Source: an uncultured Desulfosarcina sp. (lineage in GTDB: Bacteria > Desulfobacterota > Desulfobacteria > Desulfobacterales > Desulfosarcinaceae). Taken from it: a DNA stretch of 64,000 bases. The first letter of the stretch is position 1. Each line of letters begins with the position of its first letter. The position numbers and the translations under genes are program-made. This document shows positions 1 to 64,000 of this stretch, piece by piece. The stretch covers positions 1,792,001 through 1,856,000 of the forward strand of contig CAXXWQ010000003.1 in NCBI GenBank assembly GCA_963674945.2. The letters are read 5' to 3'. Below the pieces are notes generated by a model that was given only the letters and a program-made list of their open reading frames with translations, made no database searches and was not told where the DNA came from.

Positions 1-124
1 ACCGTAGATGGCTGTGCAGTATCTCCGTTTTCACCGTAACGGATTTATATTTGACAATTTCGGCACATATAAGAAAATCTGAAATAATTTTCACGGAATC
101 ATTAATGAACCGCACCAGCTTTTC

Positions 125-153
125 TTGCAATATTGAAACCAACATCATAGTAT
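125..153 (+). promoter_or_regulatory. candidate sigma70 promoter for the nucleotidyltransferase gene
   Basis: TTGCAA-17 nt-TAGTAT, 75 nt upstream of ATG 229. Confidence 0.35.
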
Positions 154-228
154 CCAATTTCATATTCTGTCGTTTTATGGAGCACACATCCGCAGTCCAT
201 CGTTGCACGGGAGCAAATTCACAGAAAA

Positions 229-2907
229 ATGAAAGATAAAAAAAAAGAACCCCTTACCATTATTACCAGCCATGTAAATTCAGACTTTGATGCCATGGCG
301 TCCATGCTTGCCGCTCAGAAGCTTTACCCCAATTCCCAGGTGGTATTTCCCGGCTCCCAGGAAAAGAACCTGAAAAATTTTTTTATTCAGTCCATGGTTT
401 ACCTCTATAATATCGTCGAACCGGGGGAAATCGATCATTTGACCGTGGATCGACTGGTGCTCGTGGACACAAAACGCCGAAACCGTATCGGTGATCTGAG
501 TCGCCTTTTGGAAGACCCCGATTTGGAAATCCACATTTACGACCATCATCCGAAAAAAGAGGACGACATCCAGGCGGATAAAGAATATCATATGCTCACA
601 GGCGCTACGGTAACAATCCTGACGAAAATCCTCCGAAAAAAAAGGATCCCCATTACACCGGAAGAGGCCACGATCATGTGCCTTGGCATCTATGAGGACA
701 CCGGCTCCTTTTCTTTTCCGTCCACGACCGAACATGACTTTATGGCCGCTGCCTACCTTCTGTCAAAAGGTGCCAATCTGAATGTGATCGCCAGCATGAT
801 CGCAAGGGAGTTCAGCCCTGAACAGATCAGCCTTCTAAACGACATGATTGAAGCTTCTCGGCGCTATACCATCAACGGCATCGATCTGGCCATCACCGGC
901 GTGGCAACGGACAACTACTTTCCCGACTTTTCCTTTCTGGTGCAGAAGATGGCAAAAATGGAGAACATCGATGCGCTCTTTGCATTGGCATTGATGGAAA
1001 ACAAGGTGTACGTGATTGCCAGAAGCCGAACGGACGATGTGGACGTGGGAGACGTGCTGGACGCTTTGGGAGGAGGAGGTCATCCCTCGGCGGCGGCGGC
1101 CACCGTGAGGGGAAAAACCATTGCACAAACAGAACAGATGCTGATCAAAGCCCTGTACGCAAAAATCAACCCCAGGCGTCAGGCTCGGCATTTGATGTCG
1201 TCACCGGCGATCATGATCTCAGAAGAGACCACGTTCGAAAAGGCAAAAGAGCTTTTACATCGGTACAATGTAAATGCACTACTCGTTAAAAATGACGATA
1301 CGGCAGGGTCCAGCGTCACCGGCTACATAACACGTCAGGTCATTGAAAAGGCATTGTTCCACGACCTGCACGAAATCGAGGTCCGTGAATACATGAGTTC
1401 CGAACTCTCCCATGTTCGCCCGGATGCTGATATTGTCGAAATTCAGGACAAAATCATCGAAAACAAACAACGGATCCTGCCGGTGATTGAAAACAATCGT
1501 GTGCTGGGTGTAATTACGCGCACCGACCTGCTTACCATACTGGTGCAGCAACAAAGGCCGGCGAACGATGCGTCACCGACGCTCGAAGGCAAGTCTTTCA
1601 CCAAACGCTCACGCAACATATTGAATTTAATGAAAGAACGACTCTCCCACAACATCATGGGAACCCTCGCCCAATTGGGAGAGACCGCAAGCCATTTGGG
1701 CTGCAATGCATATGTTGTGGGAGGCTTTGTCCGGGATCTTTTTTTGTACCGGAACAATGAAGATATCGATGTGGTCATCGAAGGCAGTGGGATTGAATTT
1801 GCGAAAAAATTCGCACGATTACGTGACGCGAGGGTTCACACACATCAGAAATTCGGAACAGCCGTCATTATTTTCCCCGACGGTTTCAAAATCGATGTGG
1901 CATCGGCCCGAATGGAATATTATCAGTTTCCCGCGTCACTTCCCGTGGTCGAAATGAGTTCCATTAAGATGGACATGTATCGCAGGGATTTCACGATCAA
2001 CACCTTGGCCGTTCAACTCAATCCGGGAAAATTAGGACGATTGATCGATTTTTTCTCCGGACAGAAGGATCTGAAAGATAAAGTCTTACGGGTACTTCAC
2101 AACTTGAGTTTCGTGGAAGACCCGACCAGGGTCTTCCGTGCCCTTCGTTTCGAACAGCGATTCGGATTCACGATCGGCAAACTCACCTCCAGCCTGATTG
2201 ACAATGCCGTGAGAATGGATTTCTTTGCGCGTCTGGCCGGAAAACGGATTTTCACCGAGCTCAAATTGATCCTCAAGGAAGAAAATCCTGTACCCATCCT
2301 GCTGAGACTGAAAAGCTATAACCTTCTGACGGTCATACACCCGGAAATTAAAATCGAAGGAGACTTTATCAATTTACTGGATACCGCGAAAAAGGTAACC
2401 AACTGGCATGATCTGCTTTTTTTCGATCAGACATACGAACGGTGGGTGGTCTACTTTATGACGATAATCCGCCATTGCAATCTCGAGACGACGCGGAAAA
2501 TGTGTGAACATCTGAATATAGCGCCGAAATATGAATCGATGTTCGCAGAGACGCGTTGCAGTGTAGAGAGACCGCTGATGCAATTGGAAAAGGACGCCCC
2601 CATGACCAATGCCCAGGTGTACAACACCCTCAAAGTCTATCAGACGGAAATAATCCTTTACATGATGATCTGTACGACATCGAAAAGAGCGAAAAAACGG
2701 ATTTCCAACTATCATACACAAATGCGCAACGTGACCATCTCCATCAGCGGCAAAGATCTTATGTCAATGGGTCTTCCCCCCGGACCCGTCTATGGCAAAA
2801 TACTCCAGGCGACTTTGGAGGCGAAACTAAACGGAAAAGTCAAAACACGGGAAGATGAGTTTGCTTTTGCGACACAATTTATCAAAGAGGCTCGGAAAAG
2901 AGAATAA
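229..2907 (+). CDS. DHH/DHHA1-CBS-tRNA nucleotidyltransferase (CCA family, probably A-adding)
   Basis: N-terminal HxNxDFD, YDHHP and GGGGHPSAA (DHH/DHHA1); paired CBS domains; class II NTase motifs VGGFVRD, DIDVV, RRDFTIN, EDPTR. Confidence 0.9.
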   Translation: MKDKKKEPLTIITSHVNSDFDAMASMLAAQKLYPNSQVVFPGSQEKNLKNFFIQSMVYLYNIVEPGEIDHLTVDRLVLVDTKRRNRIGDLSRLLEDPDLEIHIYDHHPKKEDDIQADKEYHMLTGATVTILTKILRKKRIPITPEEATIMCLGIYEDTGSFSFPSTTEHDFMAAAYLLSKGANLNVIASMIAREFSPEQISLLNDMIEASRRYTINGIDLAITGVATDNYFPDFSFLVQKMAKMENIDALFALALMENKVYVIARSRTDDVDVGDVLDALGGGGHPSAAAATVRGKTIAQTEQMLIKALYAKINPRRQARHLMSSPAIMISEETTFEKAKELLHRYNVNALLVKNDDTAGSSVTGYITRQVIEKALFHDLHEIEVREYMSSELSHVRPDADIVEIQDKIIENKQRILPVIENNRVLGVITRTDLLTILVQQQRPANDASPTLEGKSFTKRSRNILNLMKERLSHNIMGTLAQLGETASHLGCNAYVVGGFVRDLFLYRNNEDIDVVIEGSGIEFAKKFARLRDARVHTHQKFGTAVIIFPDGFKIDVASARMEYYQFPASLPVVEMSSIKMDMYRRDFTINTLAVQLNPGKLGRLIDFFSGQKDLKDKVLRVLHNLSFVEDPTRVFRALRFEQRFGFTIGKLTSSLIDNAVRMDFFARLAGKRIFTELKLILKEENPVPILLRLKSYNLLTVIHPEIKIEGDFINLLDTAKKVTNWHDLLFFDQTYERWVVYFMTIIRHCNLETTRKMCEHLNIAPKYESMFAETRCSVERPLMQLEKDAPMTNAQVYNTLKVYQTEIILYMMICTTSKRAKKRISNYHTQMRNVTISISGKDLMSMGLPPGPVYGKILQATLEAKLNGKVKTREDEFAFATQFIKEARKRE

Positions 2908-3115
2908 TTCCAACCGAATCATGAAGATTTTCAATGCCATGGCCCTTTCCAAAACCGTAAGCTGCAAAATGGGTCCAGGTGAGGTCACACAGATTGACAA
3001 AAGGGACTTCGAGATAATATGGTTGCCGCAAAAACATCAACTCCGATTATCGAGGCAACCTAGAATAGGCCCTGGTATGCATCCATATCTTAAATGAAAG
3101 CATGATAATAAAAAG

Positions 3116-3931
3116 ATGGACAGAAAGACAATCGAGGAAAAGGACAAACATCTCTTAAAAACGATACGAAGGATCGTTCGAACCAACCAGGGAAAGAAAA
3201 AGATCGCCAAACCCTTTTGGCAGATCCCCATTTTCTGGATGGCGGTCTTTTTTTTCGTAATCATAGGAATCGGTCTGACTGCTTTCAGGCAAAATCCGAT
3301 AACGATGGCTTCCAAAGATGAATCGTGCCCATCGGATATCTGTGTCCAGGAAGCGCCCTCCTCCACCGATAGAGTTTCTGCCAAACAATCTGATGCCACG
3401 GGTGTCGGATTCCAAACCCAGTTTGCCCGGAAAACGGAAAAAGAAGAGAACGTCGCAGCAGCACCACAAGATGAGGCGGTCGAGAATCCGCCCTCGCCCG
3501 TCAGGCCCGAAAAGGAACCGGCGACACCGCGAATAAGAAAAAAAACTGATACGGACACCCCGATACAAGCAGGGCAGCTTGCGACCACCCCACAATCTTA
3601 CGCCATTCGAATTAGAAAGATTGTAATCTGCACGGACGTTCATGAAAAGCAATACCTCCTGGAGAAATCCACTTTCTCATTGGCAGAAAAGGTGAAACCA
3701 ACGGTCTGGATGTCGGTACGGTCCGACACCCAACCCTTTACACTGATCCACGCCTATTTTCTCAACGATCAACCATATTGTGAAGTTCCCCTGGAAATAC
3801 GGTATCCACGAATGCGAACATGGAGCAATGTGACGCTATCCGACGAAAAACATTTGGGCCATTGGCGCGTCGAAGTGCTCACCGAGGATGGAGACCGGCT
3901 CACCCAGGTTGAATTTTCGGTTGTGCCGTAA
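3116..3931 (+). CDS. membrane-anchored DUF2914-like protein
   Basis: One TM helix, Pro/Thr-rich linker, C-terminal beta domain with RTWS...GHWRVEV. Confidence 0.65.
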   Translation: MDRKTIEEKDKHLLKTIRRIVRTNQGKKKIAKPFWQIPIFWMAVFFFVIIGIGLTAFRQNPITMASKDESCPSDICVQEAPSSTDRVSAKQSDATGVGFQTQFARKTEKEENVAAAPQDEAVENPPSPVRPEKEPATPRIRKKTDTDTPIQAGQLATTPQSYAIRIRKIVICTDVHEKQYLLEKSTFSLAEKVKPTVWMSVRSDTQPFTLIHAYFLNDQPYCEVPLEIRYPRMRTWSNVTLSDEKHLGHWRVEVLTEDGDRLTQVEFSVVP

Positions 3932-3990
3932 AAAAATGGGCCAATTGAAGATACTACATACCCAATTTGGACAACATCTTCATTATTGCG

Positions 3991-4245
3991 CTATCTTGAA
4001 GTGCCTTTCACGGCCCGTTTAAGGGCACCGGTAATTTTTTTCGCAGGCCAGGCCGAAACGGACCAGCCGATGGCCATAATCATGAGCCATACCATTGCCT
4101 CGCCTCCATGGCTCAGTCCACGCCCCTTGGTGACCATGGGGCCGAAAAAGACGGCGCAGACAAAACCGACGGCAATTCGCCAGGTGTCATCGGAAAGGAG
4201 TAGGTAGAAAAATAGATACGTCGGTGAAAGGCTGGATCTTCGCAT
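3991..4245 (-). CDS. small membrane protein, hypothetical
   Basis: AGGAG SD before ATG 4245; two to three hydrophobic segments. Confidence 0.55.
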   Translation of the reverse strand: MRRSSLSPTYLFFYLLLSDDTWRIAVGFVCAVFFGPMVTKGRGLSHGGEAMVWLMIMAIGWSVSAWPAKKITGALKRAVKGTSR

Positions 4246-4620
4246 AACGACTCCTGAAGAAACAAAATGAGTGGCAATAAACATTGCCCAACGTCAAATT
4301 GGGTAATATAGTTCAGATACGATGAATGAAAATTCGTACTGAACATATCCGATTCATGTGTAAAGATGGCATCTTTCTGAAAAAGCAAGATATAAGACAA
4401 ACCGTTCCTTGTTGAACGGGAAATAGGTAATGGGTTTTCCAAACCGAGTCAAGCTTCCGGATTGTTGCCCAGTAATTCTGTGTGAACAGTCATTTGATCA
4501 GGTTCGTAGGTTTTTCAGGTTGTGACTTATCATTATTTAGGCGGTTTTGGGATAGCTTTCCAACAAATTGGTACTATCTCAGAGTTATAGCGGTAGTCCA
4601 TTTACCAAAAGGCAACAGGT

Positions 4621-6180
4621 CGGCATTATCCGCCTAAGTTTGGGGATCAGTGGTGGGTAACCGTGGTGACAAATGGGCGAACAGATGGCTACGGTGCTCG
4701 GATTTCGGGTGGGTCGGCCACATTGCGCAAAAGATGTTCGAAGTCACGAAAGAGCATCAACCGGATACCAGTACGCAGGTTGTTCCAATACTCTTTTCGG
4801 GAACTGAATTTAGACCGGCAATACTGATAACCACGATCACACAGTTCCAGGATTTGATGGATGAAGAAAGCCAACAGGTTCAGAATAAAAAAGGTGTTCG
4901 ACAAATAACGTTGGCCGTGACCGAAGTTGTGTTCGATATGGTAGCCTTGATTCTTCAAAGTGTTGAACGTTTCGTTTTCGATTTTCCAGCGCGCCCGACC
5001 GGCGCGTACCAATTCGACGACATTGGCCTTGCTCACCTTACGGTCGGTGACCCAGCTGTTGTGGTAGGTGGCCTTTTGCCCCACGTGCAGCCAATACTCG
5101 AAAAAGTTCACCGGATCGGCATTGCGGCTACCGTTGAGAGGCACCTGGTTAACCCAACGATAAACGTGGCGGCGCCCTTTATCGTCGGTGAATTGTAGGT
5201 GACCGCATTGTCCGAGCCCATCGATTTCGTCAACCCACTGGAACAGCAACTTGTGATCGGTGGGTTTGGCCACCAGGATAAAGGACATGCGGGCATCTTT
5301 CAACACATCGATAAAGGGCTGTTTGGAGTATAGCCCATCGGCGGTAATGATCATCTTCAGTTTTGGGTGAGTACGGCGGATTTTGTCGACGATCCGTTTT
5401 CCCGCATTGATCTCGCAATCCTGCTTGGTGGTGCCGTCGGTATTGGCAACGGGCTCCGGGGCCAGGGGCAAAACCTGGCGCATGTACGGGTTGAGCATAA
5501 CGGCCTGTAAGATCTGATGTGAGTAACGGGTCGATCCTTTTGCGCCTTTATGAGTCAGGCAACTGGGACAGTGAATCTTTTCGGAAGAAAAATACTGTGA
5601 GCCGTCCAATGCAATCAAATGGTGCCCGCTTTCCAACTTGTAGGCATCCAGGTACTTGCCCCGCTGCAAGCATTGTAGCAAAAAGGGAAATGCCGGATGA
5701 ATCGCTTCGGTTGGAATATTATCCAACGTCTGGCGCAAAGCACTGTCGCTGGGGATGTCTTTAACCGCAAACATGGCTTTCAGATTACTGTCTTGCATGC
5801 GATCGTGCATGCGCCGCTGAAAAGAGAGAACGGAAGGGTCTTGAAAAAACATCATCGCCAGGGCACTCATCAAACAGTCATGCAGCGAATAGTCGACCTT
5901 GCCCTTTTGCCGGGGATCATCGATCTTTTCGAAAATCGCCGAAAGGGCTTTTCTCATCGTGCTGAAGCTCAGATGTTTTTTGATGTGCATGCCGTCCTCA
6001 TAGCCATGTATAACCTACTGTTATCTATAGCAATAAAAACGGCACGCGTCTAGATTTAATATCTCTAATTATAACAAGTTGTTACGTATTTTGCGGGGGT
6101 TTGGCTTCGCGAAATTTTATTTTCGATACGCTAGCAAACACACAAAAACTGGGATGAACCCCGTTCAGCCAAAACTGCTG
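4621..6180 (-). mobile_element. insertion sequence carrying the transposase; ends approximate
   Basis: Single transposase gene. Only a weak terminal IR (CGGCATTATCCGCCTAA vs CAGCAGTTTTGGCTGAA, 10/17); no clear TSD. Confidence 0.5.
4689..5990 (-). CDS. DDE transposase (ISNCY / IS4-superfamily-like)
   Basis: N-terminal DPR...YSLHD, ALDG, KQDCE, ADGLY, and GRARWKIENETFNTLKNQGY (RWxIE motif); ORF intact. Confidence 0.9.
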   Translation of the reverse strand: MHIKKHLSFSTMRKALSAIFEKIDDPRQKGKVDYSLHDCLMSALAMMFFQDPSVLSFQRRMHDRMQDSNLKAMFAVKDIPSDSALRQTLDNIPTEAIHPAFPFLLQCLQRGKYLDAYKLESGHHLIALDGSQYFSSEKIHCPSCLTHKGAKGSTRYSHQILQAVMLNPYMRQVLPLAPEPVANTDGTTKQDCEINAGKRIVDKIRRTHPKLKMIITADGLYSKQPFIDVLKDARMSFILVAKPTDHKLLFQWVDEIDGLGQCGHLQFTDDKGRRHVYRWVNQVPLNGSRNADPVNFFEYWLHVGQKATYHNSWVTDRKVSKANVVELVRAGRARWKIENETFNTLKNQGYHIEHNFGHGQRYLSNTFFILNLLAFFIHQILELCDRGYQYCRSKFSSRKEYWNNLRTGIRLMLFRDFEHLLRNVADPPEIRAP

Positions 6181-6245
6181 ATTGTTGCCGACGTTTCTAT
6201 TTCCGATTGGGCAAACCTTTTTAAAATTACCAAACGGTGGCAACC

Positions 6246-6863
6246 ATGGATATCAACACCTGTTTTACGCTTCTGGATTTAGATCCGAATGCGACGATGA
6301 CGGAGGCGAAACTCGCATACAAAGCCCAGGTCCGTCGCTGGCATCCCGATCAGTTTCCCGCAGGTTCCGTCACGCAAATGGGGGCACAAGAGCAATTAAA
6401 ACGGATAAACATTGCCTACGACCGCATCAAGGCTCACATAACGAGCCGTCCACATCGCCCAACGGCTCCACAGAAACAGTCTTCCTCCCGGAATCGGGGC
6501 AGCGCAACCGGATCCCAGGACCAGCGAGCCCATTCGCGAGAAACAAAAAAACGTGGTTGGATCGATACCCTGTTCGACATGCTCAACACTTTTTCCGAAA
6601 ATCATACCGCCTCTTCCACCCCGTCAACGCAGGAAAAAGCGAACAGAAAAAAGCGGAAACGCTTCGACCAGATCCTCGGCGAAATGACCGGTGACACCAT
6701 CTCAAAAGATGCGCGTTCCGGCAAGAACGCGTTCGTCAGAAGTCCCATGCCAAATCGACACAGGAAAGGCCGTGGCAGCACCATTGGATCTGTGGAGGGG
6801 ATAAAAAGTCCAGACCCCATAAGGCCGATCGGCCGGGTCAGGGGAATCGGAAGAAGCCGATAG
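6246..6863 (+). CDS. J-domain (DnaJ class C) protein
   Basis: N-terminal J domain with WHPD, followed by a low-complexity basic tail. Confidence 0.8.
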   Translation: MDINTCFTLLDLDPNATMTEAKLAYKAQVRRWHPDQFPAGSVTQMGAQEQLKRINIAYDRIKAHITSRPHRPTAPQKQSSSRNRGSATGSQDQRAHSRETKKRGWIDTLFDMLNTFSENHTASSTPSTQEKANRKKRKRFDQILGEMTGDTISKDARSGKNAFVRSPMPNRHRKGRGSTIGSVEGIKSPDPIRPIGRVRGIGRSR

Positions 6864-6868
6864 CCTAT

Positions 6869-6990
6869 GGACGGTTTCGTAAAACGCTTTTCCCTCGTTT
6901 CCGTCTATCTGCAAAGAAAATAATAACGAGTTACTTGCATGCGATTGTTTGGCCATAGTTGGCCTGGAAAAACGTTTTATGAAACCGTCA
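6869..6990. repeat. MITE/REP-like element with ~25-bp terminal inverted repeats
   Basis: GGACGGTTTCGTAAAACGCTTTTTCC (6869-6894) vs GGAAAAACGTTTTATGAAACCGTCA (6966-6990); lies between convergent genes. Confidence 0.75.
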
Positions 6991-8446
6991 TCTTTTCTTT
7001 CCCAAAAGAAGCCAACAAGGCTACCATCAATCGCCATACCTTCGCTATGGACGGTACATGAAGACGTTCCGCCGGTGAATGGGGATTTTCAATTGTGGGT
7101 CCAAGGGAGATCATGTCCATATTCGGGAAACGATTTCGGATCACCGCGCACTCAAGGCCTGCATGCATGATATGGGCAGTGGGCTCGGCATCGAACAGTT
7201 CCCGGTAAAGGCTGACGCAACGATCGAGCAGCATGGAGTTTCGGCTCCTGGGCCACGGGGGATAGCCGGTATCGGTAGTGACCGCAGCACCGGCAAGACG
7301 CCCCACCGCCTCCACCACCTGACAAATGGCATCGAGTCGGGAATTTGCCGAACTGCGCTGGCTGGAGGTGATCGTCAGTCCATTTGCACCCTTTTCCACC
7401 ATGGCCAAATTGACCGAGGTCTGCACCACGGAGGGGTCTTCCTCGGTCATTTCGACCAAACCACTGGGAAGCGCTTCCAGCAGATCCACGATCTTTTCCG
7501 TCTCCCTCTCTTCGATCCAAATGGTATCCGACGTCGAAACGCCCTTGTCCGTAAGTTCGATGGTCAATTCAGGGTCGGAGTTTCGGTACTCTTGCCGGAT
7601 CGTATCGGCAGCACGGCGCATGGCGGCTTTCAATTGTGGTGTGCTGTTCAAATGGCATGCAACGAGCCCTTTCCCGGTACGCGGTATCACATTCTGGGCG
7701 GTCCCCCCTTCCAAGTCAATGATTCCGAATGGCACTTCGTTCATACCGGCCCTTAAAATCCGGGCCAGTACCTTTATTGCATTGGCACGATGTTTGGCGA
7801 TGTCCACACCGCTGTGCCCGCCTTTTGCCCCTCCGACCGAAAGGGAAATGAGGCCAAACCCGTCGCCCATGGGTGAAGCGTTCACCGAAAGCGCCAACAG
7901 GGTCTTGCGCCCCCCGGCGCATCCGACGACAAACACGCCTTCATCCTCGGAATCGAGGTTAATCAGCAGGTTTCCGGTCAAAAAAGAGGCATCCATATTC
8001 TCCGCTCCGGTAAGGCCGGTCTCCTCTTCTGTGGTGAAAAACAATTCCAAAGGAGGATGGGACACCATTGGATCATCCACCAGGGCGAGGGACAAAGCGA
8101 TGGCAATCCCGTTGTCCGCCCCCAGTGTTGTTTCCTTAGCGATAAGCCATGGATCTTCATAAACCATGGAGATCGGATCCTTGGAAAAGTCGTGCCGGGA
8201 GTCAGTATGTTTTTCACATACCATGTCCATATGACCTTGAAGGATAATGACGGGCGTGGTGGCGAATCCGTCGGTCGCCGGGACGCGGACAACCAGATTG
8301 CCGGCCGGATCGGTTTTGGTCGTCAGGCTCCGATCCTTCGCCCAATCCATGATCCATTGTCGAATGCGCTGTTCCCTTCCGGAACATCGTGGAATCCGAT
8401 TGATCTGTTCAAAAATATCGAGAACGGTTCGACTATTCTTGTCCAT
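6977..8446 (-). CDS. pepD: aminoacyl-histidine dipeptidase (M20C)
   Basis: LQGHMDMVCEK, TTLGADNGI, EEETGLTGA, NLDSEDEG, GGHSG, HAGLEC, PHSPAE. Confidence 0.93.
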   Translation of the reverse strand: MDKNSRTVLDIFEQINRIPRCSGREQRIRQWIMDWAKDRSLTTKTDPAGNLVVRVPATDGFATTPVIILQGHMDMVCEKHTDSRHDFSKDPISMVYEDPWLIAKETTLGADNGIAIALSLALVDDPMVSHPPLELFFTTEEETGLTGAENMDASFLTGNLLINLDSEDEGVFVVGCAGGRKTLLALSVNASPMGDGFGLISLSVGGAKGGHSGVDIAKHRANAIKVLARILRAGMNEVPFGIIDLEGGTAQNVIPRTGKGLVACHLNSTPQLKAAMRRAADTIRQEYRNSDPELTIELTDKGVSTSDTIWIEERETEKIVDLLEALPSGLVEMTEEDPSVVQTSVNLAMVEKGANGLTITSSQRSSANSRLDAICQVVEAVGRLAGAAVTTDTGYPPWPRSRNSMLLDRCVSLYRELFDAEPTAHIMHAGLECAVIRNRFPNMDMISLGPTIENPHSPAERLHVPSIAKVWRLMVALLASFGKEKMTVS

Positions 8447-8500
8447 CTATCCATTTCCGTGTATGGGACGGCCGTGACGCTTCATGATCGGTGTAAAGAT

Positions 8501-8728
8501 ATGGAGAAAATCGCCGATAAGAAGGTGTATTCGACAACATTCGCATTCGGACGCACCATGAGCACCAAATTGCTTCTTACCATCGCAATCTTGTTTTTTA
8601 TCTCCTGGCAAAAGACCACCGATGGTTTCCTTTTGTTCTGTGCCCTTTTTGCCTCGGGTCTTTTTGTCTGCGTCTTCCTGCACCGAATGGAAAACCCTCG
8701 TTCCATCGTCGACAAGGATGACGCGTAG
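8501..8728 (+). CDS. possible small two-TM membrane protein (strand ambiguous)
   Basis: Two hydrophobic segments and C-rich third codon positions; competes with antisense ORF 8447-8764. Confidence 0.3.
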   Translation: MEKIADKKVYSTTFAFGRTMSTKLLLTIAILFFISWQKTTDGFLLFCALFASGLFVCVFLHRMENPRSIVDKDDA

Positions 8729-8765
8729 TATCCTTTCACCCCGCTCGTCCGTTTCCTCGATCACA

Positions 8766-9566
8766 TTACGGGCGTTTTTCCAGCGTGTCTAATACAGCCT
8801 TGCACTGACCGGGCGCGCTAACCAATAGATGCTCTTCGATTCGCTCACCGTTTAAGTGTTCATTCAGGTAAAAACGCTCTCCACTTGTCTTATAGAGTCG
8901 CCCGCCGGCCGATTCGACGATCATTCGGGTGGCAGCCAGATCCTGGAATGATTCGTTGGCTGTGATGGCAGCATCCGCCCGCCCCATGGCCACGAAACAC
9001 AGATGCGCCCCTGTACAACCAAGATTTCTGACCTTACCGGGAAATCGCGAAAGATAATATTGGTGAAACCTCGAAAAAGTGAACAGAAGGCTTTCATCGT
9101 CGATGGTTCCGTCGGAGGGCATATGAATCCGTTTTTCCCCCCAATATGCGTCCCCACCTGCCCGTGCGTGAAACAGATCGCCGGTAGCCGGCATGTAATA
9201 GGCTCCAAACACCGGCCAGAAATTTTCTAAAAGCGCCAAAGACATACCCCAGATCGGAATTCCAGCCTGATAGTTGTCCACCCCATCGATGGGATCAAAA
9301 ATCCAAAGATATCGTCTGCTGTCGTGGGTGTAGTCGGTGTCGATTGTTCTGTTGGTAAATATCAAATGATCGGGATACCGGCTGTCCACTGCATCGCTGA
9401 ACCGCTCACTGATCTGAAGTTCCGCACGCGTCACCAGCCCTTCGTCGAATTTTACGGCCACCTTCCCCTTGCCGAAATGATCCATCGCCACTTTCCCGAC
9501 ACTTCGAATGGATTGGATGGCAAAGGTCACCAAGGTTTCGATACCATGGTTTGGATCCTGAGACAT
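8766..9566 (-). CDS. inositol monophosphatase family protein
   Basis: WIFDPIDGVDNY motif, R-x-LG, VAMGRAD, DLAA...ESAGG. Confidence 0.88.
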   Translation of the reverse strand: MSQDPNHGIETLVTFAIQSIRSVGKVAMDHFGKGKVAVKFDEGLVTRAELQISERFSDAVDSRYPDHLIFTNRTIDTDYTHDSRRYLWIFDPIDGVDNYQAGIPIWGMSLALLENFWPVFGAYYMPATGDLFHARAGGDAYWGEKRIHMPSDGTIDDESLLFTFSRFHQYYLSRFPGKVRNLGCTGAHLCFVAMGRADAAITANESFQDLAATRMIVESAGGRLYKTSGERFYLNEHLNGERIEEHLLVSAPGQCKAVLDTLEKRP

Positions 9567-9617
9567 ACTACCTCCTGGTCGTCGGTTGTCGTTTTTTCAA
9601 TGTGGGGTCGAAACGAA

Positions 9618-9653
9618 AAGACCGGCTCATCCCGCACTGGGATGACCGGTCTT
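9618..9653 (-). terminator. intrinsic terminator downstream of the FmdB-family gene
   Basis: AAGACCGG(C)TCATCCC-gcact-GGGATGACCGGTCTT hairpin; T-rich run follows on the minus strand. Confidence 0.65.
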
Positions 9654-9777
9654 ACTTTATTCGGCGGATAAGGGACGCCTCGTAAAGCGAAACGATGATG
9701 AGTTCGGCAACGATTTCTACCCTACCGCAACAAAATTGGCAACGAAGGAATCATAATACTGATGAATGGCAGCCGAC

Positions 9778-9960
9778 CTATTTTTTTGACGATGAATATC
9801 CATCGGCGTACCACCCGCCACCTTTTAGTTCAAACGTACAGGTCGAAAGAATCTTCTTGGCTATTTTTTTACACTTGGGACACTCGATCTCCTTGGTATC
9901 CATCCGTACCAACTCTTCCGTAACATGTCCGCATTTGCACTCGAATTCGTAAACCGGCAT
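9778..9960 (-). CDS. FmdB family zinc-ribbon regulatory protein
   Basis: MPVYEFECKCGH...CPKC...FELKGGGWYADGY. Confidence 0.9.
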   Translation of the reverse strand: MPVYEFECKCGHVTEELVRMDTKEIECPKCKKIAKKILSTCTFELKGGGWYADGYSSSKK

Positions 9961-10042
9961 TCCAATCTTCCTTTCTGGAAATAACAAATCTGAACGAAGA
10001 CAATTCCCCTATATCCTAACCGGGCCCGTCCAATTTTTCCCT

Positions 10043-10071
10043 ACAGTAGTGCCAACACGCTGCCATGTCAA
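10043..10071 (-). promoter_or_regulatory. sigma70-type promoter of the FmdB-family gene
   Basis: TTGACA-17 nt-TACTGT on the minus strand. Confidence 0.55.
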
Positions 10072-10173
10072 CCCTGACAATTTGTGTGGGAAATGCGAGA
10101 CACGCCGCACATGGGCAGATTCGGCACAACATCCGCCGAATCTGCCACATCTGCAACACATAGAAGGCGAAGA

Positions 10174-11619
10174 TTATCGTTCGATGGTAACGACCAGGTA
10201 TCCGGCATTTCGACGTTTGATCAAGAACCGAAGGATCTTTTCGTCTTTGTTCTTACTAATTAGCTTTGCAAATTCTTTTCGATCCGTAACGGCTGTCCGG
10301 TTGATCTCCTTGATAATATCACCGGGGCGGATATCGGCCTTCTGGGCGTCACTTTCGTCGCTCACATCCGTAACCAGGACGCCGTCTTCCTTCCCGTCAA
10401 TGCCGAAACGTCGGGCAATATCCGAATCCAAATCCGTCACTTCAATGCCCAATTCATTGCTGCCTCTCTTTTCGGTGGCGACGATTTTTTCATCATCATC
10501 CCGTTTGGCCAAGGTTACCGTAACGGTTTTTCTCTTGCCATCTCGAATCAAAAGAATCTGGGTCTTGTGCCCCACGGGTGTATTGGCAATCATGGAAGAA
10601 AGTTCCCGCCCCGTAGAGACGCTTTTGTCGTCGACGGATAAAATAATGTCGTTGACCTGAATACCCGCCTTATCCGCCGGATCACCCTCGAAAACCTGGG
10701 TCACGAGGACGCCTTTTTCGACGCTAAGACCGTAATATTCAGCCAGTTCCGGCGTCAGGTCTTGGATTCCCACCCCTAACCAACCACGGGTGACCTCTCC
10801 TTTGTCCTTGAGTTGATCGATGATTCCCTTGGCAAGGTTGATGGGAATGGCAAAACCGATCCCCTGGCCACTGGCAATGATGGCGGTATTGATTCCCACC
10901 ACTTCACCATCCATGTTGAGAAGCGGTCCACCTGAATTTCCAGGGTTGATGGATGCGTCCGTCTGAATGAAATCATCGTAAGGACCCGAGCCGATGATTC
11001 TTCCTTTGGCACTGACGATACCGGCGGTAACGGTCTGTTCGAGTCCGAAGGGACTGCCAATGGCCACGACCCAGGTTCCCACCTTCAGTTTATCCGAATC
11101 GCCAATTTTCAGTGGGCGTATGTTTTCGGCACCCTTGATTTTGATCAAGGCCAGGTCCGTTTTGGGGTCACGCCCAATCAACTCGCCGTCAAACTCTTTG
11201 TCATCTGCAAGAATCACTTTTATTTGGTCGGCGTCTTCGATTACATGGTTATTGGTAACGATATACCCTTGTTCATCGATCAAAAATCCGGAGCCCAAAC
11301 TTCGCTGTTTGAAATCCCGCTGGGGACCGTTTCCTTGAAATGGACCAAAAAATTCGTCGAAGGGGTTTTGGTTCCCCCCAAACGGATTACCAAAAAAATG
11401 GCGGAAGACCGGACTGCCGCCTTTAATGATTTTCACCGTTCGAATGTTCACGACCCCCGGCTTTACCTCCTCGGCCAGTTCGGAAAAACTCTTTGGCGCC
11501 TCAAATGCATGTGAAATGCCGCCGGCAAACGGTATCCCACCTGCCATAAGGGTAACGGTAAAAACGATGATGGCTGCAAATATACCGCCACCACTTTTGT
11601 GAAACCTGAACATATGCAT
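10174..11619 (-). CDS. degP: HtrA/DegP (Do) serine protease with two PDZ domains
   Basis: Signal sequence, GSGF, TNNHVI, DLAL, QTDASINPGNSGGPL, two PDZ domains. Confidence 0.93.
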   Translation of the reverse strand: MHMFRFHKSGGGIFAAIIVFTVTLMAGGIPFAGGISHAFEAPKSFSELAEEVKPGVVNIRTVKIIKGGSPVFRHFFGNPFGGNQNPFDEFFGPFQGNGPQRDFKQRSLGSGFLIDEQGYIVTNNHVIEDADQIKVILADDKEFDGELIGRDPKTDLALIKIKGAENIRPLKIGDSDKLKVGTWVVAIGSPFGLEQTVTAGIVSAKGRIIGSGPYDDFIQTDASINPGNSGGPLLNMDGEVVGINTAIIASGQGIGFAIPINLAKGIIDQLKDKGEVTRGWLGVGIQDLTPELAEYYGLSVEKGVLVTQVFEGDPADKAGIQVNDIILSVDDKSVSTGRELSSMIANTPVGHKTQILLIRDGKRKTVTVTLAKRDDDEKIVATEKRGSNELGIEVTDLDSDIARRFGIDGKEDGVLVTDVSDESDAQKADIRPGDIIKEINRTAVTDRKEFAKLISKNKDEKILRFLIKRRNAGYLVVTIER

Positions 11620-11745
11620 CCTCCTTGAACTGATAAGTCATAATCACTCTAATCATTTTTCATTTTTGTCTACCATATATCCCTATTGTGACGGTAATAT
11701 TACACGAAAATTATCAAATGGTAATGTTCGAAACACGAACGGCGA

Positions 11746-14094
11746 TTAATTTTGCACGCCGATCAGAACATCAACAGACTCTCTGGCTAGTTGTTCCCGC
11801 ACCGCCATTCCGATCTGCTCCATTCGATACGGTTTTTTGATATATCTTCCAGCACCCAGTTTTTGCGCCTCGACGACCCGTTGGGATTCCGAGAAACCGC
11901 TTGTGATAATCGCCTTTTGTCCCGGAGCAATGGTCAAAATCTGTCGATAGGTCTCGAGGCCATCCATCTCCGGGGTCATGATCATATCCAGAATCAGGAT
12001 ATCCACGGCGTTCTTCCGTACGAATTCAACTGCCTCCATGCCGTTGGATACTGTCGAAACCTGGTAGTTCAAGCGCCTGAGCATGAATGCGGCCAAGTCA
12101 CACTGTTCTTTGATGTCATCGACGACGAGCACCTTCTCACCAGCACCCCGGTATTGGTCCAAGGGTATTTCTTCGATTTCTTTCTCAGCCTTCTGCCGCG
12201 TGATGGGAAAGAAAAGATCAAAAACAGTACCCTTTTCTTCGATACTTCGAACATCGATGAAGCCATGGTGGTCTTTCACGGTTCCCCACACCACAGCCAT
12301 TCCCAGACCGGTACCGCTTCTTCCCATCTTTTTTTTCGTGTAAAAGGGCTCAAATATCTTTTCCAGGTCCGAAGAGGGGATACCGATACCGGTGTCTGCC
12401 ACTCGTAATCGGACATATTCCCCCTCCGGTATCGTCTCGAAGCCCTGGATCGGACCGTCGAGGTAACGATTTTTCGTGCTTATGGTAACGGTTCCCCCAC
12501 CGGGCATGGCTTCGGCCGCGTTGGTCGCCAGATTCATGAGGGTCTTGCTCAAATGTATGGGAGAACCGACGATGTTAAACACGGATGACGTCAAATCAAT
12601 CGCAAAGGAAATATCCGGATGATTGGATTTGAGATTGGCAAGTTCCGGGCTATTGAGATAATCCTGAACGATCTGGTTCAATCCGACGATGTCTGTAACG
12701 GCTACCCCCCGGCGCGCCAGCGTAAGCATGTCCTGAACAATGGCGGCGGCTTTTTCACCGGATCGTTTTATGGTTTCGATGACGGTATATGTCTGGCTGC
12801 CTTCGGGTACGTCCATCAGCAGAAGTTCCGGATATCCCACCAAGCCGGAAAGAATATTGTTCAGGTCGTGCGCCACACCACCGGCAAGCGTTCCGATGGC
12901 CTCCATTTTTTCAGCCCGCTGAAGCCGGGCTTCCATCTGTTTCATGGCAGTAATGTCTTTCGCCACCTGAAGTTGCACCAGGCGGCCGTCCTCCCACGAG
13001 ATGGCGCGGGCATAAATAATATACCATCTGTCATTAATCGGGTTCTTCTCTTCCCAGGAATGGCCTTTCCCTGGATTTCCGTTTTCATCCAACAGCAGTT
13101 TCAGCTTACATGAACGGCAAGGGGTTGAGAACCCAAAAATCGCATCGTGACACTTTTTCCCCACGAGATACTCTCCGTAGGTCTCTTTCATATGATGATT
13201 TGCCAATAAAATTACACGGGTGTTGATATCTGTCACATAAATATCCGCATCGATGCTATCCAAAATGTGTGCAAGCTTTTCATGGCTGCTTCGAACTCTC
13301 GATTCGGCCTGCTTTCTTTCCAATATCTCTTTGTTCAGATCCCGGTTGATTCGCTGTAAGGCCGCCGTGCGTGCCTCCACCCGCTTTTCCAGATTTCGAT
13401 TAATGTCGTCGGTTTTTTTCTTCTCCTCTTCTAAAAGGTGGTTTAAAAAGAAGTTCTTTCGCTGTTGCTTTTCAATGGAATAGCAGATGATCATCCCCAA
13501 GACATTGATTCCAATAAGATGGGAACCCAGAATCAGCTGCACTACAGCTGAGGTCTCCCCGAGCAGAATTACGGCGACCTGGTAGCCGATAATGACAACA
13601 CTGCCGGCAATTGATGCGGTGAGAAAACGTGCGTGCACGAAGGTATAGCCGAAAAATATACAAAAAATTGTGCCAAGGCAGTAAAAATAGGATTCGGGGG
13701 CGGGAGTGATCATGACCATTACCACGTACGCCAAGCCGGTGACCATGATATACAGGGCATTGACCGGCTGCCAGATGTAACGGTACATCGGGGTGTAGGA
13801 GACAAATAGCCCAATGATGAAGACGGGACACACGACGACATATCGGATAAACCACAACTGCAATTTATGATTGGGAAACACCGCTGCATCGAGGATGCCG
13901 AAGATACTGAAAAAGAGAATGGCATATATTTTACAACGTCTTACATGCTCCAACGAATTCGAAAAAAAGGTATCTTGAAACGGTTTTTCCAGCGGCTTGT
14001 CGTTTCCCGAAAAGCCCAATGTAAAAGGATTGAGATGAACCCTCAACAGGCTGTACGGAATTGCCACATCGGCTTTATTTTTCGTTGGCGTCAT
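11746..14094 (-). CDS. hybrid sensor histidine kinase (multi-TM, PAS, HisKA, HATPase, REC)
   Basis: About 6 TM helices; AGGVAHDLNNIL H-box; DTGIGI, FEPFYT, GTGLG; REC VVDD...LDMIM...KP. Confidence 0.92.
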   Translation of the reverse strand: MTPTKNKADVAIPYSLLRVHLNPFTLGFSGNDKPLEKPFQDTFFSNSLEHVRRCKIYAILFFSIFGILDAAVFPNHKLQLWFIRYVVVCPVFIIGLFVSYTPMYRYIWQPVNALYIMVTGLAYVVMVMITPAPESYFYCLGTIFCIFFGYTFVHARFLTASIAGSVVIIGYQVAVILLGETSAVVQLILGSHLIGINVLGMIICYSIEKQQRKNFFLNHLLEEEKKKTDDINRNLEKRVEARTAALQRINRDLNKEILERKQAESRVRSSHEKLAHILDSIDADIYVTDINTRVILLANHHMKETYGEYLVGKKCHDAIFGFSTPCRSCKLKLLLDENGNPGKGHSWEEKNPINDRWYIIYARAISWEDGRLVQLQVAKDITAMKQMEARLQRAEKMEAIGTLAGGVAHDLNNILSGLVGYPELLLMDVPEGSQTYTVIETIKRSGEKAAAIVQDMLTLARRGVAVTDIVGLNQIVQDYLNSPELANLKSNHPDISFAIDLTSSVFNIVGSPIHLSKTLMNLATNAAEAMPGGGTVTISTKNRYLDGPIQGFETIPEGEYVRLRVADTGIGIPSSDLEKIFEPFYTKKKMGRSGTGLGMAVVWGTVKDHHGFIDVRSIEEKGTVFDLFFPITRQKAEKEIEEIPLDQYRGAGEKVLVVDDIKEQCDLAAFMLRRLNYQVSTVSNGMEAVEFVRKNAVDILILDMIMTPEMDGLETYRQILTIAPGQKAIITSGFSESQRVVEAQKLGAGRYIKKPYRMEQIGMAVREQLARESVDVLIGVQN

Positions 14095-14152
14095 GGCGCG
14101 TCTCTTACTTCATCCGAAATATCGAAGAGGTCCGAGAAGAGAGGATACAGAT

Positions 14153-15607
14153 TCAGAGGGTGTTTTCGGAATGATTTACCAATTCATCGCTGGATCGCAT
14201 GAGGGGCAATGTGAGGGTGAAAGTACTTCCTACTCCCGGCTTGCTTTCGACACGAAGCGTACCACCATGGGCATGAACCACGGATCTTACCAGACTCAAA
14301 CCGAGGCCTGAGCCCTCGGTCGCACGACTTTGGTCGCATCGAAAAAAACGGGTGAAAATTTTTGGTAGATCCTCGTCGCTGATACCGATACCGTTATCTG
14401 TGATCGATATATTAACTTTATGATCAAAATTATCACAATATGCACAAATGTCAATCTTTCCAGAAGCCGATGTATACTTGATGGCATTGTCGACGATGTT
14501 GGAAATAGCCCTTTGAAGAAGCTTGAGGTCTCCTCGAATGATTAACGGATCTGAAATGTTGCATTGAAATTGGATGCCCTTGTCTTCGGCCAGGGGTGCG
14601 AACAGTGCCACTGCGTTTTTCACCTCGGCAGCCAAGTTCACCGGTTCCATCGCAAGGTCCTGGACACCGGCATCGGTTTTTGAGATCATCAGCATGGTAT
14701 TGATCATCTCCAACAACCGATCACACTCTTCGATTGTCCTGCCCGCCAATGTCATATCTTCATCGGCATCTTCAGGCTCTACGGTGAGGCTGATTTCGGC
14801 CATTCCGCGGATCCGGGCCACCGGGCTTTTTAAATCATGTGCAATATTATCACCCATTTCACGAACACCGGCAACCAATTTTTCGATGCGGTCCAACATC
14901 TGATTGAACGTCACGGCCAACCGATCGATCTCTTCGTGCCGTGCCATGACCGGTACGCGCCGACTTAGGTCTGATTCGGAAATCTGGCGGGCGGTACGGG
15001 TCACCGCTTCGACACCGGAAAGTGCCCTCTTTGCCATAAACCAGCCGACGAGGCCGGCGGTTGCGATCAGGGCGATCATTGTAATGATAAAGATTTTTTT
15101 CAGGATGCGAATATAAGCGGAATCGTTTTCCATTGAGTAGCCCAGCTGCAACAGGACGCCTCTCCCGATTTTTCCATAGGCGATTCGAATCCGGTCCGGT
15201 CGCCCAGGAATGGAAAGGGTTTCGTACACTCGGGATCGGCCTTCCATCAACTGGCCGACTGCCTCGCGGTTCAGCCCGATCTCACGCCAATAGGACATGT
15301 TGGAAGATGAAAACGCAACGCCGCTGGCGTAAAGCAGACGGAAAAAAACCTTTTTCTCGCCGGCGGCCTGGGATTCCGTCAGCGCGGCGGTTTTCACCTC
15401 TTCTATTCCTTGAAGATTGTAGATCGCCTCGAATTCGGATATCTTTTCGGACAGGTGGTCGTCCAGACGCTGTCTCAAATCAGTAGTAATCAATACATAG
15501 AAAAAGACGAATGCCAGGCACGACAACAAGGAAAAGACGAGGCCATACCATAACGACAGTCGGAAAGAGAGTGTTCGTGAGAACCTACGCACCTTGTCGA
15601 AGGACAT
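14153..15607 (-). CDS. HAMP sensor histidine kinase (CusS/BaeS-like)
   Basis: Two TM, HAMP, IAHDLKSP, NAIKY, DNGIGI, GSGLGL. Confidence 0.92.
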   Translation of the reverse strand: MSFDKVRRFSRTLSFRLSLWYGLVFSLLSCLAFVFFYVLITTDLRQRLDDHLSEKISEFEAIYNLQGIEEVKTAALTESQAAGEKKVFFRLLYASGVAFSSSNMSYWREIGLNREAVGQLMEGRSRVYETLSIPGRPDRIRIAYGKIGRGVLLQLGYSMENDSAYIRILKKIFIITMIALIATAGLVGWFMAKRALSGVEAVTRTARQISESDLSRRVPVMARHEEIDRLAVTFNQMLDRIEKLVAGVREMGDNIAHDLKSPVARIRGMAEISLTVEPEDADEDMTLAGRTIEECDRLLEMINTMLMISKTDAGVQDLAMEPVNLAAEVKNAVALFAPLAEDKGIQFQCNISDPLIIRGDLKLLQRAISNIVDNAIKYTSASGKIDICAYCDNFDHKVNISITDNGIGISDEDLPKIFTRFFRCDQSRATEGSGLGLSLVRSVVHAHGGTLRVESKPGVGSTFTLTLPLMRSSDELVNHSENTL

Positions 15608-16262
15608 ACCCAACTCCGCGAACCGTATGGATCAGCTTCTTGTCAAATCCCTTGTCCACCTTGTCTCGAAGCCTGCAAATCCTGGCCTCTACAACGTTTG
15701 TCTGCGGATCGAAATGGTAATCCCAAACATGCTCCATGATCATCGTTTTGGATACCACCCGTTCCGCATTGCGCATCAGATACGCCAGCAAGGCGTATTC
15801 CAATGGCTGCAGATCGATCTTGGTTCCATCGCGGTGGACCTCTCGTGCCAGCATATCGATGGTCAAGCCGCCGTAGGAGAGACGGGTCGGTTCTTTTGCT
15901 CCGCTCGCCCTTCGGATCAACGCTTGAACACGTGCCAGCAATTCGGAAAAGGCAAAGGGTTTGCTTAGGTAATCGTCTCCGCCTGTATGAAGCCCCTTCA
16001 CGCGGTCATCGATGGAACCTTTCGCGCTGAGAATGATGACAGGCGTCATTATGTTTTCCCGGCGCATCCGGCCGATAATTGAAAAACCGTCAAGCCCCGG
16101 CAGCATGATATCCACGATGGCGGCATCGTATGGTTCGGCAAATGCCATGTCCAAGCCGCTTAGGCCATCGGCTGCGTGATCCACGGCAAACCCTTCCGCC
16201 TTAAAACCTTTTTTGATGAAGGAGGCGATCTTTTCATCGTCTTCAATTAACAATAATCGCAT
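15585..16262 (-). CDS. OmpR-family response regulator (CusR-like)
   Basis: IEDD, DIMLPGLDG, DDYLSKPF, winged-helix IHTVRGVGY; overlaps the kinase gene. Confidence 0.95.
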   Translation of the reverse strand: MRLLLIEDDEKIASFIKKGFKAEGFAVDHAADGLSGLDMAFAEPYDAAIVDIMLPGLDGFSIIGRMRRENIMTPVIILSAKGSIDDRVKGLHTGGDDYLSKPFAFSELLARVQALIRRASGAKEPTRLSYGGLTIDMLAREVHRDGTKIDLQPLEYALLAYLMRNAERVVSKTMIMEHVWDYHFDPQTNVVEARICRLRDKVDKGFDKKLIHTVRGVGYVLRQGA

Positions 16263-16426
16263 GGCTGTCGTATACCTTTTTGGATAGAGTCAGCTTGTAA
16301 AATAGGAAACATTTCCCTCGATATCAAGGCTTGCGATTTTTTCGAAAAAAGGTAAATAACGTCGTTGACGACCAGACAAGAAATCAGGCCGATTTTTTTC
16401 CCCCAAAGGCAGCACCGGAGGAGCCG

Positions 16427-17065
16427 ATGAAGCAGAATCTCAGCCTTACCTGGAAGGGGATCTTTTTTGAGTTATGTATGGCACGCGTCCAGCCGGGACA
16501 CAAAGATCTGCTCCAAGTGCATGTTACTGCTGCCGATGCCGATCATAAACAAATATGGTACGAAAATGCTCCATTTTTACAATCCCATTTCAATACAAAA
16601 AACTGGTGGGCCATCGATGACTTGGATCACGTAATGGGGCTGGTTTTCGAAGACCGATTGACCCTCGAAGAAAATTTGTCGTCAATCTCCTTTGCGATCG
16701 ACGGCCGTTCGGTTACCGTCGACCCCAAGGCGTTGCAGATGCATTTTTATGCGCCGGAGGCCCATCCCCCCTTGAAGGATGATGAGTGGATCCTTCGCCA
16801 TGGTACCAGTTGCCGGGCAGAACTTACCCTGAAAACGGAAATTAGGCCGCCTTTTGACCCTGAATTGCTGACGTTCTCTCTTATTCAATACCCGGATATG
16901 GGGTATGTGTTAATCGACCTCGATTACGACGGACACGATGAACTACAATTTACCTGGGGAGAAAAGACCTATCTACCACCCCGTATTACTGGAAAGGAAA
17001 ATCTTCATGGTACTTCAAACACAACTCAAGAAGGACCTGCAACTGGCCATGAAGGCCAAAGATGA
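16427..17065 (+). CDS. hypothetical protein
   Basis: GGAGGAG SD before ATG 16427; globular composition; family not recognised. Confidence 0.65.
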   Translation: MKQNLSLTWKGIFFELCMARVQPGHKDLLQVHVTAADADHKQIWYENAPFLQSHFNTKNWWAIDDLDHVMGLVFEDRLTLEENLSSISFAIDGRSVTVDPKALQMHFYAPEAHPPLKDDEWILRHGTSCRAELTLKTEIRPPFDPELLTFSLIQYPDMGYVLIDLDYDGHDELQFTWGEKTYLPPRITGKENLHGTSNTTQEGPATGHEGQR

Positions 17066-17411
17066 AGTAAAAAGGGATACACTTCGCGTTGTCATGGGGG
17101 AGATGGCACGGTCAGAGAAAAAGCAATTCACCGACGATGAAATCATTTCCATACTTAAAAAACTGATCAAATCGGAAAAGGAGATGCTGGAAAAAAGCGG
17201 CCAGGGAACGTCATCCGCTTTTATCGATATCATTTCGGCCTACTTGCCCGCATTGGCAACGGAAGACGAAATTCGCCACTGGATTTCCTCCAACGTCGAT
17301 TTCTCAAAATACAAAAACAAGATGCAGGCCATGGGACTCATCATGGGACATTTCAAAGCCTCTGCAGATGGCAGTATGGTTAAGAGAGTGTTGGAAGCGT
17401 ATAACCCGTAA
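17007..17411 (+). CDS. GatB/YqeY domain protein
   Basis: LKKDLQLAMKAKD...TLR, YLP, MGLIM, ADG..V. Confidence 0.88.
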   Translation: MVLQTQLKKDLQLAMKAKDEVKRDTLRVVMGEMARSEKKQFTDDEIISILKKLIKSEKEMLEKSGQGTSSAFIDIISAYLPALATEDEIRHWISSNVDFSKYKNKMQAMGLIMGHFKASADGSMVKRVLEAYNP

Positions 17412-17432
17412 CATCGATTCCCGAAAAAGGAC

Positions 17433-18686
17433 TTATTTCATATGGACAGTAAGGAGTCCCACAATCGAACCGGTCATACAGGTAGCCAGGGTTCCCGCAA
17501 CGATCGACCGTAATCCCAAAGAGACGACCTCATTGCGGCGATCCGGTGCCATGGTCCCCAGGCCGCCGATCATGATCCCCAGGCTGCCTGGATTGGCAAA
17601 TCCACACATGGCGTAGGTCATGATCAGCATGCTTCGATGACCCAAGGTCCCAGGTGGCAGGCCGGATAGTTCCAGGTATGCCATGAGTTCGTTGAGGACG
17701 GTCTTTATGCCCATGAGGCTTCCGGCAGCCGGCGCCTCGGACCAGGGAACGCCCATCAGCCACACCAACGGTGCCATTACCCAACCCAAAAGCCGCTGGA
17801 GAGTGATCGGACGTCCTCCTGCATCGAAAAACAGCCCGAGCACCGTATTGGCAAGAGACACGAGCGCCACCAGCACAATGAGCATGGCAATGATATTGAT
17901 TAAAAGCTCAACACCCTGTAATGTGCCCCGGGTGATGGCATCCATACTCGTACCATCTTGTCCCTCAACATCCAGTTTTCCCTCAGTGGTGGTATCCGTT
18001 TCGGGGACCATCACCTTTGCCACGGTTACCGCTGCCGGGACGCTGATGATCGAGGCCGTCAGGATATGGCCCATCACTCCGGGAATGGCCCCTTCCAGAA
18101 TACTGGCATACAAAACCATTACCGTTCCTGCTATTGTGGCCATTCCGGCGGTCATGACGGTAAACAGTTCGCTACGGGTCATTTTCGACAGATACGGACG
18201 AATGAACAATGGGGACTCCACCATCCCCACGAAGACGTTGGCTGAGACGCCGAGACCTTCGACACCGCCCAACCCCATGGTTTTTCGCAGCACCCATGTA
18301 AACCCGCTGACCACCAAAGGCAGGATGCGCCAGTGAAATAACAGCGCTGACAGGGCACTCATCACCAAGACAAGCGGAAGCGATCGAAATGCCAAAATGA
18401 ACGTGGTGCCGGGATGGGTTTCCGCAAAGGGCAGTTGTGCCCCGCCGAGGTAGCCAAAAACGAGGGATGTACCGGCCGTCGTGGCCTTTTCCAATGCCAT
18501 GACGACATCGTTTAGAAGCAAAAAAAACTCCCTGAAAACCGGCACTCGCAATAAAATGAGACCGAGGATCAATTGCGTGATGATTCCCGCCGTAACCAGT
18601 TTTACGGAAACATGCCTGCGATTTTCTCCCATCAACCAGGCCAGTACAAGAAACACGAACAATCCGACCACTCCCCGCAGGACCAT
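17433..18686 (-). CDS. nupC: concentrative nucleoside transporter (CNT family)
   Basis: ANVFVGMVESPLFIRPY, GMATIAGTV, KTVLNE, CGFAN. Confidence 0.92.
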   Translation of the reverse strand: MVLRGVVGLFVFLVLAWLMGENRRHVSVKLVTAGIITQLILGLILLRVPVFREFFLLLNDVVMALEKATTAGTSLVFGYLGGAQLPFAETHPGTTFILAFRSLPLVLVMSALSALLFHWRILPLVVSGFTWVLRKTMGLGGVEGLGVSANVFVGMVESPLFIRPYLSKMTRSELFTVMTAGMATIAGTVMVLYASILEGAIPGVMGHILTASIISVPAAVTVAKVMVPETDTTTEGKLDVEGQDGTSMDAITRGTLQGVELLINIIAMLIVLVALVSLANTVLGLFFDAGGRPITLQRLLGWVMAPLVWLMGVPWSEAPAAGSLMGIKTVLNELMAYLELSGLPPGTLGHRSMLIMTYAMCGFANPGSLGIMIGGLGTMAPDRRNEVVSLGLRSIVAGTLATCMTGSIVGLLTVHMK

Positions 18687-18727
18687 TGATTTTACCCCTT
18701 ATTTTTTCAACTGCTCATTTTCCCGAT

Positions 18728-18985
18728 TCAACCGCCATCTCTGATCAGGACCGTTGCGACCTTGATGTCGTATGCCCGCTTGGGATCGAAGCCACTTCGG
18801 TTCTCGTAGAGAACCTGGGCTTGTTGAATTGCGCTGTAGGGAACCCAGCCGTGGTCATTCCAAATGCCGGGATCATCCTGATTTCTCATTCTGAATTCCA
18901 CCTCTCCATCTTTCTCCCTTACATACATGCGAACCCGTTTATTCTCAGGAAAAGGGTAGTAGTAAATTCCGACTTTGTCCTTCAT
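18728..18985 (-). CDS. small hypothetical protein
   Basis: 85 aa MKDKVGIYYYPFP...RMYVRE...HGWVPY; AAGGA SD. Confidence 0.7.
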   Translation of the reverse strand: MKDKVGIYYYPFPENKRVRMYVREKDGEVEFRMRNQDDPGIWNDHGWVPYSAIQQAQVLYENRSGFDPKRAYDIKVATVLIRDGG

Positions 18986-19280
18986 GCTCTTTGTTCCTTT
19001 GCACCGAAAAAAGATCATTCTCCATATCAAACCTGACGTTGGTCTCTGGCTCTGATGCATAGACAGACACGAACGTTCTTGGGGGCTGTCTGGGAAAGCG
19101 CGTGCTGTTTTTTCCATCATCACATTTATCGAGTCGTCATCAGCGACAATCATATCTCTACCGAAAAATTTTTTATTTTCAAAGATTTTTCTTTTCAGAT
19201 CAATGGATCTAAGATAAATTCCCCGGTTAATCGGCCAACCACAATATTATCGAAGGTCCAATATTTCGGGGATTGTCTGA

Positions 19281-21320
19281 ATGAAAAACCGAAATCGACT
19301 AAAATATCTCGCCACGCCGGCCAAGGAGTGCCCATTCGAAGATTCCCAGCGTTACTTTTTCGAAACTGTCACAGACAGCCATCGAAGCCCAAAGGATGTC
19401 TTGAAGGAACGGGATTTTCAATTGTCTGCGATCATACAGGCATTCGACGGTTTCGTCTATGTATGCGACCAGGACTACCACCTGGAATTCATGAACAACA
19501 AGTTGATCGAACGAACCGGCTTCGACGGCACAGGACAAAACTGCTACAATGTGATTTATGGTCGAAACGCGGTCTGTGACTGGTGTCGAAATGACCGCGT
19601 CTTTAAAGGAGAGACCGTACACGGGGAAATGATGAATCCAATAGACCGGAAATGGTATTATTTCATCGACATCCCGATTTTTCACACAGACGGCACCATC
19701 TCCAAATCCGGTATTATCTTCGACATTCACAGACGAAAAGAAAACGAAAAAAAGAAGGAGAGCCACCGGCGTAAACTGGAAAGACGAGTCCGCGCCCGGA
19801 CCCGGGAACTCACCCTCATCAACAAGTATTTGCTAAACGAAATCGAAGAACGAAAAAAGATCGAAAAATCCCTTCGGGAAAGTCAGGATCGCCATCGTAT
19901 CATCTTCGATGGTTCCCGGGATGCCATTTTCATCACCGGCGCCAACGGATCCCTTCTGATTTTCAATCGAAGTGCCTGCCAGCTGACGGGATACGATTCG
20001 GATGAATTGAAAAATCTCAAACTCTCCGATCTATACATCAATATGGACGAGGATCAACATCACGATTACTATCACCGCATCTGTTCCGGCCAGGCCATTT
20101 CCGGCGAAGCGGAGATCCTTCGGAAAGATGGCAAGACCGTTTTCATCGAATTCAGCAGTCGAAAAATCGTCATCACGGGTGAAACCTGCACCCACACGAT
20201 TGCAAGGGACGTCACGGCCCGGAAAAAATCCGAGGATGCGCTTCGCAGGAGTGTGGCAAAATACCGTGAACTGGTTCAAAACACCAATAGCATCATTATT
20301 CGCTATGATCCATTGGGCCACATTACATTTTTCAATGAATACGCCCGAAAATTCTTTGGATTCTCCGAAAAGGAGATTCTCGGACTCAACATTTTGGGTA
20401 GCATCATACCTTGGCGGTCCTCTTCGGGAAGGGATTACCGCTCTCTGATGCGAGATTTTTTAAAACATCCGGAGCAATACCCCACATATGAGATCGAAAA
20501 CATACGGCGCGACGGGACACGCACCTGGGTCGCATGGACCAATAAAACGGTGTGGGATAACAGACACCGGATCGTCGAAATCATGAGCGTCGGCGTCGAT
20601 GTTACCCAGCGAAAACAGGCGCAGGATCAAGTTCAATTTCTAACCCACCAGCTGATCAAGGCCCAGGAAAACGAAAGACTGAAGATATCGCGGGACCTGC
20701 ACGACCACATCGCCCAGGACCTTTCCACCTTGAAAATTGGACTGGAAACCCTTTTCAAGGATCAATCCAATGACGTGAAACGAAAGTTGGATGGACTCTC
20801 CGATATCTTACAGCGATCCATTGCGGCGGTCAGAGACATGGCATACGATTTACGCCCACCAGGCCTGGATCAACTGGGACTTGTCAAGACCCTTTATCTG
20901 TATTGTGAAGATTTTTCCAAATCCGGTGGCGTGGAAATCGATTTTGCCGCTGCCGGTGTGGATGAGCTCCCAATGGAATATGAGATGGAGATCAACATCT
21001 ACCGGCTGATCCAGGAGGCCCTGAACAACATCAAGCGCCACGCCGGTGCCAGCCATGTGATGATTCGCTTGGTGGCGTCGTCACCGGATATCGTGATTCG
21101 AATCAAAGACGACGGTAAGGGGTTTAATGTGAAAGCCCGTCGAAAGCAGGCATTGGAAGAAAAACGGATGGGACTGCAGAGCATGGTGGAGCGTGTCCGC
21201 CTGTTGGACGGAAAGATTCAGTTCCAGTCAAAGCCCAACATGGGAACCTATATTCGAATTGAAATTCCCTTAAAGGAGAGAGCCAGTGGCTTCCAAAAAG
21301 AGTATCCTGATCATCGATGA
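19281..21320 (+). CDS. cytoplasmic multi-PAS histidine kinase (HisKA_3, NarX/UhpB type)
   Basis: Three PAS-like repeats; QENERLKISRDLHDHIAQ, IQEALNNI, DDGKGF, MGLQSM; no TM. Confidence 0.92.
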   Translation: MKNRNRLKYLATPAKECPFEDSQRYFFETVTDSHRSPKDVLKERDFQLSAIIQAFDGFVYVCDQDYHLEFMNNKLIERTGFDGTGQNCYNVIYGRNAVCDWCRNDRVFKGETVHGEMMNPIDRKWYYFIDIPIFHTDGTISKSGIIFDIHRRKENEKKKESHRRKLERRVRARTRELTLINKYLLNEIEERKKIEKSLRESQDRHRIIFDGSRDAIFITGANGSLLIFNRSACQLTGYDSDELKNLKLSDLYINMDEDQHHDYYHRICSGQAISGEAEILRKDGKTVFIEFSSRKIVITGETCTHTIARDVTARKKSEDALRRSVAKYRELVQNTNSIIIRYDPLGHITFFNEYARKFFGFSEKEILGLNILGSIIPWRSSSGRDYRSLMRDFLKHPEQYPTYEIENIRRDGTRTWVAWTNKTVWDNRHRIVEIMSVGVDVTQRKQAQDQVQFLTHQLIKAQENERLKISRDLHDHIAQDLSTLKIGLETLFKDQSNDVKRKLDGLSDILQRSIAAVRDMAYDLRPPGLDQLGLVKTLYLYCEDFSKSGGVEIDFAAAGVDELPMEYEMEINIYRLIQEALNNIKRHAGASHVMIRLVASSPDIVIRIKDDGKGFNVKARRKQALEEKRMGLQSMVERVRLLDGKIQFQSKPNMGTYIRIEIPLKERASGFQKEYPDHR

Positions 21321-21963
21321 TCACCCGCTATTCAGAGAAGGACTCAAGTCCATCATTGCCGCAGATCGGCAATTCGTAGTCGAAGGTGAGGCGGGAAATG
21401 CTCGAGAAGGCCTCAAAACGGCGCAGCATATCAAGCCCGACGTGGCCCTTGTGGACATCTCCTTGCCCGATGAAAGCGGAATGCAACTCACCCGGCGGAT
21501 CCGGGAGGCATTACCGAATACCCGCGTCATGATTATCAGCATGCATTCCAAAATAGACTATATCGTAGAGGCGTTCCAAGCCGGTGCCACGGGATATGTG
21601 GTAAAGGATTCCGCGGCAGGGAGGTTGATCCAGGGACTACATGCCGTCGTCGAAGGCGAATATTTTTTAGACAGCTCGATCAGCCACGAAGTCGTTTCAC
21701 GCCTCATGAAATCACCGGTTCGGGATGCACGCGTCAGCGATGCGGAATACGGACGCCTCACACCGAGGGAACAAGAAATCATGCGGATGCTGGCAGAGGG
21801 GCAGCAAAAATCGACAATTGCCGAACGCCTGTGTATCAGCATCAAGACTGTCGAGAATCACCGATCGAATATCATGCGAAAACTCGATTTGCACAGTGCC
21901 ATGGATTTGGTGCGCTACGCCGCCAAGTTGGGGCTGATCGACATCGATCTGTGGAAGGAATAA
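21286..21963 (+). CDS. NarL/LuxR-family response regulator
   Basis: IDDHPLFREG, DISLP, LTPREQEI...KTVENHRSNIMRKL. Confidence 0.95.
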   Translation: MASKKSILIIDDHPLFREGLKSIIAADRQFVVEGEAGNAREGLKTAQHIKPDVALVDISLPDESGMQLTRRIREALPNTRVMIISMHSKIDYIVEAFQAGATGYVVKDSAAGRLIQGLHAVVEGEYFLDSSISHEVVSRLMKSPVRDARVSDAEYGRLTPREQEIMRMLAEGQQKSTIAERLCISIKTVENHRSNIMRKLDLHSAMDLVRYAAKLGLIDIDLWKE

Positions 21964-22109
21964 CTTTTCTCTCGTTCCCTTTTACGGGGCGCAACTCTTA
22001 TTTGCCATAAAAAATCGAACGAGATTGGGGTCTGGTTCGGGCGGCCTATTATTAATCGTTTTTCCAATGAGTTATCTCTTTATTCTCATCTCCTTTCTTC
22101 CGTATTGAT

Positions 22110-22140
22110 CCAATACCCGGGATTTTCTCCCGGGTATTGG
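22110..22140. promoter_or_regulatory. perfect 13-bp inverted repeat (operator or hairpin)
   Basis: CCAATACCCGGGA-TTTTC-TCCCGGGTATTGG. Confidence 0.5.
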
Positions 22141-22278
22141 TAATAAATCCTAAAAAAATGAACCCCTTGCCCTATAGACATTTTTTTTTATCTCGATATG
22201 ATGAGACCATAAAAAATATTTGATGGTTGTGTGGAACACTTAAAAATCGTGCAACGAAGACTGAGAAAGGAGAAAACC

Positions 22279-22479
22279 ATGATTTCTTCTCCATGCAAAA
22301 CCTGTGAAAGACGATACGATCCGAAGGATGAATGTCTCAAAGATTGCAAAATTCTGCACGATGTTCAAGAGTTTCATCTCATGACGGCAAAAGGTACAAC
22401 TTACAGCGCCATTGACTGCACAGAGGAAAGTCGCTACCATATCAAGACACCATCCGCAGCCATGGTGAGCTGCTACTAA
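22279..22479 (+). CDS. small Cys-rich protein
   Basis: AAGGAG SD; SPCKTC...ECLKDC. Confidence 0.65.
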   Translation: MISSPCKTCERRYDPKDECLKDCKILHDVQEFHLMTAKGTTYSAIDCTEESRYHIKTPSAAMVSCY

Positions 22480-22678
22480 CAATCTGTTTTACCCAAAGAT
22501 CCAGTATCCCCAAGCCTGTTGTGCAGGGGGAAACCTTGCGATGTGCCCGCCTATCGCTTTTCTTCGCTGTTTGGTTGCCAAACGGCGAGAGGTGGTAGTT
22601 GTGGCCGTCGTTTTCTTGTTTCGTCTGTATCGTCAAATTACCGAAGTTGCAAGAGTGCAAAGCCATTGTTGGGTTTAT

Positions 22679-22789
22679 CGATGAACTCGTAAAAAATCGT
22701 CAAAATGCGATTTATGCAATTTGCCAATGAATCGTTTCGAATGGTTTCAGCGTCGGGAAGCACGAAGTTACATTTTTACGAGACTATCA
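22679..22789. repeat. MITE/REP-like element
   Basis: CGATGAACTCGTAAAAA ... TTTTTACGAGACTATCA terminal IR (13/17); TAT on both flanks. Confidence 0.6.
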
Positions 22790-22822
22790 TATTTCATCAA
22801 CCCCAAAAAGGTTCACCGAAAA

Positions 22823-23098
22823 ATGGGTCCACAAACACCTACCCTCACCGATAACCAGTCGACGTATCGATCCGCAAGCCAAACCGACAAGCCGATCGAT
22901 AAAGGTTACAGCAAAAAAGAGAGCCCATCCGTACATCTGGATATCATTGCCATGGTCCGAAGCCTGCAAAGAACAGCAGGGGTAATGGACTGCTTCAGAA
23001 GGGGCAACGCAGACTGCGACAGCATCGAATGTGACTGGCGTATCTATTGCCTTGGATCCCAAAACGATAAAAAGGATGGTTCGACACCCGAAAAATAG
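22823..23098 (+). CDS. small protein with four-Cys C-terminal motif
   Basis: VRSLQRTAG..DCFRRG..DCD..ECDWRIYC resembles small deltaproteobacterial proteins often labelled SAP-domain; start uncertain. Confidence 0.6.
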   Translation: MGPQTPTLTDNQSTYRSASQTDKPIDKGYSKKESPSVHLDIIAMVRSLQRTAGVMDCFRRGNADCDSIECDWRIYCLGSQNDKKDGSTPEK

Positions 23099-23160
23099 AT
23101 AATCCGCCGATCGTTTTCACCTTTTAAACCTTCAGGTAAGCGGTGTCACCTCCCAGCCTT

Positions 23161-25527
23161 TCAACGGCATGGTTGTCCTTTAACAGCAGACCAAAAGCGG
23201 TTCACCCGACGATGCACCTCCTTCTTTGAATGGACAAAAAACACGGGCCAGTGTTTCGGCAGGAGTTCTTTGTAGTCGTTCCTTCCAAATCGCTGGTCCA
23301 CGAGCAGTACCGTGCCACGATCTTGGTCCGTTCGAATCACCCGGCCGACAGCCTGAAGAACCCGAATGATTCCAGGGAACTTGTAGGCAAAATCGAAACC
23401 CGTCCCTCGTTTATCGAAATAGCTTCGGATCAACTCCCTTTCAGGATCAATTGCCGGCAGTCCGACTCCGACGATGATGGCACCGCTCAGTCTGTCACCA
23501 ACCAGATCGATCCCCTCACCAAAAATTCCCCCCATAACGGCGAACCCGACGATGGCATGCCGATTCTGTTCCGAAAAGTGGGATAGAAACGTCAAGCGCG
23601 CTTCTTCATCCATGCCGGGTGTCTGCACGACGGTTTGGACCCGTGGAACCTTGTCTTGGAAGCGCTCGGCCACCATGGTCATGTATGCGTAGGAAGGAAA
23701 AAAAGTCAGGTAGTTTCCCCTTTTTCCATGGATAAACGCATGCACCAATTCGACAATCGGCGCCACACTCGTTTCCCGCTGTGCATAATACGTGGAAATC
23801 TTGTGGGCGATGAGCACTTGCAAGTGCTTTTGGGGAAAAGGAGAAGGAATGGCGATTTTCATCGCGGTCGGTTCACATCCAAATACATCCTGGAAGTAGT
23901 GCGCCGGCATCATGGTGGCCGAAAAAAAGACGGTGGCGCGAGAGCGCTCCAAGGCCGATTTTATGTGTCGGGATGGATCCAGGCAGAACAATTTGACTGT
24001 GTAGTCTTTTTCAGAGTTCCGGTAGCAAGTCACATAGTGATCGTCGAATCGTTCCCATGCACGCAAGAAGCCTGCGGTTTCGAAATAGACTGTCAGTACG
24101 ATCTCCCGGTACGATGCCGGCTCGTTCTTGGACAACCACCGTCCTGCCACGCGAAGAAAATCGAATAACAAGTGTTCCAGACCTTCGGGTTTTTCGGTAT
24201 TGGAAGCAAAGTCCCCATACCCGGCCGAACCGGAAGCGGTGGATCTACGGACCTTGTTCATCCATGCGTTGATCTTACCGGATGTACGATAGACAGATGG
24301 CAGGTGCGACTTGACAGCTTTTCGTAACGACAAAAATGAGCTTTTTTTCAGTCGGGCGGAAAACATCTCGCGGGAGCGATCCACCAGATTGTGGGCCTCG
24401 TCCACCAAAAATGCGTATTCTCCATTCTCCTCGTCGAAAAACCGCCGCAGGTACACTCTGGGATCGAAGGCATAATTGTAATCACAAACAATACAATCTG
24501 ACCACTGGGCAAGTGCCAGGGACATTTCAAAGGGGCAGACGTCGTATGCGCGGGCCACGGTGGTGATGGTGTTTCGATCCAGATTGTCCCGGGCAAAGGC
24601 GACCTCCATGGCCGCCGGCAATCGATCGAAATGCCCCTTTGCATAGGGACACACATCGGGATTGCAAGTCGCCTCTGTGCAAAAGCAGATTTTTTCCTTT
24701 GCGGTCAGGGCGAGACGCTTTGTCCGCAGTCCCTTCTCCTCCAGAAAATTCAAGGTATCCAGGACGGCAAACTTTCCCGTATCCCTGGCCGTAAGAAAAA
24801 AGATTCGATCGACGCTGCCCCGGGCCATCGCTTTGAGTGCCGGGAAAAGGACCGCAACGGTCTTCCCGATCCCCGTAGAGGCCTGGATGAGTGCCTGCCG
24901 CCTGTCACGCAGGGCACGGTATACGGCAACGGCCATCTCCCGTTGACCCGTCCGATATCGGGCAAAGGGAAAGTCAAGGGAGTCAATGGATTCATCACGA
25001 AGGAGGTGCCATCGGGCGATTTTCGATATCCACGCCACATACCGTTGGATCAAGCCTTTAAAAAAGGTTTGTAATTCGTCGACGGTAAACCTCTCGACGA
25101 GCTCCAACACCTTTGCCGTATCCAATTGATAGTAGGTGAGTCGAACGGAGAGCTCGGGTACACGGCGGTCGCACGCAAGCAGGTATGCATAGACCTTGGC
25201 CTGCCCCCAATGACATGGATGAGGCGTCGATGCAAACCGGCTCAGATCACCCGTCGTGGTCTTGATCTCTTCGATTACGATGGTACCATCGGTTTCGAAA
25301 ACACCGTCGATACGCCCCCCCACAAGCAAGTTGACTTCCGCGGTCTCCACCTCCATGGAAACTGGAACTTCCGCCTCATACCCTTCCGGCCGATTTTTTT
25401 GGATTTGTCGATGGGCACGAATGCCCTCCACGGAACGCCCCGGCAAGGTGAACCGCACATCCAGGTCCCCGGCCCGCAAAACGGCCTCGACCAATGTCCG
25501 GACGGCAATTCGAAGTCGCTTTTTCAC
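23161..25527 (-). CDS. PD-(D/E)xK nuclease fused to XPD/DinG-family Fe-S helicase
   Basis: GRIDG...IEEIKTT nuclease motif; Q motif RTGQ, ASTGIGKT, C-x6-C-x4-C...CPF, VDEAHN, SAT, FFPSY, EGID, QAVGRVIR; AGGAGG SD before GTG. Confidence 0.9.
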   Translation of the reverse strand: MKKRLRIAVRTLVEAVLRAGDLDVRFTLPGRSVEGIRAHRQIQKNRPEGYEAEVPVSMEVETAEVNLLVGGRIDGVFETDGTIVIEEIKTTTGDLSRFASTPHPCHWGQAKVYAYLLACDRRVPELSVRLTYYQLDTAKVLELVERFTVDELQTFFKGLIQRYVAWISKIARWHLLRDESIDSLDFPFARYRTGQREMAVAVYRALRDRRQALIQASTGIGKTVAVLFPALKAMARGSVDRIFFLTARDTGKFAVLDTLNFLEEKGLRTKRLALTAKEKICFCTEATCNPDVCPYAKGHFDRLPAAMEVAFARDNLDRNTITTVARAYDVCPFEMSLALAQWSDCIVCDYNYAFDPRVYLRRFFDEENGEYAFLVDEAHNLVDRSREMFSARLKKSSFLSLRKAVKSHLPSVYRTSGKINAWMNKVRRSTASGSAGYGDFASNTEKPEGLEHLLFDFLRVAGRWLSKNEPASYREIVLTVYFETAGFLRAWERFDDHYVTCYRNSEKDYTVKLFCLDPSRHIKSALERSRATVFFSATMMPAHYFQDVFGCEPTAMKIAIPSPFPQKHLQVLIAHKISTYYAQRETSVAPIVELVHAFIHGKRGNYLTFFPSYAYMTMVAERFQDKVPRVQTVVQTPGMDEEARLTFLSHFSEQNRHAIVGFAVMGGIFGEGIDLVGDRLSGAIIVGVGLPAIDPERELIRSYFDKRGTGFDFAYKFPGIIRVLQAVGRVIRTDQDRGTVLLVDQRFGRNDYKELLPKHWPVFFVHSKKEVHRRVNRFWSAVKGQPCR

Positions 25528-25647
25528 CCAACCCCCTCCTTTTTCCCGTTTCGCCTTGCCTTTGGTGCAAACGCGCACTACTGTAATGGTCTACATTTTT
25601 TTGGTCAAGCAACCAATTCACCCCATGGGCAGACAATAGGAGTTGTG

Positions 25648-26607
25648 ATGAAATCGACGGTATTGGGAACAACAGACATCCATCTTTCGACAATCATCAT
25701 GGGAACCTGGCAGACGGGAAAATCCATGTGGACAGGAATCGATGATCGGCAAAGTGAAGATGCCATCCGGGCAGCCTTGGATTGCGGAATCACCACCTTC
25801 GATACCGCCGAGGCATATGGGAACGGCCACTCGGAAAGAATACTGGGACGGGCCATCGGTAGTCGCCGTGACGAGGCAAGGATCTTATCGAAGGTCTTTC
25901 CGAATCATTTGCAGTATGACCAGGTGATCAAGGCCTGCAACCGTTCATTGAAAAACTTGGGTACCGATTATCTTGACCTGTACCAGATTCACTGGCCACC
26001 GGGTTCATTCGGTTCGAAGAAGGTCCCCATGGAAGAAGCCATGGATGCGATGGTGTCGTTAAAAAACCAAGGTAAGATCGCCGCCATCGGCGTGTCCAAC
26101 TTTTCCTTCGACCAGCTTGTCGCCGTATCCCGCATCGGTCCTGTCGAGAGCGTTCAACCGCCCTATTCCCTCCTATGGCGACAGGCGAGTGACAAGATAC
26201 TACCATGGTGCAGGGAAAACCAGGTTTCTGTTCTGGCCTATTCCCCCATGGCCCAGGGCCTTCTCACCGGAAAATTCGGTCCTGCGCACCAGTTTGAAAA
26301 GGGAGACCATCGAAGCAAAAATCGGTTGTTTCAACCGGATCTGTACCCCCATGTACAGCGTGTCCTCCATGCGCTTCGCCCCATGGCCGAAGAGAAAGGC
26401 ATCTCCATGGCGCAGCTCGCCTTGGCCTGGGTAATTGCACAAAAAGGCGTTTGCGCCATTGCCGGAGCCCGAAATGAAAGTCAGGTAAAAGACAATGCAA
26501 AAGCTGCGGATGTCTGCCTTACCGAAACAGAAATCGGAGAAATGGATCGTATCAGCAGGTGGGTCACCGAAAAAATCGACGACAATCCGGTGCAATGGTC
26601 CTGGTAG
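25648..26607 (+). CDS. aldo/keto reductase
   Basis: FDTAEAYGNG.SE, LGTDYLDLYQIHWP, IGVSNF, YSPMAQGLLTGK; AGGAG SD. Confidence 0.93.
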   Translation: MKSTVLGTTDIHLSTIIMGTWQTGKSMWTGIDDRQSEDAIRAALDCGITTFDTAEAYGNGHSERILGRAIGSRRDEARILSKVFPNHLQYDQVIKACNRSLKNLGTDYLDLYQIHWPPGSFGSKKVPMEEAMDAMVSLKNQGKIAAIGVSNFSFDQLVAVSRIGPVESVQPPYSLLWRQASDKILPWCRENQVSVLAYSPMAQGLLTGKFGPAHQFEKGDHRSKNRLFQPDLYPHVQRVLHALRPMAEEKGISMAQLALAWVIAQKGVCAIAGARNESQVKDNAKAADVCLTETEIGEMDRISRWVTEKIDDNPVQWSW

Positions 26608-26702
26608 ACAGCGGACCAATATCACAAAGGCTATTGATTTTTTGATCCGTGCATACTACATCTTGTGCGTCAGGGTTGAATCGGAATCGTCAAGAGGAGG
26701 AA

Positions 26703-27002
26703 ATGATGGCAAAGGCGCCGCTGAAATACCAATTGATCAATCCGGTAAAAATCAGAACCGACGAATCGGACCTGGATTTCATGACCGCGCGAAGCATGGC
26801 CAACAAGAAAGTGAAATCCTTATGTCCGGATCCCAAATTGATCTCCTGGTACAATGCCACCACAGGTGAATCCTATCCTGGAAAAAAGTGCGGCTGTGCC
26901 GGCAAACCAGTATGGCTCAACCATGCGAAATCCTGCAAGTGTGATTTGACGGTCGATATCAATGACGAGCAATTTGTCTTCATCTACCTGACACAACCAT
27001 AA
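26703..27002 (+). CDS. AF1514-like (DUF5619) protein
   Basis: DPKLISWYN..TG...P...KP.W...DLTVDINDEQFVF pattern; GAGGAGG SD. Confidence 0.6.
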   Translation: MMAKAPLKYQLINPVKIRTDESDLDFMTARSMANKKVKSLCPDPKLISWYNATTGESYPGKKCGCAGKPVWLNHAKSCKCDLTVDINDEQFVFIYLTQP

Positions 27003-27020
27003 GTTCAATCGATAGCTTAC

Positions 27021-27698
27021 ATGTTCAGCCTAGAGCAATTTCATCAAACCTACGATACGGTCACGACGCCAGTTACCATCGGCGATCGAGCCATTCAGCT
27101 TTTTACCCCTGCATCCATTGACCGCTTCATCGATGCCGATGACGTGATGAACAACTTTCCCTTATGGGCCAAAATTTGGGAGGCATCAGGTGTTTTGGCC
27201 AGCTACCTGACCCGTCTCCCGCCGGATACGAACAAGAAAATGCTCGAAATCGGATGCGGGTTGGGTATGGTGGGCATCGCGGGTGCCAAGGCGGGCCACC
27301 GTGTCACCATGACCGAAATCAATGGCGACGCATTGAACTTCGCCCGGGCAAACGCTCTCGCCAATGATTGCCCGACGCTTACCATCGAAAGGTTGGACTG
27401 GAATGCGCCCCACCTCTCCGGTCGATTCGACTATATCATCGGATCCGAAACCGTTTACAAAGCAGATGACATCGACGGCCTAAAAAAGCTTTTCGATCGT
27501 TATCTCCACCCCGACGGGATTATCCTATTGGCGGAAGGGGTTCGCCGTACCGGCGTCGAATTTTGGGCGCGCATGAAAGATCGTTACGATGTCCAGGCCC
27601 GTCGCCACACCCTTCGATCAGGCACTGAGGAAAAACATGTGGTGTTGTTTCGATTGCGGCCAAAAGACATACATCCAATACAGGCAGACAAAAATTAG
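27021..27698 (+). CDS. class I SAM methyltransferase (Methyltransf_16 / lysine MTase-like)
   Basis: PLWAKIWEAS, LEIGCGLG, LDWN, DYIIGSETVY. Confidence 0.85.
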   Translation: MFSLEQFHQTYDTVTTPVTIGDRAIQLFTPASIDRFIDADDVMNNFPLWAKIWEASGVLASYLTRLPPDTNKKMLEIGCGLGMVGIAGAKAGHRVTMTEINGDALNFARANALANDCPTLTIERLDWNAPHLSGRFDYIIGSETVYKADDIDGLKKLFDRYLHPDGIILLAEGVRRTGVEFWARMKDRYDVQARRHTLRSGTEEKHVVLFRLRPKDIHPIQADKN

Positions 27699-27699
27699 T

Positions 27700-27843
27700 T
27701 AGTGTTCGTCCGGAAATAGGCAAATTTGGTCGAGATCAAGGCGCACGAAAAATTTTACCGGAGGTATATGGTTGATATTCCGAGGATACAATTTTTCGCG
27801 CAACGCCGATATCGGGCAAATTGGCCATTTCTGGATGTATAGT
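27700..27843. repeat. long imperfect palindromic intergenic element
   Basis: TCCGGAAATAGGCAAATTT ... CAAATTGGCCATTTCTGGA arms; internal core shared with 30407-30560; TTAG on both flanks. Confidence 0.7.
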
Positions 27844-27858
27844 TAGGCAGACCCTCCC

Positions 27859-29001
27859 ATGACCATATCATCCAAGTTGCCCGATGTGGGCACCACCATC
27901 TTTACCATAATGTCCACACTTTCCGCTCAGCACGATGCCATCAACCTCTCCCAGGGCTTTCCCGATTTCGACACCCCCCGGGCCTTGATCGACCGTGTCG
28001 CCTTTCATATGCGAAAGGGACGCAATCAATATGCACCCATGCAGGGCGTTGGGGCACTCAGGGAAAAGATCTCCTCGAAGGTGGCGAATCTTTACCAGAA
28101 TCCGGTGGATCCGGACAGGGAAATCACCGTCACATCGGGCGCCACAGAAGCCCTCTATGCCGCCATCACGGCCGTCGTACGTCCCGGCGACGAAGTCATC
28201 GTTTTCGAACCGGCTTTTGATTCCTATGCACCGGCCATCCGCCTCAATGGCGGGCGTCCGGTTTATCTCTCCATGAAGTTTCCCGACTATTGCATTGACT
28301 GGGACGAGGTGGCGGACACCGTCTGCGAAAAGACGCGTCTGATCATCCTCAATTCGCCCCACAATCCCACGGGCACGGTACTGTCGGAATCGGACATGGC
28401 AGCCATACGACAGATCGTATCCGGTCGGGATCTGTTTATCATCTCAGACGAAGTGTATGAACATATCATCTTCGACGATCTCACCCACCAAAGTGTATTG
28501 CGGGACCCGGCGCTGTATGCGAAAAGCTTCGTCATCAGTTCATTCGGGAAGACCTACCACACCACGGGGTGGAAAATTGGATACTGCATCGCGCCACCGG
28601 ACCTCACCCGTGAATTTCAACGGGTGCATCAGTTTCTCACCTTCGCCTCCAACACCCCCATTCAGTGGGCATATGCCGACATCATGGATGATCCTGCACG
28701 CTACCTTGGGTTATCGACCTTTTATCAAGAAAAAAGGGACCGATTTACAGGTCTGCTCGAAGAATCCCGGTTCAAACCACTTGCCTGCCGCGGGACCTAC
28801 TTCCAGATGATGGATTATTCGGCCATCAGCGATATGGATGATGTCTCTTTTGCCAAAATGATGACGACGAGATATAAAGTGGCGGCAATCCCACCATCGG
28901 TTTTTTACCATGATGGACAAGACAACCGGGTATTGCGGTTCTGTTTCGCCAAAAGGAACGACACCCTGACAAAGGCGGCGAAGATCCTATGCAAGATCTG
29001 A
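27859..29001 (+). CDS. ybdL: methionine/glutamine aminotransferase (class I PLP)
   Basis: SKLPDVGTTIFT, INLSQGFPDF, NSPHNPTG, SDEVYE, SSFGKTYHTTGWKIGY, RFCFAK. Confidence 0.92.
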   Translation: MTISSKLPDVGTTIFTIMSTLSAQHDAINLSQGFPDFDTPRALIDRVAFHMRKGRNQYAPMQGVGALREKISSKVANLYQNPVDPDREITVTSGATEALYAAITAVVRPGDEVIVFEPAFDSYAPAIRLNGGRPVYLSMKFPDYCIDWDEVADTVCEKTRLIILNSPHNPTGTVLSESDMAAIRQIVSGRDLFIISDEVYEHIIFDDLTHQSVLRDPALYAKSFVISSFGKTYHTTGWKIGYCIAPPDLTREFQRVHQFLTFASNTPIQWAYADIMDDPARYLGLSTFYQEKRDRFTGLLEESRFKPLACRGTYFQMMDYSAISDMDDVSFAKMMTTRYKVAAIPPSVFYHDGQDNRVLRFCFAKRNDTLTKAAKILCKI

Positions 29002-29768
29002 AGATCGCACTGATACAGGCAGACCTTGCCTGGGAAGCCGATGATGCCAATTGTGATCGGTTCCGGGAAAAAATCGACCGTGTCCCTTCCGGAACCCATT
29101 TAATCGTTTTGCCCGAAATGTTTTCCACCGGTTTTTCCATGGATGCCCGTCGTCTGGCCCAACCCATGGATGGAACGACGGTATCGTGGATGAAGGCTTG
29201 TTCCCGCCAAACCCAAGCTGATGTGGTGGGAAGCGTGATCATTTGCGATGAAGATCGCTACTACAACCGACTGATCTGGGCAAAACCCGATGATACGCTG
29301 CATGTCTACGACAAAAAGCATCTTTTTCGCTATGCGGGAGAAGATGCCGTCTACTCACCGGGAATACGGCATTTACAGGTGAAATGCAACGGATGGCGCA
29401 TTCGTCCCTTTATCTGTTACGATTTACGATTTCCCGTCTGGACGAGAAATATGGGTAACGTCTACGATGCTGCGATCTTTATTGCGAATTGGCCGCAGCG
29501 GCGCGCCGAACATTGGCGGACCTTGTTGCGGGCGAGGGCCATAGAGAATCAATGCTACGTGGCCGGCGTGAATCGGGTGGGCGTGGACGGAAACGGGTAT
29601 CGGTATTGCGGGGACACATCGATTGTCGATCCCATGGGACAGGTAATAAAGAGCGTGAGGGACGAGGAAGCAATCATCAACGGCACGTTTCGCGCGACCA
29701 CACTCAATGAATACCGAAGTAAATTTCCAGCCTTAATGGACGCCGATGAAGGGATGATTTCCATGTAG
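28989..29768 (+). CDS. yafV: omega-amidase (nitrilase family)
   Basis: LPEMFSTGF, YDKKHLF, ICYDLRFPVW, ARAIENQ; coupled to ybdL. Confidence 0.9.
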   Translation: MQDLKIALIQADLAWEADDANCDRFREKIDRVPSGTHLIVLPEMFSTGFSMDARRLAQPMDGTTVSWMKACSRQTQADVVGSVIICDEDRYYNRLIWAKPDDTLHVYDKKHLFRYAGEDAVYSPGIRHLQVKCNGWRIRPFICYDLRFPVWTRNMGNVYDAAIFIANWPQRRAEHWRTLLRARAIENQCYVAGVNRVGVDGNGYRYCGDTSIVDPMGQVIKSVRDEEAIINGTFRATTLNEYRSKFPALMDADEGMISM

Positions 29769-29794
29769 TCGGCAACAGCAAGGCAATGAACCCT

Positions 29795-29812
29795 GCTGGC
29801 AGAATTGCCAGC
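29795..29812. terminator. short hairpin between convergent genes
   Basis: GCTGGCA-gaat-TGCCAGC; no clear U-tract. Confidence 0.3.
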
Positions 29813-29830
29813 GGCCTCATCCGATCTGCG

Positions 29831-30370
29831 TTACCGCAACAGATACTGGCCGAGTTTCCCGTACCGGTCGGTGGAAGTGAACTCCAGTCCCACCATGTTC
29901 GATTCGATTCGCCGAACGACACCCTCTTCCCGCACCTTGGAGCGATCCGTGTCATCCAGGGATAATTCTATGGTTAAAAGGTCACCGACTTCAAAATGGG
30001 GGGGGGAATTCACCGAGAAACAGACACCCGACTGGGAGACGTTCCGCACCGTGATAATCCCTTTCAGCGGGGATTGGTCGTTCCCGCGATGTTGGATGTA
30101 CATCCCGATCAGATTTACATCTTTCCGAAAATATTGGCGTCTTTCCACCAAAACGCGGTAACTATGTCCACACGAACATTTGCATCGGATGCGCACAGCA
30201 GACGTGGACCGTGCAATTTCACTCAGATCTTTGATGACGCCCTTTTTGCAGGCAGGACAAATAAAACTCCCTTTGCCCTGATTGTTGAGAAAGACCCGCA
30301 TTACTTTATCATCGGATGCCGGTATCTCCCCGTGATCGGATGGAAGATGATCTTTTTTCGTTTTCGCCAT
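29831..30370 (-). CDS. zinc-ribbon + PilZ domain protein
   Basis: CPAC...CSCGH, RRQYFRK (RxxxR) and NVSQSG (NxSxxG). Confidence 0.85.
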   Translation of the reverse strand: MAKTKKDHLPSDHGEIPASDDKVMRVFLNNQGKGSFICPACKKGVIKDLSEIARSTSAVRIRCKCSCGHSYRVLVERRQYFRKDVNLIGMYIQHRGNDQSPLKGIITVRNVSQSGVCFSVNSPPHFEVGDLLTIELSLDDTDRSKVREEGVVRRIESNMVGLEFTSTDRYGKLGQYLLR

Positions 30371-30406
30371 GGTACAATGCCTTATCGTTTCACCAATTTC
30401 ACCAAT

Positions 30407-30560
30407 TGATGAAATCGTGAAAAGTCGAACTTTGGACGGCTTTGTAAAGAGTTCGAGATCAAGGCTTGCGAATCCCGAGGAATGAGGCGTATGTACGAGT
30501 ACGTCGCGGCAACGAGGGATGAAGCGTAACGCAGATATCGGACTTTTTACAAAGCCGTCA
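30407..30560. mobile_element. MITE-like element with 5-bp target-site duplication
   Basis: CCAAT|TGATGAAATCGTGAAAAGTC ... GACTTTTTACAAAGCCGTCA|CCAAT; second nested left end GACGGCTTTGTAAAGAGTTC near 30435. Confidence 0.75.
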
Positions 30561-30605
30561 CCAATTGGTTCTACAAAGGAATTATCGCCATGTAATAATA
30601 GTACT

Positions 30606-31334
30606 TTAGAAAAAATCAGATTCATACCCCGCATCCGGCGGCAATGAACCTTTGGAGGCGGCACGGGTCGCCAGTTGGTCGCATCTTTCGTTTCCGTGGT
30701 TGCCCGCATGCCCCTTCACCCAGACAAAGGCAACGTCGTGCAAGTCACACAACCGTAGAAGACGTTCCCATAAATCGATGTTCAGGGCCTTCTCCCCATT
30801 GCTTTTTTTCCAACCACGGCGCCGCCAATTCCTCGCCCATCCTTTGGTGATGCCATCGACGACATACCGTGAATCGCTGTAAAGGGAAACACGCGAAGGT
30901 GACGAAAGGTACTCCAAACCGACGATGCAGGCCAATAGCTCCATGCGATTGTTTGTCGTTTTTCGAAATCCGCCGGACAATTCAACGGGACCGGCGGGTC
31001 TGGCAATCACCACGCCGTAGCCACCGGGCCCCGGGTTTCCCAGACTGGAGCCGTCGGTGTAGATGATCTCCCGATTCGCAAAAGGCCTTATGGACTCGTC
31101 GTCTGGTTTGGTCTTGGATCTTCCACCCGCCGATGGAGACGACCCTTGCGGTTTTGTTTGTTCCTTCCCATTACCCCGAACAAAGGTTTCGGCTTCCTTT
31201 CGCGTGGCAAATCCCTTGTACCGCGCACCCGGATATCCTTTTACCTGGACGTGGGCGCCTGCCTCGCCGAACCACTGGGTGTAGACCCCCGGCCGTCGGC
31301 CAACGGCAACACCGTAATATTTCTTACTGGCCAT
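30606..31334 (-). CDS. rnhA: ribonuclease HI with N-terminal hybrid-binding (viroplasmin) domain
   Basis: [52 protein letters not shown]. Confidence 0.95.
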
Positions 31335-31503
31335 AATGCGCGTACCCCTTTCGGATCGTGGCCATCTTACCGGAAATCACCGACCACCCGCAAGTCGTGT
31401 GATTTCGGAATGTTATCCATCGGCCGCATATCCCGAAAGCACATCAGTGGCGTATCGACCGGGTTATCGCCGGGTGCAAAGCACCCGGTCTGGATACAAG
31501 GAA

Positions 31504-33591
31504 TCAATGGGGAACGCGGATGTCTTTAAAGGGTATATCTTCAGAACGCCAACTGTAGGTGCGGATAATGGAACGGGTGCCCACCGACGGAAGTAGATTC
31601 AGACGAGAGATGAGGGTGTTGGCCGGTAACGCTGCGTTGAATATCAGTTCCACGACTACAGTATCTCCAGGGTTCACAGGCACACCGCGATAGGCGTCGG
31701 CGGAAGCGGTTTTTTTCCTTCCCTGCCAGAAGTTGACACGGTAGACCTCACTGGTGGCAATGGCCGAACCGCTGATGGTTGACTTCCCATAGCCGCTCGT
31801 CTGATCAAAAAAAGCCAGATATTTCACATGTTGCGCCCGGTTGGTGGCCTTGACGAGAAAGGTGAGCGTTTTCGCACTCGTCACCACCTTGTCCAGTTCG
31901 AAGTGAAAGTCCAATGCACTGCCGGTCATCACAGGCTTGTCCGTGGTGGAGGGGGCACTCTTTTGCTGTACGGCGGCGATGGTCGCAGACGGTGTTTTCA
32001 CACTCGTTTTGGGTTGGTCTTTCCTTTTTACCACCTCGGTGGAAGGTTCTGCTTTTTTCTTTTCCGGTTGGGGAGCCACGATCGCCGGCTTCTGTTCTGG
32101 CGGTTCGACACGAGCCATCATCTGATCATCATTCGTGTCCAAAACGGTTTTTACCCGAAAGGCGATCTTCACACGAATACTCTCTCCCTCGTTGATGAAA
32201 GCCAGGGGGCGAACTGCGATGATCTTTGCTTCGCTGATGGCATGGCGCTTTGACTCATCGATGAGGCTACCGTTCAGAACATCGGTGGTCGAAGAGTAAT
32301 GCTGCATCCGGGCGTCGTTCAAGACGTCCTTCAACTCTTCCAGCACCGCCTCCGCAGAAGCCTCGGCCGGTGTTTCGGACCGTTTCACCGTTACCAGACT
32401 CGTCTTGATAATGATCGACTCATGGACCCGCTTCTTATCCAGCAGGATTGTCTGGGCATTCTGGAAAGCAGATGCCGCAGACTCTTTCCGGAGTCGAATC
32501 ACCTCGAGTTCGGAAGCCATCTTCTCCAGCTGTTCTGACTTGGCATTTAGCAAAGGGAGGAGCGATGCCTTGTCGTTTCGGGCACTTTCGATCTTCTTCT
32601 CCAAATAGGTGATGCGCTCTTGAAAGGAGATCAATTGTTCCCTCTGGTTGGCTTCCGCCTGCCGGTTGGCCAGCGCGATATCGCGAATCATTCCAGACAC
32701 ACGACTCAGGTCATATTGATCCGGCGAATAGCCGTTCTGTTTGAGCATGGCGGTAAGATCCTCTTGGGACTCGATGATCTTTGCACCGATATTTCCATCG
32801 TCCCCATTGGCCTTCATCTGCTTGGCGTCCGGGGCCTGGAATGGATAGAGTTCATAGCGCTTGACCCGAAGATACGTCGTACCCTGAGACCCCTTGGTCA
32901 GGGCGATGCGAACCGGTTCCTCGCGGTTCCATTTCGCGGTTCCCTCTTCGACGGCACGGATGAAATCTCCGGTTAGCACGTTGTTGACGACTTTGCTGAA
33001 AGATTGAATATATGTGCCCATGTGCTCGGCCATGAGGGGTGCAGAAGCCTGGTCGGCGAGGCGCTCCAATTTATGTGCCGAATCCATGAACCCCCGGGTA
33101 TAGATCACCGCAACGAGGGTTTCCCCCTGCTTGGTGGTCTTCAGCCATTTTTTCAGCGCCTCCCGCTGACTTCGAATATCCTCTTGGTACCGGGCAATAG
33201 AGTTGTCCATGTTATCGATACCGGCCTTCATGGTATCGTGATTTTTTTTGGTCTCTTCAAAATCGTAGGAAGCCGTCTGAAATTGTGCCGAAAGATCATC
33301 CAACCGCTTTTTGGTCCGTTTAAAATCGGCGCTGGCAGCATCGATTTGGGCCATATACGCCGAACGTTCCTTATCCCGCTCTCTCTCCACCATATCCGTG
33401 TTGCGACGGGCCTCTTCCGGGGTGGTAAAACCGCGACGGCGCTCTATATCGGACTGGATGATGTGTCGGAGCCGTTCTTTGGAGTCTGCGTCAAGCTGAA
33501 GCCATTTGCTCGATTCGGCATAGGCCGTCAGGGGGCCGGTCAAGAGTAGGAGAAGGGAGATGGCAATCCAGGATGGTACAGCAATTTTCAT
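31504..33591 (-). CDS. large exported coiled-coil protein of unknown function
   Basis: Signal peptide ending AYA; two coiled coils, each followed by an LPP20/FlgT-N-like segment; C-terminal beta-sandwich. Confidence 0.8.
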   Translation of the reverse strand: MKIAVPSWIAISLLLLLTGPLTAYAESSKWLQLDADSKERLRHIIQSDIERRRGFTTPEEARRNTDMVERERDKERSAYMAQIDAASADFKRTKKRLDDLSAQFQTASYDFEETKKNHDTMKAGIDNMDNSIARYQEDIRSQREALKKWLKTTKQGETLVAVIYTRGFMDSAHKLERLADQASAPLMAEHMGTYIQSFSKVVNNVLTGDFIRAVEEGTAKWNREEPVRIALTKGSQGTTYLRVKRYELYPFQAPDAKQMKANGDDGNIGAKIIESQEDLTAMLKQNGYSPDQYDLSRVSGMIRDIALANRQAEANQREQLISFQERITYLEKKIESARNDKASLLPLLNAKSEQLEKMASELEVIRLRKESAASAFQNAQTILLDKKRVHESIIIKTSLVTVKRSETPAEASAEAVLEELKDVLNDARMQHYSSTTDVLNGSLIDESKRHAISEAKIIAVRPLAFINEGESIRVKIAFRVKTVLDTNDDQMMARVEPPEQKPAIVAPQPEKKKAEPSTEVVKRKDQPKTSVKTPSATIAAVQQKSAPSTTDKPVMTGSALDFHFELDKVVTSAKTLTFLVKATNRAQHVKYLAFFDQTSGYGKSTISGSAIATSEVYRVNFWQGRKKTASADAYRGVPVNPGDTVVVELIFNAALPANTLISRLNLLPSVGTRSIIRTYSWRSEDIPFKDIRVPH

Positions 33592-33639
33592 AATTTCGCT
33601 CCATTTTCCACACAAGGATGATCGGTTGCAGTCAATTTT

Positions 33640-35934
33640 TTATTTGCCATCATGGCCCGCATCCACCATCTGCACCTGAAGGGGGCTGATCGAATCCAAA
33701 TGGACGTCTTGTTGGGGAAAGGCAATAACGATCTCATTTTCGTTCAGCAATTCGTTGATATGGTAGCGAAGCTCGCTGGAAATTCGTTTCTTCTCCACGA
33801 CACCTCGAACATAAGCCCAGAAATAGATAACGAAAACCAAGGCGCTGTCGCCAAAATCATCAAATATGACAAATGGTTTGGGTTCTTTGAGAACCTTTTC
33901 GGTCTGATCCGCCGCCTGCAACAGCAACTCGGTCACCTTCTTGACGGGTGACCCGTAAGCCACGCCCACAGCCACCTGAACACGAAGCTTTTGATCGGAA
34001 AAGGTCCAGTTTGTGATGTTGTTCTCCAAAAAACTGCTGTTGGGCACCAGAATGTGAACATTGTCTCCGGTCTTGACCCGCGTACAGCGGGCACCGATCT
34101 CCTCTACGCGTGCCGCTCTTCCTTCCAGTTCGATGAGGTCGCCGATGCGGATGGGGCGTTCGACCATGATGATGAATCCGCTGATGAAATTGTTGATCAG
34201 GTTCTGGGCACCGAAGCCGATTCCGATAGCGATCGCGCCACCGAAAAATGTGAATGCCGTTAGGGGAATGTTGACCATTCGCAAAGCGAAAAGAACGATC
34301 AAGACCAGCCCGATATAAAAAAGCAGCTTCTCCACAACGGAAACGACACCCGCTTCCATCTTGGTTCGTCTCATTCTCGATGATAACAGTCGGATCAGCT
34401 GTTTGAGGAGGAAAAGGCCGAGTACCAAAAGGACGAAGGCCGTGACGACTTTGCGCACCGTAACCCCATTGTCGTCGATGGCCCACAGTTCGAAATTCCA
34501 CACCTCTTCAAATTTAGATCCGACGGCCTTTGCCTTTTCCCACAATGGCAGCTGCTTTTTCCTTGCACCGATCTCATCGATCAAGCGTCCGGCAAGCTGA
34601 CCCGTCGTAAGGAGAGTGGAAAAGTACTCACCACCGAATTCCGCCATTTTGTTCAAGGCGTTCAATCTGTATGTAACATATTTTTCTTGCACCGCATCCA
34701 ATCTCTCCGCTTTCTTTGCAAGGGCGGAGATACGGGACTGCAGATTCACCTGCCAGTTCTGATACAAGGAGATGGACTGCTGCGTCTGTTCTCGAATCGC
34801 TTTCGCCTCTTTCTCCCATTGTTCCATCTCTTTGGAAGATGCCTCCCCTTTCACCAAGGCGTAGCGGGACCTCCAGAGCGAGGCCTGGTTATTGATCAGG
34901 TGTGCCATCTCTTCTGTCTGGGGCAGTACCTTTTCGTAGGCATCCCGCCATGCCTCCATTGCTGCCATGGCGCTCTCGGTGGCGTTACTGCCTGCCTTCG
35001 TGCGATCCTTTTGCCATTGCGCATCGATTCTTTTCTGTTGATCGAGGATGAGTTGGAGTCGTTCGCTCAACTGATCCCGTTGCGCCTCGAGACGGATGAT
35101 TTCCGTGTTCAACGCCTCGGGATCGAAGGAGAGGTCCTTTCTGATAATCGTCAGCTTCTGCTGTGCGGCTTTCAGCTTGCCTTCGATGAGACGGGACTCC
35201 TGCTCGAACCCTTCCATCCGCGCCTGTTGGAGCAAAACGGATGCAACAGCGGCTTCCCGCTCCAGTTGGGCCTTGACGTATTGCAGGCTTTCTTCATCCA
35301 AACCGCCCGTTGTTGTCGTCAGTTCTTCCTTGACCCGTCGGAAGGTTTGTTCGCTGCGCTCCTGCGCTGCTTTATACTCGTCGAGTTTGCTTTCACTGGT
35401 AGCCATGGAGGTGGAAAGGACCTCTTTTTCCTGTTGAAAGGCCACGACCTGGTCCAGGAGTTTGTCGTAATAAGACAGAGAGTAGGGCTTTTGCTCTGCC
35501 AGGGCATAGGCCTCGCCGCTTTCCATGGCAGTCTTCAGTCCGGCGACTTCACCGGCAACAGAGATGTTCTTTTTAACTGCGTTGAGCAGGCGTTGATAGA
35601 CGAGTTTGATCTCCTGGAGCCGGGTCACATTCCGATTTCGTTCTGCCTGTTCCGCCAACGGCCCCTGTTCGGCGAGCATTCTTTCCCTGTCGATTCGCCG
35701 GTTGATGCTTGCCATCTTCTCCTGGGTCGCCATGATATGCTGGACGAAATCGGAGCCCTCCGATTTGACATCGGTGGCACACAAGGCCATGTCCACCGAT
35801 GCCAGATGGCCGGCACAAACCAATAGCATCAGGAGCAGCCACCCCTGCAAACACCACAATATGGACGTCTTCTTGCTACCGAATGCCGCATCTTTCTTAC
35901 CTATCTGTTTGACATCCACTCCGGCTCGTTTCAT
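33640..35934 (-). CDS. MscS-family mechanosensitive channel with large periplasmic helical domain
   Basis: GAIAIGIGFGAQNLINNFISG, ERPIRIGD, VPNS, VGVAYGS, FGDSAL, IAFPQQDVH. Confidence 0.92.
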   Translation of the reverse strand: MKRAGVDVKQIGKKDAAFGSKKTSILWCLQGWLLLMLLVCAGHLASVDMALCATDVKSEGSDFVQHIMATQEKMASINRRIDRERMLAEQGPLAEQAERNRNVTRLQEIKLVYQRLLNAVKKNISVAGEVAGLKTAMESGEAYALAEQKPYSLSYYDKLLDQVVAFQQEKEVLSTSMATSESKLDEYKAAQERSEQTFRRVKEELTTTTGGLDEESLQYVKAQLEREAAVASVLLQQARMEGFEQESRLIEGKLKAAQQKLTIIRKDLSFDPEALNTEIIRLEAQRDQLSERLQLILDQQKRIDAQWQKDRTKAGSNATESAMAAMEAWRDAYEKVLPQTEEMAHLINNQASLWRSRYALVKGEASSKEMEQWEKEAKAIREQTQQSISLYQNWQVNLQSRISALAKKAERLDAVQEKYVTYRLNALNKMAEFGGEYFSTLLTTGQLAGRLIDEIGARKKQLPLWEKAKAVGSKFEEVWNFELWAIDDNGVTVRKVVTAFVLLVLGLFLLKQLIRLLSSRMRRTKMEAGVVSVVEKLLFYIGLVLIVLFALRMVNIPLTAFTFFGGAIAIGIGFGAQNLINNFISGFIIMVERPIRIGDLIELEGRAARVEEIGARCTRVKTGDNVHILVPNSSFLENNITNWTFSDQKLRVQVAVGVAYGSPVKKVTELLLQAADQTEKVLKEPKPFVIFDDFGDSALVFVIYFWAYVRGVVEKKRISSELRYHINELLNENEIVIAFPQQDVHLDSISPLQVQMVDAGHDGK

Positions 35935-35977
35935 TTTTCTCTCTCTCCAATGCCCAGGGTTGACGAGGCGTTTGCCC

Positions 35978-37537
35978 TTACCACAGTTTCACCTTTTTCG
36001 CATCTCCGTAATAAAACGATAAAATCTTGTCATAGGTTTCTTTTTTGCCCAAATATGCCGATCCCCACTGGGAGTAGCCGACGCCATGGCCCCACCCATG
36101 ACCTTTAAAGATAAAATTGTCACCGTCTCGACGAATCTCGTGAAGGATCTCTGGAAGATCCAATGCCCTTCGCAACGTCGTACGGTTTCGCAGCACCTTG
36201 CTCTTGCCACCGGCCATGACCAACCGAATCTTGACGATACGACCGGAAGGGCCGGTCTCGGCCGATTCGATGGCGGAAAGACCCTTTGCGTCAATATTGA
36301 TCCGGGAAAGGGCCGATACCACTTCTGTGACGGTAAAGGTTCGCGTCCAGTTGGCCATTCCACCGTGCAGGCTGGCCGGATCATTCTGGGCTACCAAATA
36401 GGGCTTGCGCAGGTCAAAAATCGCCTCGGAATCGGCGGTGTGGCCACCGCTATTGGCACTGAACATGGCCAGTATCGGCTTTCCCTCGTAGGTCAGCACC
36501 TCACCGGTCGTCTCCTTGACGGCCTTCGTGCTGCGAGGATGCTCCTTTTCCATGCCACCATAGGCCTGGTCACCGGCATAATCCACCAGATCGTAGGCCC
36601 AGTTCTTTCGATGCTCACGCTGATAATAGGCATAGGTTCTGGCTGCCACGGCTTGGGCTTTCAATGTCTCCAATGGCCAGCTTGCGGGATTTTCCGATGG
36701 CACGACGCTCATCAGATATGCCTCGATGTCCACCAGGTTGATGACCATCAACTTGCCTTTGGCGATCTTCGCATTGAGTTTTCCCCTCACCCGTTTCTTG
36801 GACTCGCCACATAAGACGGTCATGGGAGAGGAACTCGTAAATACCATCGATTTTTCTTCGGCCACCTTACCGCCGACCCGAATCTTACCGTCGGCAAAAA
36901 ACAATTCGAAACGATCCATGCAACCGAATCCATCGGTACAAACGCGACTTCCCGCGATTGTGGCAGACTTCGTGGTTTGGCACATGCGGACGCGCAACTC
37001 CGGATGCGCAGGCACCACATCGGGTGGGGGGGGAACCGGCGGCTCCGGCGGTGGTGTGACTGCCCTGGCAAGCTCTCGCAGCAACGCCTCGGCTTGGTAA
37101 TAAAAACGCCCTTTGGGGTATTGTTGAAGGTATCCTTCCAATGTCTTTTTGGCCGCGTCGGAGCGTTTGAGTTCGAAAAGCAGGATCCCTTCACGATAAT
37201 GAGCAATTTCCGCGGCTTCCGGAAATTCTGTACGTACCTTTCGGTACACGTTCAGGGCATCTTCCGGTGCATCCAAAAATGAGGAGAGGAGTGCGGCCTT
37301 GGCCAGCATGGCATCCACTTTGGTCTTGGAAATGCCCGTCGTCTCTTGGGCTGCATTGTAACTTTCCAGTGCTTCGAGATATTTTCCCACATCGATCAGA
37401 TAGCTTGCGTAATTGATGTAGTATCTGGCCAAATGCTCCTTTTCCAAGGTCTCCTTGCTGATATCTGCCTGCACCAAACCCGCGAAACCGAGACAAAGGA
37501 TGAATATACCGCCCATGCGCAAATAGAATCGATTCAT
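35978..37537 (-). CDS. TPR + SpoIID/LytB lytic transglycosylase
   Basis: Signal peptide, TPR helices, YLMSVVPSE...LKAQAVAARTYA, DQAYGG, GWGHGVGYSQWG. Confidence 0.9.
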   Translation of the reverse strand: MNRFYLRMGGIFILCLGFAGLVQADISKETLEKEHLARYYINYASYLIDVGKYLEALESYNAAQETTGISKTKVDAMLAKAALLSSFLDAPEDALNVYRKVRTEFPEAAEIAHYREGILLFELKRSDAAKKTLEGYLQQYPKGRFYYQAEALLRELARAVTPPPEPPVPPPPDVVPAHPELRVRMCQTTKSATIAGSRVCTDGFGCMDRFELFFADGKIRVGGKVAEEKSMVFTSSSPMTVLCGESKKRVRGKLNAKIAKGKLMVINLVDIEAYLMSVVPSENPASWPLETLKAQAVAARTYAYYQREHRKNWAYDLVDYAGDQAYGGMEKEHPRSTKAVKETTGEVLTYEGKPILAMFSANSGGHTADSEAIFDLRKPYLVAQNDPASLHGGMANWTRTFTVTEVVSALSRINIDAKGLSAIESAETGPSGRIVKIRLVMAGGKSKVLRNRTTLRRALDLPEILHEIRRDGDNFIFKGHGWGHGVGYSQWGSAYLGKKETYDKILSFYYGDAKKVKLW

Positions 37538-37629
37538 TTGATTTTCCCTGCGAAATCCATATATTTCAGGATAGAACCGGTGCTGAGCAAATCCCATTGG
37601 AACACTTTGTCAACCCGGCTTTCGATACG

Positions 37630-39957
37630 TCACTCCCCCATTGCTTCCACATATTGTTTCATGAAAACCAGATTTTGATCCTCGGGATTCATTTTCATGG
37701 CCTTTCCCAGAAGTGCCAGCGCTTTCTCTTTTTGTCCGTTTGCGGCAAGGTACTTGATATAAATCTGATACAGTCGCACTTCATAGGGAAAGTCGGTGAT
37801 CCCGCGCTCCAGCGTCTCGACCATGTTCTCTTCCTCCCCCAGGCTGCTTTGGGTATAGGCCAGGTAAAGATAGACATCCTTGTCTGCTTTTACGGCAAGG
37901 GCCTGGGTCAGGGATTGATGGGCATCACCGTACCTCCTTTGGTTGAAAGCCTCGACGCCTTTGGTTTTCAACTGTTCGAATCGCTCGTCCAACGCTTCGG
38001 CAGTGATATCCGTATCGTCCACAAGAACGACCAGCCGCCCATGGGGAAAAGGAGAATCCAACAGGCTTTTTACCAGCACATCGCCTTCGATTTGAAGGTT
38101 CCTGATATTCGTGGTACCAAAATAGTTGCCCTCGAGCACCACCTTGGTTTCGGAACGAAAATTTGTTCGATGATTGTCGAACAGATTGCAGTCTTGTAAC
38201 GAAAGATCACCCTCTACCAAGTCCAGTCCAACCTCGTTCCCCGTTACCGTACTCGCTTCGATGCTTCCTTTTCCACCTGCCATCGCGATACCCCGGGAAA
38301 AGCCGCTGACGCGTCCCTTTTCTATAGCCAGGACACCATCTTTGTCGACAACGACGCCGTCGCCGGTCTCACCTTCGATGGAAACGGCTGCCATCCGAAC
38401 ACTACCGCCGCGCACTGTGGCGCATGGATTACATCCTCGAATGATGGCATCGGTCAGATTGGCCTGGCCGTTTTCCCCAACGACGATTCCCTTCCATCCT
38501 TCTCCTTCAAAGATAACGGGTCGCTCTTCGGAACCATTGACATTCAATATGCCGCTGACGGAAATGGCTGCATCCGGTCCCAACTTCACCTTTGACCCCG
38601 CCCCGATGTCCAACACATTTCCATGGGAAATCATTGCCGTCTCATTTATCCGGTAAACCCCGGATACCAGATTACCTGTCAGATCGCCGCTAAGGACCAC
38701 CTCGTGGAAATAAGGCATGGTCACCCGGATGGTTTGCAGGGATGGGGAAGTATTACCTGCCAGATCAACGGATCGAATCCGGTAATAATAGACATTGCCC
38801 TGACTTACATCCGCATCCAGATAGGTCAGGTCCTTGGACATCGCCGCGGTCTGGAAATCACCGACGGCCGATTTGCTTTTTTCTACGGCAAAGGTGGACA
38901 GCTCTTCGCCTTTTGGCAAATCCCAGGAAAGGCGAATCCCTTCTCGGCTGGCCTGGGCCTTGGTTCGTTCCACGGCAGGCGGCAAGACGCCGTCCATGGA
39001 AACCGTACCACCTGCTTCGAGCCATATACGCTCCACGCCGTTGGAACGCGAGAGACGAATCTGCAAGGGTTGGTTGGATACCTCATCACCCGCCTGGACC
39101 ACGTAAAATCCCTTATACGTACCCTGGCCATCGTGGGCCAGAGGCAGATTCTTTTTGAAATCTCCGAGATCAAAGCTGCAGGTTAAATCCTTTTCGGCGA
39201 CCACTTCGACGGATACCCGATCGCCCAGTGCAAAAATCTTCTTGTCGATATTCGAGTCCACGTAAACGACATCGGGCAAACGCTTTCCAAGGGGATTGTC
39301 AGGCATGAACTGACATACCTTCCATCCCCAGTCGTAAATCACCAGCCGCATCTGTTTCCTGGCCGACTCGTCGAGCAGGGCTCCGGCGATGGTCGACGCA
39401 ATCCCAACGGGACTCGTGGGGATGGCGATTTTCCGTTTGGAAGACCCATCGCTCCATCGTCCCAGTTCCTCATTCGTCTTGCTGACCAGTTTGATTGTTG
39501 CCTCGATCTTGAAAAGATCGTATGCAACGGCCGTCACCATGGTTGCAGTACCGATTTCGACATAGACGAGCCCATCCACAGAAAGGGTTTCGCATAGCTT
39601 TTCGGCCGATTGCTCCTGCCAATCTTCATCCGGCAGTGTCTGGTCCACCGCCCCCATGATCCGCATGTCGTATCCCTTGCCGGCGAGCTGGTTGTGGATC
39701 ACACTGCGCGCCAATTCGGCGATGAACTTCCCCTTTTCACTGGTCCCATCCAGGGGAAACTCCCCCGGTGTTTCGGCGGGCAAGGAAAGATACGTCGCCG
39801 GCAAGACAGCGAGTTTCGCCGGAATCATCGTCTCCTCGACGTAGGAGACCTCCGGAGGCTTTTCAAATTTCGCGCAGGATGTCGCGACGACGGTAAAAGC
39901 GAAGAATCCCAACAAAATCCTTCCAATTGCGAATATGCGATTGCGATCCCATGCCAT
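37630..39957 (-). CDS. multidomain lipoprotein (DUF799/GNA1162-like, FN3, beta-helix, TPR)
   Basis: Lipobox ATS-C; LAVLP...LAGKGY...VDGLVY; FN3 LSW...YYYRIRSVDLAGN; beta-helix GWKGI; C-terminal TPRs. Confidence 0.75.
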   Translation of the reverse strand: MAWDRNRIFAIGRILLGFFAFTVVATSCAKFEKPPEVSYVEETMIPAKLAVLPATYLSLPAETPGEFPLDGTSEKGKFIAELARSVIHNQLAGKGYDMRIMGAVDQTLPDEDWQEQSAEKLCETLSVDGLVYVEIGTATMVTAVAYDLFKIEATIKLVSKTNEELGRWSDGSSKRKIAIPTSPVGIASTIAGALLDESARKQMRLVIYDWGWKVCQFMPDNPLGKRLPDVVYVDSNIDKKIFALGDRVSVEVVAEKDLTCSFDLGDFKKNLPLAHDGQGTYKGFYVVQAGDEVSNQPLQIRLSRSNGVERIWLEAGGTVSMDGVLPPAVERTKAQASREGIRLSWDLPKGEELSTFAVEKSKSAVGDFQTAAMSKDLTYLDADVSQGNVYYYRIRSVDLAGNTSPSLQTIRVTMPYFHEVVLSGDLTGNLVSGVYRINETAMISHGNVLDIGAGSKVKLGPDAAISVSGILNVNGSEERPVIFEGEGWKGIVVGENGQANLTDAIIRGCNPCATVRGGSVRMAAVSIEGETGDGVVVDKDGVLAIEKGRVSGFSRGIAMAGGKGSIEASTVTGNEVGLDLVEGDLSLQDCNLFDNHRTNFRSETKVVLEGNYFGTTNIRNLQIEGDVLVKSLLDSPFPHGRLVVLVDDTDITAEALDERFEQLKTKGVEAFNQRRYGDAHQSLTQALAVKADKDVYLYLAYTQSSLGEEENMVETLERGITDFPYEVRLYQIYIKYLAANGQKEKALALLGKAMKMNPEDQNLVFMKQYVEAMGE

Positions 39958-42158
39958 CAGGTCTCCCCTCCCTTTCGCAGAATGCGGTTTACATCCAAAC
40001 GACTCGTCGTTCCCATCACCGTCTTGACTTCACCGGAAAGCGTCAGATGTTTATCCGCAAGGATAAATCGCCCGCTCCCCCTGGCAGTGAACAGTGGCCC
40101 CACCAACGTAAAGCGGTCCACTTCAAGGCGTCCCGCCTGAAACCTGGAATCTACAACCCCGCGACGAAGGGTGAGGGAATCGTCCGATTCCGAGGTGATG
40201 CCACCGGCCTCGAGGATATCCAGGATGAATCCCAGTCGAGGGTCCAGGCCGGAGACCCGGCTTACCTTGGCCCGGGTTACCGTCAACATCAACTCCCCTT
40301 CGGCTCCGTCGATAACTTCTTTCGGTGTATCTCCCTGTGCCGAGAAACTGCCGGAGACGAAAAGTCTTCCCGCCAGGTAAACCGGAAGCGTCTTGGAAAA
40401 ACAGGCAACCAGGGAGTTCAGATCCACGTCGGTTCCATGGGTCTCCACACCGGCGATCAACCGGCCCGGTGGCATGAGATAGGCATCCAGCTTCAGGTTC
40501 ATTCCACACATGCGAACCGATGAATTGAGCAAAGCCTGCTTTTCTTTCACCACCAATAGAAGATTCACGTCATTGAATCGTGTTAGACCATCGAGTTGGA
40601 ATGTCTTGACACGGGCCTTTGCAGAAAAATCCTTGCCGGGAATCAAATCGGCGTCGAATGGTCGATCGAAAAAATTTTGATTGTTATTTAGATGTTCCGG
40701 TGCCTTTGATACCATGCGCAGGACTTTCAGGTGGGAAAGCCAAACCTCAACATCGGTCTTTTCAGATCCGGGAACAACCACCAGGCCGTCGGCGGATATG
40801 TCGAGGGAGGGACTGCGGTACGTCAGGTCCACGGGCACTTTTGAGGTGCCGTTTTTTTCCATATGCAGATCAAGCGTGGAATCGAAAATTCTCAATTCGT
40901 CGATGGCGCAACGGACGATGGCATCTTTCATCTCCAATGGCAATTGAAACGCACCGGAAATCTCTCCCGCCCCTCCTTTGGAGGAATCGAAGGAGAGCTG
41001 TTGCACCTGGATGGATGGGACGCCGTTGACGATTGTTACCGTCGATTCGAGTCGAGTGATCGTGAGCCGCTGCTCTTGATCGGTTTGGGAAACGAGATCC
41101 AACACAAGGTCCTCGGCGGAAATCTGCATTTTCCCGTCTGCAATGCCGCCCATGCCCCCCGATTCGGACAAGGGATCTTCTCCCTTCAACGAAAGGGACG
41201 AGATACGAATTGTACCGGAAGGAACCACACGCTTGAATTTTCCCCTGGCGAGCAGGTCGTCCATCGCCCTCTTTGCATCGACGTTCTGGGCGATCCAATC
41301 CAGAGCCGATTTCACATCCACGACACCTTCGGTACAATGTGCATCCACCAAACGGCCTTGGAATAACTTGGCATCCAGGCCGCGGAGGCGAACCTGATCG
41401 AGATTCAGCGTTTCGGCCGAAAAACCGATCTCTTTTGCCTGTTTGTCGATGGTAATCTGAAAGGTCTCGGCATCCATGACCTGAATGTCGGGAAGGCGGG
41501 CGGCCGCATCCTCCGTCAGATATTGGAAATCAAGAAGAAATTGTTTTACTGCGGCAGGCTTGAACGTCCCTTTGGCGGCATCGACCGAAAATCGCAGGGG
41601 ATCAAGGGCAAGGATATCGATCGTGCCGACGAATTGAAGCCCGATCTCCTCGATATTCGCCTGCGTCAACTGGACTAAGATTCGTTTCTCCGTTTTTTCG
41701 GCCTGTGCCGTCAGGGTAACAGGCAGACGAGTCCCCTGTTCGCCTTCAAGAACGAATTGCCCGCGGTTGACGACCACCTTGGTCTGGGGAATGGTATCGA
41801 AGGAAATGGTTTGTTTTTCATCGTTTCCCTCTTTCCCAAACCCCCTGGCGTGCACGACAGGATCATCGAGAATGGTTTTTTTTACATTGATTTCTCCACG
41901 CAGAATATGACGGAAGTCAGGAAAAAGTTCTATCTTCGGTACGTTGAGAAGGTGCGGCCCTCTTTTCACTTGAAGATCGGTAAGTACGATGGCGGGCAGG
42001 GGAAAGTAGCGGACATCGAAACCGGCGAATTGAATGTCCATGCCGGTGAGTCTGCTGGCGATGACATCGCTCTGGCTTTTCAGCCAGAAGGATGTACCGA
42101 CCAGCAGGATGACGATGATCAAAAAAGATGCACCGACGATCAATCCCAGCTTTTTCAT
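39957..42158 (-). CDS. AsmA-like protein
   Basis: N-terminal anchor, P.IVL.DL, beta-rich body, C-terminal G.L...F.LVGP.FTARGSG...L.L.G; GGAGG SD. Confidence 0.75.
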   Translation of the reverse strand: MKKLGLIVGASFLIIVILLVGTSFWLKSQSDVIASRLTGMDIQFAGFDVRYFPLPAIVLTDLQVKRGPHLLNVPKIELFPDFRHILRGEINVKKTILDDPVVHARGFGKEGNDEKQTISFDTIPQTKVVVNRGQFVLEGEQGTRLPVTLTAQAEKTEKRILVQLTQANIEEIGLQFVGTIDILALDPLRFSVDAAKGTFKPAAVKQFLLDFQYLTEDAAARLPDIQVMDAETFQITIDKQAKEIGFSAETLNLDQVRLRGLDAKLFQGRLVDAHCTEGVVDVKSALDWIAQNVDAKRAMDDLLARGKFKRVVPSGTIRISSLSLKGEDPLSESGGMGGIADGKMQISAEDLVLDLVSQTDQEQRLTITRLESTVTIVNGVPSIQVQQLSFDSSKGGAGEISGAFQLPLEMKDAIVRCAIDELRIFDSTLDLHMEKNGTSKVPVDLTYRSPSLDISADGLVVVPGSEKTDVEVWLSHLKVLRMVSKAPEHLNNNQNFFDRPFDADLIPGKDFSAKARVKTFQLDGLTRFNDVNLLLVVKEKQALLNSSVRMCGMNLKLDAYLMPPGRLIAGVETHGTDVDLNSLVACFSKTLPVYLAGRLFVSGSFSAQGDTPKEVIDGAEGELMLTVTRAKVSRVSGLDPRLGFILDILEAGGITSESDDSLTLRRGVVDSRFQAGRLEVDRFTLVGPLFTARGSGRFILADKHLTLSGEVKTVMGTTSRLDVNRILRKGGET

Positions 42159-42205
42159 ATTGACCTCCCCTTCTCTGGCCGATCCGGGAAAGGCATAGGA
42201 GGTGA

Positions 42206-42246
42206 AATGGCCCGCACCCCATCGCTTCGAAGGGGGACGGGCCATT
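42206..42246. other. intra-operon stem-loop
   Basis: AATGGCCCG...CGGGCCATT outer stem with CCCC/GGGG inner pairing. Confidence 0.45.
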
Positions 42247-42270
42247 CGGGGGTGTTCCTTGGGGATCGAC

Positions 42271-43170
42271 CTATTTTAGAATGAAAACCACGCGCGCCTG
42301 GGACAGGATGTTGGTGTTTTTATCATGAACGTAAATCGCCGCCGCATCGTCTTCGGAGATTTTGGCATCGGTTAATTTTCGCACGTCCGTGCTTTTGACG
42401 AGCATGGGATTTTTACTTCCCCAGCTATCGAGAAGTGCCTTTGCCTTTCCGTCATCGGTTGTAAATCCGCCACATCCGCGCTCGACCAAAACATTGCTCA
42501 AGATCTTGGAAGGTTCGAAAACCACTTCCTCCTTGTCGGTAAGCACCCGATTGACCAGTGCGGGACGGAACTGAAAGTCACGTACATCGATGATCAGGCC
42601 GTCGTGGGGATTTGTCAATTGAGAAGGTGCTTTCACCTCGGCTCCTTTTCCGGTGTCTTCAGTCGTTGTCTGGGCACCGGTCACCTTGGTTACGGCAGCG
42701 GCGGAAGGTTGGAATTCCGGCTGTTTCTCGGGGATGATCTTATCATCCTGAATAATGGGCAACAGGATTTCATACAGCCCTCCCTGGCCCCGGATGTTCA
42801 TCCGCATGCACACCTCGGCATATCCCTTATTCTCATGGTATTTCTGACCACATTTGGTGGCACCGCGCAAGAAGCCCTCTACGCTGGTTTTGATTTCATC
42901 ACTCATGAGCATTCCGTCTTTGACCGACGTGTTCCCGTATAGACTCAACCCTTGCAGAATTTCCACCATGTCACGCTGGGCGACGACCTGGGCAGCCCGC
43001 AAGGCCTTATACCGTGATTGTCCCTCCTCCGAAAACCCAATGACCTGCAGATACCCCTCTCCGAAAACCTTGACCGGATCGGTCACGGCCTGCATGTTGT
43101 CCTGCGCCCAGGCGCTTGAAAACAAACACACGATAAGAAGAAAAGCGCTTACACCCAGTTTCCTATTCAT
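42271..43170 (-). CDS. exported LPP20/FlgP-like protein
   Basis: Signal peptide AWA; ALRAAQVVAQRDMVEILQG...TSVKD.ML.SDEIKTSVEGFLRGA; second domain GLIIDVR...PAL. Confidence 0.7.
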   Translation of the reverse strand: MNRKLGVSAFLLIVCLFSSAWAQDNMQAVTDPVKVFGEGYLQVIGFSEEGQSRYKALRAAQVVAQRDMVEILQGLSLYGNTSVKDGMLMSDEIKTSVEGFLRGATKCGQKYHENKGYAEVCMRMNIRGQGGLYEILLPIIQDDKIIPEKQPEFQPSAAAVTKVTGAQTTTEDTGKGAEVKAPSQLTNPHDGLIIDVRDFQFRPALVNRVLTDKEEVVFEPSKILSNVLVERGCGGFTTDDGKAKALLDSWGSKNPMLVKSTDVRKLTDAKISEDDAAAIYVHDKNTNILSQARVVFILK

Positions 43171-43189
43171 CGTAATCCCCCTCTTTCAA

Positions 43190-44392
43190 TTAGTATATGT
43201 TCATTGCGTCACGTAACCGTAAAACCGCCAGCAAAAGTTCCGCGCCATCCACCGTTGCGTCCGGTCGAAAGGCCCCGGAAAGCCCGGACTCCATTAGATT
43301 TCGGCTGACGGCATTCATCACGGCATTGAACCAAGGTGAATTCGGCGATACATCCGGAAACGGCGATTTTTTCTGCCCGAAAAAAGCCGTGGGAATGGTC
43401 TCATCTCCCGTAATTTTTGTGAGTACGTCTTCGAGGATGAATGCCAGCTCTTTGCGTTTGATGTTACCATCCGGAACGAAAAGATAGGCACGCGTGGTTT
43501 CATCATAAGCAGGTTCCAAGCCCCGCAAATTCCACTTCAGGACGGTCATGACCTCGGACTGGAAAGGATGATTGACCACGTCGGCTGGTGTGAAATCGGC
43601 CTTGGGATCTGTGCCGGGTACGGGAATGCGACCCGCCATCAGACGGTCCAGGTGAATTTCGTCAACCAAAAGGGCCGCCACATCCGATCGAACCACTTCA
43701 TCCTTGATGGCAATCTTCCCGGCCACGTCCGTCAGTGTGTAGTTTGCCATGGCCCGGACGATCTTATGGACCTTCTTGAAAAGTGCAGCGGCCGGCTGAT
43801 GCCATCTCCCCGGAGGTGCCTTCGTGACATTGGACAAAAGATCCTCGGCATCCCTGAAATGCAATGCCCGAAAGGCAGCCAATCCCATGAAGTAGTCTTT
43901 CGCCTCTTCGCCGCGATAATAGAGGAGCTCTCCCCGATCCACATGTTTCAATCGTGAAGTACGATCATAAAGGTCCTGGGCCTCCTCGATCCAATCTTTG
44001 GGTTTCCCATGGGTGAAAACCCGGATTCCCGTCACCCAGACCGAAAACTTTTCACTGTCGCTGTCCGCGAACCCCTTCGCGTCGTCAAAAAATTCCATGG
44101 CCCGTTCCCATTCCACGGACCGATGGTTCCCATCGTCATAGCCCTCTGCCTTCATGGCGGAAACGAGAGCCATGCCGGCGTGGGCTTGCGGATATTCGGG
44201 ATCCAGCTGGATGGCGCGTTTGAAATGCGATTCTGCCTGGCCGATATCACCCTTGTCCAAAAGGTCCATCCCCTGCAGGAAATGATGAGGCGGATTGTCT
44301 TCTGCGGACATGGGGATTATGCCCTTGGTCGCACATCCGGAAATTGCCAAAACCAATGTAATAAAAGAAAAAAATATCAGAAACCGTTTCAT
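43190..44392 (-). CDS. TPR + S-layer homology (SLH) lipoprotein
   Basis: Lipobox ISG-C; TPR; SLH-like ADV..HPF...F.PDG.IKRKELA and PFPDV...PWF.AV...FRPD..VDGAE. Confidence 0.82.
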   Translation of the reverse strand: MKRFLIFFSFITLVLAISGCATKGIIPMSAEDNPPHHFLQGMDLLDKGDIGQAESHFKRAIQLDPEYPQAHAGMALVSAMKAEGYDDGNHRSVEWERAMEFFDDAKGFADSDSEKFSVWVTGIRVFTHGKPKDWIEEAQDLYDRTSRLKHVDRGELLYYRGEEAKDYFMGLAAFRALHFRDAEDLLSNVTKAPPGRWHQPAAALFKKVHKIVRAMANYTLTDVAGKIAIKDEVVRSDVAALLVDEIHLDRLMAGRIPVPGTDPKADFTPADVVNHPFQSEVMTVLKWNLRGLEPAYDETTRAYLFVPDGNIKRKELAFILEDVLTKITGDETIPTAFFGQKKSPFPDVSPNSPWFNAVMNAVSRNLMESGLSGAFRPDATVDGAELLLAVLRLRDAMNIY

Positions 44393-44668
44393 TCTTCCTC
44401 CCTTGTCTCCTTTTGTTCGTTTATCGCGGTTCGTGATCGAACATCCATGGTACGAAAAACCGATTTTGGCCTTCTCAAAAGCCCCGCCGCTGGTGAAAGG
44501 GGACTCTGTGTCGAGAATCTTTGAAGAAAGAACATCCTGATTTTAAATTGTAAACTGTACGACCATTTGCTGCCTGAATGAGAAAGGATCCCGCGTCCCG
44601 AAACGTTTTCAAATATCGAAAACGCTGCTTATACGGTAGCACGGCAGGACCGGTTTACACAAAATGAG

Positions 44669-44697
44669 AGTATGACAAGAATGGACCTTCATGTCAA
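44669..44697 (-). promoter_or_regulatory. candidate sigma70 promoter of the envelope operon
   Basis: TTGACA-17 nt-CATACT with an extended -10 TG. Confidence 0.45.
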
Positions 44698-44759
44698 TTA
44701 CTCTTTCTCTGGTCCGAGGTGGTTGCATTGTGGTTTTATGAATTTGAAAGAATGGATGA

Positions 44760-45734
44760 TCAGGCTAAAAGTGAGAAAATGATCAATGGCAGTGCGTTGT
44801 AGTTGAATTTCACGATCGTTACGCCTGCAAGAAGATAAAAGGCCTTTTTCATGTGCTTGTCGTTCACCCGCTGCCAGATCGTCTCGACTGCCCTGCCGGC
44901 ACGAAGCCTGATCACATTTTTGCTGTAACGGACATTTTTTTCAAACAAATCCGGACAGTTGGTTATGCTATGTTTCAGCTTCGTGCCATTTGACTGGATT
45001 TTTTTCAGCAACTTGGTCTCGGCCCCCATCACCTTGGTATCTTTGCGACGCAAGGCATCCAGGAAGGCCGTTCGGCTGGAAGCGCAGGCGGAATAGGTCA
45101 CCGCACTTCCCATCTGTTGAACCTTGTGACCGTCGCTTCCACCGGTGACGCAGCGATCGAGATTGAACCCCAAAAGGGCACTTTTCATATTCCAGCGCTT
45201 TAGATTCTCCGAATTGATCACCTCTACGCCGTCGGCCATATGCAGAAGCCGGTGGAGGCGTGAAGGAGAAAAGCTATGGTTGCAAACCCCTGTAAATGCC
45301 GCCGAATAGGGATGCGGGAAAATTACCACGCCGTCGTATTTTCTGGCACATTGAACAATGGACATCACATCCAGACCGATTGAAGACATTACCGTTGGCC
45401 CCATATGCGGCTGGATTTCCTGGACAAAAAAGGCTTTCAGGTCGTCTATCCGGCAAAAATAGACCAGCACGTGGGTCCCTTCCCGTGAGGTCACCTCGAT
45501 TCCGGGAATGCTGAGAATGTCCTTGTAACCGTCGATTTCGACGGCACCAGCGATGGCGTTGTGGTCGGTAATGGCGATACCGATTCCCAACTCCCGGGCA
45601 CGATCCGCGATCTGGGGTATGGTATCGGCACCATCGGAATAGTGTGAATGAAAGTGCAGGTCGACTACGGTGTGGCGGTTTTTCAGGCTTTCCAGATTCG
45701 GAGTTTCAAATTGAATGCGGTTGGAATTGTCCAT
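44760..45734 (-). CDS. PHP-domain metallophosphoesterase with hydrophobic C-terminus
   Basis: VDLHFHSHYSDG, ITDHN, PGIEV, HP, GGSDGH. Confidence 0.88.
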   Translation of the reverse strand: MDNSNRIQFETPNLESLKNRHTVVDLHFHSHYSDGADTIPQIADRARELGIGIAITDHNAIAGAVEIDGYKDILSIPGIEVTSREGTHVLVYFCRIDDLKAFFVQEIQPHMGPTVMSSIGLDVMSIVQCARKYDGVVIFPHPYSAAFTGVCNHSFSPSRLHRLLHMADGVEVINSENLKRWNMKSALLGFNLDRCVTGGSDGHKVQQMGSAVTYSACASSRTAFLDALRRKDTKVMGAETKLLKKIQSNGTKLKHSITNCPDLFEKNVRYSKNVIRLRAGRAVETIWQRVNDKHMKKAFYLLAGVTIVKFNYNALPLIIFSLLA

Positions 45735-45786
45735 GCTTTTCCTTTACAGGGCAGCAGCGTGAATACAGGTGCGGTTCAAATCGTAA

Positions 45787-45814
45787 ATTGTAAGCAACCT
45801 GCCCCATGTGTCAA
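45787..45814 (-). promoter_or_regulatory. candidate sigma70 promoter of the PHP gene
   Basis: TTGACA-16 nt-TACAAT. Confidence 0.5.
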
Positions 45815-45997
45815 CTCTTTTTTTTCCGGGATGCGGTAGGATATCGTTTTTACCTTCGTATAATATCGGCACCAAGATCATTTTCTTTACAAAATTCGTT
45901 TCCGTAAGAAATCAATGGCCGGAAGGCGCCTGTCAAAGGCCTTGTCCCCTGTTTGGATCAGGCTTGAATTTGATAATGGAGGTGCTTATACTGAATC

Positions 45998-47785
45998 ATG
46001 ATGAACGAATACAATGAAAAAATACCCGACCCCAAGGAACTCGAAAAAGAACTCGGCGATTTTCTGGCAAAGAAATTTGGCGGCAGCGTTAAGTTGGCGA
46101 CACCCATCGTCATGCCCCAACCAGCCAAAACCGACGAAGCTGATTCACCAAAAAAGAAGCAAAAAACCATCAATTTCGATTTAAAGCCCAAGGACCTGAT
46201 CTCATACCTGGATCAATACATCGTCAAGCAAACACAGGCCAAGGACATACTGGCGACGAAGGTCTGTACCCATTTTAATCGCATCAAACACATCCAAAGC
46301 ACTTTCGACGATTTCACCGACATGGTCGGTGTCATCAAAAACAACGTGCTGATGCTGGGTCCCACCGGCGTGGGAAAGACCTACATGGTGCGCCTGATCG
46401 CAAAAAAAATCGGTGTCCCGTTTGTCAAGGGCGATGCAACCAAGTTCAGCGAGACAGGCTATGTGGGTGGCGATGTCGAAGACCTGGTCCGTGATCTCGT
46501 CAAAGAGGCAGGTGGAGACATCGAGTTGGCCCAGTATGGAATCATTTACATTGACGAGATCGATAAGATCGCCTCCAGCCAGAACCTTATCGGGGCGGAT
46601 GTCTCCCGGACCGGTGTCCAGCGGGCGTTGCTCAAACCCATGGAAGAAACCGATGTGGACCTGAAAGTTCCCCACGACCCGGTTTCCATGCTCCAGGAAA
46701 TCGACCGATTCAGAAAAACCGGGAAAAAAGAGAAAAGCAGTATCAACACGAAACATATTCTGTTTATCATGAGCGGTGCCTTTTCCGGACTGGAAAAAAT
46801 CATCTCTCGTCGCATTGCCGACCAGAAAATCGGCTTCGGCGCTTCGATCTCCACACCAACCGAAAAGATCGACATGCTCACGAAGGTAAAATCGGAGGAT
46901 CTCGTGTCCTTCGGATTCGAATCGGAGTTTGTCGGCCGCCTCCCCGTTCGCACCGTATTCGAACACCTCACGGAAAAAGACCTTTTCGACATCTTACAGA
47001 ATCCGAACAACCCGATTGTGTTGGGGAAAAAGCTCGATTTTGCCGCCTACGGCATTGACGTCAAATTTCAAACCGAAGCATTGGAACTGATAGCCCTTCG
47101 TGCCCATGGCGAAAACACCGGTGCACGGGGTTTGGTCAGTGCCGTTGAAGGGGCGCTGCTGCCATTTGAAAAGGCACTGCCCTCCAGCACGGTGACAAAC
47201 TTTGCCGTGACCCGGCAGGTGATCGAAAGCCCCGATGCGCATCTGAATCATTTGTTGGCAAATCCTGACGCCGCGGAATTCCGGCAAATCTTCGATGAAC
47301 TTTCCAAGCAGGAGTCAGAGCGAATCGTCAACTATGTTTCTGCGAATCGAATTACCTTTGGCGAAAAATACGGTATTCAATTAACGGATTCGAGAATCCA
47401 GCTTGCCGCCAAAACCTATAGTCTGCAGATCACGGACATGGATCGGGTGATGCAAAAGCTCAAAGCCCATTATGAAGAAACGAAAACCATAGAACTTTAC
47501 TTTATCAAGAATCATGGTATTAACATCGTCCTGGAGGAAGATGCCATCGACCATATTATCGAAAAATGCCTGACCCACCGACAGACGCCGGAAGGGTACT
47601 ATCGTAACTTGAAGGCGGATTTTGAATACGGCTTGAAATTGGTTCGGGAAAAGACGGGTCGAACCCGTTTCTTTATCACGAAAAACGCGCTGGAAAATCC
47701 AGAGCACTTCATCGCCGATCTCCTTCAGCAAAATGAGGGTGGCCTCCATCTGCTCCCAGACAACCAAAACCTTCCAAAAGGCTAA
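45998..47785 (+). CDS. ClpX-like AAA+ ATPase lacking the zinc finger, with C-terminal extension
   Basis: GPTGVGKT, GYVG pore loop, YIDEIDK, DVSRTGVQRALLK, KIGF, EFVGRLP, GARGL. Confidence 0.88.
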   Translation: MMNEYNEKIPDPKELEKELGDFLAKKFGGSVKLATPIVMPQPAKTDEADSPKKKQKTINFDLKPKDLISYLDQYIVKQTQAKDILATKVCTHFNRIKHIQSTFDDFTDMVGVIKNNVLMLGPTGVGKTYMVRLIAKKIGVPFVKGDATKFSETGYVGGDVEDLVRDLVKEAGGDIELAQYGIIYIDEIDKIASSQNLIGADVSRTGVQRALLKPMEETDVDLKVPHDPVSMLQEIDRFRKTGKKEKSSINTKHILFIMSGAFSGLEKIISRRIADQKIGFGASISTPTEKIDMLTKVKSEDLVSFGFESEFVGRLPVRTVFEHLTEKDLFDILQNPNNPIVLGKKLDFAAYGIDVKFQTEALELIALRAHGENTGARGLVSAVEGALLPFEKALPSSTVTNFAVTRQVIESPDAHLNHLLANPDAAEFRQIFDELSKQESERIVNYVSANRITFGEKYGIQLTDSRIQLAAKTYSLQITDMDRVMQKLKAHYEETKTIELYFIKNHGINIVLEEDAIDHIIEKCLTHRQTPEGYYRNLKADFEYGLKLVREKTGRTRFFITKNALENPEHFIADLLQQNEGGLHLLPDNQNLPKG

Positions 47786-47792
47786 AATCCCT

Positions 47793-48980
47793 ATGATTGG
47801 CATATCAAAGCTGTACTGCGGAACCGTGGAACCTTCGGATGCACTCCGTTACGGTCGTCACTCGTCTACGTTGCCATCTCACCTTCTGCAATTTTCCAAG
47901 GACAAACGACCCGTGGTGGTATGGAACGTGACACAAAAATGTAACCTGCGTTGCGTTCACTGTTATGCCCAAGCCACGGAAGATTGTGTGACAAACGAAC
48001 TTTCCACCGAAGAAGGCAAGCGGTTGATCGATGATCTGGCACAGTTTGGAGCGCCGGTAATGCTCTTTTCCGGCGGTGAACCCCTGGCAAGGCGTGATCT
48101 TCCCGAATTGGCCGCCTACGCCGTCGAGAAGGGCATGCGGGCGGTGATCTCAACCAACGGAACATTAATCACCGCCGATCTGGCCAGAACGCTCAAATCC
48201 ATCGGACTGTCTTACGTCGGCATCAGTTTGGATGGCATGAGGGAGATCAACGACCGGTTCCGGGGGGTATCCGGTGCCTTCGACAAAGCCATGACGGGCA
48301 TTGAAAATTGTCAAACCGCCGGTATAAAGGTGGGACTGCGCTTCACCATCAACAAATTCAACGTAGATGAAATTCCGGCAATTTTCGATCTCTTGGAAGA
48401 GCGGGACATTCCCCGGGTCTGTTTCTATCACCTGGTCTATGCAGGAAGAGGGTCCAAGATGGTGGAAGAGGATTTGAGTCTGGCGGGAACCCGCAAAGCC
48501 GTGGATCTGATCATCGACCGGACCAAGACACTTTGCGACAAGGGTATATTCAAGGAAGTGCTGACCGTGGACAACCATGCCGACGGCCCCTATCTCTACC
48601 TGCGACTGTTGAAGGAAAATCCGGAACGTGCGGATCAAGTCCTCGAGCTGCTCAAAATGAACGAGGGAAACAACTCCGGCCGAGGCATCGGTTGCGTTAG
48701 CTGGGATGGCGAAGTCTATGCCGACCAGTTCTGGCGCCACCATAGTTTTGGAAACGTTCGCAAAAGGCCGTTTTCCCAAATCTGGACCCGGCCGGAAGAC
48801 GATCTTTTGCTAAAGCTCAAGGAAAAAAAGGCCCATGTGAAAGGTCGCTGTGCCTCATGCAGGTGGCTGGATGTGTGTGGCGGAAACTTCCGCGTTCGCG
48901 CAGAAGCGGTTACCGGAGACGTATGGGCCCCGGATCCGGCCTGCTATCTATCCGATGAAGAGATCTCCCAGACGCTGTAG
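47793..48980 (+). CDS. ahbC: 12,18-didecarboxysiroheme deacetylase (radical SAM, NirJ1-type)
   Basis: [10 protein letters not shown]...[40 protein letters not shown] Cys; next to hemB. Confidence 0.92.
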
Positions 48981-49003
48981 ACAAGAAAGCCAGGAGTGAA
49001 TAT

Positions 49004-49978
49004 ATGTTGTTTCCCGACTATCGCCCCAGACGACTACGACGAAATGAAACCATACGAAAGATGGTCCGAGAGACGGTGCTAACCGTCAACGACTTGGTTC
49101 TCCCGCTGTTTGCCATTGATGGCAAGGACGTGAAAAATCCCATCGACTCCATGCCCGGCAACTATCAGCTCTCTGTCGACAATCTTGAAAAAGTGGCCAA
49201 ACAGGCCTTCGACATGGGAATTCCCGGCGTGATTCTGTTCGGCATCCCATCCAAAAAAGATCCTTTGGGCACCCAGGCCTATGCGAAGAACGGAATCGTG
49301 CAAAAAACGGTCCGCGCCCTGAAGGACAAAATTCCGGAGTTGGTGATCATCACCGACGTCTGCCTGTGTGAATATACCGATCACGGTCATTGCGGCTTCG
49401 TCGACAATGGACACGTGGACAACGACGCCACGTTGGACCTGCTGGCCAAAACCGCCTTGTCCCACGCCCAGGCCGGAGCGGATATGGTGGCTCCGTCGGA
49501 CATGATGGATGGACGAGTGGCGGAGATTCGGTCGGTACTGGATGAAAACGACTTTTCACAGATTCCCATCATGTCCTACGCGGCCAAATACTGCTCCGCA
49601 TTCTACGGTCCATTTCGCGAGGCTGCGGAAAGTGCCCCGAAATTCGGCGACCGCCGAACCTATCAGATGGATCCGGCCAATGCCAGGGAGGCCATCCGGG
49701 AAGTGACCATGGACGTGGAGGAAGGCGCCGATATTATTATGGTAAAACCAGCCCTGGCCTATCTTGACATTATCAGTCGGGTCCGCGACGAAGTGGACCT
49801 TCCCGTTGCCGCTTATAATGTCAGCGGTGAGTTTTCCATGATCAAGGCGGCTGAAAAAATGGGCTGGATCGATGGTCCCAAGGTGATGATGGAAACGCTC
49901 ACTGCCATCAAGAGAGCCGGCGCCGATATTATATTGACCTATTTTGCCATGGAAGCTGCGGCCCTGATCAGCGACTGA
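49004..49978 (+). CDS. hemB: porphobilinogen synthase (ALA dehydratase)
   Basis: [39 protein letters not shown]. Confidence 0.97.
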
Positions 49979-49996
49979 CAGTAAAAGGTAAAAACC

Positions 49997-51109
49997 ATGT
50001 CCCCACATCCCCATACAGACAAACCTGCCGGGCCACACGCTCCCGGAAAGAAAAACACCTTGCGACTCGTGGCCTGGGAGACCACGAGAAACTGCAATCT
50101 CTCTTGCATTCATTGCCGTGCCTCCGCCACCAACGGCCCCTATACGGGAGAATTATCGACGGATCAGGCCTTTCGCCTGTTGGACCAGATCGCCGAAGTG
50201 GCAAAACCGATCATCATTCTCACCGGTGGTGAACCGCTATTGCGAAATGATATCTTCGACATTGCCGAATATGGCGATGGATTGGGGCTTCGAATGGTCA
50301 TGGCGCCAAACGGGACCTTGATCACCCGAGAAGTTGCCCATCGGATGGCGGCTTCCGGTATCCAGCGCATCAGCGCCAGTATTGACGGGGCGACAAAAGC
50401 GGTCCACGACCGATTCCGCGGCGTTGACGGTGCATTCGATGCCGCCATCAAGGGAATCGAGCATGTGAAGGCTGCGGGGATCGAATTTCAGATCAACACC
50501 ACCATCACCAAATCCAATCTGGAACAGATTCCCAAGATTCTCGAATTGGCCGAAGAGTTGGGTGCAGTGGCACATCATATTTTCTTGTTGGTTCCCACGG
50601 GAAGGGGAAAGTACATCGTCGATCAGGCCATCGATGCGAAGGCATACGAAGAGACGCTAAATTGGTTTTACGACCAACGGGAAAAGACCACTTTGCAGCT
50701 AAAGGCCACGTGTGCCCCCCATTATTACCGTATTCTCCGTCAACGGGCCAAGGCGGAAGGAAAAACCATTTCTTTTCAAAGCCATGGACTCGATGCCGTC
50801 ACGAGGGGTTGTCTTGCCGGTACGGGATTCTGTTTCATTTCCCACACCGGCATCGTGCAGCCGTGCGGGTACACGGATGTGGCGTGTGGCGATATCACCA
50901 AGACCGACTTTGCAGCGGTGTGGAACCACGCCCCTGTTTTTCAGAGGCTTCGCGATTTTCGGCAATTAGAGGGAAAATGCGGACGTTGCGAATACCGTGC
51001 CGTCTGCGGCGGATGCCGCGCACGGGCATTCGAGGCAACTGGCAATTACATGGCCGAAGAACCTTTGTGCGCCTATCAACCGGAAAAAGCCGCACCATCC
51101 ATTGCATGA
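49997..51109 (+). CDS. ahbD: AdoMet-dependent heme b synthase (radical SAM, NirJ2-type)
   Basis: LRLVAWETTRNCNLSCIHCRA, FLLVPTGRG, KATCAPHYYR, GCLAG, CGRCEY..CGGCRARA. Confidence 0.92.
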   Translation: MSPHPHTDKPAGPHAPGKKNTLRLVAWETTRNCNLSCIHCRASATNGPYTGELSTDQAFRLLDQIAEVAKPIIILTGGEPLLRNDIFDIAEYGDGLGLRMVMAPNGTLITREVAHRMAASGIQRISASIDGATKAVHDRFRGVDGAFDAAIKGIEHVKAAGIEFQINTTITKSNLEQIPKILELAEELGAVAHHIFLLVPTGRGKYIVDQAIDAKAYEETLNWFYDQREKTTLQLKATCAPHYYRILRQRAKAEGKTISFQSHGLDAVTRGCLAGTGFCFISHTGIVQPCGYTDVACGDITKTDFAAVWNHAPVFQRLRDFRQLEGKCGRCEYRAVCGGCRARAFEATGNYMAEEPLCAYQPEKAAPSIA

Positions 51110-51127
51110 CGGCTCCGTAAAAAGTCC
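51107..51127. repeat. solo end of the MITE family, overlapping the ahbD stop codon
   Basis: TGACGGCTCCGTAAAAAGTCC matches the reverse complement of 30540-30560 at 19/21. Confidence 0.65.
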
Positions 51128-51167
51128 TTTTAACTTGTGTTAATGAACGAGTCCCTTAGAAGTCCGA

Positions 51168-51785
51168 TTAATAGGCACGCAGTTGGAAGCTGATTTGCCG
51201 GTGAAGGCGATTGATTAGATCTTTCATGATTTCAGATTGATAATCGGTAATCGACATAAACTGCACCCCAACGCCATCTTCCTCTTGGCGAACAACGCAC
51301 CCTTTCAATTTCAAGGACAGATGATCGTCTGTGATGGTGAAACAGATGGAGAGACGCTGCCCCGTGTCGAAGCGCTCGAAACTTTCCACGAACATGCCCC
51401 CGACACTGATATCCATGGCGAAACAGTTGATGGCCCTTCCATTGGTCACCAGGTCCAAGGTAATTTGGCAGGGAACCCGTGGGTACTGCCGGAGCATGGC
51501 GAACTGTTTCTCTTCGTACCGTTTCATGAAATGAATCAGGTCCTGTTCCGACAATTGATGTATCAATAAAAATATGCGGGCAACGAGCAGTTGTCGATCT
51601 TTCATGTCTACACGATTACCCTTTCGAAATTTTGGTATCTGCAGCAATTCAGACTTTTCACGAACGCCCAGGTCCGAAAAAAGGGGAAGCACCGACACCA
51701 ATTGTTCATCCGTCATTTTGTAGATAGCGATGGAAAGACGGGTGACAAGCTTTTTCAGATTCGCCTGTCCGATGGTATCTTTCAT
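51168..51785 (-). CDS. PilZ domain protein
   Basis: RQYPR and DISVGG c-di-GMP motifs, GVGVQF; GGAG SD. Confidence 0.85.
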   Translation of the reverse strand: MKDTIGQANLKKLVTRLSIAIYKMTDEQLVSVLPLFSDLGVREKSELLQIPKFRKGNRVDMKDRQLLVARIFLLIHQLSEQDLIHFMKRYEEKQFAMLRQYPRVPCQITLDLVTNGRAINCFAMDISVGGMFVESFERFDTGQRLSICFTITDDHLSLKLKGCVVRQEEDGVGVQFMSITDYQSEIMKDLINRLHRQISFQLRAY

Positions 51786-52257
51786 CGATACGATCTCCAT
51801 ATATGGGTACAAAAACGAAAAAGATTTTATCTCCAATGCAAGAAAAAGATCAAGTATCAATGAAATGATACGATATAGAACTAAACGAGCTTACGATGGG
51901 ATCGAAAATCCGTTTCCATAGATGTAGCGTTTTGGCCGAAGGTTTCGAACCCAAATGATCATTTAAAAAAAACGGATTGCCGATGAAAGCGTTATTGAAA
52001 CAGGCATTAGAAATAATAAAAAGCTTGAAAAATCAATAACAAAAAGGGTATTAGAGATAATTACACCTTTTATGACCTTCCCACATCGATATGATTCGTT
52101 TTTGTAACGGCAAGAGGCGAAACCAATCGCCCGGGGGAAAGAATCGTAAGTTACAATGGTGGCGAGACAAGCCTCCAAACCAATACAGATACCGGTGAGG
52201 GCTTGGATGAGGCGGTCACTTTCAAGACAGAATTGAACTAGCAAGGAGGAAGAGACT

Positions 52258-52653
52258 TTGTCGTATATCCTTGATCAAGAGCAACTGGACGGTTTGGAAG
52301 AAGCGTTGACTTCCGATTTGATGACGCTGGGTCTGCAATCCGTTATCCTCATTGACATGGCCGGCAATGTCATCGTTAACCTTGATGATGGCAATGTGCA
52401 CCATGATGTCTATTCCTTGGCGGCATTGGCGGCCGGAAATTTTGGTGCCGTGAACGCGATGGCTTCCATCATCGGTGAAGAAGAGTTCTCCCTTCTCTTT
52501 CATAAAGGAAAGAGCGAGAACATAAACTTCACGAAAATCATGGATGATTTTCTTCTGGTGTCAATTTTCGGAAACGATGTTTCATTGGGGTATTTAAGGC
52601 TTAAAATCGATGAGGTGATAAAGAAAATCAAGGAGCTGATTAATCGGGCGTAG
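52258..52653 (+). CDS. mglB: MglB-like roadblock/LC7 protein (GAP)
   Basis: LIDMAGN, SLAALAAGN, GEEEF..LFHKG, SLGYLRLKI; AAGGAG SD with TTG start. Confidence 0.88.
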   Translation: MSYILDQEQLDGLEEALTSDLMTLGLQSVILIDMAGNVIVNLDDGNVHHDVYSLAALAAGNFGAVNAMASIIGEEEFSLLFHKGKSENINFTKIMDDFLLVSIFGNDVSLGYLRLKIDEVIKKIKELINRA

Positions 52654-52737
52654 CATGAAAGCCCCATCACGTAATTGAATCGGCCCTTTTTTCGCCGGGC
52701 TGTACTACCCGAATCCAATCAAATACGGGACGAAAGC

Positions 52738-53343
52738 ATGGCGTTCATCAATACAAAGACGAAGGAAGTTCAGGTAAAAATTGTCTATGTAGGTCCCGGA
52801 AGGGGAGGCAAAACGACCAATCTGGAGTATATCTTCAGCAAGATTCGTCATCGCATCGAATCGGATATGGTCAGTATCAAAACCCAGGGAGACCGGACCT
52901 TATTCTTCGATTTTTTGCCCTTTGAATTAGGTGTTATCAAAGATTACTACGTGAAAACACAGTTGTATACGGTTCCTGGCCAAATCAAGTACAATGCAAC
53001 CCGAAAACTCGTATTGAAAGGCGTGGACGGAATTGTTTTCGTTGCAGACTCCTTGGTTGAACGACGGGAAAACAATATTCATTCTCTGGAAAATTTGGAA
53101 AGTAATTTACAATTTCACGAACTCGACATCAATACGATTCCAATTGTTTTTCAATATAACAAACGCGACATGGCAAAACAGGGCATTCCGATTCTCGATG
53201 TTGAGACCATGGAGAAAGACCTCAACGAAAAACTAAAGGCGCCAAGTTTCACTGCCAGTGCCCTGACGGGAGAAAATGTCGTTCATACTGCGAAAGCCGC
53301 TATCTCGCGGACAATTGTGGCGGTCCGGGATAAACTTCTTTAG
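52738..53343 (+). CDS. mglA: MglA-like small Ras-family GTPase
   Basis: KIVY.GPG..GKTTNL, DRTLFFDF, LYTVPGQ, GVDGIVFVADS, QYNKRD. Confidence 0.93.
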   Translation: MAFINTKTKEVQVKIVYVGPGRGGKTTNLEYIFSKIRHRIESDMVSIKTQGDRTLFFDFLPFELGVIKDYYVKTQLYTVPGQIKYNATRKLVLKGVDGIVFVADSLVERRENNIHSLENLESNLQFHELDINTIPIVFQYNKRDMAKQGIPILDVETMEKDLNEKLKAPSFTASALTGENVVHTAKAAISRTIVAVRDKLL

Positions 53344-53354
53344 GAGGTGCCGAA

Positions 53355-53957
53355 GTGGACAATAATGCAAAGGATACATTCGCCTTTGATCTGGAAAATC
53401 GTCTCGATGATTTCTTTAGTGATTCCGAGCCTCCCCCGGATGCGGCACCGGAACTCGAAGATGACTTTATTCTAAAGGATTTGAAGTCGGCGGTGCTGGC
53501 CATCGACTGGGAAATCACCGATGATGCACTCGATGATTTCATCACACAGCTCCACAACCTGGAGGAACCATTTGAGAAAGACAAGGTAAACCAGACGTTC
53601 CTCAAAATACAGATCGCACTGGCGAAATATCTTCGTCTCCACAAGTCGAAGGCACATCCAGATGCCATAAAATGTGTGATGGCCGTCTATTCGGCCCTGG
53701 AAAAAGCGGTTACCGAAACGGAACTGAGCCAGGGTGAAAAGGAGGAGATGCTGGCGGAGCAGGTGAAACGATTCAAACAGTTAAAGGCGATGATTTTCCA
53801 GTCTAAATCTGCAACATCCAAGGCAAGCGACGAAGGCCCGTCGTCGAAAAAGCTGCCGGACATGGACAAACTGATCGACGCCATTGCTGATCTCAAATCA
53901 ACGGTTTTGCAGGAGATTGCAGCCATTCGAAAGGAGATCGAACAGCTGCAAAAATAG
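53355..53957 (+). CDS. acidic helical hypothetical protein (IDWEI motif)
   Basis: AGGAGG SD, GTG start 11 nt after mglA; LKSAVLAIDWEITD; C-terminal coiled coil. Confidence 0.8.
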   Translation: MDNNAKDTFAFDLENRLDDFFSDSEPPPDAAPELEDDFILKDLKSAVLAIDWEITDDALDDFITQLHNLEEPFEKDKVNQTFLKIQIALAKYLRLHKSKAHPDAIKCVMAVYSALEKAVTETELSQGEKEEMLAEQVKRFKQLKAMIFQSKSATSKASDEGPSSKKLPDMDKLIDAIADLKSTVLQEIAAIRKEIEQLQK

Positions 53958-54018
53958 GTTTTCGATCCCACCCACCGACAGCACCAGGAAATCCAAACGC
54001 ACGGGCGCACTTTCCGGC

Positions 54019-55062
54019 TCAAGGCCGAAGGATCGTATCAATGCCTTGGACGTTATCTGTTGATGCCCCCAGGGCCAGACGATCATCCACCAGACCGGTT
54101 ATATCTGCATTTTCAATCAATTGGTATCGGACCATGAGATCGGCGATTTCCTGAAGTCCCGATTCTTTCGGGACGAACCGATCGTATATGATCCTGCCTT
54201 TCGGAACGCGCAGAGCATACCCAACGACATCGATGGTTTGGTTCCAGTAACCGGAAACAATCCGCGCCGCTTCGTCAGGATTTCGGCTGGCCCACAGGCC
54301 TGCACGAATCGCCGATTCGACGAGTTTCTTCGCTTCCACCGGGTTGTCGTCGAGCCATTGTTTTTTCACCAATACGAGGTTGCATATGAAATTGGGCCAC
54401 ATGGATTCCGCATGGGCGATCACATCCGCCCTGCCCCCATATACCGTTTGGGCGGCAAAGGGTTCACCGACAAAATAGGCGTCCAGAGTTCCGGCGGTCA
54501 GGGCCGCAGCCATATCCGGCGGGTTCATCTCCACGACCCGAATCGTCCCGGTAAGCCCCTTTTCCTCAATCTCTCGCTGCAATGCGAGATTATGTCCCGA
54601 GTAGCGCATGGGCACGGCGATCGTGCTTCCCGAAAGGGATGTAAGGCCTCTTGCGTTAAGTGTCTTTCTGGCCACAAGTGTACTTTCGTTGCGGTTGCCG
54701 ATTAAAACCACTTTCACGTCAGCACCCTGCTGGCGAAGCACCACGGCCAACGGCGCGATGATAAACGCCACTTGGATGCTGTCATTTCGCAAGGCCTCTG
54801 CCATTTCTGCGAATGACGCAAATTTAATGGATTCAAAACGAATTTCCCCGCCGTCCTTCGTCACGTGATCCAAAATCGGGGCAGCCAGATTGGTGACTAC
54901 AGGCATATATCCCATTCGAATCAACTTCTGCGCCCTTTCGTCATCGTTCAGGCGATGGTGAAGCCAGGAGATGAAGAGCAGCCAGACCAGAAAGCACAGA
55001 AACAATCGAAGTGAAAGTGGCCACCTAAAAAATGTAGATAGACCGTTTTCCCTATACGGCAT
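54019..55062 (-). CDS. NitT/TauT-family ABC substrate-binding protein, membrane-anchored
   Basis: IRMGYMP, F.SF.EM.EAL, IAVP..YSGHN, MNPPDM..AL..G.LDAYFVGEPF. Confidence 0.88.
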   Translation of the reverse strand: MPYRENGLSTFFRWPLSLRLFLCFLVWLLFISWLHHRLNDDERAQKLIRMGYMPVVTNLAAPILDHVTKDGGEIRFESIKFASFAEMAEALRNDSIQVAFIIAPLAVVLRQQGADVKVVLIGNRNESTLVARKTLNARGLTSLSGSTIAVPMRYSGHNLALQREIEEKGLTGTIRVVEMNPPDMAAALTAGTLDAYFVGEPFAAQTVYGGRADVIAHAESMWPNFICNLVLVKKQWLDDNPVEAKKLVESAIRAGLWASRNPDEAARIVSGYWNQTIDVVGYALRVPKGRIIYDRFVPKESGLQEIADLMVRYQLIENADITGLVDDRLALGASTDNVQGIDTILRP

Positions 55063-55849
55063 AATTCACTCCCATCAACAGAAACAACTCGTCTCTCAAT
55101 CGATGCAGGGCATCGGATTTTTCAAAATGCCTGGGACGTGGAAAGTCGAGTCTGCGATCCATTACCACACTTGTAGGGGATTTTCCTAAAATTACAATAC
55201 GATCGCCCATGATCAGGGAGTCGTCGATGTTATGTGTGACCAACAAAATGGTGCTATTGATAAATGTGTGCATGTTTACCACTTCCTCTCGCATTTTCAT
55301 ATGCGTGAGGAAATCGAGACCGCTAAAAGGTTCGTCCATGATCATGATGTCAGGATTTACAGCCAGTGCCCGTGCAAGTTCGGCCCGGCGCTGCATACCA
55401 CCCGAAAGCTGTCTGGGATAGTGCTGCTCGAATCCTTCCAATTCAACCATTTCGATGTATTCCATCACCCGCTCCTGCTTCTCCCTTTCGTTTTTCAAGC
55501 GACGAAGCCCCAAACTGACATTTTCGGCCACGGTCAGCCAAGGGAACAGACCACTGTGCTGGAATACGAAAATATGATCCGCCGAAGGCCCTTTTACTGT
55601 TTTACCATCGATTTTTACGCTACCCTTCGTGGGTGATTCGAATCCGGCGATAATTTTGAGCAATGTCGATTTTCCACAACCGGACGGGCCTAAGATACAA
55701 ACCATCTCTCCATCGGTAATTCGAATGTCGATATCCGATAATACGGAAATGAAATCTCCTTGCCGCTGGTCTGAATCACCTTCACACCGAGGGATCCTGC
55801 GGCGATTCACATATGACTTGCTCAGTTTTTCAATGGAAATATTACCCAT
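55052..55849 (-). CDS. NitT/TauT-family ABC ATPase
   Basis: GPSGCGKST, LFPWLTV, LSGGMQRR, MDEPF, VTH. Confidence 0.94.
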   Translation of the reverse strand: MGNISIEKLSKSYVNRRRIPRCEGDSDQRQGDFISVLSDIDIRITDGEMVCILGPSGCGKSTLLKIIAGFESPTKGSVKIDGKTVKGPSADHIFVFQHSGLFPWLTVAENVSLGLRRLKNEREKQERVMEYIEMVELEGFEQHYPRQLSGGMQRRAELARALAVNPDIMIMDEPFSGLDFLTHMKMREEVVNMHTFINSTILLVTHNIDDSLIMGDRIVILGKSPTSVVMDRRLDFPRPRHFEKSDALHRLRDELFLLMGVNYAV

Positions 55850-55858
55850 TCCTCTCCC

Positions 55859-56671
55859 TTATTCCATCGTCACACGCCAATTTATGGATTCCAATTTCCC
55901 TAGTTTGTGCATGAAAAAATCCAGTGCCAGGCCGACCAGTCCGATGACGATCATGCCATCGATCACATAGTCCATGCGCAATGCATTTCTCGCATCCAGG
56001 ATCAAAAAACCGAGTCCCGACTGAACGGCAATCATCTCCGCAGCCACAACCACCAACCATGAGATGGTCACGGTCATCCGCAAAGCCGTGATCACGTCGG
56101 GAATGATTGCGGGAATCACGAGGCGAAACACGGTTTCGATCCGGGAAAAATTGAAGTTGGATGCCACATAAAAATAGGTGGGGTTGATATTGTCCACGGC
56201 GATCGTAGTGGAGACGGCCATGGGAAAAAAACTGGATAGAAATATCAGGAAGACCGCCGGAGGATCACCGATACCGAACCACAACATGGCCAAGGGAATC
56301 CATGCCAGGGGAGATACCGGACGTAAAAATTGAATCAATGGATTGATGATTGATCGAAAGCTTTTCGTCATGCCGACGGCAATCCCCACGGGGATCCCCA
56401 CGATTGCCGCCAGATAGAAACCCAGTGTGACACGATACAAACTGGCAACGGTGTGCCTGAGAAGTCTTCCGTCGACGATCAGTTCAACCAAACTCTTCAG
56501 CACCAGGACAGGTCCTGGGAATACTCGGCTGTTCCAACCACTGTAACGACTGAGCAACTCCCAAAGGAGAAAAAGCACGGCAAAACCGAAAAAAGGCAAT
56601 ATATGTGCAAGAAATTTTTTTTCGGTCTCTTTTTTCTCTCCAATCATGATTGAATTTTCAAGATTGGTCAT
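55859..56671 (-). CDS. NitT/TauT-family ABC permease
   Basis: SLYRV..G, LRPVSPLAWIPL, W..VVAAEMI...GLG. Confidence 0.92.
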   Translation of the reverse strand: MTNLENSIMIGEKKETEKKFLAHILPFFGFAVLFLLWELLSRYSGWNSRVFPGPVLVLKSLVELIVDGRLLRHTVASLYRVTLGFYLAAIVGIPVGIAVGMTKSFRSIINPLIQFLRPVSPLAWIPLAMLWFGIGDPPAVFLIFLSSFFPMAVSTTIAVDNINPTYFYVASNFNFSRIETVFRLVIPAIIPDVITALRMTVTISWLVVVAAEMIAVQSGLGFLILDARNALRMDYVIDGMIVIGLVGLALDFFMHKLGKLESINWRVTME

Positions 56672-56688
56672 ATTGAACCAAAAGGATA

Positions 56689-57450
56689 TCAGTAACTGTT
56701 ATAAATCAAATGAATTCCGATGAGCGTGAGAAGAAAAATGAAGACTTCCTTGAGTATTCTCTCATTAATCTTCTCGGCAAGCCGAGGGCCAACCTGACCG
56801 CCGATAATAACACCCGGGACGGCCCAAGCAAGCGCCCACAACTCCGCTTTTGCACCGAAGGCCAGATGAATGATGGCGGCAACGACGCATGTACCGAAAA
56901 TCGCCACAATACTGGTGGAAATGGCCGTTCGCATTTGCAGGTTCAATCGTCCCCGCATAAAGGGAACCAGCCACTCGCCGATGCTCACGCTGAGCATCCC
57001 GCTTGCGATGGCCATGGTCGAGACGATCCAGCCATATCGCCATGCCTGCTTCACCGGCACACGAAGCAAACCGGTATCGCTATATTTCTGATTGAACGAT
57101 ACGAAGATAAAGGCCGTCGTCAATGTCAAGATCCCCAATGCCAATTCCAGGTTGGCCGACGAAAGCGACCGGGTAAGCAATGCCCCGAAACCGAGACCGG
57201 GTAGGGTCACCACCAAAAAAAATCCGGCCAGATGAAGGTCCGGTGTTTTCCGTTTGATATAAGCGATGCTTCCCGATCCCATGCCGGCCGTTTGCACAAG
57301 CAGGGAAGTGACGATCGCCGTTTCGGCGGGCAGTTTCAGGAAAATGAGAAAAAAAGGCATCCATAGGATACCACCGCCGATGCCGACCGTCGAAACCAGG
57401 CCGGCGATGATCACACCCACTGGCAGAGCCCATGGCGTAAGGCCCATCAT
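56689..57450 (-). CDS. TauE/SafE (sulfite exporter / TSUP) family protein
   Basis: GIGGG..W.P, TSL, AISTS, G..IGGQ.G; about 8 TM. Confidence 0.88.
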   Translation of the reverse strand: MMGLTPWALPVGVIIAGLVSTVGIGGGILWMPFFLIFLKLPAETAIVTSLLVQTAGMGSGSIAYIKRKTPDLHLAGFFLVVTLPGLGFGALLTRSLSSANLELALGILTLTTAFIFVSFNQKYSDTGLLRVPVKQAWRYGWIVSTMAIASGMLSVSIGEWLVPFMRGRLNLQMRTAISTSIVAIFGTCVVAAIIHLAFGAKAELWALAWAVPGVIIGGQVGPRLAEKINERILKEVFIFLLTLIGIHLIYNSY

Positions 57451-58070
57451 GGCATGCCATCCACAGAATAGAGTTTGAAAAGATCGATGACGCTGCCCAG
57501 AGTGGTCAATTCCGCTTCCAGACGAAAGAGTTTATTGTTGAGAAGTTCTCTTCCCTCCGGCATCACACTACTGTCTGCTTGCTGTTTCTTTGCAATGTCC
57601 ACCACCTTTTTGGAAGACTCACATACACTGCGGGACAGCATGATGATCTCCTGCAGATTGGTGGACATGTCGTCGATGGCGGCTGACAACTGAGACAGTT
57701 CGTTTTTCATCCTCACCCCTGAAGTCTTGCTCAGATCGCCTCCGCAGATTGCCTGGGACACCACCACCATATGCTGCAGTGGTTCGGTTATCGTTTTAAT
57801 GAACATGGTCAGCACGATAACAACAACGGCGAGGATTACACCGACCATCATCATCGCTTTGGTTCGGATTCGCTGCAGTGAATCGACGGCGTATGACTGC
57901 ACGGTCTCTTTGTCATCGATACCATCCCAATCCGCCTTGAGCGCATGGTTCCACTTCCCCGAATGGGTTTCCATGACAAATTCTGCGGCCACCATCAAAG
58001 AGGCAAATCCGATTAAGAGAAAATATACGATCATGGTACGTTGGAGCGAATAAGTATTAGATGGTTTCAT
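57447..58070 (-). CDS. two-TM HAMP protein resembling a chemoreceptor without its signalling domain
   Basis: TM-short loop-TM, ITEPL...GDLS...NEL..L..AID.M, short tail ending VIDLFKL. Confidence 0.82.
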   Translation of the reverse strand: MKPSNTYSLQRTMIVYFLLIGFASLMVAAEFVMETHSGKWNHALKADWDGIDDKETVQSYAVDSLQRIRTKAMMMVGVILAVVVIVLTMFIKTITEPLQHMVVVSQAICGGDLSKTSGVRMKNELSQLSAAIDDMSTNLQEIIMLSRSVCESSKKVVDIAKKQQADSSVMPEGRELLNNKLFRLEAELTTLGSVIDLFKLYSVDGMP

Positions 58071-59524
58071 AGTGCCGTATCATTACCGGTTTTCACTACC
58101 GTCTTTACGAGGTCGTCAGGGATCACTTCCACATCTGCAAGACCGCTTTCCACCACACGGTCCAGAGGCTCTGAAACCATGCTGGATTCACGCTTGCGCA
58201 AAATGATCCGACCGCCACTGTTTTTCACTGCCTGCAATCCGGACTGGTCCCCGGCGTATGCGCCGGATAGCAAGACGATCGTCAAGCGATCTTTGAAGAT
58301 TTCGGCGGCCCTGGACAAGAAATGATCGACGGGAACCCTCTGGTCTTCAGGTAAAAAGGGGTCCGGTTCGATAACGAAAGCGTCATCGCCGCTGTTCACC
58401 GAAAGGGGACAACCCACAATTCCCACATATGTGCGCCGGACCAGAAGCGGAGTCCTTCGGTCGATGGATGTTGCATGAATCCCCAATCGATTCTGGAGAT
58501 ATTCGGCAAAGGCGGTGCTAAACGTCGGGGGCAGACTCTCCAGGGCAACAACGGCTGCCGCCATGGAATCCAACGAGGGGATCAGGCCGGACAAAAGGCC
58601 AATCTGATCTGAAAAACCGCCGGCACCACTAATTACGACGACCAAGCTTCGACACGGAAGTTCGGGCGGGGCGACGTATTCCGATTTGGACAGACGTACG
58701 ATCCTGAAATTCTCAACTCTCGCCGTGGCGGCGAGTCGAATTCGCTCGTGTATTTTTTCTTGTTGAACCAGGATATCCTGACTTCTGGTGGGCTTGCTCA
58801 TGAAATCCACGGCGCCCAATTCCAAAAACTTGAAGATTGACCGAAAGGCTCCCTCTCCCGGACTTGACATGATGACCACCGGACAAGGTTTTTTGATCAT
58901 GATATGTTTGATGGTGCTGGTACCGTCCATCACAGGCATGTTCACATCCAGTATCACCAGATCCGGTGAAAGCTCGTCGATCAGTGCAATCGCCTCCCGG
59001 CCATCGCCAGCCATTCCGACCACTTTGACCCAGTCCCGCGAGGTTAAAAGATTGGCGAGAATTTTTCTCATCATGGGCGAGTCATCGACGATGAGAACCC
59101 GCATGCGGGCCTGGTCATTGCTCGCGTCGGCATCGCAGGTTTCCGAGGCGAGTTTCGATTCGGACTTGTATTTTTCGTCGAAACGCCGTGCGGCCTCCAT
59201 GATCAACATGTTGTAATTTTGCGAAATTGTTTTTTCGAAGGGTTTGGATACCGAATCGGTTTCGAAGCGCCCGGTCTGCCAACCCAGCATATGGTAAAAG
59301 GCTGCCTCACCGACAAGCCCCTGGCAGACTGCATGAACGATCTCCCCCTCAACAAAAACGATGGAGCCGGCTTGATCGGCATTTTCAACTTGCAGGCAAA
59401 GGCTGGAAGCCGACAAGCAGAACATCTGGATCAAGTCCACCAAATAGACGTCTTTCAATTTTCCGGTAAAGCCACCTACTTTATCCGGAGAAGCGTCAGT
59501 TATATCGGAGCACTTGATTTCCAT
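58067..59524 (-). CDS. cheB: DUF4388(PATAN)-REC-CheB-like protein, probably catalytically inactive
   Basis: FTGKL..V.LVDLIQM...G.I.F.EGEIVHA...GEAAFY.ML.W..GRF; intact REC; CheB fold with altered triad. Confidence 0.85.
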   Translation of the reverse strand: MEIKCSDITDASPDKVGGFTGKLKDVYLVDLIQMFCLSASSLCLQVENADQAGSIVFVEGEIVHAVCQGLVGEAAFYHMLGWQTGRFETDSVSKPFEKTISQNYNMLIMEAARRFDEKYKSESKLASETCDADASNDQARMRVLIVDDSPMMRKILANLLTSRDWVKVVGMAGDGREAIALIDELSPDLVILDVNMPVMDGTSTIKHIMIKKPCPVVIMSSPGEGAFRSIFKFLELGAVDFMSKPTRSQDILVQQEKIHERIRLAATARVENFRIVRLSKSEYVAPPELPCRSLVVVISGAGGFSDQIGLLSGLIPSLDSMAAAVVALESLPPTFSTAFAEYLQNRLGIHATSIDRRTPLLVRRTYVGIVGCPLSVNSGDDAFVIEPDPFLPEDQRVPVDHFLSRAAEIFKDRLTIVLLSGAYAGDQSGLQAVKNSGGRIILRKRESSMVSEPLDRVVESGLADVEVIPDDLVKTVVKTGNDTAL

Positions 59525-59571
59525 TGCCTTTTTGTCCTAACTTACCAACAGGGAACGATGGCCCCGGGTTC

Positions 59572-62500
59572 TCAAAACACGGTGGCCGATATTTTTTTTT
59601 CCGTGAGCCATTCCTTTGCCATGGTTACCAATTCGTCCACGTTGAGAATCAACGAGATGCCACCGTCTCCCAAAATGGTTGCCCCCGAGATCCCGCTTTT
59701 TTCCTGCAGGTAGTCATCCAAGGGCTTGACGACCACTTCCTGCCGTCCCAACAGCGTGTTGACGATGAATCCGGCCCGTCCTGTGGCTGCATTGACGACG
59801 ACGACACAAAGGCGGCCTGTATCGCTTACCGGTGAAAATGTTTTCATATGCAGGATATCGGTCAGACGGATCAGCGGCAGTGGCTCATCGTGCAGATGGA
59901 TGACTTCGCTGCCGTCTACGAAAAAGATCTCACCCTTATCGACGTGCAATGTCTCTGCCACCGTACTCAACGGGATCGTGAAGTGAGCGCCTTCGCAATG
60001 AACCATCAAGGCGGGAATGATGGCCAGCGTCAGTGGTATCGTAATGCGGATTCGCGTTCCCACATCCTGCCGGGTATCGATCATCATGGTTCCGTTGATT
60101 TTTTCGATGTTGCGTTTGACCACATCCATCCCGACGCCTCGCCCGGAAGTGTGCGTGATCTTACTTGCGGTGGAAAAACCCGGCAGCATGATCAGGTCCA
60201 CCAACTCCCTTTGATTTATGTCGGCCAAAGTCGCCGGATCGACAAGGTTTCTCTCCACGGCCTTTTGCCGAACGCGGGACAGATCGATCCCTTTTCCATC
60301 ATCGGTGATATCGATGACGACGTTGCTCCCCTCCTGGTAGGCGGCAAGGACCAGAACACCCGTTTCGGGTTTGCCCTTGCGTTTTCGTTCCTCCCGGGTC
60401 TCGATACCATGATCCACGGCGTTGCGAATAATATGGATCATCGGATCGGCCAGTTGTTCGATCACCATTCGATCCAGTTCGGTCTCCTCACCCTGGAACT
60501 GCAGTTGAACCTTTTTATCGGTATCCTTGACCAAATCGTGGATTAATCTGGGATACCGATTGAAAAGCTGTGCGATGGGCAACATCCGAACCTTCATTAC
60601 CTGTTCCTGGAGTTCTCCGCTTACCCGTCCTAAAACCGACGTGGCATCATTGATACGGGCGGCCAGACTGTTCACCATGCGAAGATCCGCCTTGTCCATG
60701 TCAAACCGCTGGTTGAGATATTGGATCAAATCTCGCATCTGATGGAAAATCTGGGAAAAGGAGGAACGGTTAACCACCAGTTCACCAACCTGGTTCATCA
60801 AACTATCGATTTTTTCTGCATCGACGCGGATGCTCTTTCGAATCATCTTTCGCGCCTTGAACGCTTCGGTCGATTCCGGCGGTAAAGTCGATCTTTCTCC
60901 AGTTACCTTCTCTTCGGTCGAAGGTATTGAGAAATCGAATGAAGGTGCGACGACAGATTCTTCTTCGGCGGAATCATCGCGGCCCACTGCGGGTATCGGC
61001 TTTGCCATGGGCCACAATTCCACGAAATCGTCCGAAGTCTCTTCGAGTTGCTCGCGCGTCTCTTGGGCAAAATCCGATAGGAGAGAAGCGTCTGCAGCCG
61101 GGGCCGTCGATGACTCCGAGGACAACGGTTCCTGTTGAGGCTCCTCATCCGGGTCCGGGGACAATTCCAACTCGTGCTCATCTTCTTCCTGGTGAAGGCT
61201 GTGGTCCAATTCCTCCTCATCGAGAAGTTGATCTTCGTCAAGGTCTTTTTCCGCGATCGTCTCCGTCGGGCTCGCCATGGACGAAACATCCATATCCGCA
61301 AGCGTCTGAAACTCGGGAAAAAGCGCCTGGATACGCCGGACGGATGGAACCAGGTGGGATTCAACGAACGATGCTGCCGCGTCGGCATCCGGATTTCCGG
61401 CGGGATCGCAAAGGGGCGACAGGGCCGCCGTAAGATCGTCGTAGATCCGGTTGATGGCATCGAATCCCATGTAGTTGGCCGTTGCGGACATCCGGTCCAC
61501 CTGGTCGGCCAGCTTTCCCACCGCGGTCTCAAGATCGCTTCCTTCCATGATCCGCCGCGCCGTCGCCATCAACGCCTCGATCCCGGCGATCAGTTGTTCC
61601 ATGAAAATCGTCAGCAGTTCCGCATCCGTCTCCTTGTCAGCATCCAGGGACCCATCTTCGGCCGTCTCTTCTCCGGACGGTGTCGATTCTTCGGAAAGCG
61701 CCGTCACACGAGAAAGCAGATCGTCGATCTCGCTGCCCTCTTCGCCCGACGATTCGATCTCGGTCACCAACGCCTCCATACGGTCCCGGGCATCGATGAA
61801 AAGGTCCACGGCGATCTTGTCGCAGGATCGCGTGCCGCTTCGATACAGGTCCAACAGATTCTCCAGACGGTGGGACAAATCGGCGATTCGATCGAATCCT
61901 AAGTACTCGGAGGCACCCTTGATCGTGTGAATCGAACGGAAACTGTCATTCAACAGATCCGGATCCGAAGGGTTCAAAGCCATCTGTAACAGCGAGCTTT
62001 CCAATGCGTCGAGATGCTCGCGCGTCTCTTGGGCAAAATCCGCTACCAGGGATGGGTCTGCTGCCGGAGGCATCGATGCCTCCGGTGAAGACGGTTCCGG
62101 TTGGGGCTCCTCGTCCAGGTCCAGGGATAATTCCAACTCGGGTTCATCCTCTTCCTCCTGGCCAAGGCTGTCGTCCAGCACTTCCTCATCAAGGAGCAGA
62201 CCTTCGTCAAGATCAGTTTCCGTGATCGTCTCTGTCGGGCTCGCCATGGACGAAACATCCATATCCGCAAGCGTCTGAAACTCGGGAAAAAGCGCCTGGA
62301 TACGCCGGACGGATGGAACCAGGTGGGATTCAACGAACGATGCTGCCGCGTCGGCAACCGGATTTCCGGCGGGATCGCAAAGGGGCGACAGGGCCGCCGT
62401 AAGATCGTCGTAGATCCGGTTGATGGCATCGAATCCCATGTAGTTGGCCGTTGCGGACATCCGGTCCACCTGGTCGGCCAGCTTTCCCACCGCGGTCTCA

Positions 62501-64000
62501 AGATCGCTTCCTTCCATGATCCGCCGCGCCGTCGCCATCAACTCCTCGATCCCGGCGATCAGTTGTTCCATGAAAATCGTCAGCAGTTCCGCATCCGTCT
62601 CCTTGTCAGCATCCAGGGACCCATCTTCGGCCGTCTCTTCTCCGGACGGTGTCGATTCTTCGGAAAGCGCCGTCACACGAGAAAGCAGATCGTCGATCTC
62701 GCTGCCCTCTTCGCCCGACGATTCGATCTCGGTCACCAACGCCTCCATACGGTCCCGGGCATCGATGAAAAGGTCCACGGCGATCTTGTCGCAGGATCGC
62801 GTGCCGCTTCGATACAGGTCCAACAGATTCTCCAGACGGTGGGACAAATCGGCGATTCGATCGAATCCTAAGTACTCGGAGGCACCCTTGATCGTGTGAA
62901 TCGAACGGAAACTGTCATTCAACAGATCCGGATCCGAAGGGTTCAAAGCCATCTGTAACAGCGAGCTTTCCAATGCGTCGAGATGCTCGCGCGTCTCTTG
63001 GGCAAAATCCGCTACCAGGGATGGGTCTGCTGCCGGAGGCATCGATGCCTCCGGTGAAGACGGTTCCGGTTGGGGCTCCTCGTCCAGGTCCAGGGATAAT
63101 TCCAACTCGGGTTCATCCTCTTCCTCCTGGCCAAGGCTGTCGTCCAGCACTTCCTCATCAAGGAGCAGACCTTCGTCAAGATCAGTTTCCGTGATCGTCT
63201 CTGTCGGGCTCGCCATGGACGAAACATCCATATCCGCAAGCGTCTGAAACTCGGGAAAAAGCGCCTGGATACGCCGGACGGATGGAACCAGGTGGGATTC
63301 AACGAACGATGCTGCCGCGTCGGCAACCGGATTTCCGGCGGGATCGCAAAGGGGCGACAGGGCCGCCGTAAGATCGTCGTAGATCCGGTTGATGGCATCG
63401 AATCCCATGTAGTTGGCCGTTGCGGACATCCGGTCCACCTGGTCGGCCAGCTTTCCCACCGCGGTCTCAAGATCGCTTCCTTCCATGATCCGCCGCGCCG
63501 TCGCCATCAACTCCTCGATCCCGGCGATCAGTTGTTCCATGAAAATCGTCAGCAGTTCCGCATCCGTCTCCTTGTCAGCATCCAGGGACCCATCTTCGGC
63601 CGTCTCTTCTCCGGACGGTGTCGGTTCTTCGGAAAGCGCATCCACACGTGAAAGCAGATCGTCGATCTCGCTGCCCTCTTCGCCCGACGATTCGATCTCG
63701 GTCAACAGCGCCTCCATACGGTCCCGGGCATCGATGAAAAGATCCACGGCGATCTTGTCATAGAATCGCGTGCCGCTTCGATACAGGTCCAGAATATTCT
63801 CCAGACGGTGTGACAACCTGGCGATTCGATCGAATCCCAGGTATTCGGAAGCACCCTTGATCGTGTGAATCGAACGGAAACTGTCATTCAACGGCTCCGG
63901 TTCCGAAGGGTTCAAAGCCATCTGTAACAAGGCGCTTTCCAATGCTTCAAGATGTTCGCGCGTCTCTTGTGCAAATTCCTCTATCAGAGATGGGTCTGTC
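59572..64000 (-). CDS. cheA: CheA histidine kinase with tandem Hpt repeats; 5' end lies outside the window
   Basis: Three FRSIHTIKGAS; SIRVD..KIDSLMNQVGELV; HIIRNAVDHGIE; DDGKGID; SGRGVGMDVV; IPLTLAI; CheW domain. Frame stays open to the window edge (TDPSLIEEFAQETREHLEALES). Confidence 0.95.
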   Translation of the reverse strand, partial: TDPSLIEEFAQETREHLEALESALLQMALNPSEPEPLNDSFRSIHTIKGASEYLGFDRIARLSHRLENILDLYRSGTRFYDKIAVDLFIDARDRMEALLTEIESSGEEGSEIDDLLSRVDALSEEPTPSGEETAEDGSLDADKETDAELLTIFMEQLIAGIEELMATARRIMEGSDLETAVGKLADQVDRMSATANYMGFDAINRIYDDLTAALSPLCDPAGNPVADAAASFVESHLVPSVRRIQALFPEFQTLADMDVSSMASPTETITETDLDEGLLLDEEVLDDSLGQEEEDEPELELSLDLDEEPQPEPSSPEASMPPAADPSLVADFAQETREHLDALESSLLQMALNPSDPDLLNDSFRSIHTIKGASEYLGFDRIADLSHRLENLLDLYRSGTRSCDKIAVDLFIDARDRMEALVTEIESSGEEGSEIDDLLSRVTALSEESTPSGEETAEDGSLDADKETDAELLTIFMEQLIAGIEELMATARRIMEGSDLETAVGKLADQVDRMSATANYMGFDAINRIYDDLTAALSPLCDPAGNPVADAAASFVESHLVPSVRRIQALFPEFQTLADMDVSSMASPTETITETDLDEGLLLDEEVLDDSLGQEEEDEPELELSLDLDEEPQPEPSSPEASMPPAADPSLVADFAQETREHLDALESSLLQMALNPSDPDLLNDSFRSIHTIKGASEYLGFDRIADLSHRLENLLDLYRSGTRSCDKIAVDLFIDARDRMEALVTEIESSGEEGSEIDDLLSRVTALSEESTPSGEETAEDGSLDADKETDAELLTIFMEQLIAGIEALMATARRIMEGSDLETAVGKLADQVDRMSATANYMGFDAINRIYDDLTAALSPLCDPAGNPDADAAASFVESHLVPSVRRIQALFPEFQTLADMDVSSMASPTETIAEKDLDEDQLLDEEELDHSLHQEEDEHELELSPDPDEEPQQEPLSSESSTAPAADASLLSDFAQETREQLEETSDDFVELWPMAKPIPAVGRDDSAEEESVVAPSFDFSIPSTEEKVTGERSTLPPESTEAFKARKMIRKSIRVDAEKIDSLMNQVGELVVNRSSFSQIFHQMRDLIQYLNQRFDMDKADLRMVNSLAARINDATSVLGRVSGELQEQVMKVRMLPIAQLFNRYPRLIHDLVKDTDKKVQLQFQGEETELDRMVIEQLADPMIHIIRNAVDHGIETREERKRKGKPETGVLVLAAYQEGSNVVIDITDDGKGIDLSRVRQKAVERNLVDPATLADINQRELVDLIMLPGFSTASKITHTSGRGVGMDVVKRNIEKINGTMMIDTRQDVGTRIRITIPLTLAIIPALMVHCEGAHFTIPLSTVAETLHVDKGEIFFVDGSEVIHLHDEPLPLIRLTDILHMKTFSPVSDTGRLCVVVVNAATGRAGFIVNTLLGRQEVVVKPLDDYLQEKSGISGATILGDGGISLILNVDELVTMAKEWLTEKKISATVF
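61050..64000 (-). repeat. 969-bp (323-codon) intragenic tandem repeat, three copies plus a stub
   Basis: GATGGGTCTG recurs at 62051, 63020 and 63989; identical shadow ORFs are offset by 969. Confidence 0.97.

Follow-up and report, generated by a model that had tools for sequence, protein, structure and literature searches.

We describe a third gene, here called orf3, that follows mglB and mglA in the genome of an uncultured Desulfosarcina sp. and belongs to a large, unannotated family found as the third gene of mglB–mglA operons across the phylum. The proteins of this family combine copies of an acidic motif with a disordered linker and a CheA-P1-like helical bundle, to which a CheW domain is added in some members. 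The MglB of these operons is of a short type, which is devoid of a Myxococcus-type helix at its C-terminus (the Ct-helix); in the loci examined, the Myxococcus-type tail (...EITDDDIDNLF) and a nearby orf3-family gene never occur together. Hence, we tentatively propose, at what we hold to be a little less than an even chance, that Orf3 is the third subunit of a distinct and widespread MglA/MglB switch, whose acidic helix would dock on MglA much as the Ct-helix of Myxococcus MglB does.

The mglB–mglA–orf3 Operon

The window, i.e., the whole stretch of 64,000 nucleotides that was analyzed, carries the three genes and the parts of Orf3 as follows:

52258..52653, + strand: mglB, TTG start, 131 aa, ending ...KIKELINRA; a Roadblock/LC7 protein without a C-terminal extension (the "short" MglB type)
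52735..53343, + strand: mglA, a 202-aa Ras-like GTPase by its PDB 6hjh_A match and motifs
53355..53957, + strand: orf3, third gene of the operon, GTG start, 200 aa, unannotated family
53379..53423, + strand: N-terminal acidic amphipathic motif FAFDLENRLDDFFSD, Orf3 residues 9–23, a look-alike of the MglB Ct-helix
53424..53462, + strand: Pro/acidic linker, Orf3 residues 24–36, predicted to be disordered
53463..53816, + strand: five-helix bundle with a CheA-P1-like fold, Orf3 residues 37–154, holding the IDWEI signature
53859..53951, + strand: C-terminal amphipathic helix, Orf3 residues 169–199

The mglB product matches the Pfam Robl_LC7 model (PF03259) with 27.7 bits, above the cut-off of 23, and is the sole match to that model in the 7.08-Mb genome. 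The NCBIfam MglB model (NF052242, for the Thermus-type MglB) gives 49.2 bits, which is under its equivalog cut-off of 200 bits; as judged by these scores, it is an MglB-family protein and not an NF052242 equivalog. The MglB chains 6izw_B, 6h5b_B and 6hjm_A of the PDB match it with E-values of about 1.5–2.2e-13, the best being M. xanthus MglB (6izw_B, E 1.5e-13). In this last alignment, residues 25–124 pair with residues 27–125 of a 167-residue chain; therefore, the protein stops a few residues past the Roadblock core, ending about seven residues beyond the last aligned core position, with the acidic Ct-helix extension absent. Its counterparts across 48 related loci are similarly 130–141 aa long, and the one long relative recovered (P0241, 278 aa) lies on a 901-bp contig and is uninformative.

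The start of mglA lies on the same strand, 82 nt past the mglB stop. Residues 2–192 of its product match M. xanthus MglA (PDB 6hjh_A, E 1e-54), and the motifs DRTLFFDF and TVPGQ are both present. A second MglA paralogue, 57% identical to the first, is encoded elsewhere in the genome without an accompanying MglB. The third gene, orf3, starts 11 nt past the mglA stop and is preceded by a GGAGGTG ribosome-binding site; in its product, the motif FAFDLENRLDDFFSD is followed by SEPPPDAAPELEDD. The short MglB, this characteristic start of Orf3 and the acidic, proline-rich linker behind it had all been described in an earlier note on this DNA, and each is present at the positions listed above.

The Orf3 Family and Its Acidic Motif

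Our searches recovered 273 homologues of Orf3 at E<=1e-3. The protein itself has no match among Pfam, NCBIfam or PDB sequences, and its nearest clusters in the ESM Atlas are labeled 'hypothetical protein' and share no common Pfam family. Full-text literature searches returned no paper on the family; a 2014 survey (PMC4316618), the text of which describes the gene neighborhoods of MglA groups 1, 4 and 5 as varying widely, may list such neighbors in its supplementary tables.

The most conserved part of Orf3 is its N-terminal block: D7, T8, F9, A10, D12, L13, N15, R16, L17, D18, F20 and F21 do not vary among 28 homologues whose overall identity is only 49–84%. A relaxed form of the motif pattern is found in 85 of 93 family ORFs, and those inspected among the remaining eight contain near-variants. 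These observations bear out the conservation of the motif, which the earlier note had named as a check on its reading. The pattern occurs at a density of 2.77 per 1000 aa in the family ORFs as opposed to 0.080 in 8519 other six-frame ORFs, i.e., 34-fold lower in the latter. The acidic core, [IL]-D-x-[LF]-F, is present in 1 to 5 copies per member and at variable positions, preceding the domain in most members and lying behind two domains in family f7, while the linker between motif and domain ranges from about 15 to 90 residues. Such behavior is that of a functional short linear motif.

Two natural fusions place the motif on MglA itself: P0121 consists of MglA and three motif copies, and P0122 of MglA, the motif and the domain. 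The other 118 of the 120 long MglA forms listed have different extensions, with neither motif nor domain. When P0121 is modeled with AF2, the copy of the motif adjoining the MglA domain has a pLDDT of 87/76, and its two near-identical distal copies have values of 61/53 and 64/65; the raised value of the proximal copy may be trivial, as a linker of merely 7 residues joins it to helix α5. Each fusion is a single-member cluster and P0121 has an Arg-rich, frame-shift-like end; therefore, both might be assembly errors.

Association with the Short MglB Type

The arrangement seen in the window is strongly conserved. MglB, MglA and Orf3 are encoded on one strand in 27 of the 29 top class-level loci, in the order mglB–mglA–orf3 in 25 of these and mglA–mglB–orf3 in two, and the same three-gene arrangement recurs without exception at 20 more distant loci from the same order. 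Overall, the pairing of mglB and mglA is kept at 47 of 49 class-level loci. At the level of the phylum, the domain gene directly follows mglA in 36 of the 37 short-MglB loci whose downstream DNA is readable, and in the 37th it lies about 5 kb further on. Among the 401 genomes sampled at each level, 238 of the class and at least 71 of the phylum carry the module.

A second type of MglB (n = 21) bears a tail of 25–32 aa, which ends in ...[FL]xE[IL]T[DE]xDI[DE]xLF in every case. No match to the Orf3 domain was found anywhere in the 4.3–7 kb loci around these 21 genes, and the 21 genomes do not overlap with the 71 orf3-positive ones; a broad profile run over five of the 21 returned only E-values of 1.5e-3 and 0.24. 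Thus, as anticipated in the earlier note, an orf3-type gene goes with short MglB (36/37 loci in the phylum, 47/49 in the class) and not with long-tailed MglB (0/21), although this correlation counts as one event rather than many, since on a quick MglA tree the short-versus-tail pattern amounts to a single split, with an SH-aLRT of 100 for the tail clade.

The same tree bears on how the two types arose. The earlier note had raised the possibility of a split MglB, which, taken literally, means that a full-length mglB was recently divided, with its detached tail becoming the N-terminus of Orf3. At L031, L032 and L051, the order is mglA–mglB–orf3 (or a second mglB is included) and orf3 sits directly behind an mglB, which speaks for such an event. 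Nevertheless, a simple split of mglB would not yield the usual order mglB–mglA–orf3, and Orf3 has a 110-residue domain of its own. Moreover, the two MglAB types are old, deep sister clades on the MglA tree, which comes close to refuting a recent split, and both types coexist in at least one genome (G745); short MglB also differs from the tail type at the two columns considered next. We hence regard this scenario as exceedingly improbable and rejected it on the strength of the tree and of those columns.

Asn37 and Arg98 of M. xanthus MglB are reported in PMC11016934 to be necessary for GAP activity. In the tail-type MglB proteins (n = 21), the column of N37 is occupied by N in 16 and D in 4, and that of R98 by R in all 21. 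In the short type (n = 91), the former column has A in 71 and S in 18, and the latter has D in 41, E in 35 and N in 7. Such substitutions would fit a role for Orf3 on MglB rather than MglA, either as a RomY-like co-GAP or as a RomR-like partner, with its helix occupying a basic cleft on the Roadblock dimer and the protein making up for the GAP residues missing from short MglB. A further case is G287, whose operon has no mglA but keeps mglB and orf3 side by side, an arrangement that fits a partner of MglB at least as well as one of MglA. There are precedents. RomY, described by Szadkowski et al. (2022, PMC9481161) as a co-GAP, is a third MglA/MglB component that binds both proteins, is comparably small (188 versus 200 aa) and likewise has no domain annotation; further, RomR's C-terminal helix is described in PMC12719032 as binding the MglC dimer in a positively charged cleft. 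By its published description, however, RomY differs from Orf3 in layout, its conserved part being a globular domain at the N-terminus, about 83 residues long (residues 8–89), with a partly conserved C-terminal motif; the account also places its gene away from mglBA and alongside Myxococcus-type MglB. Finally, the natural fusions found are with MglA. On balance, we deem an action of Orf3 on MglB decidedly unlikely.

A CheA-P1-Like Bundle and Its Possible Chemosensory Connections

In the AF2 model of Orf3, the N-terminal motif is predicted as a helix spanning residues 5–21 (pLDDT 58–72), which is followed by a stretch without secondary structure (residues 22–40, pLDDT 54–63). The bundle is modeled with high confidence (pLDDT 88–96 over residues 41–140 and 84 over 141–150), and the C-terminal helix 169–199, which is conserved among the Desulfobacterales members, has a pLDDT of 79–88. 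The IDWEI signature corresponds to residues 50–54, and its W52 is the only position invariant across the broad family domain (46 diverse sequences).

A Foldseek search of Orf3 against the PDB returned nothing at E<=1e-3, the best E-value being 0.055; FAT domains bound to LD motifs are among its weak matches. With VIA-align, the best whole-chain structural matches of the bundle are CheA P1 domains: it superposes over 111 of the 128 residues of Salmonella CheA P1 (1i5n_A, Z 12.2, rmsd 2.6), followed by 2lp4 (Z 12.1) and 3kyj_A (Z 11.1), a P1–CheY complex being among these matches, with the proviso that, at Z below about 13, helical bundles may match by their common arrangement alone. A Pfam CheW domain ends four of the 37 family proteins scanned. 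In contrast to CheA P1 (Hpt), Orf3 lacks a Pfam Hpt match and has no kinase, P2 or P3 domain. No phospho-accepting His is conserved among the 46 diverse domain sequences, and the distant clade has another residue in place of Orf3's His101; the bundle was hence rejected as a working Hpt phosphotransfer domain. With such a bundle, and with CheW in some relatives, Orf3 is more than the mere donor of a helix that the earlier note had pictured.

These connections raise the question of whether the acidic motif might be a docking peptide for receiver (CheY-like) domains. Acidic amphipathic helices also serve FliM and CheZ as their CheY-binding peptides. In such a case, Orf3 would be an adaptor that joins MglA/MglB to a chemosensory or two-component pathway, with the P1-like bundle and CheW acting on receiver domains and receptor arrays as they do in CheA, and with the motif making no contact with MglA. 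Beyond the P1 matches, inclusive of the P1–CheY complex, and the CheW domains, this agrees with the neighborhoods in 23 loci, which often encode receiver-DUF4388 proteins, paired CheB-like receivers, HDOD, CheC-like and HAMP proteins. A further precedent is RomX of M. xanthus, a three-helix bundle (PDB 8ZNA) that, in the account given in the preprint 10.1101/2024.02.20.581209, bridges a receiver domain and MglA-GTP, and is thus a helical-bundle adaptor of the kind proposed here. Yet, RomX has three helices, as opposed to the five with P1-like topology of Orf3, which itself has no fused receiver domain; no RomX entry is among the 50 structure matches listed for the bundle, an absence that is not evidence of a different fold. 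Moreover, a single Trp is all that is invariant in the domain, with no conserved phospho-accepting His, and receiver docking would leave unexplained both the tie to the loss of the MglB tail and the presence of the motif, by itself, on MglA in P0121. We therefore consider a receiver-docking role of the motif unlikely.

Resemblance of the Motif to the MglB Ct-Helix

The Ct-helix of M. xanthus MglB (residues 147–157, PDB 6IZW) was described by Baranwal et al. (2019, PMC6785124) as binding a pocket formed by helix α5 and the β2–β3 loop of MglA, and it is reported as being required for MglA-GDP binding (PMC6785124, PMC11016934). The legend of S7 Fig in the former also likens the Glu-rich C-terminus of RomR to this helix. 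Orf3 shares several of its features: RLDDFFSD is an acidic, amphipathic predicted helix with the core [IL]-D-x-[LF]-F, and, in both cases, the helix ends in [IL]-D-x-[LF]-F-S, is tethered by a disordered linker and belongs to a product of the mglBA operon. Exactly those loci that have no MglB tail possess the motif. Further, Lys/Arg residues are kept in helix α5 of both MglA clades. The two helices differ in that the motif of Orf3 is N-terminal or in multiple copies and resides on a different protein.

The extent of the sequence likeness can be gauged from the tails themselves. The tail of M. xanthus MglB, taken from the PDB alignment, ends PFAEISDDDIDNLFS, with the printed alignment stopping at S; this was read by aligning a Myxococcus-type MglB from locus L073 to PDB 6h5b_B, whose chain ends ...SPFAEISDDDIDNLFS. 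The M. xanthus sequence had been given in the earlier note as FAEMSDDDIDNLFSE, which has M where the structure has I but is otherwise correct. The gapless register that the note had proposed was reproduced by hhalign, which pairs ENRLDDFFS of the Orf3 motif with DDDIDNLFS of the MglB tails over nine columns (P 1.7e-4, probability 49.5%), whereas controls with MglA and MglB profiles gave 0.72 and 0.63. The likeness goes no further than these approximately nine columns: the spacing to the upstream hydrophobic residue differs by one residue between motif and tail, and HMM searches find nothing in either direction, with the motif HMM, run over 5242 ORFs, retrieving no MglB tail at E<=1 and the MglB-tail HMM, over 8954 ORFs, scoring the third-gene motifs at 1–3 bits, no better than decoy ORFs. 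Further, an internal segment of the bundle, EITDDALDDF, resembles the MglB tail about equally (score 16.0, P 1.8e-3); therefore, acidic helix starts of this kind are not rare. A likeness beyond chance is, as far as these comparisons go, weakly supported.

Accordingly, one may ask whether the resemblance is coincidental, with the motif binding back onto the bundle of the same protein, in the manner of LD motifs with FAT bundles, or contacting some unrelated component of the pole or the pilus, such that Orf3 would be an effector or scaffold of MglA functionally unrelated to the Ct-helix. The failure of the HMM searches in both directions, the equally good look-alike within the bundle and the FAT domains with LD motifs among the weak Foldseek matches are all compatible with coincidence, as are the TPR proteins and T2SSE/MshEN ATPases that are often encoded after the operon. 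However, coincidence would make the exact complementarity between the domain gene and the MglB tail merely incidental; the shared core and its register came from an unbiased profile alignment; and P0121 joins the motif, but not the bundle, to MglA. Hence, a chance resemblance appears rather improbable to us.

A Candidate Scaffold for MglA

Returning to the proposal that Orf3 is a third subunit that grips MglA, we envisage the following mechanism. The tethered motif would bind MglA at the pocket of helix α5 and the β2–β3 loop. MglA, probably also in its GDP state, would thereby be kept on a scaffold distinct from the GAP, and this scaffold might then be linked to receiver or chemosensory proteins by the bundle, or by the CheW part where present. 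In a more far-reaching version, which we view as somewhat unlikely, the MglA-gripping helix would have moved from the GAP, MglB, to a separate and often multivalent scaffold whose basis is a degenerate CheA-P1 bundle, joined by CheW in the early-branching members. Capture or exchange of MglA and its activation would thus be divided between two proteins, and a chemosensory array could be wired directly to the polarity switch. That the helix of Orf3 accelerates nucleotide exchange, i.e., has a GEF role, is speculative; even for the Ct-helix of MglB, such a role is disputed in a 2024 preprint (10.1101/2024.10.31.621274).

MglA/MglB is the model for a bacterial Ras-like polarity switch, and almost all the mechanistic work on it comes from Myxococcus and Thermus. 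Against this backdrop, our findings indicate that much of the phylum uses another form of the module, in which a tail-less MglB without the two reported GAP residues is accompanied by an obligatory, unannotated third protein. If the acidic motif docks on MglA, the implications would be threefold: (i) a function would be assigned to hundreds of 'hypothetical' proteins; (ii) these operons would offer a natural experiment that separates the disputed GAP and exchange or retention roles of MglB; (iii) the CheW and P1-like parts would suggest a route by which chemosensory input reaches the switch. Should Orf3 indeed be such a scaffold, it would represent an undescribed class of small-GTPase regulator.

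A conserved third gene in MglAB operons

The operon and two ORFs close to it are arranged in the window as follows:

49997-51109, + strand: 370-aa ORF bearing a CxxxCxxC close to the N-terminus and rich in Cys at the C-terminus
51168-51860, - strand: 230-aa PilZ-domain protein (Pfam PilZ, E 7.4e-18), divergent and just upstream of mglB
52258-52653, + strand: mglB, 131 aa, TTG start (Pfam Robl_LC7, 27.7 bits against a cut-off of 23)
52735-53343, + strand: mglA, 202 aa (match to M. xanthus MglA, E 1e-54)
53355-53957, + strand: orf3, 200 aa, GTG start 11 nt past the mglA stop, with a GGAGGTG site in front

What the earlier note had observed at the locus is confirmed. MglB, a protein of 131 aa, matches the M. 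xanthus MglB chains in the PDB (E about 1.5e-13) over residues 25-124 against 27-125 and thus stops just past the Roadblock core; it is the only Roadblock match in its genome (7.08 Mb, 4 contigs). Likewise, orf3 begins 11 nt after mglA and carries the acidic motif at its N-terminus (residues 9-23, FAFDLENRLDDFFSD), followed by an acidic, proline-rich stretch. The family, with its IDWEI signature (residues 50-54 of orf3), is indeed unannotated: orf3 has no sequence match in Pfam, NCBIfam or the PDB, and its named homologues are each a 'hypothetical protein' of Desulfosarcina and relatives. We found no paper describing it in the literature searched, and it goes unmentioned in passages of PMC4316618.

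A search of proteins 110-350 aa long gives 273 homologues of orf3 at E<=1e-3, and 238 of the 401 sampled genomes of the class have a match. MglB, MglA and orf3 lie on one strand in 27 of the 29 best non-self class-level loci (order B-A-3 in 25, A-B-3 in 2); of the remaining two, one is without mglA and one is ended by a contig edge. All 20 more distant loci, taken from the same taxonomic order, possess the operon, and MglB measures 130-141 aa in all 48 class-level loci. Among the variants, loci L031 and L032 have the layout mglA-mglB-third gene, L051 and L053 carry two mglB genes, one on each side of mglA, and the N-terminal motif is duplicated in the third gene of L031, L032 and L051. The listed members of one third-gene family, f7, are 560-673 aa long, with two tandem IDWEI domains and the motif C-terminal to both, e.g., PIPEIESRLDEFF.

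As to the neighbours, the 370-aa ORF resembles, on inspection by eye, a radical-SAM/SPASM enzyme. A small PilZ protein adjoins the operon in locus L109 as well; such PilZ neighbours may link the switch to c-di-GMP.

Two old MglAB modules

In a phylum-level sample of 401 genomes, MglB was found in 162 and an orf3-type match in 71, and 60 loci were fetched. Twenty of these were chosen because their MglB scored weaker and their open frames were long; with L104, which proved to be of the same type, they make a long-tailed set of 21. In every one of them MglB is Myxococcus-like and has a tail of 25-32 aa that terminates in a motif, e.g., SPFAEITDDDIDNLFS. A search across these whole loci found the orf3-type domain in 0/21, and none of their genomes is among the 71 orf3-positive ones. 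At the short-MglB loci, searched with a domain HMM refined in two iterations over the proteins of the fetched loci, the domain is encoded by the gene after mglA in 36/36 cases with a readable gene there (E 1e-15 to 1e-29); in L107 it lies ~5 kb downstream, and contig ends truncate L092 and L124. The presence of orf3-type genes goes with short MglB.

In a quick IQ-TREE phylogeny of 112 MglA sequences, the 21 tail-type proteins are separated from all third-gene types by a branch of SH-aLRT 100; thus, the complementarity reflects one evolutionary split rather than many independent events. Genome G745 holds both types, making them old paralogous modules, which rules out the proposed split of MglB in the sense of a recent gene split.

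The window's genome also encodes a second MglA (57% identity; G000:C3:2274976-2275566, outside the window) with no adjoining MglB, which falls inside the third-gene clade. Its neighbours are proteins of 305 and 407 aa, the latter by eye DUF4388/PATAN-like at the N-terminus and otherwise like cyclic-nucleotide-binding domains.

Architecture of orf3 and its motif

An AF2 model built from 31 sequences (mean pLDDT 80.7) divides orf3 into:

residues 5-21: helix (pLDDT 58-72)
residues 22-40: unstructured stretch
residues 41-154: five helices (block pLDDT 84-96, at least 88 up to residue 140)
residues 169-199: C-terminal helix, following a linker

Foldseek returned no match to this model at E<=1e-3. 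VIA-align superposed CheA P1 domains over nearly the whole chain (1i5n_A, Z 12.2, rmsd 2.6, 111 residues; 2lp4, Z 12.1; 3kyj_A, Z 11.1), though helical bundles commonly reach Z values of this size and a designed repeat protein scores alike (Z 12.3). A C-terminal Pfam CheW domain occurs in 4 of 37 family proteins, the other 33 being without a Pfam match. Across 46 diverse sequences of the domain a single Trp is the sole invariant residue and no His is conserved, which makes phosphotransfer by the bundle unlikely.

The motif, conservation of which was at issue, is invariant as an N-terminal block in 28 homologues 49-84% identical to orf3. Its family-wide form, hydrophobic-x-x-x-[ILVM]-[DEQ]-x-[LFM]-F (e.g., EVEDRLENLF, EIDKAIDTLF, EIEDTIDSLF, QIDQTIDNLF), is found in 85 of the 93 family ORFs, and those inspected among the other eight carry near-variants. 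It matches 102 times in the 36,810 aa of the family ORFs and 63 times in the 783,347 aa that make up every other six-frame ORF of these loci, a 34-fold enrichment. With one to five copies per protein at variable positions, the motif behaves, as judged from sequence, like a functional short linear motif.

Likeness to the MglB tail

The M. xanthus MglB ends in ...SPFAEISDDDIDNLFS, as seen by aligning the Myxococcus-type MglB of L073 to PDB 6h5b_B; the tail given in the earlier note was right but for one letter. In passages of Baranwal et al. (PMC6785124), residues 147-157 are modelled as the Ct-helix, bound in an MglA pocket that helix alpha-5 and strand beta2 form with the beta2-beta3 loop. Passages of PMC11016934 treat this helix as the GEF-active region, with GAP action persisting in deltaCt MglB. 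A 2024 preprint concurs that it holds MglB on MglA-GDP but casts doubt on the canonical GAP/GEF assignments (10.1101/2024.10.31.621274).

The tail and the orf3 motif have in common a core [IL]-D-x-[LF]-F preceded by acidic residues. When a profile of 21 MglB tails was aligned to one of 40 third-gene motifs, the proposed register was reproduced, with DDDIDNLFS over ENRLDDFFS (9 columns, P 1.7e-4, probability 49.5%); in control alignments P was 0.72 for MglA and 0.63 for MglB profiles. However, neither the motif HMM nor the tail HMM retrieves the other motif above decoys, the two are one position apart in their spacing to the hydrophobic residue upstream, and the tail profile fits EITDDALDDF within the folded bundle about equally; hence, homology is not established, and the likeness is, at the level of sequence, short and physico-chemical. 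The bundle look-alike lies in the signature segment IDWEITDDALDDF (window 53499-53540, orf3 residues 49-62), whose resemblance to the tail EITDDDIDNLF (P 1.8e-3 in hhalign) may have arisen by coincidence or from a habit of helix capping.

Candidate partners of orf3

Among 120 long MglA relatives listed, two are fusions: P0121 joins MglA to three motif copies, and P0122 joins it to motif and domain. Both are known from one sequence each, and the last residues of P0121 look frame-shifted, so they may be assembly artefacts. When P0121 is modelled with AF2, block pLDDT is 87/76 for the copy adjoining the GTPase domain, as against 61/53 and 64/65 for the two near-identical distal copies, a pattern compatible with docking on MglA that the short linker to alpha-5 could also account for. 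The Lys/Arg of MglA alpha-5 are kept in both clades. The long relatives (355-874 aa; 7999 scored) include names such as Zixibacteria and Nitrospirae; P0123-P0240 have C-terminal extensions without motif or orf3 domain.

Other evidence bears on partners besides MglA. At the columns of M. xanthus N37 and R98, reported in passages of PMC11016934 as necessary for GAP activity, all 91 short-type MglB in the 112-locus alignment have A/S and D/E/N, whereas Arg98 is kept in 21/21 tail-type proteins; the short type may differ in GAP mechanism. In a same-genus species (G287:C3:25759-29379) mglA is gone from the operon and the orf3 homologue begins ~50 nt past mglB; the sole MglA of that genome is of the paralogue type and lies on another contig. 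Further, the neighbour genes at 23 loci include many receiver-DUF4388, CheB-like, HDOD, HAMP, TPR and T2SSE/MshEN proteins. Accordingly, orf3 could instead engage MglB, as the residue differences and the retained mglB-orf3 adjacency would suggest, or a receiver domain, as the abundance of receiver-DUF4388 and CheB-like neighbours would suggest.

Some individual neighbourhoods merit mention. In L106 (5101-6468, - strand) a single protein combining receiver, DUF4388/PATAN and Roadblock/LC7 domains adjoins the operon; receiver-DUF4388 proteins recur near it in L085 and L117, and DUF4388 proteins without a receiver in L094, L109 and L121. L111 encodes on the - strand (reverse-strand offsets 5395-6445) a 350-aa MglB homologue with a long C-terminal extension bearing CxxC pairs, opposite a second, short mglB-mglA-third-gene operon.

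Taken together, the proposal that the orf3 motif supplies an MglA-binding helix in trans is partly supported. That on MglA the acidic helix takes the place of the MglB tail is a reading we infer tentatively, at somewhat less than even chances, and a GEF role for it is speculative. On firmer ground, orf3 typifies a conserved, hitherto unannotated third component of the tail-less MglAB module.

Follow-up and report, generated by a model that had tools for sequence, protein, structure and literature searches.

The window, a stretch of 64,000 nucleotides, ends within a cluster of chemosensory and transport genes, and for the genes beyond its edge the numbering is continued along the contig:

52258..52653, plus strand: mglB, short form of Robl_LC7 (E 2e-6; identity within the genus 92-95%)
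52738..53343, plus strand: mglA, small GTPase of 201 aa from the ATG common to relatives (Ras/Arf matches)
53355..53957, plus strand: orf3, conserved helical protein after mglBA, without Pfam match
54019..55062, minus strand: NitT/TauT-type binding protein with N-terminal membrane helix (NMT1_2 E 6e-24)
55052..55849, minus strand: ABC ATPase, catalytic motifs all intact (Pfam and motif check)
55859..56671, minus strand: ABC permease (BPD_transp_1 E 8e-19)
56689..57450, minus strand: membrane protein of the TauE/SafE kind, its gene coupled to that for the HAMP protein (TauE E 1e-37)
57447..58070, minus strand: HAMP protein, 2-TM with HAMP and a short helical hairpin (HAMP E 9e-7)
58067..59524, minus strand: DUF4388(PATAN)-REC-CheB-like protein, a predicted pseudo-methylesterase (domain matches)
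59572..64044, minus strand: cheA, starting 44 nt past the window edge at 64000 (ORF and Pfam)
64066-64419, beyond the window: cheY
64433-64960, beyond the window: cheW
65090-67713, beyond the window: MCP gene with an in-frame TAG at codon 729
67816-69042, beyond the window: Zn-finger-REC-CheB-like gene
next after the Zn-finger-REC-CheB-like gene, beyond the window: ISAzo13 element

The run of cheA, cheB-like, HAMP, TauE, permease, ATPase and binding-protein genes that had been proposed in the preliminary description has its open reading frames at the places claimed, with agreeing Pfam families, and also the six junctions give identical figures when derived anew (47, -4, -4, 17, 9 and -11 nt). 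The neighbours cheY, cheW and MCP, for which it had pointed upstream of 64000, are present there. The genes mglB-mglA-orf3 converge on the run, with 61 nt between the end of orf3 and the stop of the binding-protein gene. In a weak scan of the run, promoter-like and terminator-like matches did not exceed those in shuffled sequences (7 versus 9.5 and 11 versus 14.1), and thus an internal promoter is not indicated. In relatives, the DUF4388-CheB and HAMP genes are separated by a zinc-ribbon-ParA gene, which makes their junction a derived one here; an orthologue was not found in this genome (best match 33%). A search of a plasmid collection gave matches of only 27-30%.

CheA carries three 969-bp repeats, each composed of an Hpt domain with its His and a His-less Hpt-like block, and the part after the repeats is a canonical dimer-kinase-CheW core without a C-terminal REC. 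All parts of a chemosensory core are encoded, namely CheA with Hpt His, dimer, HATPase_c and CheW domains, CheW, CheY, and an MCP that is broken here, and as there is nothing unusual about CheW, CheY and the kinase core of CheA, the earlier statement that every Che component is non-canonical has to be dropped. Among orthologues the MCP has a constant cytoplasmic length and a sensor domain that varies even within the genus (Cache_3-Cache_2, dCache_1, or no Pfam match). The TAG in the MCP gene is not an assembly error, since the same letters are found in contigs of the runs X1, X2 and X4 (X1 and X2 being from one sample, possibly the source), and pyrrolysine read-through was rejected because no pylS scores above the cut-off and the residue at the site is not conserved (Arg 13, Glu 4, Gln 3, Lys 2, Asn 1 and Gly 1 of 24). 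With this stop and the absent ParA gene, the copy in this genome is decaying, which had been overlooked before, and the pathway is probably impaired in this genome, which has two further cheA clusters, both with cheR and a full-triad CheB.

The importer and its linkage to che genes

The importer is of the NitT/TauT type, with a BPD_transp_1 permease, an NMT1-type binding protein, and an ATPase that has Walker A and B, Q-loop, signature and H-loop, motifs that are intact in full-length copies across genomes. The model of the binding protein (pLDDT 90) has 3un6, NrtA and CmpA as its nearest folds, the N-terminal membrane helix is conserved, and identity to NrtA and CmpA is 17-18%. The HPE(K/E) motif has a role in ligand binding, with Lys in NrtA (nitrate) and Glu in CmpA (bicarbonate), and at its variable position the binding protein has an invariant Asn228, unlike NrtA and CmpA; also the NCBIfam cut-offs for SsuA, TauA and NrtB are not reached.

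The binding proteins form a single clade (71 rows, SH-aLRT 100, stem 1.57) with 42-71% identity among orthologues, and members occur almost only in genomes with the che system (45/46 in the order sample, G060 not being scored). The synteny of importer and che genes in relatives, on which the preliminary description had staked its proposal beforehand, is kept across families and in several gene orders: no more than 7 kb separate the binding-protein gene from che genes in 58 of 74 genomes (52 from the computed count and 6 added by eye), which come from 18 families, 28 of the genomes inside the own family and 30 outside it. The remaining 16 comprise 8 genomes with short contigs and 8 unlinked ones, to which the examined f135 genomes belong and which all carry che genes elsewhere. 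The importer is found on either side and on either strand of the che genes, and depending on the genome its ABC block has tauE, parA, a MinD-like gene, HAMP, Zn-CheB or a divergent MCP gene upstream and orf3, Zn-CheB or DUF4388-CheB downstream. Roughly every eighth genome sampled from the order has the system (48/401), which is also present in other orders, and both markers are together in 39/401 genomes of the order versus 5.5 expected by chance, kin not being independent. Outside the order, all 13 genes, from Zn-CheB through to the binding protein, stand in one run in family f138, which groups with f54 in the binding-protein tree (support 93) as well as in the CheA tree (support 99; without the f170 CheAs, which were lost to the motif filter, and deliberately without up to 12 congeneric genomes), a pattern that would result from the entire unit moving as one.

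The ABC importer is thus a standing part of this chemosensory system, and it is not indispensable, as there are che carriers without detectable binding protein: none was found in G074, G142, G150, G088 and G374 (0/5, E 1e-25, completeness 86-94%), and likewise none in G255, G304 and G396. Permease and ATPase genes are not adjacent to the binding-protein gene in G218, G250 and G587, and in the former two it stands alone next to CheB-like genes. Some clusters include other binding proteins (Phosphonate-bd in G054, two Peripla_BP_6 in G250).

The joint expression of importer and che genes that had been proposed is borne out in a relative, Syntrophobacter fumaroxidans, in which the importer (Sfum_1642-1644) lies in front of a 'cheBYW and MCP operon' (Sfum_1645-1652) with mglBA (Sfum_1653-1654) directly behind (PMC10787695). 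In published RNA-seq data, importer and che genes are up together 10- to 50-fold (within Sfum_1642-1650, log2FC +3.8 to +5.8 for the importer and +3.3 to +4.3 for the che genes), with flat flanks (seven upstream genes -0.7 to +1.6, mglBA -0.2 to +0.6), and expression of the locus is high when cultures begin to aggregate. Judged by its motifs and genes, importer included, it is of the same class, but TauE and ParA genes are absent from the table rows examined. The accessible text of that paper treats this operon in terms of differential expression only, and 'ABC' appears nowhere in its main text.

The TauE-HAMP pair and the CheB-like proteins

The tauE gene follows the HAMP gene in 49/51 loci, and its product belongs to the TauE/SafE family (PF01925, 130 bits versus a cut-off of 32.6) and is a putative exporter of sulfite or another sulfur anion. 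The placement of this pair in the che run holds here, but no more than 5 families have it linked to che genes, and in 9 genomes where the flanks are long enough to judge it is located apart from them; TauE-HAMP is a looser cassette than the ABC importer. TM2 and HAMP of the HAMP protein resemble the cluster MCP (probability 93.7), the match stops after HAMP, and as there is no MCPsignal match, the MCP hairpin tip is missing. The monomer model is all-helical and weak (pLDDT 68, pTM 0.34), and for the part beyond HAMP the ESM Atlas gave no named family. Judged by its sequence, the protein appears like a chemoreceptor minus the kinase-control tip.

The CheBs of the cluster are mostly pseudo-enzymes as far as their active-site residues tell. 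At the Ser/His/Asp triad, the DUF4388-REC-CheB here has Gly/Ser/Gly and the Zn-finger-REC-CheB-like protein Thr/Tyr/Asp, and the full triad is found in 0/50 DUF4388-type, 0/32 third-type and 4/32 Zn-type CheBs, whereas the two ordinary CheBs from the other clusters of this genome retain it. The receiver Asp and Lys of the DUF4388-CheB are invariant, and this protein is the predicted output protein. A cheR gene is present in only 1 of 92 loci with a CheB-like match, a locus (L066) that by eye is another, ordinary cluster, and in this respect the system is not a canonical methylation-adapting one. As CheR is encoded away from the cluster in 5/5 carriers checked and in this genome, and as four Zn-type CheBs have the full triad, methylation may still take place in trans.

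Input, output and relation to known systems

The cluster can be read as a conserved chemosensory system of Desulfobacterota with a dedicated NitT/TauT importer that would be the CheA input, and with the type IV pilus motor as the output, a reading that is favoured tentatively and with somewhat less than even confidence. A small periplasmic solute would be bound by the membrane-anchored binding protein, and the long MCP or the tip-less HAMP protein would sense, within the membrane, either this binding or the transport by permease and ATPase. CheW and CheA would then bring about phosphorylation of CheY and of two or three REC-CheB pseudo-enzymes, and the pilus assembly ATPase would be the target of the DUF4388 domain. 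Positioning of the array may be the task of the ParA-type ATPase, MglA/MglB would serve downstream and outside the operon as the general polarity switch of the cell, and TauE with its HAMP partner could be a second, exchangeable transporter-type input. As the same importer stays beside che genes through many rearrangements, it likely feeds the signalling, and we infer an input from the transporter to CheA; the co-regulation would also be seen with an importer that the cell simply requires at that time. The system supplies a defined ligand-binding protein for screening, and it lends itself to a test of how an entire importer may be connected to a chemosensory array, with CheB domains that would be reused as phospho-regulated adaptors.

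It is possible, if rather doubtful, that this is an undescribed class in which ABC importer or TauE are themselves the receptors and signal via tip-less HAMP proteins to a multi-Hpt CheA, with two or three phosphorylatable CheB pseudo-enzymes replacing methylation and with PATAN acting on PilB and on MglA/MglB. Four genomes from three families, in which the importer was not found, have a further TauE-HAMP pair in the cluster, which fits transporters as receptors.

The importer could instead be a partner and not a sensor, either by uptake and clearing of the solute sensed by the MCP, as a sink that replaces methylation adaptation, or by providing a nutrient of the same stage while being merely co-transcribed. 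This is unlikely, though not far-fetched: intact ATPase motifs, co-regulation in S. fumaroxidans, the 8 unlinked genomes and the carriers without importer agree with it, as do the putatively inactive CheBs and the lack of cheR in the cluster, but an ordinary nutrient importer would not be confined to che-system genomes, and the binding proteins without adjacent permease and ATPase also speak against it. Docking of the binding protein, once it has its ligand, on the periplasmic part of the cluster MCP, with permease and ATPase for import only, has a textbook precedent in the maltose-binding protein on Tar, and the lone binding proteins beside CheB-like genes and the other binding proteins in clusters go along with it; such docking is quite unlikely, as the MCP sensor domain is exchanged even in the genus while the binding protein stays conserved. 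Hardly credible and largely refuted is an inherited gene order without function, for which one could cite that a single family accounts for 28 of the 58 linked genomes and that the copy here is decaying, because linkage outlasts the reshuffling in 18 families, the co-regulated block in S. fumaroxidans is sharply bounded, and none of the six other permease homologues of this genome is near its two other cheA clusters.

As for the output, FliM was detected in only 30/65 carriers and not found in the other 35 (among good genomes it was not found in 23/49, two of those single-contig), and the output is thus probably not flagellar, in line with the preliminary description. Steering of the flagellar motor or of flagellar gene expression as in ordinary chemotaxis is very unlikely, even though CheY is canonical, FliM is present here and in 11/12 members of the family, and some clusters have a MinD/FlhG-like gene; this genome has its two other cheA clusters, and in the S. 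fumaroxidans table the locus CheA is the sole one annotated as such (K03407), with no match to 'FliM' or 'flagellar motor' (PMC10787695 supplement). PilM is found in 33/35 carriers without FliM and also in 26/27 non-carriers, MglA homologues in 76/80 genomes (53/53 carriers, 23/27 non-carriers), so that both are too common to discriminate as output markers and do not single out pili.

As to the supposed link to the mglBA polarity module, mglBA adjoins the system in four lineages, two of them with a PilB-type ATPase: a run of mglB-mglA-orf3-like-TPR/MshEN/PilB ATPase genes faces the cluster head to head in G587 and G527. However, mglBA is a separate, near-universal operon that is non-adjacent in most families examined and not co-regulated in S. 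fumaroxidans. The orf3 gene is next to mglA in 10/11 mglA loci away from the che cluster and matches hypothetical proteins only in the ESM Atlas. Many sulfate reducers and syntrophs are without flagella, yet show surface movement and aggregation, the steering of which is poorly known.

Chemoreception by binding proteins is familiar from E. coli (MBP-Tar, RBP/GBP-Trg, DppA-Tap) and P. aeruginosa (PstS-CtpL). These share with the present system the association of an ABC-type binding protein with CheA signalling. What sets the present system apart is that che genes come together with those of a complete importer, that a membrane helix is conserved in the binding protein, that the MCP sensor domain is variable, and that adaptation enzymes are missing or apparently inactive. 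As in the transporter-coupled PstSCAB-PhoU-PhoR and BceAB-BceS systems and the receptor-transducer pair SRII-HtrII, the gene of a membrane transporter is coupled to that of a 2-TM HAMP protein of which little is periplasmic, but the HAMP protein here lacks both a kinase and an MCP tip, and the downstream kinase is CheA. The Frz system of M. xanthus differs in receptor, CheA architecture and adaptation enzymes and is not known to include an importer. Wuichet and Zhulin reportedly named chemosensory classes (F1-F17/ACF/Tfp), and the CheA of S. fumaroxidans, the genome of which has long been public, may already be class-labelled. A literature search, with the main classification papers outside its coverage, found no description of this system, and the available part of Tran 2008 (PMC2577667) makes no mention of ABC or transporter. 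According to the sections accessible, a DUF4388-REC fusion in a chemosensory cluster is also known from the cyanobacterial Tax/Pix PATAN-REC proteins, and PATAN, which is DUF4388, binds PilB1 and PilC in Synechocystis (10.1101/2021.06.11.447907); different here are the additional fusion to a seemingly dead CheB domain and the CheA without C-terminal REC. A chemosensory system upstream of MglA/MglB, as in the logic proposed here, is found in Frz-RomR-MglA/MglB of M. xanthus, and in the portion of that source available, mglA of Myxococcus is not near the genes of its partners, and group 1 mglA genes are sometimes near PATAN genes (PMC4316618).

The gene cluster and its importer

An ABC importer coupled to an atypical chemosensory system is real, conserved and apparently undescribed: no description of the pairing was found in the literature searched, and the che core may already bear a class name; the mechanism and the ligand of the coupling we infer. 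The window covers G000:C3:1792001-1856000 of the source genome (G000), whose nearest named relatives are Desulfosarcina, and the following genes are involved (window coordinates).

52258-53957, plus strand, mglB, mglA and orf3, the last a conserved helical protein
54019-55062, minus strand, binding protein
55052-55849, minus strand, ATPase
55859-56671, minus strand, permease
56689-57450, minus strand, TauE
57447-58070, minus strand, HAMP protein
58067-59524, minus strand, DUF4388-REC-CheB-like protein
59572-64044, minus strand, CheA

The ORFs, families and six junctions of the preliminary description were correct on recomputation. With the sequence extended past the window, the full minus-strand unit reads Zn-finger-REC-CheB-like, MCP, cheW, cheY, cheA, DUF4388-REC-CheB-like, HAMP protein, TauE, permease, ATPase and binding protein; of the genes named there for an upstream check, cheW, cheY and MCP are present and cheR is absent from the unit. 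An ISAzo13 element starts 60-90 nt ahead of it, and mglB-mglA-orf3 is convergent with it.

Among 401 genomes sampled from the order, the binding protein occurs in 46 and the DUF4388-CheB marker (four candidates scored per genome) in 48, and both occur together in 39, with 5.5 expected by chance (the relatives are not independent). Class CheBs were nonetheless found in six of the seven genomes with the binding protein only, G060 being the remaining one, and of the nine genomes with the che marker only, eight gave no binding-protein match and one has a contig that stops within the ATPase. The binding proteins form a single clade with a long stem, and in a phylum sample of 401 genomes, 15 from four families outside the order match at E < 1e-100. 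In 74 genomes with a binding-protein locus, a script with a threshold of 6 kb to the class genes counted 52 linked, 11 unlinked and 11 uninformative; G748, G770, G792, G428, G511 and G049 (6.9 kb) were found linked by eye in addition, so that the importer linkage first proposed from one genome holds in 58 of the 74 genomes and in 18 families, with 8 unlinked and 8 uninformative. The source organism's own family contributes 28 of the 58, and in all eight unlinked genomes the che genes are located elsewhere in the genome. The position of the importer block varies (cluster end, cluster start, divergent from the MCP gene, convergent on parA), and in family f138, outside the order, the full 13-gene run is repeated, this family clustering with f54 in quick trees of both CheA and the binding protein. 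The ABC importer belongs to the chemosensory system.

The ATPase motifs are intact across full-length copies. The fold of the binding protein is matched best by 3un6 (Z 35.9, rmsd 2.2, 284 aligned), further by NrtA (32.9), CmpA (32.4) and TauA (28.6), and it has an Asn at the position of the Lys of NrtA and the Glu of CmpA, residues with a role in ligand binding.

Single loci show other arrangements. In G250, a second cluster (L210:12774-17515) has two Peripla_BP_6 binding proteins interleaved with permease and ATPase, and the clade binding protein is placed in a different cluster copy. At L179:5972-8840 (G587) neither permease nor ATPase accompanies the clade binding protein, which comes after a gene for a di-haem cytochrome c peroxidase. 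In G527 (L184:448-9700), the genes convergent on the class cheA encode an outgroup-type ABC importer, a protoglobin and a GAF-GGDEF-EAL protein.

TauE and the HAMP protein are a cassette. Of 51 loci, a script placed TauE after the HAMP gene in 47, and inspection by eye raised this to 49. In a set of 49 genomes the pair adjoins the che genes in 32 (5 families), is apart in 9 and uninformative in 8. The clusters of G025 and G008 lack both genes together, and G074, G142, G088, G150 and G255, in which no importer was found (82-94% complete), have a distant second pair within the cluster. The association of TauE and mglBA with the che genes is present but looser than had been proposed, TauE-HAMP being apart in nine genomes and mglB-mglA-orf3 an operon in its own right.

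Expression in Syntrophobacter fumaroxidans

According to the supplement of PMC10787695, Sfum_1642-1654 encode on a single strand permease, ATPase, binding protein, a long CheB-like protein, cheW, MCP, cheY, cheA, DUF4388-CheB, third CheB, mglB and mglA, the class assignment being based on motifs in the table of that paper and not on alignment. Early co-cultures with two partners are compared there against late ones as log2 fold changes. With M. formicicum, the importer genes changed by +3.9, +4.1 and +3.8 and five che genes by +3.3 to +4.2; with M. hungatei, the importer genes by +4.4, +5.8 and +4.5 and at least four che genes by +3.4 to +4.3. The last two CheBs are at +1.4 to +1.9, and mglB and mglA at -0.2 to +0.6. 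Sfum_1640 and Sfum_1641, directly upstream of the importer, are at +4.0 to +6.7, and seven genes further upstream at -0.7 to +1.6 among the rows covered, which leave a gap of three in between. Within these rows, this shows that importer and che genes are co-regulated in this organism, at the level of co-regulation and neither of a shared transcript nor of a physical link.

Che components and decay of the source copy

Every Che component had been considered non-canonical, which applies to the CheB domains; CheW, CheY and the core of CheA are of the usual kind. In alignment with the two ordinary CheBs of G000, a complete Ser-His-Asp triad is present in 0 of 50 DUF4388-type, 0 of 32 third-type (REC-CheB) and 4 of 32 Zn-type copies. 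All 20 CheB-like copies aligned for the receiver keep its Asp and Lys. Only one of 92 loci with a CheB-like match has cheR, by eye an unrelated ordinary cluster; cheR is encoded outside the cluster in G000 and in all five carriers of the cluster that were checked. The cheA of G000 contains three 969-bp repeats (neighbours 96% identical), each an Hpt with His plus a His-less Hpt-like block; contigs collapse across them, as expected of real repeats, and CheA in relatives has one to three His-bearing Hpts. The MCP has a variable sensor domain among orthologues and a long, constant hairpin: 22 of 25 copies measure 222 residues from HAMP motif to tip, and in the other three the motif could not be located. 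By our reckoning each arm exceeds that of E. coli Tsr by about 12 heptads. The HAMP protein matches this MCP across TM2-HAMP and has beyond that only a short hairpin in the predicted model.

The cluster copy of G000 is degenerate. Codon 729 of the 874 in its MCP gene is an in-frame TAG, found also in the DNA of the public runs X1, X2 and X4, of which X1 and X2 are one sample and possibly the source of G000; neither pylS above cut-off nor a second full-length copy of the MCP was found in G000. In congeneric loci the DUF4388-CheB and HAMP genes are separated by a zinc-ribbon-ParA gene, of which no orthologue was found in G000. In other genera cheY and cheA are separated by an additional, third REC-CheB-like gene, often accompanied by a second HAMP gene. 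In the congener locus L052 (G023:C1:200200-220100), Zn-CheB through most of cheA is replaced by other ORFs, and DUF4388-CheB, parA, HAMP, tauE and importer are still intact.

Possible output and neighbouring genes

Of 65 carriers, 30 gave a FliM hit, and so did 26 of the 49 good genomes among them; PilM was found in 33 of the 35 carriers lacking a FliM hit, with two below cut-off, and equally in 26 of 27 non-carriers. For mglA, all 53 carriers scored have it, as do 23 of the 27 non-carriers. In four genera of the source organism's family the mglB-mglA-orf3 operon points towards the importer. In G587 and G527 it and a TPR-MshEN-PilB ATPase are arranged head to head with the cluster (orf3 likeness in G587 only); it was not seen beside the cluster in the remaining families read. 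In S. fumaroxidans mglBA directly follows the cluster, according to the supplement of PMC10787695. DUF4388 is the PATAN domain, for which 10.1101/2021.06.11.447907 reports binding to PilB1 and PilC in Synechocystis. From the FliM and PilM distribution, the placement of mglBA and the PilB ATPase, and this PATAN binding, type IV pili are our best guess for the output.

Divergent from mglB, a PilZ-domain gene (51168-51860) stays beside mglBA throughout the own family, and in many relatives a MinD/FlhG-like gene comes next after it. Genes at 45998-51109 (a Clp-type AAA ATPase, then radical-SAM, hemB-like and radical-SAM genes, putative labels based on motifs) apparently encode the alternative haem pathway; the last of them flanks pilZ-mglBA in several relatives. 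A second mglA, 57% identical, is located at G000:C3:2273988-2276829 between TPR-like and DUF4388-like genes, and in several genomes, a non-carrier among them, copies of mglB-mglA-orf3 that lie outside the che cluster (L217-L226) precede a 156-aa gene and further signalling-like genes. Elsewhere in the window, 31504-44392 holds a run of seven large minus-strand genes (299-775 aa) with signal-peptide-like starts, and 4689-5990 a 433-aa ORF for a putative transposase.
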